In this document: piece after piece, positions 1 through 32,000 of the stretch
Numbering within the stretch: the first letter of the stretch is position 1
How the letters are laid out: every line of letters starts with the position of its first letter
Assembly (NCBI RefSeq): GCF_001017655.1
Contig: NZ_CP010904.1
Coordinates: 450,001-482,000, forward strand
Reading direction: 5' to 3'
Origin: Kiritimatiella glycovorans
GTDB taxonomy: Bacteria; Verrucomicrobiota; Kiritimatiellia; Kiritimatiellales; Kiritimatiellaceae
Length of the DNA stretch: 32,000 bases
Program-made: the position numbers and the translations under genes
The notes under the pieces: model-generated
Told to the model about the DNA's origin: nothing
The model's input: only the letters and a program-made list of their open reading frames with translations
The model's database searches: none

Positions 1-945
1 GTCGTGGTGGGCATCAACCTTGCCGTGATCGCGTCCTACCTGCTCTCCTTTGAAGGACAATGGCGGTGGATGTTCGCGTCCGAGATCATTCCGATTCTGT
101 TCCTGATCACCGGACTGTTTTTCGTGCCGTGCAGTCCTCGCTGGCTGGTGGCGCGCGGGCGGCGCGACGATGCGCTTTCCGTGCTGATACGGATCAACGG
201 GCCGGAGCAGGCGGCGCGGGAAGTGCAGGAGATTCGCGATGAGCTGCGCGAGGAGACGGGGCGTTTTCGCGAACTGCTCCTGCCCGGTGTGCGCCGCGCG
301 CTCCTGATCGGTATCGTGATCATGATTTTCTCGCAGATCAACGGCGTGAATATGATGTTGATCTATGGCCCGACCATTCTCGTCGAGGCGGGGATCGGTA
401 CGGCCTCGCAGGCGATCTTCTTCACGATTTTTCTGAACCTCGTCATCCTCATCTGTACGATCATCGCTTTCTGGCTGGTGCAGTGTTTCGGGCGGCGTCA
501 GATCATGATCGGCGGGGTCAGCGTAATGGTCCTCGGTCACCTGCTGATGTCCGCGACGTTCTTTCTGCGCGGTTCCCCGTTTCTCAATCTCGGGGCGATG
601 TTCCTCGCCGCCGGGGCGTTCACACTCAGTCTCGCCCCGCTGAGCTGGGTGATCATCTCGGAGATCTTTCCGAACCAGATTCGGGCCAAGGCGGTCGCGG
701 TGGTCTGCAGCATCCTCTATCTCTCGTCGTTTCTCTGTGCCCAGTTTTTCCCCATGATCACCGGGGGATTCGAGGCGCGGGCCGGTCATCCGGGCGGTGC
801 CTACCTGATCTTCGCGACGATCTGCGCGCTCTGCGTGCTGTTTACCTGGAAGATGCTTCCGGAGACGAAAGACCAGACGCTTGAATCTATCGGCCGATTC
901 TGGCTTCACTACGATAAAGGACCCGGAGGATCTGCGGATTCGTGA
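1..945 (+). CDS. MFS sugar-porter family transporter (sugar:H+ symporter type); 5' end lies outside the window
   Basis: The ORF is open to the left window edge. It carries the sugar-porter loop motif PCSPRWLVARGRRDDA (PESPRWL-like) and the C-terminal PETKDQTLESI (PETKG-x-LEEI-like). Multiple hydrophobic helices are present (for example IFFTIFLNLVILICTIIAFWLV). Confidence 0.85.
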   Translation, partial: VVVGINLAVIASYLLSFEGQWRWMFASEIIPILFLITGLFFVPCSPRWLVARGRRDDALSVLIRINGPEQAAREVQEIRDELREETGRFRELLLPGVRRALLIGIVIMIFSQINGVNMMLIYGPTILVEAGIGTASQAIFFTIFLNLVILICTIIAFWLVQCFGRRQIMIGGVSVMVLGHLLMSATFFLRGSPFLNLGAMFLAAGAFTLSLAPLSWVIISEIFPNQIRAKAVAVVCSILYLSSFLCAQFFPMITGGFEARAGHPGGAYLIFATICALCVLFTWKMLPETKDQTLESIGRFWLHYDKGPGGSADS

Positions 946-977
946 TGCGCCCCCGCACAAGGGGAGGAGGTGAGCCC

Positions 978-1802
978 ATGATATCGCCCGTGATCGATCG
1001 CGTGCAATACGGGTACGCCTGTTTCGACGAAACGAGCCACCCCTACGAGCGGCTGCACACCCATCCGGATCTCGAACTGGGAATGCTTTCCGGCGGTGCG
1101 GTCACCGCCATGATCGCCGGCCGGCGCTACCGGTTTGGCGGGGGTGAGATCGTGGCCTTCTGGGCCGGGCTTCCGCATGGGCCGGTCGAGGTGGAGGGGT
1201 CGCCCTGTGCGCACAACCTCTGCGTCCCGATGGATCGGCTGCGCTCATGGAATCTCCCCGTCGCGTTTATCTCCGCTCTCTACCGCGGACGGGTCTTCAG
1301 GCTGCACCGCACGCACCCCGCCGCGAACTGGGTGGAGTGGAAACAGCTTCTCGACGGAGAGGATGATACGGGCCGCACCATCGCCTCACTCGAGATCAAC
1401 GCCCTGCTGCTTCGAATGATCCGCCACCATCAATTCGTTCGCAGCGCGCACGATAAAAACGGGACTCCGACGAACCTGCGCTGCTACCAGGAGATCGCCA
1501 CGTATATCGCGGCGCACAAGAGCGATCCGATTACGGTGGGGGACATTCTGAAGCACGCCTCGGTGCACCCGAAGTACGCGATGCGTATCTTCAAACAGAG
1601 CTGCGGAATGACGATTCATGAATATCTCGTCCTGCAGCGCATGAATACCGCGCGCCATCTCCTGACCACCACCGACCGGAATGTCACCGACATCGCCTTC
1701 GAGTCGGGCTTCGGTTCGGTCAGCCGGTTCTATGATGCCTTTTCTTCCGCGCATGGCTGTACGCCGGGCGAATACCGCCGCCGCTTCCTGAACGCGGGAT
1801 AA
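978..1802 (+). CDS. AraC/XylS-family transcriptional regulator (cupin sensor domain plus double HTH)
   Basis: The N-terminal region is cupin-like (HTHPDLELGMLSGG...GEIVAFWAGLPHG). The C-terminal region is an AraC HTH (ITVGDILKHASVHPKYAMRIFKQSCGMTIHEYLVLQRMNTARHLL...VTDIAFESGFGSVSRFYDAFSSAHGCTPGEYRR). A GGAGGAGG Shine-Dalgarno lies just upstream of ATG 978. The longest ORF starts at GTG 942 and overlaps the transporter stop codon. Confidence 0.85.
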   Translation: MISPVIDRVQYGYACFDETSHPYERLHTHPDLELGMLSGGAVTAMIAGRRYRFGGGEIVAFWAGLPHGPVEVEGSPCAHNLCVPMDRLRSWNLPVAFISALYRGRVFRLHRTHPAANWVEWKQLLDGEDDTGRTIASLEINALLLRMIRHHQFVRSAHDKNGTPTNLRCYQEIATYIAAHKSDPITVGDILKHASVHPKYAMRIFKQSCGMTIHEYLVLQRMNTARHLLTTTDRNVTDIAFESGFGSVSRFYDAFSSAHGCTPGEYRRRFLNAG

Positions 1803-1825
1803 CCCTAACCGCTGTGGTGGTTCAT

Positions 1826-2042
1826 CTCCGGCGGGACGGCTTCCACGCCGTCCGAAAAGAGAGATCACAAATCCTGGAGGGACGGCTTCCACGCCGTCCG
1901 AAACGTATGATCACGTACGCCCTGGAGGGACGGCTGCCACGCCGTCCGTAACGTATGATCAGGTACGCCCTGGAGGGACGGCTTCCACGCCGTCCGAAAA
2001 GAGAGATCACGAATCCTGGAGGGACGGCTTCCACGCCGTCCG
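1826..2042 (+). repeat. Tandem array of 5 REP-like palindromic units (type A)
   Basis: There are five direct copies of CCTGGAGGGACGGCT[T/G]CCACGCCGTCCG at 1826-1854 (head degenerate), 1873-1900, 1921-1948, 1969-1996 and 2015-2042, with a period of 46-48 bp. The core is a 7-bp stem GGACGGC/GCCGTCC with a 6-nt loop. The ~20-nt linkers fall into two recurring types, AAAAGAGAGATCAC[A/G]AAT and [A/T]AACGTATGATCA[C/G]GTACG. Both linker types contain GATC. Confidence 0.9.
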
Positions 2043-2093
2043 TAAGGATGCCTTCAACCCCGCCCCCATTCACCCTTAAACCAAGGGAAACAC

Positions 2094-2849
2094 ATGGATG
2101 CTGGACAAATTAATAAAAATGACCCGCGACGGGATGGGCCCCGCCCGGGAAAGGAGGGACGTAATGGAAGCCGTGCCTCCAGGGAGAAGCCTGGCGAAAT
2201 GGCCTCCACGCGGTCCCAAGAATTGCAACCGGACCGAAAGACTCCGGCCCACACGCCGGTATATGAAACCGGAAATCGCGCTATCATTATATTTCTCACC
2301 GTCTGCACAAAGAACCGTCACCGCAAACTCGCGTGTGATGAAATACACTCGCTCCTGCTCAATGCCTGGAGTCTGGCGGATCGTTGGGTTGTCGGGCGGT
2401 ACCTGATTATGCCGGATCATCTACACCTCTTTTGCGCGCCGGGGATCTGGCCGCCTTCACCGGCGAGAAAATGGGTTGAATATTGGAAGGGGGCGGTGGC
2501 CCGAGCCTTGAAAGGGCGCGGCCCGCTCGTGGAGGGGAGGGGACGGGGTGGAACCCTGGGACGGGGTGGAACCCGTCCCTCCAAAGCAACCGAAGCGACG
2601 GCTGCCACGCCGTCCGTAACGTATGATCAGGTACGCCCTGGAGGGACGGCTTCCACGCCGTCCATAAAGAAGAAATGGCCGAGTCCCTTCTGGCAACGTG
2701 ACTGTTGGGACAGGCAGTTACGTCGCGGTCAGAGCTACAGCGAAAAATGGGCGTATGTCCAAAATAATCCCGTTCGGGCGGGGCTGTGTGCGACTCCTGA
2801 AGAATGGCCTTTCCAGGGATGCGTAACGGATTTGATGTGGCATGACTGA
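2094..2849 (+). CDS. REP-associated tyrosine transposase (RAYT; IS200/IS605 TnpA-like Y1 HUH enzyme) carrying an in-frame REP-derived insertion
   Basis: The first beta strand reads RAIIIFLTVCTKNR. The HUH motif is IMPDHLHLF (H109/H111). FWQRDCWDRQL follows, and the catalytic-Tyr helix is WAYVQNNPVRAGL (Y221). The spacing between HUH and Tyr is about 110 aa. It becomes about 62 aa, which is canonical, once the REP-derived segment (aa ~144-191) is removed. The start is uncertain: ATG 2094 gives the longest ORF, while ATG 2199 (M36) gives a more canonical N-terminus. Residues 1-45 are encoded by decayed REP sequence. Confidence 0.8.
   Translation: MDAGQINKNDPRRDGPRPGKEGRNGSRASREKPGEMASTRSQELQPDRKTPAHTPVYETGNRAIIIFLTVCTKNRHRKLACDEIHSLLLNAWSLADRWVVGRYLIMPDHLHLFCAPGIWPPSPARKWVEYWKGAVARALKGRGPLVEGRGRGGTLGRGGTRPSKATEATAATPSVTYDQVRPGGTASTPSIKKKWPSPFWQRDCWDRQLRRGQSYSEKWAYVQNNPVRAGLCATPEEWPFQGCVTDLMWHD
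2156..2216. repeat. Decayed inverted REP doublet overlapping the 5' end of the RAYT ORF
   Basis: GGGACGTAATGGAAGCCGTGCCTCC-AGGGAGAAGCCTGGCGAAATGGCCTCCACGCGGTCC is colinear with the doublet at 2892-2952 (GGGACGGGGTGGAACCCGTCCCTCC-AGGAGAAGCCCGGCGAAATGGCTTCCACGTTGTCC). Its hairpin potential is largely lost. Confidence 0.55.
2531..2663. repeat. Composite REP doublet (REPIN-like) located inside the RAYT coding sequence
   Basis: The element starts with a partial arm, GGGGACGGGGTGGAACCC (2538-2555). A reverse-orientation REP follows, GGGACGGGGTGGAACCCGTCCCTCC (2558-2582). Next is a forward REP with a degenerate head, GACGGCTGCCACGCCGTC (2597-2614). Then comes the type-2 linker TAACGTATGATCAGGTACG and a perfect forward REP, CCTGGAGGGACGGCTTCCACGCCGTCC (2637-2663). 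The architecture matches the element at 2851-2997. Confidence 0.85.
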
Positions 2850-2850
2850 A

Positions 2851-3021
2851 GGTGGAACCGGACGGGCTGGAACCGGACGGGGTGGAACCCGGGGACGGGG
2901 TGGAACCCGTCCCTCCAGGAGAAGCCCGGCGAAATGGCTTCCACGTTGTCCGAAAAGAGAGATCACGAGTCCTGGAGGGACGGCTTCCACGCCGTCCATA
3001 ACCAATGATCACGTACGCCCT
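2851..3021. repeat. REP cluster immediately 3' of the RAYT stop codon: stuttered arm repeats, one reverse REP, one decayed forward REP and one intact forward REP
   Basis: Three stuttered arm-plus-loop copies of GACGGG[C/G]TGGAACC lie at 2851-2891. The reverse REP lies at 2892-2916. A decayed forward copy ends at 2952. The linker AAAAGAGAGATCACGAGT follows, then the intact forward REP at 2971-2997, then the linker remnant ATAACCAATGATCACGTACGCCCTG ending at 3021. Confidence 0.85.
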
Positions 3022-3034
3022 GAATTTCCGCCTG

Positions 3035-4594
3035 TTACCCGGGAGCCGGGCAGTAGAGGTTCCTGTTTTTCTTAACCTGCCCGGCGTCGCCCTCGGCGGG
3101 GATCGCCGCGCGCACGGCGTCCCATCCCTCAAGCAATCGGTCGATCAGCGTCTCGACCACATCGGCATACGCCGGGTCTGCGGCGCGGTTGCGGTTTTCC
3201 TGCGGGTCGATCGCGTGGTCGTAGAGTTCGACGGAATCAATGGTGATCTCGTCGCGCGATTTCGGCAGCGGTCCGGGATTGCGCGGGGGCGCTTCGATCC
3301 ACAGGACCAGCCGGTACCGGTCGGTGCGCATGGCGTAGCCGGCGACTCCTTCGTTACGGCGCCCCATCACGCTGAAGGCCGCGGGCTTCCAGGCGCGATC
3401 GGGATCATCGAGCAGCGGAGCCATGCTGGTGCCGTGCAGGTGCTCCGGCTTATCCAGCCCGCACAGATCGCACAGGGTGGGGTAGAGGTCGACCAGTTCG
3501 ACGAGCGCGTCGCTCTCGCCGAGCGAACGGCCGGGCGGTGAGACGATCATCGCCGTGCGCGTATCGAGTTCGCAGTTGGAGAGCTTGCTCCACGCGTCGT
3601 GTTCGCCGAGCTTCCAGCCGTGATCGCCCCAGAGCACCACCACGGTGTTTTCCCGCAGCCCCAGGCGGTCGAGTTCCCGCAGGAGTTTGCCAATCTGGGC
3701 GTCGACGAAACTTACGCAGGCGCGGTAGCCGTGGATCAGTTTTTTCTGCATGGCGATATCGAGATTCCCCGTGTCGGTGTACTGCCCGAGCTCAAATCGG
3801 GGGTAGATCGCATAGGGCGGGGCGTCGATCGGATAGAACTGATTGTCCGGCAGCTCGATCGCCTCGCGGTCATAAAGATCCCAGTACCTCTTCGGCGCGA
3901 CAAAGGGGAGGTGCGGTTTAATGAATCCGGCGGCGAGGAAGAAGGGGCGGTTGCGCAATTCGCGCAGTTTAGCGATGGCGCGCGCCGCGATCTTTCCGTC
4001 GTAGAGCGTTTCGTCATCCACGTCCGGCGCCTCGGTGGAGAGCGCCGTCACAAAATGGTTCGTCCATTCGGACACGGGCACGCCCAGTTTCTTCGCCTGC
4101 GGCGCGAAATCCTTCTCGGCCGCCTCGATCCCCTCCGGCGTGTAATAGTACCGCGGGCCGGGATAGTAGTGCGGTTCCGACCAGCTCGTGTCCGGGTTCA
4201 TGTCCTGTCCCGGGCCGGCTTCTGCGAAACAGGGGTGGTAGATTTTACCCATCCCCGCCGCGTAATAGCCGTTGGTTTTGAACCATTCCGACAGGTGGGG
4301 GCGGCGATTCGGGTGGCCGGGCCGGATGCCGCTCATCAGGCTCTGACGCGAGGGTGCGCAGTGTGAGAACTGGCAGTAGGCCCGTGAGAAGCGCATCCCG
4401 CGTTCCGCCAGCGCGTCGATGTGCGGACTGTGGACTTCATCGTTTCCGTAACAGTCCAGCTCCGGCCGCAAGTCGTCGACCGCGATGAAGAGGACATTGA
4501 GCTGTTGGCCGGGCTTCGCACTCGCCGCCCGGCCGCCTGCCGCTGTCAGAGCCGAGAGGGCCGTGCCCCTCGCCAGAAAAGAACGTCGTTTCAT
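3035..4594 (-). CDS. S1-family sulfatase, iduronate-2-sulfatase-like, exported via Tat
   Basis: The twin-arginine signal is MKRRSFLARGTALSALTAAGGRAASA. The N-terminal sequence VLFIAVDDLRPELDCYGNDEVHSPHIDALAERG closely resembles IDS-type sulfatases. The formylglycine motif is SHCAPSRQSLMSG (C-x-P-x-R). A GGAGGAAGG RBS lies upstream of the ATG. Confidence 0.9.
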   Translation of the reverse strand: MKRRSFLARGTALSALTAAGGRAASAKPGQQLNVLFIAVDDLRPELDCYGNDEVHSPHIDALAERGMRFSRAYCQFSHCAPSRQSLMSGIRPGHPNRRPHLSEWFKTNGYYAAGMGKIYHPCFAEAGPGQDMNPDTSWSEPHYYPGPRYYYTPEGIEAAEKDFAPQAKKLGVPVSEWTNHFVTALSTEAPDVDDETLYDGKIAARAIAKLRELRNRPFFLAAGFIKPHLPFVAPKRYWDLYDREAIELPDNQFYPIDAPPYAIYPRFELGQYTDTGNLDIAMQKKLIHGYRACVSFVDAQIGKLLRELDRLGLRENTVVVLWGDHGWKLGEHDAWSKLSNCELDTRTAMIVSPPGRSLGESDALVELVDLYPTLCDLCGLDKPEHLHGTSMAPLLDDPDRAWKPAAFSVMGRRNEGVAGYAMRTDRYRLVLWIEAPPRNPGPLPKSRDEITIDSVELYDHAIDPQENRNRAADPAYADVVETLIDRLLEGWDAVRAAIPAEGDAGQVKKNRNLYCPAPG

Positions 4595-4622
4595 GAGGCC
4601 TTCCTCCGTGTTGCCGGGTCAG

Positions 4623-4652
4623 GGATGGTTCTGCAATACAGCAGAACCATCC
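4623..4652 (-). other. Perfect 12-bp stem / 6-nt loop hairpin between the GH78 remnant and the sulfatase gene
   Basis: The sequence is GGATGGTTCTGC-AATACA-GCAGAACCATCC. It lies 15 nt past the GH78-remnant stop and 29 nt before the sulfatase ATG on the minus strand. No U-tract follows it, so a role as an intrinsic terminator is uncertain. Confidence 0.5.
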
Positions 4653-4666
4653 TCCGGAGTCCGGCT

Positions 4667-6481
4667 TTACCGATGGCATCCCGGACGGACGATCTCGCCG
4701 CCCACGTTGAACGTGAGACGCCGTCTCTCCACGTCCGTGGTATTCTTCTCGTAGAGTGGCCAGGCGTCGAAGTTGTACGCCCAGGCCATCATCGTCGTGA
4801 TGCACTGCCAGCAACTCCGTTCGCGGCCGGAGTCCGACTGAAACTTGTGCTGGGCGGCCTGCAGCGCCGTGCGCGCCAGGGCCTCGTGGATCCGGTTGAG
4901 CAGGTCGTTGGAGCATGTGAAGTGAAACGTCGGTTCGAGGTCGTTCGCGATTGAGAGGCCCTTGAGCATGTCGAGATCGGGGGCTTCGGGGAGGCCTTCG
5001 ACCTGCACGTAACGAAAGGCGTGGCGCGTGTACGACGGGGTCCACGTCTCGCCTCCGCCCTTGCAGACGTAGACGCCGACCTGGTTCGCGGCCATGCGGC
5101 CGATTTCGTGACGAAGTCCGTCCCGGCCGAGCGATTCGACGTAACGCAGGGTAAGGGTTGTCCCGGCGGGGGCGTCGATGTTTAACCGTGCGTATCCGAA
5201 GAGCTGGACGCCCATATCGAAGACCCATACGCCGGGCTTCGGATTCGTGAGCGCAACCGGATCGGCGGTCTCCACGACGCGAAGCGGCGGTACGGTCTGG
5301 GCCTTGAGCGCGGGAACGGGCGGATCGATCATTTCCGCTTCGTGCCAGCCGGTATCATCGAATCCGTGCCGCGTCCACCCGGTCATCTCGCGCCGCGCGT
5401 CATAGACGTTGCCGGCGAAGGTGTTATTTTTCAGCAGCGGTCCGTCCATCGTGCAGGTCCAGTTCCCGTCGCTGACGACCCGGCGGAGGGTGCCGTCATC
5501 GCCCTCGAGTTCGAGCTGCGCGATCAGCCCGTGGCGGCCGTGGCCCGCCGGTTCGCCCGGCCGGGCGAAGGCGACGGTCTGGCGGTAGAAGCCGTCGCCG
5601 AGCCGGATGCCGATCGCGTTCTCGCCCGGGCGAACGAAGTCGCTGACATCGTACGTCACATAGTACGCGCGCCGATCATAATCGGTCTGAGCCGGATCGA
5701 GTTCGCGCGCATCCAAGTCCTGGCCGTTGATCCGGATGGTCTGGCATCCGAGGCCGCTGACGTAGAGGGTGGCGCGGTGGACGGGTGCGGTCACCCGGAA
5801 GGTACGCCGGAACATCGGCGCGGGCTGAAGCTCCTGAAGCCGCTCCTCTCCCCACGCCCAGCCGTCGATCTCTTTCGGAATGAAATACCGCACGTGGATA
5901 CGCGTCGCTTCGATCCAGCGGTCGATGGCGTCCGAGGCCGGGACATGCGAGGGGGCGGCCCAGTGGTCCCACGGGATCGTCCGCGTCCAGGGACGAAAGA
6001 GGTCGCTTTCGGTCCACGCCGCTTCCGGGACCCCGATCCATTGCGCCTTCCAATCCTCTGCCTCGAGCAGACCCATGCTCCACCTGGAAGGTACGCTCCA
6101 GGGGCCCGCCTTTCCGCGTTCGTCCCAGGCGCGGACTTTCCAGTAGACCCTCTGTTTGCTCGAGAGGGGACGGCCCGCGTAAGTGATTTCGAGCGTTTCC
6201 CCCGAGGCCACGCGGCCGCTGTCCCAGAGGTCGCCCCGGTCCCGTTCCAGAAGATCGGGCGTCGAGGCGACCAGTACGCGATACGCCGTCTGATGCGCCC
6301 CGCGCACGGGCGGCTCTTCCGCGCGCAGCGTCCAACTCAGCCGGGGGTGCGTCGCATCGGTTCCAAGCGGCCGGTCGCGATATTCACAGCGCAGGTTCAC
6401 CGGCTCCAGTGCCGCCGATGCGAGGCCCGCCCCGAGAAGAAGGCACAGGCCACTTCGTACGGTGATCTGTACGATTTTCAT
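4667..6481 (-). pseudogene. GH78 alpha-L-rhamnosidase remnant: N-terminal and beta-sandwich domains are present, and the catalytic (alpha/alpha)6 domain is truncated
   Basis: The signal peptide is MKIVQITVRSGLCLLLGAGLASAA. The N-terminal region is classic GH78 (LRCEYRDRPLGTDATHPRLSWTL...QTAYRVLVAS...LWDSGRVASGETLEITYAGRPLSSKQRVYWKVRAWD). The central region VWVFDMGVQLFGYARLNI...FRYVQVEGLP...FHFTCSNDLLNRIH is also present. The ORF ends about 55 aa after the point where the six-hairpin catalytic domain should begin. The motif there is degenerate: SDSGRERSCWQC, where TDCPQR(D)ERLGWTGD is expected. The sulfatase gene starts only 73 bp downstream, so there is no room for the missing ~350-400 aa. 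An alternative ATG lies at 6517. Confidence 0.6.
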
Positions 6482-6619
6482 GTTTCGAATTGTATCACAT
6501 GCCCGTGTGATGGACATTCCTGTTTTGGACCCGGATCATTCCCGCAGGGTAATCGCTGAATCGTGTGATCCGGATGGAACGGGGAGGGGAACCATCCTCG
6601 AGAGTTGAGTACGTGTACC

Positions 6620-7342
6620 ATGCGCTATCATTGCGACCTGCATATTCACACCTGCCTCTCGCCCTGCGGCTCGCTCGACCAGTCGCCCGCGGCGGTCGTG
6701 CGGGCGGCGAAGGACGCGGGGCTCGATGCGATCGCGATCGCCGACCACAACAGCGCGTTGAACGCGGCGGTCACGGCGCGTCTGGCCCGGGATGCCGGAC
6801 TCGCCTGCCTGTGCGGCCTGGAGGTCACGACGATTGAGGAAGCCCACGTGCTCTGTCTTTTCGACGCACCGGGTCCGGCGGAGGAGCTGGGTGAAATCAT
6901 ATACCGCCAGTTTCCGGAGCGGGCGCGCGTGGACGGGCTGGCGGAAGAACAGCTCGTTGTGGACGAAGAGGAGCGCGTCCTCGGTTCGGTCGACCGCTTT
7001 CTCGTCGCCGCCTCCGCGTTCAGCGTGGCCGAACTGGAGCCCGAGGTGCTGGGGCGCGGCGGTCTCTTCATCCCGTCCCACCTCGACCGCGAATTGTTCA
7101 GTCTGGAAAGTCAGCTCGGGTTCCTGCCCGAGGGACGTTACGACGCCGTCGAGCTGACCCGTCCGCCGGAGAACCAGCGCACCTATCTCGGTTATCCGGT
7201 CATCGCCACCTCGGACGCCCATGCTCCCGGCCAGATCGGCCGTCGCCATACCCGCATCGAAGCCGAGACCTTCTCGGTCGCCGCGATCCGGGAGGCGCTT
7301 GCCGCCGGTCGCGCCACGCCCGTGTGGCACCCCGTATATTAA
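6620..7342 (+). CDS. PHP-domain metal-dependent phosphoesterase
   Basis: The N-terminal PHP motif is MRYHCDLHIHTCLSPCGSLD...AGLDAIAIADHNS. Later His/Asp motifs are present (FIPSHLDRE, ATSDAHAPGQIG). An alternative TTG start lies at 6605. Confidence 0.8.
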   Translation: MRYHCDLHIHTCLSPCGSLDQSPAAVVRAAKDAGLDAIAIADHNSALNAAVTARLARDAGLACLCGLEVTTIEEAHVLCLFDAPGPAEELGEIIYRQFPERARVDGLAEEQLVVDEEERVLGSVDRFLVAASAFSVAELEPEVLGRGGLFIPSHLDRELFSLESQLGFLPEGRYDAVELTRPPENQRTYLGYPVIATSDAHAPGQIGRRHTRIEAETFSVAAIREALAAGRATPVWHPVY

Positions 7343-7376
7343 CCCGGGAAATCAGAGCTCGGTTTCGTCGACGAAC

Positions 7377-9686
7377 TCAGCGATTGGGATGGGTTCGGAC
7401 CTGGTAATAGATCTGCGGGCGAGTCCGAAAATCTTCGGGAAGGACAAAATAATTCGGGGTTTTCTGGTGATAGGCCTCCAGTTCGTACCAGACCGGTGAA
7501 ACAATATTGGTTGTATAGAGAAGCGAGAACCAGTGGGCTTCGCAGGAGGGGTCGTCGATTTCGGGGAAATAGATCCGCCAATCGTCCGCGCGTTCGATTT
7601 TCGTGATACGAAGCCTGTCAGAAGAATCCTGAGGGTCGGTGCCCGCATAAGCCTCGCCTCGATTGTTGACTCCGTCCCGGTCGGCGTCCTCAGCCGCGTC
7701 GTCGCGCGTTAACTCGAGGCCGTGCAGGTATTCCCATTCATCGCCCATTCCGTCCCCGTCGGAATCCGCCCATATCTTCAGGTATTCGTAAGCCCCGATG
7801 TCTTGCGCCGCCGTGCCGTTGTTATCCCCGTCCAGCGGTCGCGGGTATCCCCGGTAATCCACCGTCACCACCGACCCGGTTGCGGCGTCGATACAGGGAG
7901 AGGCGCTGTCGAGCCCGTAGTATGTAAAGGCCAGAAAAAGTCGCGGATCCTCCTCGAGGTTGTTCGTCCCGTTGGTGGGCGCCGTGCAGCAGTACTCAAG
8001 CGTGGACAAGGCATGATTGGTTGAATTCCCGACGTAGGTAAGCCGGTTGCCCCAGAGGATCGAGTTGGTTGCTGTGCAGTCGTAGAGGCCGCCGCCCCCG
8101 TGGGTATGGGCCTTGTTTTCCGTCACGGTACAGTGAAGCAATGTTCCGCTGTGTACGCCTCCGCCGGCATCCATGGCGTGGTTCCGGAAAATCTCGCAGT
8201 TGACCAGCGCCGTACCGTACGCCCCGCCGCCGAGCCCGCTTACCAGTGTCGTGCCGTATCCGCGTTCCGCCATGTTGTCGTGGATACGGCAGCGTTCGGC
8301 CGTGCCTTCGTACAGCCCCCCGCCGTTACCCGCCGTGGCCGCCGTGTTGGACGCGACATCACATTGCACTAGCCGCGACTGATACGCGCCGCCGCCCCGG
8401 CCATAATAGTCACGATCCGCTCTGTAGCCCGTTCCGGCCACGTTCTGAATGATCGTACAGCCCGCCAGATCGCCTCCGCTGCAGCCCCCGCCCCAGTGCG
8501 CGCGGTTGCCGACGACGAGACAGTCGTAGAGGTCAGAGGAGAGCGCCCCGCCGCCCCGGGTGTGTTCCGCGGCATTGGTGGCGTAGTTCGCCCGCAGCGT
8601 ACAGTTGCTGAGCGTGGAATCATAACTGCCGCCGCCGCGGTACCAGGCCATATTGGTTTGAATGATACTGTCAAAGACGGTGCACTGGCTCACCCCGCCC
8701 CCCAGGCCGTTGTAGACCCCGGTAGAGGGATTGTCTCCCACTTCATTCGCGCCGATCACGGTTTCATGAATTTCGCATTGGTAGGCGCCGCCACCTTTTC
8801 CCCAGCCGTAATTCTCCGTAATCGTACCGCCGTAGATCATGCAGTTCGCCGCCCCGCCGCCCCGGCTGGCGGTATTGCCGTTGACGCTGCAGTCCTGCAG
8901 CATGCTCTCCCGCGCGCCGCCGCCGGCATACTCGGCGTCGTTGGCCGTGAAGGTGCACTGGATATTCGTCCCCCCCCACGCACCCCCCCCGCCATAATCA
9001 AAACCATATTGAGTCTGGTCATTGTGGGCCAGAATCGTATTGGTCGCATAGGATCGACCCACTCCGCCGCCGTGGTAAAAGGCTGTATTGCTGGTTACGA
9101 CACAGCTGATCAGACGACATTCGTCGGCGCCTCCTCCGTGTGCCGAGGAGCATCGGCGGATCTCACATTCGGTTGCGGTCACTCCAAAAAGCCCGCCACC
9201 TATGAACGCGTGGCAGTCTTCGACGATGCAGTCGATTACCTCCGCTGCAGAATCGCCCCGCACCCCGCCACCTTCGGCCCCGCTGGCCATTCCGTCGGTC
9301 AGGGTAAACCCCTGCAGTACGGCGTTACTGCAGATGTCAGCACACCGTACCGAGCCGGCTCCCGCGATAAACGTGTTCGCGGGGCCCTCCTCCGAGCGGA
9401 CGACCACCGGATGGTCCAGAAGCACACGAGTCATTTCGCCGTCGCCGGCCGCTCGGGATCCGGCGTCATAGGTCCCGGCCGCCACGCGGATCGTGTTGTG
9501 GTCGTCGGCCTCATCGATGGCCTGCTGGATTTCGTGGGCGGCGGTATCCCACGTCTCGTAGGGCGGGGTGGGTGTGGGGCTGTCGATATCGACATACAGG
9601 GTGCGGGCCGCGGCGGAAAACATGGCCGATAAGATCAGGACCCCGCAGAAAGCCCGGGTGTAAAGACGAGTGGGCCGATGCATCAT
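7377..9686 (-). CDS. Secreted right-handed beta-helix repeat protein (Pmp-like / choice-of-anchor-Q-like) with Ca-binding TSP3-like repeats and a C-terminal beta-rich module
   Basis: The signal peptide is MMHRPTRLYTRAFCGVLILSAMFSAAA, and an AGGAGG RBS is present. About 17 repeats of ~22-25 aa are centred on GGG[AGV] (HGGGADEC, AGGGARES, RGGGAANC, KGGGAYQC, RGGGAYQS and others). The C-terminal region reads DSDGDGMGDEWEYLHGL...DADRDGVNNRGEAYAGTDPQD. Confidence 0.75.
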   Translation of the reverse strand: MMHRPTRLYTRAFCGVLILSAMFSAAARTLYVDIDSPTPTPPYETWDTAAHEIQQAIDEADDHNTIRVAAGTYDAGSRAAGDGEMTRVLLDHPVVVRSEEGPANTFIAGAGSVRCADICSNAVLQGFTLTDGMASGAEGGGVRGDSAAEVIDCIVEDCHAFIGGGLFGVTATECEIRRCSSAHGGGADECRLISCVVTSNTAFYHGGGVGRSYATNTILAHNDQTQYGFDYGGGGAWGGTNIQCTFTANDAEYAGGGARESMLQDCSVNGNTASRGGGAANCMIYGGTITENYGWGKGGGAYQCEIHETVIGANEVGDNPSTGVYNGLGGGVSQCTVFDSIIQTNMAWYRGGGSYDSTLSNCTLRANYATNAAEHTRGGGALSSDLYDCLVVGNRAHWGGGCSGGDLAGCTIIQNVAGTGYRADRDYYGRGGGAYQSRLVQCDVASNTAATAGNGGGLYEGTAERCRIHDNMAERGYGTTLVSGLGGGAYGTALVNCEIFRNHAMDAGGGVHSGTLLHCTVTENKAHTHGGGGLYDCTATNSILWGNRLTYVGNSTNHALSTLEYCCTAPTNGTNNLEEDPRLFLAFTYYGLDSASPCIDAATGSVVTVDYRGYPRPLDGDNNGTAAQDIGAYEYLKIWADSDGDGMGDEWEYLHGLELTRDDAAEDADRDGVNNRGEAYAGTDPQDSSDRLRITKIERADDWRIYFPEIDDPSCEAHWFSLLYTTNIVSPVWYELEAYHQKTPNYFVLPEDFRTRPQIYYQVRTHPNR

Positions 9687-9814
9687 GACCTCCTGTCAGG
9701 CTGAAACAACCGAGGGGGGCAGGTGCCACGCCGCGCAGCACTACACACAAACTCCACCCCTTGATGCCTGTACGCTATACCTGTTTATAACAGGAGTCAA
9801 TTGGCTTTCAGCGA

Positions 9815-9946
9815 TTCTCATTATGGCTTCACCCTTTTCGGTCGGGGTGGCACCCGACCCTCCCAGTGCCCGAAAATGCGTCGGATATCGACTCGGGAGG
9901 GACGGCTGCCACGCCGTCCGCGGTCGGAATGCGGCCATAATGAGAA
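9815..9946. repeat. Head-to-head REP pair (9840-9863 reverse, 9895-9920 forward) nested inside a 13-bp perfect inverted repeat
   Basis: The reverse REP is GGTCGGGGTGGCACCCGACCCTCC, with stem GGTCGGG/CCCGACC. The forward REP is GGGAGGGACGGCTGCCACGCCGTCCG. The flanking inverted repeat is TTCTCATTATGGC (9815-9827) and GCCATAATGAGAA (9934-9946). Confidence 0.8.
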
Positions 9947-10040
9947 CTGCTGATTGGCTGTTTGCTGTTTGAGATTGTTCCGCAATCCGTCATACTGAGC
10001 GTCCGCGTTCAAAACCCCCGCGAAAGGAGCGAGTGAAGTC

Positions 10041-10457
10041 ATGAAAAGTTATCGCAAGGAACTCTGGTTTCAGACCGGCCACCGTCGTGAGTACGTCAAC
10101 ATCACCCCGCAGGTGCGTGAGTGTCTGCGCGAGAGCGGAGTCAAGGAGGGGCTGTGTCTCGTCAATGCCATGCATATCACCGCGAGTGTGTTCATCAACG
10201 ACGACGAGGGCGGCCTGCACCGCGATTTCGAGCGCTGGCTGGAGAAACTCGCGCCCGAGAAGCCGCACAGCCAGTACGACCATAACGGGTTCGAGGACAA
10301 CGCCGACGCGCACATGAAGCGTCAGGTGATGGGCCGCGAGGTCGTCGTGGCGGTCACGGAGGGCGACTTCGACTTCGGGCCCTGGGAACAGATCTTTTAC
10401 GGCGAGTATGACGGCAAGCGCCGCAAGCGCGTCCTGGTCAAAATCATCGGGGAATGA
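10041..10457 (+). CDS. yjbQ: YjbQ/UPF0047 family protein (secondary thiamine-phosphate synthase-like)
   Basis: The protein is 138 aa. It shows the typical family pattern: VNITPQVRE...[20 protein letters not shown]...[52 protein letters not shown]. An AAGGAG RBS is present. Confidence 0.85.
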
Positions 10458-10494
10458 TCGAAATGAACCGCGTCTTTTCCCCGGAAATGAGCTG

Positions 10495-12723
10495 ATGAGT
10501 GAATCCACGAGCGCCCGGTACGCCCGGGTCGTTACCGATCTCGCGCTGGATCGCGAATTCGACTACCGCATTCCGCCGGAATTGAAGGAGCGCGTGCGGG
10601 AGGGTTCGCTGGTTCGCGTTCCGTTCGGGCCGCGCGAGCTGCGGGGCTGGGTCACGGGACTGACCGACAGGGCAGAGGTCGATCCGGGCAAAATCAGGGA
10701 CCTCCTCGAGGTGGAGGGGGACCGTCCTTTTCTGCTGCCCGTGGTGCGGCGACTGGCGCGCTGGATGGCCCGCTACTACTGCGCCCCGATCGAGACCGCC
10801 TTCCGCACCGTGCTGCCCGGCGCCGTGCGCCGTGAGGGGGCCCGCCCCCGACAGCAGCTCACGGCTTCGATCGTCGAAAACGCCGCCGGGGAGGACGGCG
10901 AAACGATCACGGCCAAGCAGGAGCGGGTCCTGGACATCCTGCGCGAATCCGGGCCGCTGACCCTGACGGAGCTGACCCGGCGGGCGGGCACGTCCCAGGC
11001 GCCGGTGCGCAGTCTGGCGAAAAAGGGAAGGATCGAACTCAAGTACGCGGATCTGCGCCGCGACCCGCTGGCGCGGCGCCCGGTGCTGCGCGTCGATCCG
11101 CCGGAATTGATGCCGCAGCAGCGTGATGCGCTCGAGCGCATCCGGGAGGCCTCGGATTCCGGCCAGCCGCGCGTGCTGCTGCTTCACGGCGTGACCGGCT
11201 CCGGCAAGACCGAGGTCTACCTGCAGGCGATCCGCCATGTCATCGACCACGGCCGCAGCGCGATCGTGCTCGTGCCCGAGATCGCGCTGACGCCGCAGAC
11301 CGTAGACCGCTTCCGCTCGCGGTTCGGCGACCGGGTCGCGGTGCTGCACAGTCATCTCTCCGACGGCGAGCGGTTTGACGAGTGGGGGAGGATCCGCGAC
11401 GGCAAGGCCGATATCGTGGTGGGTGCCCGGTCGGCCGTCTTCGCTCCGCTTGAGAAGCCGGGCCTGATCGTGGTCGATGAGGAGCACGAATCGAGCTACA
11501 AGCAGGAAGAGGCGCCGCGCTATCATGCCCGCGATGTCGCCGTGGTGCGCGGCCGGATGGAATCGTGCCCTGTCGTACTCGGCTCGGCGACGCCCTCGCT
11601 TGAGTCGCTCAGCAACGTCCGCAAGGGGAAATACGAACTGCTCGGCATGCCTTCGCGGGTGGACGACCGCACCATGCCGAGAATCAGGGTGGTGGACATG
11701 CGTGTGGAGGCGGAGCGCGAGGGGAAACCGGTCGTGTTCTCGCGTCTGCTGATCGAGGAGATCCGCGCGCGGCTCGAGCGCGCCGAGCAGACCATCCTCT
11801 TCCTCAATCGGCGTGGATTCTCCTCTTCGCTGATCTGTCCCCAATGCGGGCACGTGGCCCAGTGCGACCGTTGCAGCGTATCGATGACCTACCACAAGAA
11901 GGACCGGCGTCTGAAATGCCATCTCTGCGGCGCGGAGGTTCGCGTGCCGGAACGGTGTCCGAACGCCGACTGCCGTTCGCCGGAGTTCAAGTATGCGGGC
12001 ATGGGCACCGAGCGGATCGAGGAGATTCTCGGCCGGCTGCTCAAGGGGGCGCGGATACGAAGGGTGGATTCCGACACCATGCGCGGGAAGGAATCCTACG
12101 ACGAGGTGCTCGGCGATTTCCGCACCGGCAAACTCGATCTGCTGGTCGGCACCCAGATGCTCGCCAAGGGGCTGGATTTTCCGAACGTGACGCTGGTCGG
12201 GGTGATCAATGCCGACATCTCGCTGCACATGCCGGATTTCCGCGCCGGGGAGCGGACCTTCCAGCTGCTCACGCAGGTCGCGGGGAGGGCCGGGCGGGGC
12301 GAGGTCGAGGGCGAGGTGGTCGTGCAGACGTTCACGCCCTACGAGACCTCGATTCAGGCCGCGCGCCGGATGGCGTGGGAGGAGTACTGCGACCAGGAAC
12401 TCGAATTCCGCAGGGAGCTGTCCTACCCCCCGCACAGTCACCTCGTCTGCATTCACTTCGAGGGACCCGGCGAGGCCACGGTCCACGAGGCCGCGGACCG
12501 TTTTGCGCAGGAACTCGTCCGGCGCCTCCCGGAAACGGTGATCCTCAGCGGCCCCGCTCCCGCGCCGCTGGCGCGCATCAAGGGCCAATACCGCTACCAC
12601 CTGCTGCTGCGCGCGGAAAAGACCGCGTCCATGACCCGTCCCCTCAAGGAGCTGATGTCCGATTACCGCTTCCCCCGGGGGATCAGTTGTCGCGTGGACG
12701 TCGACGCCCAGTCGCTCTTATAG
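10495..12723 (+). CDS. priA: Primosomal protein N' (replication restart helicase PriA)
   Basis: The N-terminal 3'-DNA-binding region reads ARVVTDLALDREFDYRIP. Walker A is GVTGSGKT and the DEEH box is VVDEEHESSYKQ. The Cys-rich zinc insert is CPQCGHVAQCDRCSVSMTYHKKDRRLKCHLCG...CPNADC. GTQMLAKGLDFPNVTLVG is also present. The longest ORF starts at 10408, inside yjbQ. ATG 10495 (MSESTSARYARVV) is the more likely start. Confidence 0.9.
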   Translation: MSESTSARYARVVTDLALDREFDYRIPPELKERVREGSLVRVPFGPRELRGWVTGLTDRAEVDPGKIRDLLEVEGDRPFLLPVVRRLARWMARYYCAPIETAFRTVLPGAVRREGARPRQQLTASIVENAAGEDGETITAKQERVLDILRESGPLTLTELTRRAGTSQAPVRSLAKKGRIELKYADLRRDPLARRPVLRVDPPELMPQQRDALERIREASDSGQPRVLLLHGVTGSGKTEVYLQAIRHVIDHGRSAIVLVPEIALTPQTVDRFRSRFGDRVAVLHSHLSDGERFDEWGRIRDGKADIVVGARSAVFAPLEKPGLIVVDEEHESSYKQEEAPRYHARDVAVVRGRMESCPVVLGSATPSLESLSNVRKGKYELLGMPSRVDDRTMPRIRVVDMRVEAEREGKPVVFSRLLIEEIRARLERAEQTILFLNRRGFSSSLICPQCGHVAQCDRCSVSMTYHKKDRRLKCHLCGAEVRVPERCPNADCRSPEFKYAGMGTERIEEILGRLLKGARIRRVDSDTMRGKESYDEVLGDFRTGKLDLLVGTQMLAKGLDFPNVTLVGVINADISLHMPDFRAGERTFQLLTQVAGRAGRGEVEGEVVVQTFTPYETSIQAARRMAWEEYCDQELEFRRELSYPPHSHLVCIHFEGPGEATVHEAADRFAQELVRRLPETVILSGPAPAPLARIKGQYRYHLLLRAEKTASMTRPLKELMSDYRFPRGISCRVDVDAQSLL

Positions 12724-12724
12724 A

Positions 12725-12752
12725 GGAAAGGCAACTTCTTCGTGGCCTTTCC
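12725..12752. terminator. Possible bidirectional stem-loop between convergent priA and xylA
   Basis: GGAAAGGC-N12-GCCTTTCC forms a perfect 8-bp stem. It begins 2 nt after the priA stop and ends 5 nt before the xylA stop. There is no clear U-tract on either side. Confidence 0.4.
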
Positions 12753-12756
12753 CGGC

Positions 12757-14070
12757 TTACACGTAATCGTTGAACCGGTGTTCGAGCATCTCCTGCCGTC
12801 CGGACTGGAGTTCGGGTTCGCCGTGTTCGAGGACATGCGCTTCGAGCTCCTCGAACCCGAGTTCGCCGTTTTCGATCCTGCGTCCGAATTCGCCGTCCCA
12901 TCCCGCGTAGCGCTGTTTCACGAAATCGGCGAACACGCCGTCCGCGATCATGTTCGCGGCCGCTTTGAGCGCGCGGGCGAAGGTGTCCATGCCCGCGACA
13001 TGACCGTAGAACAGGTCTTCGGGGTCGATCGACTGGCGCCGCACGTGGGCGTCGAAGTTCAGCCCGCCCGTGGTGAACCCGCCCGAGCGCAGGATCGTGT
13101 ACATCGCGCGCGTCGCGTCGTAAATACTGGTCGGGAACTGATCGGTGTCCCAGCCCAGCAGCAGGTCGCCGATATTGGCGTCGACGGAGCCCAGCATCCC
13201 GTTGGCCGCGGCGTACTCCAGCTCGTGCTGGAAGTCGTGCATCGCGAGTGTCGCGTGGTTGGCCTCGATGTTCAGCAGGAACTCCCGGTCGAGTCCGTTT
13301 TTCACCAGGAAGCCGTGGACGCTCTGCGCGTCGAAATCGTACTGGTGCTTGGTGGGTTCTTTCGGCTTGGGTTCGATGTAGAGCGGGCCCTTGAATCCGA
13401 GCTTCTTCTTGTAGTCGACGGCCATATGCAGAAACCGGGCGAGGTGGTCGGTCTCACGTTTGAGATCGGTATTGAGCAGCGTTTCGTATCCCTCGCGCCC
13501 GCCCCAGAACACGTAGCCTTCGCCGCCCAGCCGATGCGTGAGTTCCATCGCCTTCTTCACCTGCGCCCCGGCCCAGGCGAAGACCTCCGGCGAGGGATTG
13601 GTCGACGCGCCGGCCATGAAACGGCGGTTCGAGAACGCGTTCGTCGTGCCCCACAGAAGCTTCATGCCGCGGTCGTTCTGGAGTTGTTCGGCGAGGTCGA
13701 CGATCTCGTCCAGCCGGCGGTTGGTCTCCGCCAGATCGCCACCCGCTTCCGGCGCGATGTCGCGGTCGTGGAAACACCAGAACTCGACGCCGAGCTTGGT
13801 GAAGAACTCGAACGCCGCGTGCATCGTCTCGCGCGCCGCGTCCATCGGATCGTCGGGCTGGAGCCACTCGCGGATCATCGAACCCGGTCCGAAGGGGTCG
13901 GCGCCCAGCCCCTTGAAGGTGTGCCAGAAGCAGACCGCGAAGCGCAGATGTTCGCGCATCGGTTTGCCCATGACCTCTTCGTCGGGGTTGTAGTGGCGGA
14001 ACGCCATCGGGTTGCGGCTGTCGGGACCTTCGTACGCGATCCGGTCGACCTTCGGGAAGTACGTCTTCAT
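12757..14070 (-). CDS. xylA: Xylose isomerase (class II)
   Basis: The protein shows full-length family resemblance. Matching segments include FPKVDRIAYEGPDSRNPMAFRHYNP, FWCFHDRDIAPE, LWGTTNAFSNRRFMAGASTNP, VFWGGREGYETLLNTD, IEPKPKEPTKHQYDFD and NIEANHATLAMHDFQHEL. An AGGAG RBS is present. Confidence 0.95.
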   Translation of the reverse strand: MKTYFPKVDRIAYEGPDSRNPMAFRHYNPDEEVMGKPMREHLRFAVCFWHTFKGLGADPFGPGSMIREWLQPDDPMDAARETMHAAFEFFTKLGVEFWCFHDRDIAPEAGGDLAETNRRLDEIVDLAEQLQNDRGMKLLWGTTNAFSNRRFMAGASTNPSPEVFAWAGAQVKKAMELTHRLGGEGYVFWGGREGYETLLNTDLKRETDHLARFLHMAVDYKKKLGFKGPLYIEPKPKEPTKHQYDFDAQSVHGFLVKNGLDREFLLNIEANHATLAMHDFQHELEYAAANGMLGSVDANIGDLLLGWDTDQFPTSIYDATRAMYTILRSGGFTTGGLNFDAHVRRQSIDPEDLFYGHVAGMDTFARALKAAANMIADGVFADFVKQRYAGWDGEFGRRIENGELGFEELEAHVLEHGEPELQSGRQEMLEHRFNDYV

Positions 14071-14247
14071 TTCGAAATCTCCTTTCGGGTGAGCCGTCGA
14101 GTCTCTTAAGCGTTTTCCGCGGTGTCAAGCATTGCCGACGCTGCGCGCCCGTCTGTGTTTTTTCGTGACATGTTTACCCGGATACATTATTTCGCCTTGT
14201 TGAACGGATCAAAACGTGGGTTGAACGACAGGGCGGTGAGGTGACTG

Positions 14248-16020
14248 ATGCGCATGGTACGGAAGAGTCTCCTGGCGGTTTCGGGGGTGTGGATCGCGGG
14301 ATTGCTCGCGGGCTGTCTGACGGCGCAGGAGCCGGAAACGAGTTTGGGCGAGATGACTCGGTTCTACCGCGGGCAGGCCGTGCTCAGCGAGAACTGGTCG
14401 ATCGGCGGGCTTCAGGCCGGAGGCGAGATCTGTGTCGTCCCGGAGTATCTGACCGACCCGGATCTGGATTTTCCCTACATGAAAAAAGATTCCGCGCGCG
14501 AGCTGATGTTCACGGACCGCATCACCGCCGTGAGGTTTCTGGGCGGCATCGCCGACGATATTATCCCGCTGGAGAGCGAACACGGCGGTAAGCTGGACCT
14601 GGCGTACCGGGATGAAGACGGCGAGCTTCGTTATCGCTGGTCTTCGCTCGACCGCTTTGACCCTTTCGCCGAGCTCTTCGGCTCAAACATTACCGTAGTG
14701 CTCGACAATATTCCGTCGGCGTTCATCTCGAATCCCCACATCGACAATTACGGTCAAATCGTCCCGCCGGAGGATTACGACGAATGGTCGCGGTTCATTC
14801 GCGCCCTGTGTCGCGAACTGATTCGACGCTACGGCGAAGAGCATGTCTCGGAGTGGCGCTTCCGCATCTGCACCGAGGCACGCATTCATACCGACACTGA
14901 AGGATTCTGTCGCCATTACGATGAGACCGTGGCCGCGGTCCGCGCCGTACTGCCCGGCGCGAAATTCTCACCGTACAACGCGGCGGGGATTCATCAGCTC
15001 AGCGACCAGCATATCGATTTCTATGGAGTGCTGGAGCATTGCGCCGAAACGGGAGCGCCGTTCGATTTCGCGCCGGTTTCCTATTATTCCGTCGCCTTGA
15101 CCTCAAAAGAGGCTGAGCAGAGGGGGCCTCTGGTGGTGACCGATCCGTCCGATGACCGCATGTGTCGCTGGACGGTATCGCCGGCGCTGCGCACCGAAGA
15201 GGACTACTTCCCCTTCTGGGAGCGCATCGACCGTGAACTCGGCCGCCGCGTCCCGCGCGAGATCCAGGAACTCGGCATTCTCTTTAATGAGTACGGCGAC
15301 TTCACCGCCGAGCCCGGGGCGCGCGGCGCCGCCTGGCTTTTCCACCTCCTCTTCCACATGAAGGAGGTCAACGACATCCGCTACGCCTGGCACTGGCACG
15401 TCACCGACCCGATCATGGCGCCGGGCACGCCTCGCGAGGACTCTCCCCGGCTCCTGCGCGGCAACGGCTGGCTGTATTCCATTCTCGATCACACCGAGGG
15501 CGCGGATCTGTACCGCTTTGAGGTCGAGTCCAAGTCGCCCGACCGCGACCTGCTCCTTAAAGCCATCGGGTTCAAGGACGCGGACGACGGGCACAGTTAT
15601 CTGATTCTTTCGGCGTTCAATATCGACCGCACCCGTCCGTTCGAACAGACCGTGACGGTCACCCTGCCGCCCTGGTTCGTCCGGCCGGAACGAGTGAATG
15701 TGCGGCAGACCCGGCTCGACGACGCGACGGATGTTTACAGGGCGATGCGCCGCGACCTCGAACGCGAAGGTCTGCTCAACCCGAACATTGCGGCCGATCC
15801 GAACGCCCTCTACGCGGTGACCCCCGTGCGTCCCGAGAAGTCGCTGGCGACCGGCGAGGGGAAGCGCTATCTCGAAAAGAACTGGGAATCCTACGAGACG
15901 ATGATCCGCGACGCGTTGACCCTGAAACCGTTCGGGGGTGAACTGACCCCGTGTTCCGGCGGGACTGAACTCAAACTGCCGGTATCCACCCCGTCGGTCA
16001 CGGTGCTTCGGTTCGATTAG
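14248..16020 (+). CDS. Lipoprotein; GH39-like (clan GH-A type) TIM-barrel glycoside hydrolase, paralogue 1
   Basis: The lipobox is GLLAGC. The conserved block is VRFLGG...DLAYRDEDGELRYRWSSLDRFDP...ITVVLDNIPSAF...YGQIVPPEDYDEWSRFIRALCRELIRRYGEEHVSEWRFRICTEA. This aligns with the GH39 acid/base region (W-x-F-E-x-W-N-E-P). The candidate nucleophile strand is REIQELG. The family assignment is made by eye only. Confidence 0.65.
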   Translation: MRMVRKSLLAVSGVWIAGLLAGCLTAQEPETSLGEMTRFYRGQAVLSENWSIGGLQAGGEICVVPEYLTDPDLDFPYMKKDSARELMFTDRITAVRFLGGIADDIIPLESEHGGKLDLAYRDEDGELRYRWSSLDRFDPFAELFGSNITVVLDNIPSAFISNPHIDNYGQIVPPEDYDEWSRFIRALCRELIRRYGEEHVSEWRFRICTEARIHTDTEGFCRHYDETVAAVRAVLPGAKFSPYNAAGIHQLSDQHIDFYGVLEHCAETGAPFDFAPVSYYSVALTSKEAEQRGPLVVTDPSDDRMCRWTVSPALRTEEDYFPFWERIDRELGRRVPREIQELGILFNEYGDFTAEPGARGAAWLFHLLFHMKEVNDIRYAWHWHVTDPIMAPGTPREDSPRLLRGNGWLYSILDHTEGADLYRFEVESKSPDRDLLLKAIGFKDADDGHSYLILSAFNIDRTRPFEQTVTVTLPPWFVRPERVNVRQTRLDDATDVYRAMRRDLEREGLLNPNIAADPNALYAVTPVRPEKSLATGEGKRYLEKNWESYETMIRDALTLKPFGGELTPCSGGTELKLPVSTPSVTVLRFD

Positions 16021-16091
16021 GCGGTAAACCGGCCCATCCCGGCTGACCCGATAGAAAGCGCCGTGCGGCGCGGAAACCAGAGGAGGAACCG

Positions 16092-17909
16092 ATGATCTTA
16101 CGAATGGCGATGGCATGGATGCTTGTGGCGACGGTGTGGGCTCAGGAGCCGAATGAACTCATCGTCAAACAGAGTGAGCGCGAGCGTCTCTATCTTATGA
16201 CGCTCGAGAAGATGCTCGACCTCGCCAAGCCCGTGCATCGCATCGATGCCGATGCCAGTCGCATCGGGCTGGACCTCAGGTCGGGGTCGGCGGGCTACCG
16301 CGGAGAAATTGAGCCCTTCTGGCGTATTCGCGCTCTGCCCGACCGTTGGCTCAATCCGCCCACGTGGGCCATCTCTTCCGACAAGCCCGTAATCGGCCTG
16401 CTGGAGGATTTCACCGGGCGCAACCTCAGCGAGCATCCGAAGACCGCCCTGCTCGACGAGGGCATTTCCTGCGTGCGCTTTCTGGGCGGATGGAAAAAAC
16501 CCTCCCGGCCGGGCGGGGAGTACGAGGAGGGCACGCCGATTGAATCGTACGACCTCGTCTATCGCGGCGATGACGGCGCTTTGAAGTATCGCTGGGAGCG
16601 CGTGCACGGACGGCTCGACCCGCTTGTCGAGAACGGACTGACGCCGCTGATCGTGCTCGACAACGTCCCCCACATGTTTGCGGAGGGCGAGGGGAATCCG
16701 GTCTACGGCCAGCACCTGGCACCGAACGATTTCGAGGCCTGGGGCACGTTTATCGAGGCCCTGTGCCGCGAACTGGCCGACCGCTACGGATTCGAGAAGG
16801 TCAATCAGTGGCGTTTCCGGGTCGGCACCGAGATGGACAACCCGAACCACTGGGAGGGCGGGGCCGAGGACAGCCTGGTCAAATACCTCAAGACCTACGA
16901 TCACGCCGCGGCGGCGGTGAAACGCGTGCTGCCCGGCGCGAAGATCGGCCCCTGCAACTTCAACAGTATGTTTGCCGGGCAGATCGATCGCAAAGTGCCG
17001 CCCATGGCGGTCTTCGAGCATTTTGCGCGCGGCACCAACTACGCCACGGGCGAAATCGGGTCTCCGGCCGATTTCGCCGCCGTCTCCAGCTACGGCATGT
17101 ACTGGATGGGCGGGGAGTTCGATCATCCGCTCGCCGCCGCGTACGGATATCATCCCGACACCCTCCGCCTGCATGCCGACCTGCTCAAGCGGCTGCGGGC
17201 CACTTCGCCCCGGTTCGCCGACATCCCCATCGAAGTCCACGAACACGGGACCCTGATGAATAAAAACAACACGGTTAGCTACGAACCGGGAGCCTTCGGC
17301 GCGGCGTGGACCGCGACGCAATATATCGTCGGGATCGAGGAGGGCTTCGCGCAGATCTTTCACTGGGCGGATCACGAGGGTTTCCGCGGGAACATCATCC
17401 TTTACGGTCACGCCTGGCTGCGGGCGGTCATGGAGCGGTTCGTGGGCGGCGAGGCATGGGTGCTGCCCGTGGCGAATGCGACCGAAGACGCCTTTATCGA
17501 CGCGCTGGCCGTGCGCCGGGACGGCCGGCTTTACCTGATGATCTCCGCCTACCGCGCGGAGCGGGAAGACCGCTCGCAGGAGACGGTGGAAATCCCGCTG
17601 CCGCGCAGGTATCGCGGGGCTGCGGTACGGCAGCTGCGGATGGATCACGAGACCTCGCCCTACGAACAGATGCTCCGCGATCTCAAAGCCGCGGGCGAGG
17701 CGAAGGCCGCAATCGGGGCCACCGGAATGATGGCCACGCCGGCCGGGCGTCAGATGCTGGCCGGACAGGCCGACCGCTACGTGGAGATGCAGCGCGACAG
17801 CTTCACCTGGAAGCCGTTTGAGGGGAATGTGCGGAACCGCTTCTGGCGCGGTCCCGTGCTGGAGACTCCCGTGGCGGTTCCCTCCGTCACGGTGCTGAGG
17901 ATCGAGTGA
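16092..17909 (+). CDS. Secreted GH39-like TIM-barrel glycoside hydrolase, paralogue 2
   Basis: The signal peptide is MILRMAMAWMLVATVWAQEP, and an AGAGGAGGA RBS is present. The conserved block is VRFLGGW...DLVYRGDDGALKYRWERVHGRLDP...LIVLDNVPHMF...YGQHLAPNDFEAWGTFIEALCRELADRYGFEKVNQWRFRVGTEMDNPNHW...YDHAAAAVKRVLPGAKIGP. This resembles the alpha-L-iduronidase/XynB region around W-N-E-P. The candidate nucleophile strand is IEVHEHG. Confidence 0.65.
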   Translation: MILRMAMAWMLVATVWAQEPNELIVKQSERERLYLMTLEKMLDLAKPVHRIDADASRIGLDLRSGSAGYRGEIEPFWRIRALPDRWLNPPTWAISSDKPVIGLLEDFTGRNLSEHPKTALLDEGISCVRFLGGWKKPSRPGGEYEEGTPIESYDLVYRGDDGALKYRWERVHGRLDPLVENGLTPLIVLDNVPHMFAEGEGNPVYGQHLAPNDFEAWGTFIEALCRELADRYGFEKVNQWRFRVGTEMDNPNHWEGGAEDSLVKYLKTYDHAAAAVKRVLPGAKIGPCNFNSMFAGQIDRKVPPMAVFEHFARGTNYATGEIGSPADFAAVSSYGMYWMGGEFDHPLAAAYGYHPDTLRLHADLLKRLRATSPRFADIPIEVHEHGTLMNKNNTVSYEPGAFGAAWTATQYIVGIEEGFAQIFHWADHEGFRGNIILYGHAWLRAVMERFVGGEAWVLPVANATEDAFIDALAVRRDGRLYLMISAYRAEREDRSQETVEIPLPRRYRGAAVRQLRMDHETSPYEQMLRDLKAAGEAKAAIGATGMMATPAGRQMLAGQADRYVEMQRDSFTWKPFEGNVRNRFWRGPVLETPVAVPSVTVLRIE

Positions 17910-17975
17910 GCTTTTAATGCCGGGATGCCGGTGTGTTGCAGAACCGGACGCACACAGCTTGATGGAGGGCGACCG

Positions 17976-20666
17976 TCAGCGAACCGGGAGTCGGACCCCG
18001 ATGCGGTAGAAACCGGAGCTCGGATCCGGCGGGCTCCACTCTATTTCCCCGGCGGGAGGGGTGAGGGTAAGATTGCTCGCCACCGCACTCCATACGCCGT
18101 CGACCTCGGCGGCGTGTTCAATCCGGTACCGGCGTCCGGTGATCGCCGGCCAGCGGACGGAGAGGGACCCGCCGGTTTGGCGTCGCGGGGAAAGGCGAAG
18201 CCGCGAGTACCGGTTCGTGGGGTCGGTTCCGGCGATATACTCCTTCCATGCCGCGAAGCGGTCGCCGTCGATATCCGCCGCATCGGCCGCGCGATAGCCG
18301 CGGACGCCGAGCCCGTGATCATCGAGCCAGGCGTGCGGTGTGCCATGGCCTGTGGTTTCGGGGCCGATGTAGAGGACGATGCACTCGGGAGGCGTCAGGG
18401 TCACACGCAGCCGTGTCATGCCGGCCTCCTCGATGAGGGTGCCGTCAAAGGGCGCGAGCGTCAGCGCGCGGCGGACGGCGTCATGGTACTCGGTCAGCCG
18501 GTCTCCCAGGAATTCCTTCGACGGGTCGAACATGTTGGTGCTCGTCATCCCGCCGATCGAACCGAGCTGTTCGGGGATTGCCGCGAAGTCGCCGTCGAGC
18601 AGTCCCTCGTCCTCGAGATCGCGGCGCATCAGCCAGTGCGGGGCGTTGGTCTGTCCATACCGAACCGCCAGGAAAGAAGTGTCGGTGCCGGATGGGATCA
18701 GCGCGTCGGGGACGAGGAGGTCGAAGGTTTCCGGCTCGTGGTGGAGGCGGTCCGGGTTGAACGCGGAGGCGTAGATCCAGAGCGCATTGGTGTGGGCGGA
18801 ACCGATCGCCTGAAGCTGCGTGGAGGGTTCTGCGGGGTCGGTGACGGTAAAGGAGTAGCCCTCGCCTCCGCGCGAGCGATCCAGCGTCGCCAGAAACCAG
18901 CCTGAGCTCGTGAGTACGGAATGAAGCCCGCGGGTCGTGCGAAAGCGGTCAAAGATTCCCCAGTGATAGTAGCGGTCGAGACCCCGTTCGCGAAGGCCGA
19001 GGATCGTCTGCATATGCCACGCGGCGCCGCGCGCGCCGGGCTCGCCGGTCGGAAGGCCGCTCTCGCATTTGAGGATGCCGAACTCGTGGATCTCGCGGGA
19101 GACGTCGCAGGTTTCCGGCAGGCGGTCTATCGTCGCGTCCCAGAAATCGGCGTCCTGATCGACTTGCGCCGCGGGGTTGTGCGGGTGCCCCGGTTGAGCG
19201 ACGTAGGAAGAGATGGCGATGAAATCGAACGGGCTTCCCGTTTCTCCCGTGGCGTAGCTGATCCCGCCTGCGCAGTGTTCGGCAAGCGCGAACATGTCGA
19301 CGTTGTTTGCGGAGGGATTGCTCTTGCCGCCCGCATTGTTGAACGGTCCGAACCCGGCGCCGGGCAGGACGCTCCGGATCGCGGCGGCGGAGTAGTCGTA
19401 GATCTTGAAATACTCCGTCTGGCTTCCGTCGAAGCGTTCACGGCTCTGGCATTCGGTGCCCTGCCGGAAGCGGAAGCCGTTGGCCGTCTCGAAGCCGTAA
19501 AGATCGACAAGTGCGACGCACATATTGGAGACGAACGTGCCCCATTCCGTAAAGTCGGCCGGGGCGCGGACCTGGCCGTAATGCTGGGTTACGGTGTTTT
19601 CGGGGAAGCACCAGGGGATGTTGTCCAGTACCAGCGTGAGGTTTGTGTATCCCGCATCGATGTAGGGGTCGAGCCGCGCCTCCAGTTTGTCCCACCGGTA
19701 CTGCAGTTCGCCCTCGCCGTTCCGGTACACCAGATCCGCGGCCGGTCCGTCGGGCTGTTCGGCCTTGTCGTCATCATGCCACCCTCCGATCAGGCGCACG
19801 ACCGTGCAGGCGTCGGCAAACGGGATCTCCTCGTCCGCCTCCGGGTCGCGCATGCGCGGGGCGAATGAGCTTCTTCGGATGCAGGCCGGGTAGGCCTCAA
19901 ACCCCTGGCCTCCCGTCAGCCATTCGCCGATCACCGGCTCGCCGCGCCAGAACGGGGTCCACGCGCCGATGTATTCCGGGTCGTTCGGATCGGTCGAGGG
20001 TTCGACGCGCAGGGTGAAGTTGGTCGAGCCCACCGCCGCGTTTTTGCGCGCCGTCGCCGTGACAAGGACTTCGATCGCGTTGCCCCCGACACAGGGCCCC
20101 GTGCGCGGGCGGTAGACCGTCCCCTCCGGGCTGATTACCGACGGCGCGGACGTCGTCCAGATCAATTCCGCGTTCTGCGCGACGTTGGTCGAGAAGGCGA
20201 CATCGCCGCGTACCGAGTCCGCGGAGTCACCGGGCGCATAGGTGATCTCCGTCTTCACCAGCGTCCGTTCCACCGACGCCGTGTCCGTGTCGTCCGTGCG
20301 GAAGAAGAAGGGATCGGACCACGCAACGCCGAGGGTGTTGCTCGCCCTTGCGCGGAAGACGTAGGGCGTGTCCGGTTCGAGATCGGTAACGAGATACTTG
20401 AAGGACCCTCCCGCGCTGTGGGTCAGCAGGAGGGTGTGCGTCCAGCCGGTCAGGGCGAGGCCGCCGTCCGCCGTGCCCCAGCAGAAGTGCAGATCCGCCG
20501 GATCTTCGGAGGTGAAGCTCGCGTCGAGCCAGCCGTAGAAATCGCGCATGCCGTGCATTCCGACCGAATCCATGATCGGGGCCTGCGCCCCGGCTCCCAG
20601 CGGAAGCAACACGATCAATGACGTCAGGCCAAGCCTGCAGCACCATCGTTTACACGCAGTTTCCAT
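17976..20666 (-). CDS. Secreted multidomain protein: FN3-like and Ig-like N-terminal domains, a GH39-like TIM barrel (paralogue 3) and a C-terminal TSP3-like/beta-sandwich module
   Basis: A signal peptide is present. The FN3-like segment is DLEPDTPYVFRARASN. The core is VRLIGGW...DLVYRNGEGELQYRWDKLEARLDP...LVLDNIPWCF...YGQVRAPADFTEWGTFVSNMCVALVDLYGFETANGFRFRQGTEC. The candidate nucleophile strand is REIHEFG. The C-terminus reads GTPHAWLDDHGL...DIDGDRFAAWKEYIAGTDPTN...GRRYRIEHA...GFYRIGVRL. Confidence 0.65.
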   Translation of the reverse strand: METACKRWCCRLGLTSLIVLLPLGAGAQAPIMDSVGMHGMRDFYGWLDASFTSEDPADLHFCWGTADGGLALTGWTHTLLLTHSAGGSFKYLVTDLEPDTPYVFRARASNTLGVAWSDPFFFRTDDTDTASVERTLVKTEITYAPGDSADSVRGDVAFSTNVAQNAELIWTTSAPSVISPEGTVYRPRTGPCVGGNAIEVLVTATARKNAAVGSTNFTLRVEPSTDPNDPEYIGAWTPFWRGEPVIGEWLTGGQGFEAYPACIRRSSFAPRMRDPEADEEIPFADACTVVRLIGGWHDDDKAEQPDGPAADLVYRNGEGELQYRWDKLEARLDPYIDAGYTNLTLVLDNIPWCFPENTVTQHYGQVRAPADFTEWGTFVSNMCVALVDLYGFETANGFRFRQGTECQSRERFDGSQTEYFKIYDYSAAAIRSVLPGAGFGPFNNAGGKSNPSANNVDMFALAEHCAGGISYATGETGSPFDFIAISSYVAQPGHPHNPAAQVDQDADFWDATIDRLPETCDVSREIHEFGILKCESGLPTGEPGARGAAWHMQTILGLRERGLDRYYHWGIFDRFRTTRGLHSVLTSSGWFLATLDRSRGGEGYSFTVTDPAEPSTQLQAIGSAHTNALWIYASAFNPDRLHHEPETFDLLVPDALIPSGTDTSFLAVRYGQTNAPHWLMRRDLEDEGLLDGDFAAIPEQLGSIGGMTSTNMFDPSKEFLGDRLTEYHDAVRRALTLAPFDGTLIEEAGMTRLRVTLTPPECIVLYIGPETTGHGTPHAWLDDHGLGVRGYRAADAADIDGDRFAAWKEYIAGTDPTNRYSRLRLSPRRQTGGSLSVRWPAITGRRYRIEHAAEVDGVWSAVASNLTLTPPAGEIEWSPPDPSSGFYRIGVRLPVR

Positions 20667-20789
20667 ATTCGCACCTCAACCTCTATGCTGCCACGCCCGC
20701 AGCCGGCGTTCGAGAAATTCCTTGGCACCCGCTTCATGCTGTGCTTGATTATTTCGATACCTTAAGCTGCGCATACCGGGAGGCGGTAC

Positions 20790-22235
20790 ATGGCGGATGA
20801 CCCTGCGGTGAAAAAAGGACACGCACACCACAAGACGGCGGACAAGGACCGCGTGGGGCTTGGCCGCAAGATCGCCTACGGTTTCGGCGGGCTGGCCGAG
20901 AACACCATGCACAACGCGGTCAACAACATGGCCAACCCGGTGTTCAATGTCGGCTTCGGGGTCGCACCCACCCTGCTCGGAATCGCCACCTTTATCTTCC
21001 GGCTGTGGGACGCCATGACCGACCCGTTCATGGGGGTCATCAGCGACCGCACCCGCACGCGCTGGGGACGCCGCCGGCCGTATATCGTCCTCGGCGCCGT
21101 GTTCTCCGGGCTCTTTTTCGCCATGATCTGGTGGTGCCCGCGCGATATGAGCGAGGCGGCGTATTTCGGCTGGTTCCTCGTCTCGGCTCTCCTGTTCTAC
21201 ACCGCCTTCACCGTGTTCGGCGTACCGTACCTGGGAATGGGCTACGAATTGAGCCCGGACTACCATGAGCGGACGCGGATCATGTCGTTCCGCACCTGGT
21301 TCGCGTCGGTCGGCGGATTCTGTATCCAGTGGCTGTTCTGGCTGACCCAGCGCGATATGTTCGACGACACCATCGAGGGGATGCGCTACGTGGGGCTTGG
21401 CGTGGGCCTGCTGCTTATCGTCACGGCGGCGGCCCCCGGCCTCTTCATCAAGGAACGTCCGATCTCCGAGGTGGAGGGGAAGAAAACCCGGGCGAGCCTC
21501 ACGTTCGGAAGCGTGATCTCGGTGTTCAGGGTCAAGCCGTTCCGGTACATCTTCGGCGCGCTGATCGCCGCGGTCGCCGGGATGTTCACCGTCATTATTC
21601 TCGGATTCTACATCAACGTCTATTACCTCTTCGACGGCGATCTCAAGGCGGCCTCGACGGTGATCGGGGTCAGCGGCTCGTTTTACCACATCTGCTGCCT
21701 GCTTTCCGTGCCGATGATCGCGGCCGTCGCCACACGGATCGGCAAGAAGGGGACGCTGCTGATCTTTATCGGCCTTGCCGTGATCGGCACCTTGCTCAAG
21801 TGGTATCTCTACCTGCCCGAAGCGCCGTATATGCAGCTCATCGTCGTGGCGCTCATGGCACCGGGGCTGTCGGCGGTATGGACGCTGCTCGCGGCGATGA
21901 ACGCGGACGTGACGGATGTCGACGAACTGGAGCGCGGCGTACGCCGCGAGGGATCGTTCGGTGCAATCTTCAACTGGACACTGAAGCTCGGCTTCGCCGT
22001 GTGTTTTCTGCTGGCGGGGATCATCCTCGAAGCCACGGGGTTCAACGAGCAGCTCGGCGGCAACCAGCCCGAAGGCACCATCACCGCCATTCGCGCACTG
22101 TACACGCTCGTGCCCGCGAGCGGCCTGGTGATTTCGATGGTGATTATCTGGTTCTATCCGATCGACGAGGACAAGGCGTACGAGACGCGCAACAAGCTTG
22201 AAGCGATCCGTGGCGAGCAGGAGGTCGAGGCTTAA
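20790..22235 (+). CDS. GPH-family (glycoside-pentoside-hexuronide:cation symporter) MFS transporter, copy 1
   Basis: The GPH signature is RLWDAMTDPFMGVISDRTRTRWGRRRPYI. About 12 hydrophobic helices are present. A GGGAGG RBS lies before ATG 20790. Confidence 0.85.
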   Translation: MADDPAVKKGHAHHKTADKDRVGLGRKIAYGFGGLAENTMHNAVNNMANPVFNVGFGVAPTLLGIATFIFRLWDAMTDPFMGVISDRTRTRWGRRRPYIVLGAVFSGLFFAMIWWCPRDMSEAAYFGWFLVSALLFYTAFTVFGVPYLGMGYELSPDYHERTRIMSFRTWFASVGGFCIQWLFWLTQRDMFDDTIEGMRYVGLGVGLLLIVTAAAPGLFIKERPISEVEGKKTRASLTFGSVISVFRVKPFRYIFGALIAAVAGMFTVIILGFYINVYYLFDGDLKAASTVIGVSGSFYHICCLLSVPMIAAVATRIGKKGTLLIFIGLAVIGTLLKWYLYLPEAPYMQLIVVALMAPGLSAVWTLLAAMNADVTDVDELERGVRREGSFGAIFNWTLKLGFAVCFLLAGIILEATGFNEQLGGNQPEGTITAIRALYTLVPASGLVISMVIIWFYPIDEDKAYETRNKLEAIRGEQEVEA

Positions 22236-22243
22236 TCTTGGCC

Positions 22244-23674
22244 ATGCACGGACATCGGCAAAAGCATCATAAGACGGCGGCCAGGGACCGTGTAGGCTTC
22301 GGCGGCAAGGTGGCGTACGGACTCGGCGGGCTGGCCGAGAACACGATGCACAACGCCGTCAATAACCTCGTCATGCCGATTTATAATATCGGCTTCGGCG
22401 TCTCTCCCGTCCTGCTGGGCATCGCGGCGAGCATTTTCCGCCTCTGGGATGCCATGACCGATCCGGTCATGGGGGTGATCAGCGACCGTACCCGTACGCG
22501 CTGGGGACGCCGCCGCCCGTATATCGTACTCGGCGCGATCTGCGCCGGGGTCCTGTTCGCGATCATCTGGTGGTGCCCGCGGGGCATGAGCGAAATCGCC
22601 TACTTCACCTGGTTCCTCGTCTCGGCGCTCCTGTTCTACACGGCGTTCACGGTCTTCGGCGTCCCCTACCTGGGACTCGGGTACGAGTTGAGTCCCGACT
22701 ACCACGAACGCACACGGGTGATGTCGTTCCGCACCTGGTTCGCGTCGATCGGCGGCATCCTGATGCAGTGGCTGTTCTGGATGACCCAGCGGCCGGTGTT
22801 CGACGACACGATCGAGGGCATCCGCACGGTGGCCATCGGCGTGGGCGTGGTTCTGATTATCACGGGAATAGCTCCGGGCCTCTTTCTGCGTGAGCGACCG
22901 ATCCCGGCCGCGGAAGAGCGGAACACGCGCAGCCGGATCAACCTGGCCAGTATCGCCTCCGTCTTCAAGGTCAAGCCCTTCCTCTATATCTTCGGGGCCC
23001 TCATCTCCACGGTGACGGGGATGTTTATGGTGGGCATGCTGGGATTCTATATCATCGTTTACTATCTCTTCGCCGGCGACCTGGGTGCGGCCTCCTTCGT
23101 CGTCGGCGTCAGCGGCTCCACGTATCACGTCTGCTGCCTGCTCTCGGTCCCGCTCATCTCCTGGACCTCGTCGCGGATCGGTAAAAAGGGTGCCCTCCTC
23201 ATCTTTATCGGCCTCGCCGTGGTCGCGACCCTCCTGAAGCTCGTGCTCTACACACCGGAGAACCCGTACCTGCACCTGATCGTCATCGGGATGATGGCGC
23301 CGGGGCTGTCGGCGGTATGGACGCTGCTCGCGGCGATGAATGCGGACGTGACGGACGTGGACGAGCTGGAGCGCGGCGTGCGTCGCGAGGGGTCGTTCGG
23401 CGCGATCTTCAACTGGACGATGAAGCTGGGATTCGCCGTGTGTTTTCTGATCGCGGGGCTGATCCTGGAGGCGACGGGGTTCGACGAGGCCCTCGGCGGT
23501 GACCAGGCGGAGCACACGCTGCTGGCGATGCGCATCCTCTTCTCGCTCGTGCCCGCCGCCGGCCTGCTGATCTCGATGGTCCTGATCGCCCTCTATCCGA
23601 TCAATGAAGAGAAGGCCTATGAAGTGCGGGCGAAACTCGAAGCGATTCGCGGAGAGCAGGAGGCGGCCACATAA
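22244..23674 (+). CDS. GPH-family MFS transporter, copy 2 (tandem paralogue)
   Basis: The same signature is present (RLWDAMTDPVMGVISDRTRTRWGRRRPYI). By eye it is about three-quarters identical to copy 1 across the full length. It starts 9 nt after the copy-1 stop, and an alternative TTG start lies at 22238. Confidence 0.85.
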   Translation: MHGHRQKHHKTAARDRVGFGGKVAYGLGGLAENTMHNAVNNLVMPIYNIGFGVSPVLLGIAASIFRLWDAMTDPVMGVISDRTRTRWGRRRPYIVLGAICAGVLFAIIWWCPRGMSEIAYFTWFLVSALLFYTAFTVFGVPYLGLGYELSPDYHERTRVMSFRTWFASIGGILMQWLFWMTQRPVFDDTIEGIRTVAIGVGVVLIITGIAPGLFLRERPIPAAEERNTRSRINLASIASVFKVKPFLYIFGALISTVTGMFMVGMLGFYIIVYYLFAGDLGAASFVVGVSGSTYHVCCLLSVPLISWTSSRIGKKGALLIFIGLAVVATLLKLVLYTPENPYLHLIVIGMMAPGLSAVWTLLAAMNADVTDVDELERGVRREGSFGAIFNWTMKLGFAVCFLIAGLILEATGFDEALGGDQAEHTLLAMRILFSLVPAAGLLISMVLIALYPINEEKAYEVRAKLEAIRGEQEAAT

Positions 23675-23749
23675 GCAGACGGGCCGCCGCCATTGCGCGC
23701 AGGGGCGAAGGGCTGCGTTTTTGAGCCAAACCGGAAAAAAGGAGGGACC

Positions 23750-25237
23750 ATGAATCGTGCTGATTTTCTGAGCCTGTCGGCGATGACCGGGGCCGCGGCG
23801 GTGCTGCGGCCGGGGATGATGAACGGCGCAACGGGCTTTCGAAACGTCCTTATCTTTACGGTGGACGACATGGATTACATGTCGCCGAATTTCGCCGGCT
23901 TTCCCGTCAAGGACGGGCTTACGCCGAATATGGACCGGCTCGCAAGCGAGGCGCTCTACTTTTCCCGCGCCCACGTGAGCTGTGCGGTCTGTCAGCCGGC
24001 GCGGCAGTCGACCATGACAGGCAAGCACCCGCACGTGAACGGATCGATGGGATTCGTGTCGGTGCCGGAAGGTGTCCCCAGTCTCCCGGAAATTCTGATG
24101 CGGCACGGCTGGTTCACGGGTTCGACTAACAAGGGCCGCGATTACAGGTCGTTCGAGTGGTCCCACTTCATTCCGGGTCACGGCGGTCGCGGATTCGGCC
24201 GCGTACCGGAAATGCTGGCCGGTGACGTGAAGACGTTCATCGGGGAGGCGCGCAAAGAGGAGAAACCTTTCTTTATCGGCGTGCACACCGGCGATCCGCA
24301 CCGCGGATTCCCGGGCAGCGAGCAGTCGAAACAGAAGGTGCAGAAGGTGAAGGAGGATTTTCCGCAGGCGAAGGACCGGATTTTCGCGGCGGATTACGAC
24401 GACGTCTGCAGTCCGTCCGAGGCCTGGATACCCCCGTACCTCCCCCAGCTTCCCGCGATCCGCAGGGAGATGGCACAGTACTATAACGGCGTTCATCGTG
24501 CGGACCAGTCGCTGGGCGCCGTGTTGAAAACACTGGAGGCCGAAGGCGTGCTGGAGGAGACCCTCGTGGTCTTCTACAGCGATAACGGGGCTTCGTTCCC
24601 CACGTCCAAACAGAACTGCTACCCGTACTCGACCCGGACGCCGCTGCTGCTGCGCTTTCCGGGCGCGAAGGGCGGGGGGCGCGTCGACCGCGACCATTTC
24701 GTGAGCACCATGGACGTGATGCCCACGATCCTGGATATCCAGGGGCTGCCCGCGCCGAAGGATATCAACGGCCGCTCGCTCGTGCCGCTGTTCAGGGGCC
24801 GTCCGCAAAAGGGCCGCGATCACATCTTCACCACCTACAACTACGTCAAACCCGGCGTGCAGGTGTGCCCGAAACGCGCCATCCATACAAAGAAATACTC
24901 ATATATCTTCAACCCGTGGCCGGACGGCGAGACGGAGACGCGCGGGGAGCGGCAGAGCGGTTTGACGTTTGCCGCCATGCAGGCGGCGGCGGAGACGGAC
25001 GAAGATCTGGCCGAACGGGTGGACTTTATCCTGCACCGGACGCGCGAAGAACTCTACGACCGGGAAAAGGATCCCTGGTGCCTGAACAACGTGATCGACG
25101 ACCCGGACTACGCCCGGGCGAAGAAAAACATGAAGGCGCTGATGGAACGCGAGATGCGCACAACCGGCGACCCGCTCCTGAGCGCGTTTCTCGAAGGAGG
25201 ATCGTTCCCGGCGGAATGGTCGGAGTTCAAGGGATGA
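23750..25237 (+). CDS. S1-family sulfatase, N-sulfoglucosamine sulfohydrolase (SGSH)-like
   Basis: An AGGAGGG RBS is present. The N-terminus MNRADFLSLSAMTGAAAVLRPG looks like a Tat signal but has a single Arg. LIFTVDDMDY is present. The formylglycine motif is CAVCQPARQSTMTGKHPH. The SGSH-like blocks GDPHRGF, PPYLPQLPAIRREMAQYY, VVFYSDNGASFP and ELYDREKDPWCLNNVIDDP are present. Confidence 0.85.
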   Translation: MNRADFLSLSAMTGAAAVLRPGMMNGATGFRNVLIFTVDDMDYMSPNFAGFPVKDGLTPNMDRLASEALYFSRAHVSCAVCQPARQSTMTGKHPHVNGSMGFVSVPEGVPSLPEILMRHGWFTGSTNKGRDYRSFEWSHFIPGHGGRGFGRVPEMLAGDVKTFIGEARKEEKPFFIGVHTGDPHRGFPGSEQSKQKVQKVKEDFPQAKDRIFAADYDDVCSPSEAWIPPYLPQLPAIRREMAQYYNGVHRADQSLGAVLKTLEAEGVLEETLVVFYSDNGASFPTSKQNCYPYSTRTPLLLRFPGAKGGGRVDRDHFVSTMDVMPTILDIQGLPAPKDINGRSLVPLFRGRPQKGRDHIFTTYNYVKPGVQVCPKRAIHTKKYSYIFNPWPDGETETRGERQSGLTFAAMQAAAETDEDLAERVDFILHRTREELYDREKDPWCLNNVIDDPDYARAKKNMKALMEREMRTTGDPLLSAFLEGGSFPAEWSEFKG

Positions 25238-25276
25238 GCCCGGGGAGGATCCTTCATTCAGCCGATCCCTCCATCT

Positions 25277-25543
25277 GGAGGGACGGGTTACACCCCATCC
25301 GTCGGGTTAACCTTGAAGGGACGGGTTATACCCCGTCCGGTTCCTTTGGAGAAACGGGTTACACCCCGTCCGTTTCTCCTGGAGGGACGGGTTACACCCC
25401 GTCCGTTTCTCCTGGAGGGACGGGTTACACCCCGTCCGTTTCTCCTGGAGGGACGGGTTACACCCCGTCCTCTTTGCGGTCGGCGTTGGAGGGACGGGTT
25501 ACACCCCGTCCTCTTTTGCGGTCGGCGTGGAAGCCGACCCTCC
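25277..25543 (+). repeat. REP array type C: 7 forward units (core period 33 bp) plus 1 reverse-orientation unit
   Basis: The forward units are GGAGGGACGGGTTACACCCCGTCC at 25277, 25315, 25348, 25381, 25414, 25447 and 25488; the first three are slightly degenerate. The stem is GGACGGG/CCCGTCC and the loop is TTACAC. The linker is only GTTTCTCCT. The terminal reverse unit is GGTCGGCGTGGAAGCCGACCCTCC at 25520-25543. The array fills the gap between the sulfatase stop (25237) and the next gene's ATG (25588). Confidence 0.9.
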
Positions 25544-25587
25544 ATTCCGTCGTTCGCCCCCGGATATTCTCAACATAGGAGCGCATC

Positions 25588-28500
25588 ATGAATAGAAACT
25601 GGACCCTCTGGGCCGTCGCGGCCCTTACCGCATCCACACTTTGTGCCGGCGCGGCCGGCGGTGCGCCGCGCGATGCCCTGGAAGCCGGATTCGCCGAACC
25701 CCCGCCGGAAACCCGTCCTTACGTGTTCTGGTACTGGGTCAACGGTCACATTACGGAGGAGGGCCTCGACGCGGATTTGGACGGGTTCGTGGACGCGGGC
25801 GTCGGCGGGGTGTACATCCTGAACGTCATGCGCATGTTCCCGAAGGGGCCGGTCGAGTTCAACTCGCCCGAGGGGATGGCCCTGATCAAGCACGCCATTC
25901 GGGGCGCGGGCGAGCGGGGGCTCGAGGTGGTCCTCTACAACGGCGCGGGCTGGTCGTCGAGCGGCGGGCCGTGGATTACCCCCGAATACGCGATGCAGAA
26001 ACTGACCTGGAGCGAGACGCGCGTGCAGGGCGGGAAGAAGGTGGAACGGGTGCTCGCCCGGCCGCCGGTCATCGAGACCTACCGCCCGGAGTTCTTCGGT
26101 CCGGAAGAGACGCTCGACTGGTATCGCGACGTGGCCGTTCTCGCCTTCCCCACGCCGGAAGCTGAGCAGGCCCTGCCCGGCGAACCGGAAATCACGGCCA
26201 ACGATCCGGACTTCGACTCTTCAAAGCACGGACACCCTTCGCCGTATGTCTTTTCGCGGCTGAAGACCTCGGCGGAAAAGGCCGGGGAGATCGTGCTCGA
26301 ATATCCCGAACCGTTCACCGCCCGCAGCGTGCGGCTCGACGTGCACCGGAGCTGTACGCCGACCATTCGTGAGGGATTCCTCTTCGCCTCGGACGACGGC
26401 GAGTCGTGGCGCGAGGTGCGGTCGTTTCCGATGGGGGACCGAATGCCGGTCGAGGCGCCCTTCGCCCCCGAGCACGCCCGGTTCTGGAAACTCCGGTTTC
26501 CGCTCGAGCGCGGGGCGGGCGAGGTCCGGTTGACCGGGCTCGCCGTGCAGCCCGGGTACCGCATCGAAGACGGATCGGCCAAGGCCATGTTTCACGACCA
26601 CGGGCTCGATGACCCCGCGCCCGCGTTTTCCTCGCCCGCGCCGGAGAAAGACGCGGTGATCCCCTTGAACCACGTGATTGATCTCTCGGAGCATATGGAT
26701 GCCGAAGGGCGACTCAGCTGGAAGGCCCCGCCCGGCGACTGGACCATCCTGCGCCTCGGACGCACCCCCACCGGCGCGCTGAACTCGAATCCGGCCTACG
26801 GCGGCAGCGGGCTCGACTGCGATAAACACCGCGCCGAGGCGGTGGACTTTCAGTGGCGTCACGCGCTGAGCCCCTACTTCGACGACCCGGATGTCGCCCC
26901 GCACATCGACGGGGTGCATATCGACAGCTGGGAGGTCGGCGCGCAGAACTGGTCGCAGGGATTCGGCGAGGCCTTCGAGCAGCGGACGGGCTACGACCTG
27001 CGCCGGCTGCTGCCGGTGATGACCGGTCGGGTGGTCGGCGACCTGGAGATTTCCGAGCGCTTTCTCGGCGATGTGCGGCGGGTGGTGACCGGGTTGATCG
27101 CGGACGAGTATTTCGCGCACACCCGTGACCGGGCGGCCGAAGCGGGCGCGCTGTTTTCAAACGAACCCTACCACCAGAACCAGTTCGACTCGTCCGACGC
27201 GGGGATGCGGGTCGACGTGCCGATGTGCGAGGTCTGGCGCGGGGACCGGGTCACGCCGGCGTTCTGGGCGAAACTGGGCGCTTCCCCCGCTCACGTCGCG
27301 GGGAGGAACATCGTCGGCTGTGAGTCGTTCACGTCCAATACGCGTCCGGAGGACGGCGGTGACTGGTCGACGGATTTCGACGATCAGAAGCTGACCGCGA
27401 ACGTGATCTTTGCGGGCGGGGTGAACCGGATGGTTTTTCACGTGAGCGCGCACCAGCCGTGGATGAACGTCGTGCCCGGCATGACCGTCGGGGGCTGCGG
27501 CCAGCATTTTGAGCGGACGAATCCGCTCTGGTGTCACGGCGCGCCGGCGTTTAACCGTTACGTCTCGCGCTGCCAGTATCTCCTGCGGCAGGGACGTTTC
27601 GTCGCCGATGTGCTGTACTCGTGCGGAGAGGATTCACCGAGCAAGTCACTGGACGTGAAGGGGGATCTGCATCCGGGGCGCGGGCTGGACTACGACGTCT
27701 GCAGCCCGGAGATCATCCTGCGCGATCTGAGCGTGGAAGACGGCGATCTCGTCCTGCCGCACGGCATGCGCTACCGGCTGCTGGTGCTGCCCGACCGTCC
27801 GGCGATGAGCCTCGCCATGGCACGTAAGCTGGAGGAACTGCTCGAAGCCGGGGCGACGATCGTGGCCGCCCCGCCGGAACGGACGACCGGTCTGTCCGGT
27901 TATCCGGATTCGGACGCCGCGTTGAAGCGGCGGGTCGAGGAGATCTGGGGCGAAGGCCGGGCATGCCCCGATGCGGGTCGACGCGTGGGGCAGGGGACCC
28001 TGTTCTGGTGGCGGCCGGTCAGTGAGATCGTTGCGCGGATGGATATTCCGCCCGATTTCCGCGCGCCCGTCCCGGATCCGCGGACGCCCTACCTGCACGT
28101 CCACCGCCGCATGGAGGACGGAACCGAGATCTACTTTGTGGCCAATACGCAGCGGAAGGAAGCGGAGGACGTCGACTGCGCTTTTCGGGTCACGGGAAAA
28201 CGGCCCGAGCTGTGGGACCCCCGGACCGGGGAGACGCGTCCGTTGCCCGAATATTCCGTCGAAGGGCCGATGATTCGTGTGCCGCTGGATTTTGCCCCGC
28301 TGGAGTCGTACTTCGTGCTCTTTCGTGAGGCGGGTGCGGCGGAACCGTCCGCGGAGGTCAATTTTGCGGAACGGCCCGTGATGCGCGAGATCGGCGGTCC
28401 GTGGCGGGTCTCGTTCGACCCCGAATGGGGCGGACCGGAGTCGGTGATGTTTGCGGAGCTTACGGACTGGCGCGATCATGAGGACAAGGGCGTCCGCTAC

Positions 28501-28920
28501 TACTCCGGAACTGCGGTGTACCGGCGCACGTTCGAAATGGCGCAGGTGGAGGCGGATCGGCGCATGTTCCTCGACCTGGGCCGTGTCGAGAACGTGGCGA
28601 CGGTGCGGCTCAACGGCCGCGAGCTGGGGACCGTATGGTGCGCGCCGTGGCGGGTCGAGGTGACGGGGGCGCTGCGCGAAGGGAAGAACCGGCTTGAGAT
28701 CGAGGTCAGCAATCTGATGGTCAACCGCATGATCGGCGACGAGCAGTTGCCGCTGGACTACGAGCGCGATGCGCGCGGATGGCCGAAAAGCATTCCCGAA
28801 TGGGTGACCGGGGATAAAAAGCGCCCCAGCGGGCGATATACTTTCGCCACGTTTACTCCCTGGAAAGAGGACTCGGAACTTCTGCCCTCCGGGCTGCTCG
28901 GACCGATGCGTATCAGGTAG
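25588..28920 (+). CDS. Large secreted glycoside hydrolase, GH106-like (alpha-L-rhamnosidase family) with a C-terminal GH2-type sugar-binding-like domain
   Basis: A signal peptide is present. The N-terminal motif FAEPPPETRPYVFWYWVNGHITEEGLDADLDGFVDAGVGGVYI is characteristic of the ~1100-aa GH106-type proteins as I recall them. The C-terminal region reads GPWRVSFDPEWGGP...YYSGTAVYRRTF...LDLGRVENVATVRLNGRELG...GKNRLEIEVSNLMVNRMIGD. An AGGAG RBS is present. Confidence 0.55.
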   Translation: MNRNWTLWAVAALTASTLCAGAAGGAPRDALEAGFAEPPPETRPYVFWYWVNGHITEEGLDADLDGFVDAGVGGVYILNVMRMFPKGPVEFNSPEGMALIKHAIRGAGERGLEVVLYNGAGWSSSGGPWITPEYAMQKLTWSETRVQGGKKVERVLARPPVIETYRPEFFGPEETLDWYRDVAVLAFPTPEAEQALPGEPEITANDPDFDSSKHGHPSPYVFSRLKTSAEKAGEIVLEYPEPFTARSVRLDVHRSCTPTIREGFLFASDDGESWREVRSFPMGDRMPVEAPFAPEHARFWKLRFPLERGAGEVRLTGLAVQPGYRIEDGSAKAMFHDHGLDDPAPAFSSPAPEKDAVIPLNHVIDLSEHMDAEGRLSWKAPPGDWTILRLGRTPTGALNSNPAYGGSGLDCDKHRAEAVDFQWRHALSPYFDDPDVAPHIDGVHIDSWEVGAQNWSQGFGEAFEQRTGYDLRRLLPVMTGRVVGDLEISERFLGDVRRVVTGLIADEYFAHTRDRAAEAGALFSNEPYHQNQFDSSDAGMRVDVPMCEVWRGDRVTPAFWAKLGASPAHVAGRNIVGCESFTSNTRPEDGGDWSTDFDDQKLTANVIFAGGVNRMVFHVSAHQPWMNVVPGMTVGGCGQHFERTNPLWCHGAPAFNRYVSRCQYLLRQGRFVADVLYSCGEDSPSKSLDVKGDLHPGRGLDYDVCSPEIILRDLSVEDGDLVLPHGMRYRLLVLPDRPAMSLAMARKLEELLEAGATIVAAPPERTTGLSGYPDSDAALKRRVEEIWGEGRACPDAGRRVGQGTLFWWRPVSEIVARMDIPPDFRAPVPDPRTPYLHVHRRMEDGTEIYFVANTQRKEAEDVDCAFRVTGKRPELWDPRTGETRPLPEYSVEGPMIRVPLDFAPLESYFVLFREAGAAEPSAEVNFAERPVMREIGGPWRVSFDPEWGGPESVMFAELTDWRDHEDKGVRYYSGTAVYRRTFEMAQVEADRRMFLDLGRVENVATVRLNGRELGTVWCAPWRVEVTGALREGKNRLEIEVSNLMVNRMIGDEQLPLDYERDARGWPKSIPEWVTGDKKRPSGRYTFATFTPWKEDSELLPSGLLGPMRIR

Positions 28921-28958
28921 GGCGCGTCGCCTTCCGTCCCCGACCGCCAAAAAAAATA

Positions 28959-28986
28959 TTGACCGGTTAAATCTTTCTGCTAGTTT
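28959..28986 (+). promoter_or_regulatory. Candidate sigma70-type promoter for the PEP-CTERM gene
   Basis: The sequence is TTGACC-N16-TAGTTT, preceded by the A-tract AAAAAAAATA. It sits in the only markedly AT-rich intergenic stretch of this region, about 64 nt upstream of ATG 29050. Confidence 0.35.
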
Positions 28987-29049
28987 CGTGGCAGAGGGGG
29001 GTGATTGGGGAAGGTTGATCATTGCATTCACATTCAAGGAGGGAGACTG

Positions 29050-29949
29050 ATGAAGAAACTAAGTATGGCCCTGGTTCTCGTGATGGCCGCCGTGCTCTGT
29101 GCCGGTGCGCAGACGGAACTTACGTTCGATAATGACTGGGAGGGTTTTAACGGTCGTCTTGATCAGGGGTGGAACTGGGAGAACAACACCCAGCCCCTGC
29201 TCAGCAGCAATCGCGTCGGGATTCTGACCGGGAGCGAACCGAATCTCACGAATTACTGGTCTGCCGGTGCGTTTGACGATTACTGGATCGAACAGCGTGG
29301 CGGAACCTTCGCCGACGACGACTATGAGATGAGGATCCGCTATAACGCCAGGTACACGCTGAATGACACGGGGAATGACGGTTCGTACACGAACATTATG
29401 GTGACGGATCAGCAGCTGAGTCTGTGGAGTAACGGCGGAACGAATTGGTTCAATCTGATCGCGGGGACGGTGTACGCCGATAAGACCTTTGCGAACAGCG
29501 ACCTGAGCCGGCTGACCCTGAGCAACGCCATGGTTACGATCCTGACCAACGCGATCAATAACAACGCGCAGATGACGGCGCTCTCCGGGGGAACCGGCAT
29601 CTGGCACCAGATCAACGGAACGACGATTCCGGAGATTGATTTTGAGGACCCCGACGGGGATCCAACGGTCGGCGACAATCATTTCATGGGTGCGTTCGTG
29701 TGGGAGACCAACGGTGGAAGTGCCCTGATCCCGGCCCAGTGGAAGTGGTATATAGGGAATGAAGATATCACGTATGCCGGTCATGCGATGCAGACCACCA
29801 ACGCAGCCAGTCCGTATTATTGGGAAGATTACGTCTCGCTGTCGGACGACAACACGACGCTGACGGTGATTCCCGAACCGGCCACCCTCGGGATGCTCGG
29901 TCTCGCGGCTGCGGGGCTCGCCGTCCTGCGGCGGATGAAGCGTGTCTGA
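29050..29949 (+). CDS. PEP-CTERM-anchored secreted protein of unknown function
   Basis: An AGGAGGGAG RBS is present. The signal peptide is MKKLSMALVLVMAAVLCAGAQTE. The C-terminal sorting signal is VIPEPATLGMLGLAAAGLAVLRRMKRV (PEP motif, TM helix and basic tail). The mature part is rich in N, T, D and W. I recognise no domain in it. Confidence 0.85.
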   Translation: MKKLSMALVLVMAAVLCAGAQTELTFDNDWEGFNGRLDQGWNWENNTQPLLSSNRVGILTGSEPNLTNYWSAGAFDDYWIEQRGGTFADDDYEMRIRYNARYTLNDTGNDGSYTNIMVTDQQLSLWSNGGTNWFNLIAGTVYADKTFANSDLSRLTLSNAMVTILTNAINNNAQMTALSGGTGIWHQINGTTIPEIDFEDPDGDPTVGDNHFMGAFVWETNGGSALIPAQWKWYIGNEDITYAGHAMQTTNAASPYYWEDYVSLSDDNTTLTVIPEPATLGMLGLAAAGLAVLRRMKRV

Positions 29950-29971
29950 GTGGTCGTGATCGCGACGCCAA

Positions 29972-30007
29972 CCCCCGGCGATCAGAATCGGCGGGGGTTT
30001 TTCTTTT
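29972..30007 (+). terminator. Rho-independent terminator after the PEP-CTERM gene
   Basis: CCCCCGGCGAT-CAGA-ATCGGCGGGGG pairs at 10 of 11 positions in a GC-rich stem. It is followed by TTTTTCTTTT. Confidence 0.75.
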
Positions 30008-30017
30008 AGGGGGAGAA

Positions 30018-32000
30018 ATGAAGTTGTATCAGGGAATGATGGCGATGGCGGCGCTCCTGCTGGCGGGGGCGGCTTCGGGGGCCGAAGATCGGGCGGGGAC
30101 GTATCCGACGCATCTCACCCTGTTGCGCAGCGGAGAGGTCCGGCCGCGGGGGTGGATGCTCGAACAGATGCGCGGCGATCTGGAGGAGGGCTACATCGCG
30201 CACTATGACGAGATCAGCCCCATGGCCGCGCAGGACATCTTCGTGGACAACAAGTCGAACTACGAAGAGCCGAACCTTCTCCATTCGCCGATCAAGCGGA
30301 AGGTCAAACCCTGGTGGTGCGGAGAGGTCGAAGGACTGTGGAAGGAGTCAGTTACGCGTCTCGCTTTTCTGACCGGTCAGGATCATTACAGCGAGATCGC
30401 GCGCGGCTGGATCGAGCGAATCATGGCGGACCAGCCGGAGAGCGGTTATCTCGGCATGTACCGTCCGGAAGTCCGTCTCCAGCACCGTCAGGAAAACGGT
30501 GAGCTGTGGACGATGACGCTCGAGATGCTGATGATGCTCTCCTTCTACGAGTACACGGGCGATGCCCGGGTGCTCGATTCCGTGACACGCGGCGTCGATC
30601 TGGTTATGGAGACCTACGGCCCGCACAACTACTACTTCGGCTGGCACTACGGCTCGAGCGGCGGGGGCTGGACACACGGGCTCGCGTTCATGGATATCCT
30701 CGAATGGCTGTACCGGATCACGGGCGAGGACCGCTATGCCGACTTCGCGGAGTTCCTGTACCGCGAGGACTGGTCGCCGAAAGGTGAGATCAGTGTCGCG
30801 CCGCTGCTCGACGAGAATCACACCTTTTCCACCCACGGCGCCCACCTCGGCGAACAGTTCATGGTGCCATTTTTTGTGAACGCCGTTCGGCCCGCGTCGG
30901 ACCTGGAGGAGGCCACGGCCAACGCGATGGACATCCTGGAGTACCACTTCACCCCCGGCGGATGCATCCAGAGTGCCGAGGGGGTGGAGCACCGTCGCGG
31001 GAATGCGGACTGCGCGAAGGAGTACTGCACGATCCTTCAGTTCACGCGGGCGTTGAATAAGGTGTCGATGTTCACGCTCGACCGCCGCGCCGCAGAATGG
31101 GTGGAGCGGATCGCCTGCAACGCCGCCCAGGCCGCGCGCTTTCACCCCTACCTCAAGGCCGTGCAGTACACCTCCAGCGATAACCGCCTTGAAATCAACG
31201 AGGCCGGGCGCGGGCATCGCGACGCCTATTCCGCCTGCCACGGCGCGCCCTGCTGCGCCATGAGCGGCGCGCGCTACATATCCTATTTCGTCGAAAGCAT
31301 GTGGATGCGCCGCACGGATCACCCGGGACTCGTCCTGATGCAGTACGGGCCGTGCGAAGTGCGGACCCGGCTCGGCGGCACCGGCGTGGCGATTCGTGAG
31401 GAGACGGTTTATCCGTTTTCCGACCGGGTGCGCCTCGCCATCGAAACGGAAACCCCCGTCGAGTTCACCCTCTACCTCCGCCGACCCGCATCGGCGCGGC
31501 GCATGCAGGTGAACGCGCCGGACGGCGCGAAGGTCCGCGATGAGGGAGGGTTTCTCGAGATCCGCCGGCGCTGGCGTACGGGGGACACCGTGGAGCTGGT
31601 CTTCGACTACCCGGTCGAAAAGATCATGCAGCCTGCCTCGGAGACGGTCTGGAGTGACGAGGGAGGCTGCTATCTCAAACGCGGGCCGCTGGTGTTCGCG
31701 CTTCCTCTCGAACATACTATCGAGCCGATTGAGGAGTATTTCGATTCCGGTCATCACCGGTTCGATGTGAAAACCCTCGATGCCACGGGGTGGAACTACG
31801 CGATCGATCCGGACGAACCGTTTGAACTCGTGCGCACAGAATCCGCCGGAGAAAAACACCCCTGGGTCGAGCCGCCTCTCCGACTGCGCGGTCGGCTCGT
31901 CACGCGCGGAGGAGAGAAGGTCGAAGTCGAACTCGTTCCGCTCGGGTCGACCAAGGTCCGGCGGGTTGTGTTTCCGCTCCATTCATCGTTAACCGACGAA
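30018..32000 (+). CDS. GH127-like (DUF1680 / beta-L-arabinofuranosidase family) glycoside hydrolase; 3' end lies outside the window
   Basis: This ORF is not in the supplied ORF track. My hand translation from ATG 30018 (RBS AGGGGGAG) gives 661 codons with no stop up to the window edge. The signal peptide is MKLYQGMMAMAALLLAGAASGAED. Family-like blocks are KPWWCGEVEGLWKESVTRLAFLTGQD, QPESGYLGMY and YEYTGDARVLD. AKEYCT and GAPCCAMSGARY resemble the E-x-C and C-C zinc/catalytic motifs of GH127. Confidence 0.7.
   Translation, partial: MKLYQGMMAMAALLLAGAASGAEDRAGTYPTHLTLLRSGEVRPRGWMLEQMRGDLEEGYIAHYDEISPMAAQDIFVDNKSNYEEPNLLHSPIKRKVKPWWCGEVEGLWKESVTRLAFLTGQDHYSEIARGWIERIMADQPESGYLGMYRPEVRLQHRQENGELWTMTLEMLMMLSFYEYTGDARVLDSVTRGVDLVMETYGPHNYYFGWHYGSSGGGWTHGLAFMDILEWLYRITGEDRYADFAEFLYREDWSPKGEISVAPLLDENHTFSTHGAHLGEQFMVPFFVNAVRPASDLEEATANAMDILEYHFTPGGCIQSAEGVEHRRGNADCAKEYCTILQFTRALNKVSMFTLDRRAAEWVERIACNAAQAARFHPYLKAVQYTSSDNRLEINEAGRGHRDAYSACHGAPCCAMSGARYISYFVESMWMRRTDHPGLVLMQYGPCEVRTRLGGTGVAIREETVYPFSDRVRLAIETETPVEFTLYLRRPASARRMQVNAPDGAKVRDEGGFLEIRRRWRTGDTVELVFDYPVEKIMQPASETVWSDEGGCYLKRGPLVFALPLEHTIEPIEEYFDSGHHRFDVKTLDATGWNYAIDPDEPFELVRTESAGEKHPWVEPPLRLRGRLVTRGGEKVEVELVPLGSTKVRRVVFPLHSSLTDE

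What the first reader, a model, noticed from the sequence alone, without database searches (positions are those of the whole stretch)
1826..3021. REP/RAYT system with an unusual repeat type and head-to-tail array architecture
The ORF at 2094-2849 has the HUH motif (IMPDHLHLF) and the catalytic-Tyr helix (WAYVQNNPVRAGL) of IS200/IS605-type Y1 transposases, arranged as in REP-associated tyrosine transposases. It is surrounded by its presumptive substrates. Five tandem hairpin units and a decayed doublet lie upstream, and another doublet plus a forward unit starts 2 nt after the stop codon. The same repeat family recurs at 9840-9920 and 25277-25543, each time at a boundary between gene blocks. 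The unit is a conserved CCTGGAGG head followed by a 7-bp stem and 6-nt loop. It is organised in direct head-to-tail arrays with 33-48 bp periods and two recurring GATC-containing linker types. This differs from the classical GTAG-headed REP/BIME of enterobacteria. The host also looks like a PVC-group organism, where I am not aware of such systems having been characterised.
Basis: partly seen in the sequence, partly recalled or inferred. Interest (0 to 1): 0.7.

Follow-up and report, generated by a model that had tools for sequence, protein, structure and literature searches.

The report
REP hairpin repeats with their transposase
This is an ordinary bacterial "REPtron": a domesticated single-strand DNA nuclease gene (RAYT/TnpA-REP) in Kiritimatiella glycovorans, surrounded and even interrupted in-frame by the short hairpin repeats it presumably copies. 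It is a known kind of system, with a slightly different recognition tag (GGAG instead of GTAG).

Summary
A 24-nt unit (GGAG + 7-bp stem + TTCCAC-type loop) matches 20 times in the window where about 0 are expected, at three loci. The hairpin is supported by compensatory stem changes.

The ORF 2094-2849 is 100% identical to the K. glycovorans protein annotated "Transposase". It has an invariant HUH motif (H109/H111). Its Tyr221 aligns with the catalytic Y115 of E. coli TnpA-REP (4ER8), which is also the best structural match. Its best HMM is NCBIfam "REP-associated tyrosine transposase", although below the curated cut-off.

The "decayed doublet" (2157-2219) also lies inside the annotated ORF. 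Many close homologues carry REP-derived inserts at the same loop.

This feature is already published for TnpA-REP subclass 2.4 (Quentin 2018). So are REPs in PVC bacteria, head-to-tail arrays and intragenic REPs (Di Nocera 2013).

The modestly new points are the GGAG guide and the presence of the same REP core in more than 50 assemblies carrying many different taxon labels. Genome-wide dispersal and single-copy status in K. glycovorans could not be tested. Verdict: new member of a known kind, low to moderate interest.

The parts
1830..2041 (+). Direct (head-to-tail) array of five REP units: 1830-1853 (head decayed to GGCG), 1876-1899, 1924-1947, 1972-1995 and 2018-2041. They are separated by alternating GATC-containing linkers of 22 and 24 nt.
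2094..2849 (+). RAYT / TnpA-REP gene as annotated (251 aa; 100% identical to the K. glycovorans protein named 'Transposase'). An alternative start at ATG 2199 (M36) would give 216 aa and matches where short homologues begin.
2157..2219 (.). Decayed inverted REP doublet (reverse unit 2157-2180, decayed forward unit about 2183-2219). It lies in the N-terminal extension of the annotated ORF, which is predicted to be disordered.
   Evidence: (D3, D4, I6-I10)
2418..2426 (+). HUH motif codons (H109-L110-H111). Both histidines are invariant in 56 homologues.
2541..2663 (.). REP cluster inside the RAYT ORF, in frame. It comprises a partial reverse unit 2541-2558, reverse unit 2559-2582, forward unit 2592-2615 (decayed head), linker B, and forward unit 2640-2663. 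It encodes most of the disordered loop (residues about 141-198) between helix 124-139 and strand 200-208. It is 96-98% identical to the flanking clusters.
   Evidence: (D2, D4)
2754..2756 (+). Codon of Tyr221, which aligns with the catalytic Y115 of E. coli TnpA-REP. It is invariant in 56 homologues.
2851..3021 (.). Downstream REP cluster starting 2 nt after the stop codon. It comprises tandem half-units 2851-2892, reverse unit 2893-2916, a decayed forward unit about 2926-2953, forward unit 2974-2997, and a linker-B-like tail. It folds as a long imperfect hairpin (z -6.0).
9840..9919 (.). Inverted REP doublet (9840-9863 reverse, 9896-9919 forward) with the GGAG tags facing inward. It lies in a divergent intergenic region and is enclosed by a 13-bp inverted repeat (9815-9827 / 9934-9946).
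25277..25543 (.). Direct array of seven forward REP units (TTACAC loop variant, period 33-41) followed by one reverse unit at 25520-25543. It lies between a sulfatase gene and a GH106 rhamnosidase gene.

Best explanation
This is a REPtron. ORF 2094-2849 encodes a REP-associated tyrosine transposase (RAYT, also called TnpA-REP), an HUH/Y1 single-strand DNA nuclease. The 24-nt units are its cognate REPs.

Proposed mechanism, inferred by analogy with E. coli TnpA-REP:
1. When the DNA is single-stranded, each unit folds into a perfect 7-bp hairpin.
2. The protein recognises the hairpin foot (G:C pairs), the conserved TTCCAC-type loop, and the GGAG tetranucleotide 5' of the foot.
3. A3 and G4 of that guide pair with a CT dinucleotide. 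Here a CT usually sits immediately upstream (CCT|GGAG).
4. Tyr221 cleaves there, forming a 5'-phosphotyrosine intermediate, with the metal ion held by H109/H111.
5. Strand transfer then moves or duplicates REPs.

The direct arrays, with their conserved linkers and half-unit duplications, most likely grow by slippage or unequal recombination and gene conversion between clusters.

The REP cluster inside the gene is a tolerated passenger. It encodes a disordered surface loop between the DNA-binding helix and strand beta4. It is kept in frame because the enzyme is still under selection.

Shown here: the repeat family, the hairpin covariation, the catalytic-residue and fold match, and the in-frame inserts in homologues. 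Inferred: binding, the cleavage site, mobilisation, and how the arrays grow.
For: Repeat family:
- It matches 20 times in the window where about 0 are expected.
- In the set of 50 better-paired distinct units, 94% of stem cells pair and 5 of 7 pairs show compensatory changes. The covariation score is 0.606 against 0.14 in shuffles and at most 0.08 with slid partners.
- GGAG is the head in 200 of 212 hairpins found without any head constraint.
- T occupies position -1 in 71% of units.

Protein:
- NCBIfam NF047646 'REP-associated tyrosine transposase' is the best model, with E 1.4e-18. Short homologues pass its cut-off at 82-91 bits.
- H109, H111, W200, Q201, D206, R210, Y221 and N225 are invariant in 56 homologues.
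- phmmer aligns W200/Q201/R210/Y221/N225 with W94/Q95/R104/Y115/N119 of 4ER8. Y115 and N119 are catalytic-site residues (PMC3479197). W94, Q95 and R104 are well-conserved residues involved in GTAG-guide recognition (PMC6006769; PMC8266576).
- The AlphaFold core has pLDDT above 90, and the best PDB match is 4ER8_A (E 1.9e-6, TM 0.66), followed by the IS608 and ISDra2 TnpA structures.

Architecture:
- REP clusters lie on both sides of the gene and inside it.
- Inverted pairs fold into long hairpins (z -5.4, -6.0, -4.6).
- The flanking genes are an AraC regulator and a sulfatase. No tnpB is present.

In-frame inserts:
- 4 of the 5 RAYT loci found by DNA pattern alone carry REPs at the same loop, and all 4 are in frame.
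- 26 of 109 homologues have loops of at least 35 aa, and 23 of those carry recognisable REP-derived peptides such as GGTASTPS, GGTRPS or GGTGPS.
- The same three-cluster layout is seen in L123 and L124.

Literature:
- In E. coli only A3 and G4 of GTAG are available to specify the CT cleavage site (PMC3479197). Both bases are retained in GGAG.
Against: - The protein scores below the curated cut-offs: NF047646 gives 67.2 bits, or 70.9 with the insert removed, against a cut-off of 80. Pfam Y1_Tnp gives 13.3 bits against 23.
- No biochemical data exist for this clade.
- The genome-wide copy number of the REP and of the RAYT in K. glycovorans could not be obtained.
- In two related loci the REPs are found only at or just beside the RAYT gene within 20 kb, all within about 0.8 kb of it. 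Some members of the clade may therefore have very small REP populations.
- The 58-residue insert sits next to the strand that contacts the guide, so some loss or change of activity cannot be excluded.
- The start codon is uncertain (2094 or 2199).
Confidence: 0.8

Rival explanations
1. This is an autonomous or recently autonomous IS200/IS605-like insertion sequence. On this reading the hairpin clusters are simply its left and right ends, and the whole unit (gene plus REP clusters) moves as one, including between phyla.
For: - The same layout (upstream cluster, HUH half, internal cluster, Tyr half, downstream cluster) recurs in homologous loci from differently labelled taxa.
- In L123 all REPs within 20 kb lie at the RAYT gene. 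In L124 all but one nearby cluster do.
- The identical 24-mer occurs in assemblies carrying many different taxon labels.
- The IS608 and ISDra2 transposases are the next-best structural matches.
Against: - REP arrays occur at 9840-9919 and 25277-25543 with no transposase nearby.
- In one Sumerlaeia MAG at least 18 separate 8-kb blocks carry the REP.
- The P0001 cluster has one member on one contig, so no second copy at 90% identity or more is on record.
- No tnpB is present.
- The best HMM and the best structural match are TnpA-REP, not IS200.
- Only 2 of 2.9 million viral contigs carry the pattern.
Confidence: 0.1
2. The RAYT is an inactivated relic, disrupted by the REP insertion. On this reading the repeats now persist and expand only through host recombination or slippage, or because they are useful as RNA or DNA structural elements.
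For: - A 58-residue disordered insert lies between the HUH and Tyr motifs.
- Half-unit tandem duplications and nearly identical REP-plus-linker modules point to slippage or gene conversion.
- HMM scores are sub-threshold.
Against: - All 20 positions that are invariant in the family are retained in this protein.
- The reading frame stays open through inserts of different length, orientation and frame in 4 of 4 independently found loci. Chance gives at most 1/3 per locus.
- The core folds with pLDDT above 90.
- Quentin 2018 reports in-frame REP inserts as a regular feature of a whole TnpA-REP subclass.
Confidence: 0.08
3. The arrays are something other than REPs: a CRISPR-like array, intrinsic terminators, a structured RNA family, or a repeat-protein coding region.
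For: The units are regularly spaced hairpin repeats. They are free of stop codons in all six frames.
Against: - The 'spacers' are 9-24 nt long and are themselves repeated.
- No Rfam family matches the window.
- No terminator-like T-tracts are found in the RAYT locus scanned, 1700-3200.
- Units occur in both orientations and between genes.
- The units are depleted inside long open frames relative to base coverage, 28% against 73%.
Confidence: 0.02

Closest known systems
E. coli TnpA-REP (RAYT, PDB 4ER8) with REP/BIME elements (Ton-Hoang 2012; Messing 2012; Corneloup 2021)
   Same: - HUH plus a single catalytic Tyr on the C-terminal helix.
- The same fold.
- Conserved W/Q/D/R residues around beta4.
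- A hairpin with a 5' tetranucleotide at its foot whose 3rd and 4th bases are A and G.
- A CT dinucleotide close to the hairpin.
- A gene flanked by its REPs.
   Different: - The guide is GGAG, not GTAG.
- The stem is a short perfect 7-bp stem without a bulge, and the loop is conserved. This is more like the group 3 REPs, where loop bases are essential.
- Sequence similarity to 4ER8 is only weak: Foldseek reports 14% identity over the structural alignment, and phmmer gives E 0.006.
- The clade has a conserved N-terminal motif (PxRKxPAH).
- A REP-encoded loop lies inside the protein.
TnpA-REP subclass 2.4 (Bertels RAYT group 4), Quentin et al. 2018 (PMC6006769)
   Same: [quoted passage not shown]
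- The WQ motif and a Y-x-x-N-N-P motif.
- Scattered distribution over many phyla.
- No C-terminal extension domain.
   Different: - The HuH motif is DH[LI]H rather than NH[IFV]H.
- The guide is GGAG rather than GT[AG]G.
- In the model the insert lies between alphaC and beta4, whereas the paper places the variable 2.4 domain between beta3 and alphaC.
- Membership of this subclass was not tested phylogenetically.
GTAG-tagged REP superfamily in PVC bacteria (Opitutus terrae GTAG-17 to -20; Rhodopirellula baltica), Di Nocera et al. 2013 (PMC3733652)
   Same: - Short tagged stem-loops.
- Sub-families with compensatory stem variants.
- Head-head, tail-tail and head-tail dimers, and tandemly reiterated clusters.
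- Frequent intragenic in-frame copies.
- Association with RAYT genes.
   Different: The tag has G at position 2 (GGAG). The described degenerate tags are GYAG, GYRG, GTRG, GTMG and GTGG. The string 'GGAG' does not occur in the main text of that paper.
REPIN-RAYT systems of Pseudomonas (Bertels and Rainey)
   Same: Inverted REP doublets fold into long hairpins next to a RAYT that is presumably single-copy.
   Different: In the K. glycovorans window, long direct arrays predominate over doublets. Vertical inheritance and population structure were not examined.

Membership tests
RAYT / TnpA-REP (HUH Y1 nuclease) | HUH metal-binding motif | tested here: met
   H109-L-H111 is present and invariant in 56 homologues. 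It aligns with PEHMH of 4ER8, in which the HUH motif is H59/H61.
RAYT / TnpA-REP (HUH Y1 nuclease) | Single catalytic Tyr on the C-terminal helix, followed by N at +4 (Y-x-x-x-N-P) | tested here: met
   Y221 and N225 align with Y115 and N119 of 4ER8. Both are invariant.
RAYT / TnpA-REP (HUH Y1 nuclease) | TnpA-REP / IS200-type fold | tested here: met
   In the AF2 model the core has pLDDT above 90. The top Foldseek PDB hit is 4ER8_A with E 1.9e-6 and TM 0.66.
RAYT / TnpA-REP (HUH Y1 nuclease) | Score above the curated cut-off of the family HMM (NF047646; Pfam PF01797) | tested here: not met
   NF047646 gives 67.2 bits, or 70.9 with the insert removed, against a cut-off of 80. PF01797 gives 13.3 bits against 23. 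NF047646 is nevertheless the best model (E 1e-18), and the short homologues P0027, P0050, P0074 and P0104 pass at 82-91 bits. The clade sits at the edge of the model.
RAYT / TnpA-REP (HUH Y1 nuclease) | Gene flanked by REP hairpins that carry a conserved 5' tetranucleotide | tested here: met
RAYT / TnpA-REP (HUH Y1 nuclease) | The same REPs dispersed in extragenic DNA elsewhere in the genome | tested here: inconclusive
   Two further intergenic loci are present in the 32-kb window. The host chromosome could not be scanned. In other assemblies up to 18 separate blocks carry the REP.
RAYT / TnpA-REP (HUH Y1 nuclease) | Single copy per genome, not IS-like | not testable with these tools
   Only weak support is available. 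The P0001 cluster has 1 member on 1 contig, and no other K. glycovorans protein appears among the top 120 hits.
RAYT / TnpA-REP (HUH Y1 nuclease) | Hairpin- and guide-dependent cleavage and strand transfer of single-stranded REP DNA | not testable with these tools
   This needs biochemistry.
GTAG-tagged REP superfamily | Unpaired GT[AG]G tetranucleotide at the hairpin foot | tested here: not met
   The tag is GGAG in 200 of 212 hairpins, and GTAG in only 2. A3 and G4 are retained.
GTAG-tagged REP superfamily | Short stem-loop (stem 5-13 bp) with compensatory stem sub-families | tested here: met
   The stem is 7 bp. 5 of 7 pairs covary.
TnpA-REP subclass 2.4 (Bertels group 4) | [quoted passage not shown] | tested here: met
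   compared with PMC6006769
TnpA-REP subclass 2.4 (Bertels group 4) | Motifs NH[IFV]H / WQ / YIxNNP, and clustering with reference members | tested here: inconclusive
   The motifs here are DHLH / WQ / YVQNNP, so two of three fit. No reference sequences were available for a tree.
IS200/IS605 insertion sequence | Multiple near-identical copies, distinct left and right ends, often a tnpB gene | tested here: not met
   No tnpB is present; the neighbours are an AraC regulator and a sulfatase. REPs also occur without a transposase nearby. NF033573 IS200 scores only 12.9 bits.
CRISPR array | Unique spacers of about 26-72 nt between repeats, with cas genes nearby | tested here: not met
   The spacers are 9-24 nt and are themselves repeated. 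None of the ten neighbouring ORFs that were scanned matched a Cas family.

The most novel reading that the evidence does not exclude
The GGAG-REP/RAYT clade may be a distinct, horizontally spreading REPtron lineage. Its three-cluster layout, including the REP cluster at the alphaC-beta4 junction of the enzyme, would then be functionally required rather than a passenger. The internal cluster could serve as a self-target for autoregulation of the gene. Alternatively, it could encode a loop that retunes guide recognition from GTAG to GGAG. Either role would explain why head, loop and layout stay nearly identical across assemblies labelled as different phyla while the protein diverges to about 40-55% identity.
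Probability: 0.1. Interest if true: 0.55.

Novelty: new member of a known kind. Interest (0 to 1): 0.3.

Why it matters
It documents a REP/RAYT system in the only cultured, completely sequenced member of the Kiritimatiellota examined here.

It also shows that a simple REP type (GGAG guide, perfect 7-bp stem, TTCCAC loop) is shared by many PVC genomes and by some non-PVC ones.

The pair is compact and could extend in vitro work on how TnpA-REP enzymes read the guide tetranucleotide. Position 2 differs here, while the A3 and G4 bases that specify cleavage are kept.

For annotation, three practical points follow:
- The GGTASTPS/GGTRPS-type peptides and the long N-terminal extensions in these "transposases" are translated REPs.
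- Such genes score below the family HMM cut-offs.
- ORFs called across REP arrays are spurious.

None of this changes current understanding of REPtrons.

Tried and rejected
1. Counting REPs in the whole host genome.
   - The look-up of encoding contigs found none of four window proteins on record.
   - A protein search with six-frame REP-array peptides, meant to count annotated K. glycovorans ORFs lying over arrays, returned nothing at E <= 0.001.
   - A metagenome scan for the host-specific REP-plus-linker module found nothing.

2. At first I took the in-frame REP insert in the RAYT gene, shared by homologues, to be a new finding. It is already published (Quentin 2018, PMC6006769).

3. Phage carriage as a route for cross-phylum spread was rejected. 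Only 2 viral contigs match.

4. No Rfam family matched the window, and no terminator- or promoter-like site was found in the RAYT locus scanned, 1700-3200.

5. I considered whether the GGAGG head acts as a Shine-Dalgarno sequence for downstream genes. The gene after the 25277-25543 array has its own AGGAG unrelated to the REP, so I did not pursue this.

6. I looked for K. glycovorans or PVC entries in the Quentin 2018 supplements in order to assign a subclass. There were none.

7. The test of extragenic bias using stop-to-stop open frames is crude, because REP arrays are themselves free of stop codons.
Full report
**Source and observation.**
ORF 2094-2849 is 100% identical over its full length to a protein of Kiritimatiella glycovorans. 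That protein lies on a 2,949,723-bp contig and is annotated simply "Transposase". The window therefore comes from the L21-Fru-AB chromosome, described in PMC5148204.

The matches are:
- five forward units at 1830-2041;
- three units at 2559-2663;
- two at 2893-2997;
- an inverted pair at 9840-9919;
- seven forward units plus one reverse unit at 25277-25543.

TRF reports the two direct arrays with periods of 48 and 33. The two GATC-bearing linkers recur as REP-plus-linker modules that are 79-96% identical. The description is therefore correct, with two amendments. The "decayed doublet" at 2157-2219 also lies inside the annotated ORF.

**Anatomy of the unit.**
Each unit is GGAG, then a 7-bp perfect stem, then a 6-nt loop (TTCCAC, TGCCAC or TTACAC). 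In this genome it is usually preceded by CCT. A single unit folds as that hairpin.

The four stem variants in the window are all self-complementary. I then collected 67 distinct GGAG-N7-loop-N7 sequences from the window and 120 related loci. In this set, 35 pair at all 7 stem positions and 18 pair at 6.

For the formal covariation count I kept the 50 better-paired sequences, which is a selection bias. In that set 94% of cells pair, against 68% in shuffles and 30-54% with slid partners. Five of the 7 pairs show compensatory changes, and the covariation score is 0.606 against 0.14.

Hairpins found from loop plus perfect stem alone, with no head constraint, carry GGAG in 200 of 212 cases. The seed units of those loci had been selected with that head, so this count is partly biased.

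Inverted pairs fold into long imperfect hairpins with z-scores of -5.4, -6.0 and -4.6. No Rfam family matches the window, and the RAYT locus that was scanned (1700-3200) has no terminator-like site.

Outside the RAYT ORF the units lie between genes:
- between an AraC regulator and a sulfatase (convergent);
- between a hypothetical gene and a UPF0047 gene followed by PriA (divergent);
- between a sulfatase and a GH106 rhamnosidase (co-directional).

**The protein.**
- Pfam Y1_Tnp is only a weak hit (13.3 bits, cut-off 23).
- The best model is NCBIfam NF047646, "REP-associated tyrosine transposase". It scores E 1.4e-18 and 67.2 bits in two stretches, below the 80-bit cut-off.
- Deleting the insert in silico raises the score only to 70.9 bits. 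Short homologues score 75-91 bits, so the clade straddles the cut-off.
- In a 56-sequence alignment, H109, H111, W200, Q201, D206, R210, Y221 and N225 are invariant.
- phmmer aligns residues 199-242 with residues 93-136 of E. coli TnpA-REP (4ER8). This puts Y221 on the catalytic Y115 and N225 on the metal ligand N119. It puts W200, Q201 and R210 on W94, Q95 and R104, which are linked to guide recognition.
- The AlphaFold model (mean pLDDT 76.6) has a confident core: beta 66-72, helix 82-94, beta 98-105, beta 109-116 carrying HUH, helix 124-139, beta 200-208, and helix 215-228 carrying the Tyr. Residues 1-60 and 141-198 are disordered.
- Foldseek ranks 4ER8_A first (E 1.9e-6, TM 0.66), followed by the ISDra2, IS608 and IS200 transposases.

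**REPs inside the gene.**
The disordered loop 141-198 is mostly encoded by the REP cluster 2541-2663. Reverse units read as GRGGTRPS and forward units as GGTA(S/A)TPS. At the DNA level the cluster is 96-98% identical to parts of the two flanking clusters, which suggests recent conversion or duplication.

Close homologues carry variable inserts at the same loop, always after a K-G-x-G-P-L motif. They consist of GGTRPS, GGTASTPS or GGTGPS peptides. Of 109 homologues that could be anchored, 78 have a 12-16-residue loop and 26 have 35 residues or more. Of those 26, 23 carry a recognisable REP-derived peptide.

Five RAYT loci were recovered purely by DNA pattern. Four of them carry REP units at this site, in different orientations and reading frames, and all four are in frame. 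The fifth has REPs only on its flanks. The REP core has no stop codon in any of the six frames. Chance preservation of the frame is therefore about 1/3 or less per locus. This argues that the enzyme is under selection and that the loop is tolerated.

L123 and L124 show the same three-cluster layout: N-terminal, internal and downstream.

**What is already known.**
I first took the in-frame insert to be new. It is not. Quentin et al. [quoted passage not shown] They model the region as a peripheral extension (PMC6006769).

Di Nocera et al. 2013 describe several of the other features (PMC3733652):
- REPs in PVC bacteria (Opitutus terrae, Rhodopirellula baltica);
- head-head, tail-tail and head-tail dimers;
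- clusters reiterated in tandem together with flanking DNA;
- degenerate tags, including GTGG;
- many intragenic in-frame REPs.

JGI and NCBI already name homologues of this protein RayT.

What I could not find in the searchable literature is a GGAG-tagged REP family or any REP description for Kiritimatiellota.

**Mechanism.**
The mechanism is inferred by analogy with E. coli TnpA-REP. That enzyme binds the folded single-stranded REP and reads the 5' GTAG at its foot. It cleaves at a CT dinucleotide, and only A3 and G4 of the guide are free to specify that CT. It forms a 5'-phosphotyrosine intermediate with Y115 and can transfer strands (PMC3479197; PMC8266576).

For small, perfect-stem REPs (group 3), loop bases are essential.

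Here A3 and G4 are retained in GGAG. The loop and the G:C foot are the conserved parts, while the middle of the stem covaries. A CT usually sits directly 5' of the guide. I therefore propose the same chemistry, with Y221 and H109/H111 as the active residues.

The direct arrays contain conserved linkers. Half-unit tandem duplications are present at 2540-2574 and 2851-2907. Both features point to slippage, unequal recombination or gene conversion as the way the arrays grow. None of this has been tested biochemically.

**Distribution.**
They come from 50 assemblies with the following labels:
- Kiritimatiellia, Pontiellaceae, Verrucomicrobiota, Opitutaceae and Pelagicoccus;
- Victivallales and Lentisphaerae;
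- Phycisphaerales;
- Sumerlaeia (18 blocks in one MAG);
- two Desulfobacterota-type MAGs (8 and 6 blocks);
- Eisenbacteria and Anaerolineales.

A rough composition-based estimate gives at most about 6 chance matches in the whole collection.

The exact K. glycovorans 24-mer GGAGGGACGGCTTCCACGCCGTCC occurs under 13 named taxon labels, plus unclassified assemblies. The RAYTs found in the same loci are only 38-55% identical to the K. glycovorans protein. Each assembly tends to have its own dominant stem variant.

In these genomes, inverted neighbours (63) outnumber direct ones (27). The long direct arrays are therefore a local feature of K. glycovorans rather than a property of the family. MAG labels can be wrong, so the phylum breadth should be read with caution. 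Only 2 viral contigs match.

**Not resolved.**
The REP and RAYT copy numbers in the host chromosome could not be obtained. Two non-RAYT loci in 32 kb suggest dispersal, but that is an extrapolation. Subclass assignment, the true start codon (2094 or 2199) and activity also remain open.

**Verdict.**
This is a real and well-formed REPtron. It is a new member of a known kind with a minor guide variant, and it is of modest interest.

Noticed in passing
window 9815-9827 and 9934-9946: A perfect 13-bp inverted repeat (TTCTCATTATGGC / GCCATAATGAGAA) encloses the REP doublet at 9840-9919. The whole ~130-nt segment folds as one long hairpin in a divergent intergenic region. No other exact copy occurs in the window.
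   Followed up: partly
window 4667-6517 (-): This GH78-type alpha-L-rhamnosidase ORF has the N-terminal Ig, Bac_rhamnosid_N and concanavalin-like domains. No hit to the catalytic six-hairpin domain is found. The ORF ends 73 nt before the start of the neighbouring sulfatase gene (4594), so the gene may be truncated or frameshifted.
   Followed up: no
window 2183-2201; REP heads generally: The REP head GGAGG has the same sequence as a Shine-Dalgarno core. The alternative RAYT start ATG 2199 lies inside a decayed REP unit, about 12 nt downstream of GGGAGA.
   Followed up: partly
window 2540-2574 and 2851-2907: There are tandem duplications of half hairpins (loop plus one arm; periods 18 and 15) at the left edge of both reverse-unit clusters. 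They suggest replication slippage within REP clusters.
   Followed up: partly
L123 1-20825; L124 1-20744: In two of the nearest RAYT homologue loci, all REP units within 20 kb sit in, or within about 0.8 kb of, the RAYT gene. In L123 the gene lies among N6/N4 methyltransferase, AAA_21/DUF4276, DUF1016 and ResIII helicase genes, a context that resembles a defence island.
   Followed up: no
L046 3395-4162: In a Kiritimatiellae MAG, the RAYT internal insert reads the reverse REP units in a different frame (DGVEPVPP repeats). It also mixes in a second hairpin family with a CTCCG-type loop. The site is therefore conserved, but the encoded peptide is not.
   Followed up: partly
window 7377-9686 (-), 30348-31982 (-): These large ORFs (769 and 544 aa) have no Pfam hit at E <= 1e-5.
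   Followed up: no

Follow-up and report, generated by a model that had tools for sequence, protein, structure and literature searches.

A gene of Kiritimatiella glycovorans that encodes, as judged from its motifs and profile matches, a RAYT/TnpAREP-type HUH-Tyr enzyme carries REP sequence in frame within its own coding region. The open reading frame lies at 2094 to 2849 on the forward strand of the window (the whole 32,000-nt stretch of genome analysed here) and encodes 251 amino acids. The REP-derived insert, at 2520 to 2675 on the same strand (aa 143-194), falls in the alphaC-beta4 loop and adds 52 residues to what is seen in insert-free relatives. We consider it likely that a RAYT which is probably functional tolerates the insert as a disordered loop, whose REP content turns over together with the local REPs. 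The REP identity of the insert, the preservation of the frame across lineages, and the conservation of the catalytic motifs and of the C-terminal half are shown at the level of sequence, as is the match, in many lineages, between the lineage-specific REP content of the insert and that of the gene flanks.

The product of the gene has 100% identity to a protein named “Transposase” in K. glycovorans. Alignments of homologues place the HUH motif (H109-L-H111) at 2418 to 2426 and the codon of the catalytic tyrosine, Y221 in the motif Y-V-Q-N-N-P-V, at 2754 to 2756, both on the forward strand. The two histidines are invariant in alignments A1, A2 and A4, and the other RAYT hallmarks, a tyrosine in Y-x3-NP (Y221-VQN-NP) and a WQ motif (W200-Q201), are present as well. 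With the insert in place, the NCBIfam model REP_Tyr_transpos (NF047646) matches the protein in two stretches (67.2 bits, E = 1e-18); when residues 144-191 are removed and the protein begins at M36, these become a single stretch covering positions 11-145 of the 146 in the profile (75.2 bits, E = 5e-21). Both scores are below the curated cut-off of 80 bits, and those for Pfam Y1_Tnp (PF01797; 13.3 bits with the insert and 18.8 without) are below the gathering score of 23 bits; the matches to the two models are significant as sequence similarities, though they remain under the curated thresholds. The cognate REPs expected to flank a RAYT gene were found by a scan of the window at 1830-2041 and 2852-3000. 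Taken from its sequence, the K. glycovorans RAYT is probably made and active.

An AlphaFold2 model of the protein with its insert, built on 119 homologues, has a mean pLDDT of 80, with values above 90 in the core. Its best PDB match in Foldseek is 4er8_A (E = 1.7e-6, TM-score 0.65, target-normalised), which is the TnpAREP fold. In the model, helix alphaC spans residues 124-139 and strand beta4 residues 200-208, and residues 140-199 between them are coil, with a pLDDT of about 46-55 across roughly 150-190. The insert is thereby predicted to be a disordered stretch that extends the alphaC-beta4 loop, the RAYT fold being canonical elsewhere. Within the tolerated-loop reading, its translation would likely be a loop of about 52 residues rich in Gly, Thr, Ser, Pro and Arg that leaves the HUH-Tyr catalytic core intact; ATEATAATPSVTYDQVRPGGTASTPSIK would be a tryptic peptide from the translated 2520-2675.

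The closest characterised point of reference is the E. coli TnpAREP (4ER8; Messing et al. 2012, PMC3479197), a comparison in which the Kiritimatiella protein is known from sequence and predicted fold alone. A phmmer search recovers 4ER8 at E = 3e-4, the insert falling just before the IWQ strand. The two proteins share the HUH-Tyr fold, the WQ motif, an arginine aligned with R104 and the Y-x3-NP motif, and both genes are flanked by cognate REPs with a 5' tetranucleotide foot. In contrast, the E. coli protein has no REP-derived insert, its foot is GTAG rather than GGAG, and protein identity is 15%.

The REPs of the window form a single recognizable family. The 24-nt core GGAGGGACGGCTTCCACGCCGTCC has 16 matches at no more than 3 mismatches in the window, with 0 expected, and can be drawn as a hairpin in which a GGAG foot is followed by a stem of 7 bp (GGACGGC/GCCGTCC) that encloses a loop of 6 nt. 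All the stem variants found among the window copies pair (GGACGGC/GCCGTCC, GGACGGG/CCCGTCC, GGTCGGC/GCCGACC and GGTCGGG/CCCGACC), and such compensatory variation is the behaviour expected of a REP family; foot, hairpin and compensatory stems, the features by which REPs and REPINs are recognized, are thus all present. Upstream of the gene, core matches reveal an array of five forward REPs with a GGAG foot and the loop TTCCAC, spaced by 46 or 48 nt (1830 to 2041, forward strand). Directly downstream is a composite element (2852 to 3000, forward strand) made of a stuttered arm (2852-2892), a reverse REP (2893-2916), a decayed forward REP (about 2928-2951) and a forward REP (2974-2997). More copies are found at 9840-9919 and 25275-25543. 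Every copy in the window outside the RAYT ORF is intergenic, and the three copies inside the ORF depart from the extragenic location usual for REPs and REPINs.

Within the insert itself, self-comparison reveals a stutter, in which part of the reverse REP arm is duplicated over 18 nt, at 2541 to 2558 on the reverse strand (the repeat region being 2540-2574), which is followed by a reverse REP with the stem GGACGGG/CCCGTCC (2559 to 2582, reverse strand) and by two forward REPs recovered as core matches, one whose stem-loop is intact and whose foot, GAAGCG, is degenerate (2592 to 2615, forward strand) and the other identical to the window consensus (2640 to 2663, forward strand). The reverse REP pairs with the exact forward copy to give a REPIN-like long hairpin. 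Its arms (2559-2583 and 2639-2663) are 92% complementary, and the minimum free energy fold pairs them with z = -4.2 both as DNA and as RNA, so that the inverted pair of a REPIN is also present. Segment 2594-2670 is 96% identical over 77 nt to 1926-2002 in the upstream array, and 2541-2583 is 98% identical over 43 nt to 2875-2917 downstream. The earlier note had claimed that REP sequence, with the frame kept and no stop codon introduced, separates the HUH motif from the catalytic tyrosine, and that it has the architecture of the 3' element. Three core matches and the stutter bear out the first statement, and a colinear alignment of the two elements (stutter, reverse REP, spacer, forward REP, linker, forward REP) bears out the second. 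On the extent of the segment the note was right in part: 2523-2666 does correspond to 48 residues (P144-I191), but the 52-residue peptide that it quoted is encoded by 2520-2675, and 52 residues is also the excess over relatives. Its HUH-to-Tyr spacing of about 62 residues after removal has to be corrected, as the family value is about 58 by arithmetic. The insert keeps the reading frame and contains zero stops. Since three of its six frames are open, a single open frame is unremarkable taken alone, and the argument for frame preservation rests instead on 19 of 20 insert-bearing loci in relatives.

Among the best 120 homologues of the protein, about 85 have 34 residues (range 30-34) between the end of the HUH motif and WQ, and about 35 have 40-105; K. 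glycovorans has 86. The excess in the proteins with long spacing consists of REP-encoded peptides, for example GGTASTPS, GRGGTRPS and GPGGTGPS. A neighbour-joining tree gathers the proteins with a Kiritimatiella-type insert into one large clade of about 24, with a few small clades besides. Insert-bearing proteins are about 50% identical to one another; H109, H111, W200, Q201 and Y221, and with them all invariant residues, are kept, and the C-terminal half is strongly conserved (WQRDCWDxQLRRGESYxEKWxYVxxNPVRAGL). Such retention of catalytic residues and of the C-terminal half at about 50% identity would be unexpected had the insertion killed the gene. The suggestion that the enzyme tolerates the loop is therefore upheld by in-frame REP inserts in the same loop of many relatives, by the conserved motifs and C-terminal half, and by the predicted disorder.

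The same question was addressed at the DNA level, independently of gene calls, in at least 80 genomic loci from Verrucomicrobiota, Kiritimatiellia and Lentisphaerae, a set to which the K. glycovorans locus itself does not belong. N- and C-terminal halves were located separately by tblastn, in place of anchoring by regular expressions for HUH and WQ, which failed on 25 of 80 loci. Extra DNA of 24-328 nt separates the halves in 20 of the 80 loci listed; its length differs at nearly every one of the 20, the frame is kept in 19, and stops are present in none. At a rate of 1/3, the chance of at least 19 of 20 inserts being in frame is P ~1e-8, a figure to be read with the caution that the loci are not fully independent. 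The insert occupies the alphaC-beta4 loop at all loci except one from Tepidisphaeraceae (L053), where it lies between the HUH strand and alphaC, and REPs occupy the same gene region in about 7-8 clades. Where tested, inserts share 12- to 16-mers with REPs both upstream and downstream of their own gene; the 12-mers of the insert that recur in the flanks number 100 of 178 at L008, 73 of 172 at L009 and 85 of 220 at L011. REP stems differ between lineages, and a GGAGGG foot is common to them. Copy number, orientation and phase of the insert REPs vary freely among lineages. The closest relative among the loci listed, L081 (encoding P0002), has REPs at the corresponding three sites, with a doublet on the 5' side, a reverse and a forward REP inside the gene and a reverse REP on the 3' side; compared with K. 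glycovorans, its insert lacks 66 nt, the equivalent of the 18-nt stutter and one 48-nt REP unit.

These data qualify the expectation, set out in the earlier note, that orthologous RAYTs would lack the segment if it was an insertion, and that a homologous segment at the same position in genomes lacking this REP family would speak against a REP origin. The segment is indeed absent from about 85 of the 120 homologues, and about 35 have one in this position, but each of these segments, where tested, comes from the REP family of its own genome. Because each insert is built from its own genome's REPs, the REP origin is confirmed, and the in-gene REPs reflect a recurrent or persistent condition, not a single hit. 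A conserved insert peptide was also considered and was rejected: the peptides GGTASTPS, RVDARPPVAA, DGVEPVPPGG and AHGRAALVA, from different lineages, bear no relation to one another, and the REP foot falls in varying codon phase, which indicates selection on the open frame only and no conserved peptide.

RAYT-REP systems are a leading example of a domesticated transposase co-evolving with non-autonomous repeats. In the explanation that we propose, the K. glycovorans gene would form a REPtron (a RAYT gene with its cognate REPs) in which GGAG-footed REPs occupy three sites, 5' of the gene, 3' of the gene and inside the coding sequence. The internal cluster can be read as a REPIN-like inverted pair with an extra forward REP and a stutter. 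The in-gene REP state would be old in the clade and would recur in other RAYT lineages of the Planctomycetes-Verrucomicrobia-Chlamydiae (PVC) superphylum. Selection would purge variants that shift the frame or add stops, while repeat units would be gained, lost, duplicated and homogenised with the neighbouring REP clusters, which lie within 350 bp on either side. Turnover and homogenisation of this kind would lead the insert always to resemble the current REP family of its host genome. The turnover may proceed via RAYT activity, slippage or gene conversion, and the alphaC-beta4 loop may be used as a structurally permissive site in a gene that sits at a REP hot spot. The internal REPs are preserved as well as the extragenic ones, and neutral tolerance of an old insert would by itself be insufficient to account for this without turnover or homogenisation.

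Helix alphaC and WQ of E. coli TnpAREP make contact with the REP and the REP foot (PMC3479197, PMC6006769), and the alphaC-beta4 region neighbours part of the structure involved in REP recognition (PMC6006769). The alphaC-beta4 loop adjoins helix alphaC and WQ, so an insert of 52 residues might affect DNA binding. The natural length variants, with 0 to about 70 extra residues, offer a means to probe the weight of this loop in REP recognition.

It is also conceivable, though we think it unlikely, that the internal REP cluster acts in cis, either in autoregulation of RAYT expression or as a protected master copy that ensures the co-inheritance of enzyme and substrate. Autoregulation may operate through the REPIN-like hairpin in mRNA or single-stranded DNA, or through binding and cleavage by the RAYT itself. 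The long hairpin described above speaks for such a role, and for E. coli TnpAREP both auto-inhibition and strong down-regulation have been described (PMC3479197). The internal REPs have kept their canonical form, one of them being an exact consensus copy; K. glycovorans and L081 have nearly the same reverse REP in an alignment (A5, mostly coding) that is about 76% identical as a whole; and REPs recur in the same region of the gene across clades. However, the REPs could equally be conserved because they are homogenised with REP clusters that lie less than 350 bp away, and the free variation in their number, orientation and phase speaks against a cis-acting role. Most RAYTs of the same family have no insert and a spacing fixed at 34 residues, so the insert is not required. 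A scan of 1700-3200 for promoters and terminators found nothing, and with no terminator-like site there the internal REPs are without support as intrinsic terminators. A stronger form of the idea, in which selection maintains the REPIN inside the gene as a cis element of a RAYT lineage specific to the PVC group, be it an autoregulatory site or a protected master copy, strikes us as quite improbable on the sequences compared. A selected master copy that bound RAYT and REP to a common evolution would account for the presence of different REP families in one loop and for their canonical state.

It is very unlikely, in our opinion, that the element mobilised by the RAYT struck the gene of the RAYT itself, which would then be inactive and a pseudogene early in decay. 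The earlier note had raised this as a snapshot of RAYT decay, and a foreign segment of 52 residues between the catalytic motifs, beside the REP-recognition region, together with family-model scores below curated cut-offs, could give that impression. One relative, L059, does look disrupted, with its insert out of frame and part of the C-terminal half duplicated. Against this, the K. glycovorans frame is intact, free of stops and retains every invariant residue, and the snapshot view is not supported by comparison: the insert goes back to the ancestor of a clade with about 24 or more members, whose C-terminal half (WQRDCWD...YVxxNPVRAGL) is conserved even though they now share about 50% identity, and 19 of 20 insert-bearing loci are in frame. 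We give almost no credence to an assembly artefact, a collapse or expansion in a stretch with many near-identical repeats of 24-48 nt within 1.2 kb, as the genome (CP010904) is a finished PacBio RSII and Illumina assembly (PMC5148204), the repeats are far shorter than long reads, and the same layout is present in independent assemblies of other organisms.

The tolerated-loop reading finds its nearest precedent in the work of Quentin, Siguier, Chandler and Fichant (2018, BMC Genomics 19:475; PMC6006769), who described in-frame REP insertions in tnpAREP subclass 2.4, which is group 4 of Bertels, and in some members of subclasses 2.7 and 2.8. Neither the length nor the sequence of the subclass 2.4 inserts is constant, and in the authors' view they form a peripheral loop of little consequence (PMC6006769). 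The K. glycovorans protein resembles subclass 2.4 in its in-frame REP insertion, in its WQ motif and in a tyrosine motif of the Y-x-x-N-N-P type, which is close in detail (YIxNNP in subclass 2.4, YVxNNPV or YVQNNP here). It differs in its HUH motif, which is NH[IFV]H in the subclass and DH[LIV]H here (DHLH in this protein, MPDH[ILV]H[LF]F as the clade consensus), in the site of insertion, given as beta3-alphaC in Table 1 of that paper and found here in alphaC-beta4 (beta3-alphaC is used only in the distant L053), and in the REP foot, GT[AG]G (long or double-foot) in the subclass and GGAG, with a stem starting GG, here. In these three features the protein departs from subclass 2.4; it may belong to that subclass or to a separate one. 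The supplement and manual REP table of Quentin et al. contain no GGAGGG-footed REP of this type and none of the six PVC genome codes that we searched for.

In-frame intragenic REPs in many genes were reported by Di Nocera et al. (2013, PMC3733652), who found the highest count of intragenic GTAG REPs in Opitutus terrae (Verrucomicrobia). These, like the Rickettsia palindromic elements (RPEs), are in-frame palindromes in apparently functional genes, for which linkers or loops have been proposed. Unlike them, the host gene here is that of the REP's own presumed transposase, and different REP families occupy one loop across lineages. Since in-frame REP insertions have been published (PMC6006769, PMC3733652), the kind of phenomenon is already known, and the K. 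glycovorans case overturns no current view. New with respect to PMC6006769 are the PVC hosts, the GGAG foot and the different loop, which arguably make it a variant; a literature search for RAYTs in Kiritimatiella or Verrucomicrobia found nothing specific. What the case adds is a whole PVC clade in which the gene of the enzyme would host its own substrate in frame, beside the region of REP recognition. It also holds a lesson for annotation, as such genes fall short of the curated family cut-offs and receive no label beyond “transposase” or “hypothetical”.

A second lesson, that N-terminal extensions built from REPs inflate ORFs, comes from the 5' end of the gene. The earlier note had seen there a decayed copy of the doublet, and this is confirmed: a decayed REP doublet lies at 2139 to 2219 (forward strand) in an unconserved N-terminal extension of the ORF (pLDDT 54-61 for aa 1-40), with a reverse arm at 2157-2180 and a decayed forward arm at about 2195-2216. 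The region 2139-2219 has 86% identity to 2918-2954, and its arm at 2157-2184 is 86% complementary to a forward REP. Conservation among homologues starts near residue 46, which makes M36 (codon at 2199) a plausible true start. With this start and the insert removed, the computed length of the protein is 168 residues, close to the approximately 170 claimed before.

Where alphaC ends, directly before the REPs (window positions 2508-2537, and the corresponding region of the homologues), a K-G-x-G-P-L motif is common to the insert-bearing proteins of the Kiritimatiella-type clade. In the five DNA sequences compared, the third position of its proline codon is variable, which suggests that conservation acts on the protein, where the motif could, for example, cap the helix or form the exit of the loop, and not on a DNA element.

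The REP families around the RAYT genes of PVC bacteria share a GGAG(GG) foot (loci L001, L002, L004, L005, L008, L009, L011, L024, L053, L061 and L071), while stem and loop depend on the lineage. The shared foot appears to be a counterpart, in PVC bacteria, of GT[AG]G in classical REPs; no REP of this kind was found in the table of manually collected REPs that Quentin et al. published in 2018. Elsewhere in the window, an intergenic array (25275-25543) consists of about seven forward copies of a variant REP family (GGAGGGACGGGTTACACCCCGTCC) with a period of 33 nt, followed by one reverse REP with the stem GGTCGGC/GCCGACC; it is flanked by two ORFs, a long one on the minus strand (22232..24886) and one of 1110 aa on the plus strand (25588..28920). 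An inverted, REPIN-like pair (9840-9919) occupies the gap between two minus-strand ORFs, 7377..9686 and 9990..10508. The 100-aa plus-strand ORF that overlaps this pair (9670..9972) is probably spurious and REP-encoded.

Several frames of the REPs are largely devoid of stop codons, and REPs are therefore a source of spurious ORFs and inflated N-termini. Long ORFs cross the REP clusters at 1822-2073 and 2407-3132 on the minus strand and at 2842-3075 on the plus strand; among them is an antisense ORF of 241 aa that crosses the RAYT gene itself.

The genomic context of the RAYT gene is not conserved: in K. glycovorans its neighbours are genes for an AraC-family regulator (942-1802, plus strand) and a sulfatase (3035-4594, minus strand), whereas its closest homologue (L081-L083) directly follows the gene for an N6/N4 DNA methyltransferase, whose stop it overlaps. 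In a RAYT homologue from a member of the Tepidisphaeraceae, Planctomycetota (L053:1892-2170), the REP-derived in-frame insert, about 75 aa long, separates the HUH strand from alphaC instead of following alphaC, and so lies in the same loop as the insertions reported for TnpAREP subclass 2.4 (Quentin et al. 2018). A Lentisphaerae homologue with an in-frame alphaC-beta4 insert (L059:3146-3917) is broken downstream of the WQRDCWD strand by a frameshift and a second, partial copy of the C-terminal half; it is likely a genuine pseudogene. Finally, one Verrucomicrobia contig has two homologues without an insert (L049:6004-6465 and 7329-7790) in tandem within 1.4 kb, which is unusual in that members of this gene family are described as normally present in a single copy.

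Follow-up and report, generated by a model that had tools for sequence, protein, structure and literature searches.

GH39 is usually seen as a small and well-understood family that comprises beta-xylosidases, iduronidase, PslG, and a few arabinogalactan enzymes. The XynB-type beta-xylosidases are represented by the structures of the enzymes from Thermoanaerobacterium saccharolyticum (1PX8/1UHV), Geobacillus stearothermophilus (XynB1; 2BS9/2BFG), and Caulobacter crescentus (4EKJ), and they belong to a context of xylan utilisation. In XynB, contacts to the xylose are made by His54, Asn159, and His228 and by a Glu-Glu loop that follows Trp316. Human IDUA (4MJ4, 3W81) is a GH39 member that retains the Asn-Glu pair and carries an extra C-terminal Fn3-like domain. 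P31_GH39 from Formosa agariphila, represented by the NCBIfam model NF042992, serves the ulvan cascade as an endo-acting alpha-1,4-L-rhamnosidase. It is encoded among S1_7/S1_8 sulfatases and rhamnosidases, its substrate is a sulfated rhamnose/xylose polysaccharide, and it has been described as having low identity to every other GH39. P31 is the sole characterised ulvan GH39. Searching the literature on GH39 together with rhamnan sulfate or Xyl2S returned nothing, and no mention of GH39 was found in the papers on sulfated AGP or on methyl-pentose use by Verrucomicrobiota.

Within the 32,000-nucleotide stretch of Kiritimatiella glycovorans DNA that was analysed (the window), three GH39 paralogues lie side by side: A (590 aa; 14248..16020, plus strand), B (605 aa; 16092..17909, plus strand), and C (896 aa; 17976..20666, minus strand). 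These coordinates and lengths agree exactly with the original prediction, as does the colinear core said to be common to the trio, which extends over ~550 residues with 35-36% mutual identity (MAFFT) and gives pairwise BLAST scores of 199-243 bits, far beyond chance. The proposed motif expressions were slightly over-strict [A has VRFLGGI instead of GGW, while B has IVLDNVP and DFEAW], but the catalytic motifs are present in all three proteins: RFR.[GC]TE spans R204-E210 in A, R241-E247 in B, and R399-E405 in C, and [IV][HQ]E.G is centred on A E341, B E384, and C E528. The differences in localisation signals are likewise real, and the signal type is kept within each orthogroup: A is a lipoprotein (lipobox LLAG/C23), whereas B (…VWA/QEP) and C carry plain signal peptides. 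In C, the GH39 core (residues about 228-772) is preceded by an Fn3-like region at residues 84-124, for which the Pfam matches are weak and below threshold, and by an aBig_2 domain at residues 139-222 (window 20001-20252). It is followed by a conserved C-terminal module of ~130 aa (residues 766-896; window 17976-18371).

All three proteins pass the Pfam gathering threshold for PF01229 (GH39), with 64.8, 70.1, and 38.8 bits relative to a threshold of 26. The AF2 model of B (pLDDT 85.6, pTM 0.88) was compared with the PDB using Foldseek, and the 24 best matches are all GH39 (IDUA, XynB, and others), with E-values of 6e-24 to 1e-19 and TM scores of 0.54-0.70; GH51, GH79, and GH30 follow in the ranking. 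Modelling and Foldseek were applied to B alone, and the fold of A and C is deduced from their 35-36% identity. Each of A, B, and C is thus predicted to consist of a (beta/alpha)8-barrel plus a beta-sandwich, in which the retaining clan GH-A catalytic core appears to be kept. NCBI already gives these proteins, B among them, the name "GH39 family glycosyl hydrolase", and the family is therefore not unassigned, as had been suggested; the other half of that suggestion, a poorly characterised subfamily, stands.

The register of both catalytic glutamates, originally placed by eye, was recovered by HMMER, by a clade profile, and by hhalign. HMMER sets the query RFRICTEAR beneath PFEIWNEPN of XynB, the clade profile aligned with XynB1 has GTE opposite WNE and hEfg opposite ITEYN, and hhalign against canonical GH39 gives a probability of 100% over 428 columns with the same Thr-Glu/Asn-Glu register. 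HMMER and hhalign put the acid/base and nucleophile in line with XynB E160 and E277/278. The acid/base pair is T209-E210 in A (14872-14877), T246-E247 in B (16827-16832), and T404-E405 in C (19452-19457), while the nucleophile is A E341 (15268-15270), B E384 (17241-17243), and C E528 (19083-19085). The Asn of the clan GH-A "NEP" motif is consequently absent and Thr takes its place, as predicted and as agreed by sequence and profile alignments; no normal Asn-Glu pair was placed elsewhere by alignment. The clan GH-A Arg on beta2, Tyr on beta6, and Trp on beta8 are kept in all three proteins.

The likeness to the XynB-type enzymes covers the Pfam family, the two-domain fold, the register of the two glutamates, the beta2 Arg, beta6 Tyr, and beta8 Trp, and colinearity through the C-terminal beta-sandwich, although the identity to the B model is only ~16% in the Foldseek alignments. 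The differences fall in several motifs at once. Asn-Glu is changed to Thr-Glu, His-x-Tyr on beta6 to Ser-x-Tyr, E-[IF]-G-F-M-P to V-L-D-N-V-P, the Glu at position -4 from the acid/base to Arg, and the Trp at position -2 to Gly. On beta2, R-x-His is changed to R-x-Leu-Gly-Gly, an equivalence that derives from MAFFT alone, as the local hhalign alignment begins past beta2. Thus, the residues that contact xylose in XynB are not conserved in the trio, which has Leu, Thr, and Ser instead and lacks the "FEE" loop. The positions concerned are R96-x-L98, D153-N154, S278-x-Y280, and W383 in A, and R129-x-L131, D190-N191, R243, S332-x-Y334, and W425 in B.

The Thr-Glu pair is not peculiar to the trio but characterises a large subdivision of GH39 with members in several phyla. 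A, B, and C belong to this distinct Thr-Glu ("TE-type") subdivision, which comprises at least 143 clusters at 50% identity; 366 representatives are recovered with E<=1e-30. The 150 best representatives of clusters at 50% identity all have the acid/base Glu (150/150), with Thr before it in 143/150, and 130/150 have the nucleophile Glu; in one sub-clade of relatives, Gln occupies the place of the nucleophile. In the same sample, the residue at position -4 is Arg in 141/150 and Lys in 7 more, the beta3 Asp-Asn is conserved (Asp 141/150, Asn 135/150), and so are the beta6 Ser-x-Tyr (Ser 147/150; Tyr, Y334 in B, 135/150), the beta2 Arg (R129 in B; 136/150), and the beta8 Trp (W425 in B; 146/150). 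Canonical GH39 enzymes have R-x-H, EIGFMP, WNEP, and H-x-[YK] at these sites. A hand-built two-motif DNA pattern located 108 loci in named genomes, all verified as GH39 relatives, which span Kiritimatiellota, Lentisphaerota, Planctomycetota, Verrucomicrobiota, and marine Bacteroidota. A literature search for biochemical data on a characterised TE-type member found none.

The flavobacterial TE-type proteins, e.g., in Lutibacter agarilyticus, Algibacter agarivorans, Polaribacter spp., and Wenyingzhuangia fucanilytica (AXE80_06045), have the same signature (VR.LGG, VLDNVP, WRFR.ATE, S.Y, E.G, W) and carry a generic annotation. They stand far from A, B, and C (BLAST scores of about 100-135 bits) and occur as single copies in SusC/D-type PULs, in contrast to the trio with its GPH transporter. 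Sulfatases adjoin these genes, and in three Bacteroidota loci a TE-type gene adjoins a PL28 ulvan lyase, one of which was verified (437 bits to PDB 6D2C). Sulfatases are the commonest immediate neighbours of TE-type genes (26/140), and GH78, GH106, and GH2 also occur beside them. Genes of the "3keto-disac_hyd" type were seen among the neighbours as well.

The BLAST matrix separates the A, B, and C types. Each paralogue is nearer to its orthologues in other contigs (434-755 bits) than to its sisters (~200-240 bits) and the duplication is therefore ancient, in keeping with the earlier view that it was not recent. Moreover, other Kiritimatiellales-type contigs also bring the three orthogroups together with a GPH transporter. 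B, A, and MFS_2 are found on contigs L004 and L005 and likewise on L001, where C, GH2, and a sulfatase are present as well; L006 has B, GH3, a fourth GH39 type, a sulfatase, and C, and L051 has three GH39 copies. In one contig, A and B are fused into a single B-A protein (L008_1194) with both active sites intact. Other neighbours of the module in these contigs are GH3, GH2, GH1, GH130, or DUF2264, with GH3 as a frequent partner. In K. glycovorans, two tandem GPH/MFS_2 glycoside transporter genes, 74.6% identical to each other, follow the trio on the plus strand (copy a, 20790..22235; copy b, 22238..23674). The K. glycovorans MFS_2 (copy a) is 57-58% identical to those in the L001 and L004 clusters and is therefore part of the conserved module.

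The remaining neighbourhood includes two S1 sulfatases. The one at 23693..25237 (plus strand), with an SGSH_C domain and an N-terminus of Tat-like appearance, has N-sulphoglucosamine sulphohydrolase and "S1_8A sulfatase" as its best PDB matches and is therefore S1_8-like. The other, at 3035..4594 (minus strand), has a twin-arginine signal (RRSFL), and its nearest PDB entry is 6HHM (P18_S1_7). In the Formosa ulvan pathway, P18_S1_7 and P32_S1_8 are endo- and exo-2-sulfo-D-xylose sulfatases (PMC9096561). A GH106 alpha-L-rhamnosidase of 1110 aa with a GH2-type sugar-binding domain is encoded at 25588..28920 (plus strand), and a GH78-like gene is also present in the window. Immediately upstream of A and divergent from it lies a xylose isomerase-like gene (437 aa; 12757..14070, minus strand), named from a sub-threshold Pfam TIM-barrel match (25.1 bits vs a cutoff of 31.1) together with its N-terminal sequence as judged by eye. 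For two unassigned neighbours (769 aa and 544 aa), sequence comparison with Pfam and the PDB gave no match. The S1_7- and S1_8-like sulfatases, GH106, the GH78-like gene, and the xylose isomerase-like gene fit the ulvan-type substrate that had been suggested. GH78 and GH106 dominate the glycoside hydrolases of the strain, which did not grow on the polysaccharides tested, a list from which ulvan is absent (PMC5148204).

Our preferred reading, to which we give roughly even chances, is that A, B, and C are retaining glycosidases with putative specificity for sulfated xylose/rhamnose glycans, in which the -1 subsite would be remodelled. The catalytic core expected of a retaining clan GH-A glycosidase is kept, with its acid/base at the end of beta4 (A E210, B E247, C E405) and its nucleophile at the end of beta7 (A E341, B E384, C E528). 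Three polar residues, which in canonical GH39 and clan GH-A enzymes form hydrogen bonds to O2/O3 of the -1 sugar, have given way to smaller ones (His to Leu on beta2, Asn to Thr on beta4, and His to Ser on beta6), and new invariant residues are found, i.e., Asp-Asn on beta3 and an Arg that takes the place of the canonical Glu at position -4. The placement of Leu, Thr, Ser, Asp-Asn, and Arg along the subsite is predicted from sequence equivalence and textbook clan GH-A geometry. The replacements suggest that the O2/O3 side of the pocket is opened and more basic, and such a pocket could take a sugar that canonical beta-xylosidases and iduronidases refuse. The most likely candidate would be a xylo- or ido-configured residue that still carries its 2-O-sulfate; the alternative would be an alpha-L-rhamnosyl residue with its axial O2.

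In this context, the substrate would be a sulfated glycan with xylose and rhamnose, either ulvan-like or a microbial-mat exopolymer. C, with its Ig-like domains and C-terminal module, would act at the cell surface, A would be anchored in the membrane, and B would be soluble in the periplasm. The putatively Tat-exported S1_7-like and S1_8-like sulfatases probably strip sulfate, GH106 may take off rhamnose, and the two GPH transporters would bring in the glycoside products, with xylose being channelled to metabolism by the xylose isomerase. Several points weigh against the preferred reading. The sulfatases of the locus could act ahead of the glycosidases, and tolerance of a 2-O-sulfate would then be needless. 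Such a sulfate also withdraws electrons and should destabilise a transition state of oxocarbenium-like character, and in lysosomal heparan sulfate breakdown iduronidase has to wait for iduronate-2-sulfatase. In addition, rhamnosidase genes beside the module are largely confined to K. glycovorans, and the strain failed to grow on the polysaccharides offered to it, although ulvan is not listed among them.

A doubtful reading is that the trio are alpha-L-rhamnosidases like P31_GH39, in which the axial O2 of rhamnose could not be read by Asn and Thr is found instead. An endo-rhamnosidase of GH39 that attacks xylose-rich ulvan oligosaccharides is known and has been called atypical for the family (PMC8360166), GH106 and GH78-like genes are present in the locus, and NF042992, the alpha-1,4-L-rhamnosidase model, is the sole NCBIfam family match. 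The trio score 41, 43.9, and 47.9 bits against this model, relative to an equivalog cutoff of 850 bits, and P31 is not their orthologue but belongs to another lineage. Canonical Asn-Glu GH39 controls score nearly the same (27-43 bits), the match is therefore largely generic, and we rejected it as a sign of rhamnosidase specificity. There is nevertheless a gradient: the flavobacterial TE-type proteins reach 84-103 bits over ~340 profile positions, compared with 37-60 for those of the K. glycovorans type and 27-43 for the canonical controls, although the lowest score of any TE-type protein tested is 22 bits. The gradient suggests that P31 is nearer to the TE-type radiation. The cutoff itself was reached by no TE-type protein tested, the best of the others being 103 bits, and the flavobacterial proteins encoded beside PL28 were rejected as P31 orthologues on the same grounds. 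Moreover, most other contigs with the A/B/C module lack rhamnosidase neighbours, and a later paper has P31 act on the Xyl-Rha3S bond "as a xylosidase" (PMC12858550), so accounts of the reference activity itself differ.

A bolder form of the preferred reading, which we consider unlikely, is that the TE-type enzymes are "sulfo-glycosidases" that would hydrolyse the glycosidic bonds of a sugar while it keeps its 2-O-sulfate; the sugar in the -1 subsite would be beta-D-xylose-2-sulfate or alpha-L-iduronate-2-sulfate. The changes of Asn to Thr, His to Leu, and His to Ser would make space for this sulfate, which would be bound by the Arg (and Asp-Asn) specific to the clade. If true, it would overturn the rule that 2-O-desulfation precedes cleavage by clan GH-A exo-glycosidases, and would give a function to hundreds of misannotated "beta-xylosidases" of marine bacteria.

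That the trio are ordinary exo-beta-xylosidases, in which Thr-Glu and the other changes reflect neutral drift within GH39, is improbable. Membership of GH39, XynB-type enzymes as the best PDB sequence matches, the xylose isomerase-like gene directly upstream of A, and the frequent GH3 partner are consistent with xylosidase activity, as are the UniRef/JGI source annotations of TE-type proteins as "Beta-xylosidase" or "xylan 1,4-beta-xylosidase". However, three residues that are canonical around the -1 xylose are replaced jointly, and the replacements are near-invariant over hundreds of diverged clusters, which argues for purifying selection on a different pocket rather than drift. The XynB "FEE" loop past the beta8 Trp is missing, and the neighbours are sulfatases, ulvan lyase, and rhamnosidases, with no xylanases among them.

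An alpha-L-iduronidase-like role, with the iduronate of ulvan or of glycosaminoglycan-like exopolymers as a possibly 2-O-sulfated substrate, is very unlikely. Human IDUA is the top Foldseek match to the B model (E 6e-24) with the same catalytic Glu pair, iduronate-2-sulfatase is the second-best PDB relative of the S1_7-like sulfatase, and iduronic acid is a constituent of ulvan (PMC11101340). The identity to IDUA in the Foldseek alignment is nonetheless ~14%, its sequence match is weaker than that of XynB (E 1e-4 vs 3e-9), and C has N-terminal Ig-like domains instead of the C-terminal Fn3-like domain. No lyase, GH88, GH105, or uronate-catabolism genes are present in the 32,000-nt window, and chondroitin sulfate is not used by the strain (PMC5148204). 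Finally, catalytically dead carbohydrate-binding proteins derived from GH39 are extremely improbable, as the loss of the canonical Asn and two His and the Gln at the nucleophile position in one sub-clade stand against both catalytic Glu, the Tyr, the Arg, and the Trp being kept in all three proteins and the invariance of the acid/base Glu among the 150 best representatives.

Automated pipelines call the TE-type proteins "beta-xylosidase". Our data indicate a concerted rebuilding of the active site in much of the GH39 diversity of the environment, which affects its sugar-binding half and leaves the catalytic machinery in place. TE-type genes lie beside sulfatases and, in some genomes, an ulvan lyase, and the TE-type branch is therefore a concrete candidate for steps still lacking in the degradation of sulfated polysaccharides from algae and microbial mats. 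Both the turnover of carbon in the sea and the enzymatic processing of Ulva biomass are limited by these steps. The conserved module of A, B, C, and transporter, together with the natural B-A fusion, provides a defined three-enzyme system for reconstitution.

A (14248-16020, + strand, 590 aa), B (16092-17909, + strand, 605 aa) and C (17976-20666, - strand, 896 aa) are colinear GH39 paralogues, with exactly the coordinates and lengths of the original prediction, and share 35-36% identity (199-243 BLAST bits, pairwise). B is 100% identical to a protein of K. glycovorans, a halophilic anaerobe, named "GH39 family glycosyl hydrolase" at NCBI and "Beta-xylosidase" in UniRef. All three exceed the Pfam GH39 gathering score of 26 (64.8, 70.1 and 38.8 bits for A, B and C). 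Given these scores and the NCBI name, the suggestion of an unassigned CAZy family falls, while that of a subfamily not yet characterised, whose active-site signature is altered, holds.

For B, AlphaFold2 gave a confident model from an alignment of 15 sequences (pLDDT 85.6, pTM 0.88), which was compared with the PDB using Foldseek. The best 24 matches are all GH39, with human iduronidase, XynB-type xylosidases, 4EKJ, 6UQJ and 5NDX among them; GH51, GH79 and GH30 come next, separated by a clear E-value gap. Because its best matches are GH39, the model supports the GH39-like TIM barrel that had been anticipated. The catalytic register is agreed by three independent alignments. The phmmer alignment places "RFRICTEAR" of A under "PFEIWNEPN" of XynB. 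The clade profile pairs GTE with WNE and hEfg with ITEYN of XynB1, and extends through the C-terminal beta-sandwich of 4EKJ. The hhalign comparison with a canonical GH39 profile (probability 100%, 428 columns) gives the identical register. The putative acid/base residues are E210 (A), E247 (B) and E405 (C), each directly preceded by Thr, and the putative nucleophiles are E341, E384 and E528. None of the alignments offers an alternative Asn-Glu pair in A, B or C, and both the by-eye placement of the two Glu residues and the replacement of Asn by Thr were thus upheld.

An exhaustive HMM search over 1.84 billion cluster representatives returned 2470 relatives at E<=1e-3 and 366 at E<=1e-30. Among the best 150 representatives (B numbering), the acid/base Glu is invariant (150/150) and preceded by Thr in 143, with Arg at -4 in 141 (plus 7 Lys) and Gly at -2 in 122. 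Also conserved are Asp-Asn on beta3 (Asp 141/150, Asn 135/150), Ser-x-Tyr on beta6 (Ser 147/150, Tyr 135/150), Trp on beta8 (146/150) and Arg on beta2 (136/150). Canonical GH39 sequences have R-x-His, E-I-G-F-M-P, W-x-x-E-V-W-N-E-P and His-x-[Tyr/Lys] at the corresponding motifs. The clan GH-A signature residues, known from GH5 and GH39 structures, are Arg, His, Asn, Glu, His, Tyr, Glu and Trp, of which the Asn normally reads the sugar O2. As aligned, five of the eight (Arg, Glu, Tyr, Glu, Trp; catalytic and scaffold residues) are retained, and the three predicted to bind hydroxyls are swapped for smaller ones (His to Leu, Asn to Thr, His to Ser). Hence, at the level of sequence, A, B and C have a retaining-type Glu/Glu core in which the predicted O2/O3-reading residues are replaced in a coordinated, strongly conserved way, together with a Glu-to-Arg charge reversal on beta4. 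Thr-for-Asn is one member of a substitution set marking a GH39 clade (TE-type).

In about 16 of the 150 representatives, the nucleophile is replaced by Gln (I[FH]Q[FY]G; P0042, P0057, P0077, P0089, P0095, P0101-P0103, P0105, P0107, P0115, P0128, P0133, P0135, P0137 and P0161 in the representative alignment A4). Most of them also have His for the beta6 Tyr (S-x-H), and all four representatives that retain Asn-Glu belong to this group. Since the nucleophile and its partner changed together, this sub-clade may lack hydrolytic activity or work by another mechanism. A TE sub-branch, from Kiritimatiellia, Phycisphaerae and Thermoguttaceae MAGs (L023, L067, L081), has Tyr for the beta2 Arg (VYLLGGR), WWFRVGTE, and G-E-F-[AT]-V on the nucleophile strand.

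GTDB species genomes were scanned with a DNA pattern of two motifs (VLDN.P, then 48 codons, then FR.[GA]TE). It matched 108 stretches, and all 108 are GH39 relatives. The source genomes belong to Kiritimatiellales, Lentisphaerota/Victivallales, Planctomycetota, Verrucomicrobiota, Acidobacteriota and Armatimonadota, and in many cases to cultured marine Bacteroidota (Algibacter, Polaribacter, Lutibacter, Olleya, Mariniflexile, Saccharicrinis, Labilibacter). All branches sampled keep the full signature set; the flavobacterial sequences form a tight family (65-75% identity) with generic names only. The Thr-Glu observation on the trio is real, and the signature is more general than the trio.

Genes of the A, B and C types recur together on metagenomic contigs: B, A, an MFS_2 transporter and C (with aBig_2), then GH2, esterase and sulfatase genes on L001; B, A and MFS_2 on L004 and L005; B, GH3, a fourth GH39 type, sulfatase and C on L006; and three GH39 copies within 6 kb on L051, from a Lentisphaerae MAG. 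BLAST scores are 434-755 bits within a type and ~90-340 bits between types. The A/B/C split is therefore, by sequence comparison, older than the lineages compared, in line with the view that the copies are too diverged for a recent duplication. The differences in localisation signals noticed in the trio are conserved by type: A-type proteins carry lipoboxes (LAGC, SVGC, LAGC), B-type proteins a plain signal peptide, and C-type proteins combine a signal peptide with Ig-like domains and a C-terminal module (~130 residues) that is itself conserved. The paralogues are thus co-inherited with differing export signals. A dedicated glycoside transporter goes with them: the MFS_2 (GPH-family) gene is orthologous across contigs (57-58% identity), single-copy in the syntenic L001 and L004 and a tandem duplicate in K. 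glycovorans (20790-23674, 74.6% identity).

On contig L008, a 1194-aa protein (7592-11176, + strand) is B-type over residues 32-613 (46-51% identity) and A-type over 619-1193 (~50%), with two Pfam GH39 domains and both active sites intact. This natural B-A fusion speaks for a common substrate of A and B. P0026 (1140 aa), with two matched stretches, is listed as a fusion of the same kind. The L008 cluster also holds an Asn-Glu-type GH39 ("QFKIGNE"; 3335-5233, + strand) that lacks the VR.LGG motif, so the two kinds of active site occur side by side there.

Around the trio lie a xylose isomerase-like gene, two GPH transporters, a GH106 rhamnosidase, a GH78-like gene, an AraC regulator and two sulfatases. 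Of the latter, the S1_7-like enzyme encoded at 3035-4594 matches PDB 6HHM (E 1.4e-76), with human iduronate-2-sulfatase second, and that at 23693-25237 is nearest to SGSH and "S1_8A" sulfatases; both suggest xylo-configured sugars sulfated at O2. Sulfatases are persistently associated with TE-type genes in named genomes (26 of 140 immediate neighbours), together with SusC-type receptors (12), PL28 ulvan lyases (3) and GH78, GH106 and GH2. The PL28 of Algibacter agarivorans JCM 18285 (L056) was verified (437 bits to PDB 6D2C).

On L056, the PL28 and GH39 genes adjoin directly (823-1755, + strand; 2289-3956, - strand), as on L017 and L085, and are followed by a 261-aa "3-keto-disaccharide hydrolase"-family gene and a 527-aa ORF similar in length to the sulfatases nearby. 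Genes of that hydrolase family neighbour TE-type genes in 8 of the 66 Bacteroidota cases. Uroporphyrinogen decarboxylase-like genes recur near TE-type genes on unrelated contigs (L001 4756-5874; L003 11677-12816 and 16952-18004; L004 19075-20184; L005 13797-14906), with one more among high-GC neighbours. The 616-aa GH78-like protein (4667-6517, - strand) has Ig_Rha78A_N, Bac_rhamnosid_N and concanavalin-like domains, gives no Pfam match to an (alpha/alpha)6 catalytic domain and stops ~60 residues into the apparent start of one. The gene, which ends 73 nt before that of the S1_7-like sulfatase, is a truncated pseudogene, or else its product is a remnant without catalytic function; P36 of Formosa is a sulfatase-GH78 fusion. 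For two large ORFs inside the locus (7377-9686, - strand, 769 aa; 30348-31982, - strand, 544 aa), neither Pfam nor PDB sequences gave a match; the longer product carries a signal peptide and, C-terminally, a faint TSP3-like/"AGTDP" segment resembling the start of the C-terminal module of C.

The -1 pocket would be larger and more basic, and might take either a xylo-/ido-configured sugar bearing a 2-O-sulfate or an alpha-L-rhamnosyl residue. Against the 2-O-sulfated sugar, the sulfatases of the same locus could desulfate first, and the transition state should be less stable with sulfate on O2. P31_GH39 of the Formosa agariphila ulvan cascade, the only ulvan GH39 known to have been characterised, was reported as a novel endo-rhamnosidase whose identity to other GH39 enzymes is low [PMC8360166] and, later, as cutting the Xyl-Rha3S bond [PMC12858550]. 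Orthology of A, B and C to this fellow GH39 enzyme is ruled out, as compared through its equivalog family model (NF042992, their sole NCBIfam match), because they score 41-48 bits, far below the cutoff of 850, with canonical GH39 controls at 27-43 and the top TE-type protein tested at 103. At the cell surface, C would attack the polymer, and oligosaccharides would be left to A and B; sulfatases and GH106 would perform the final steps, the GPH transporters would import the products, and xylose would pass to xylose isomerase. The TE-type clade reassigns many proteins annotated as "beta-xylosidases" and A, B and C make up a defined three-enzyme system for tests on sulfated glycans.
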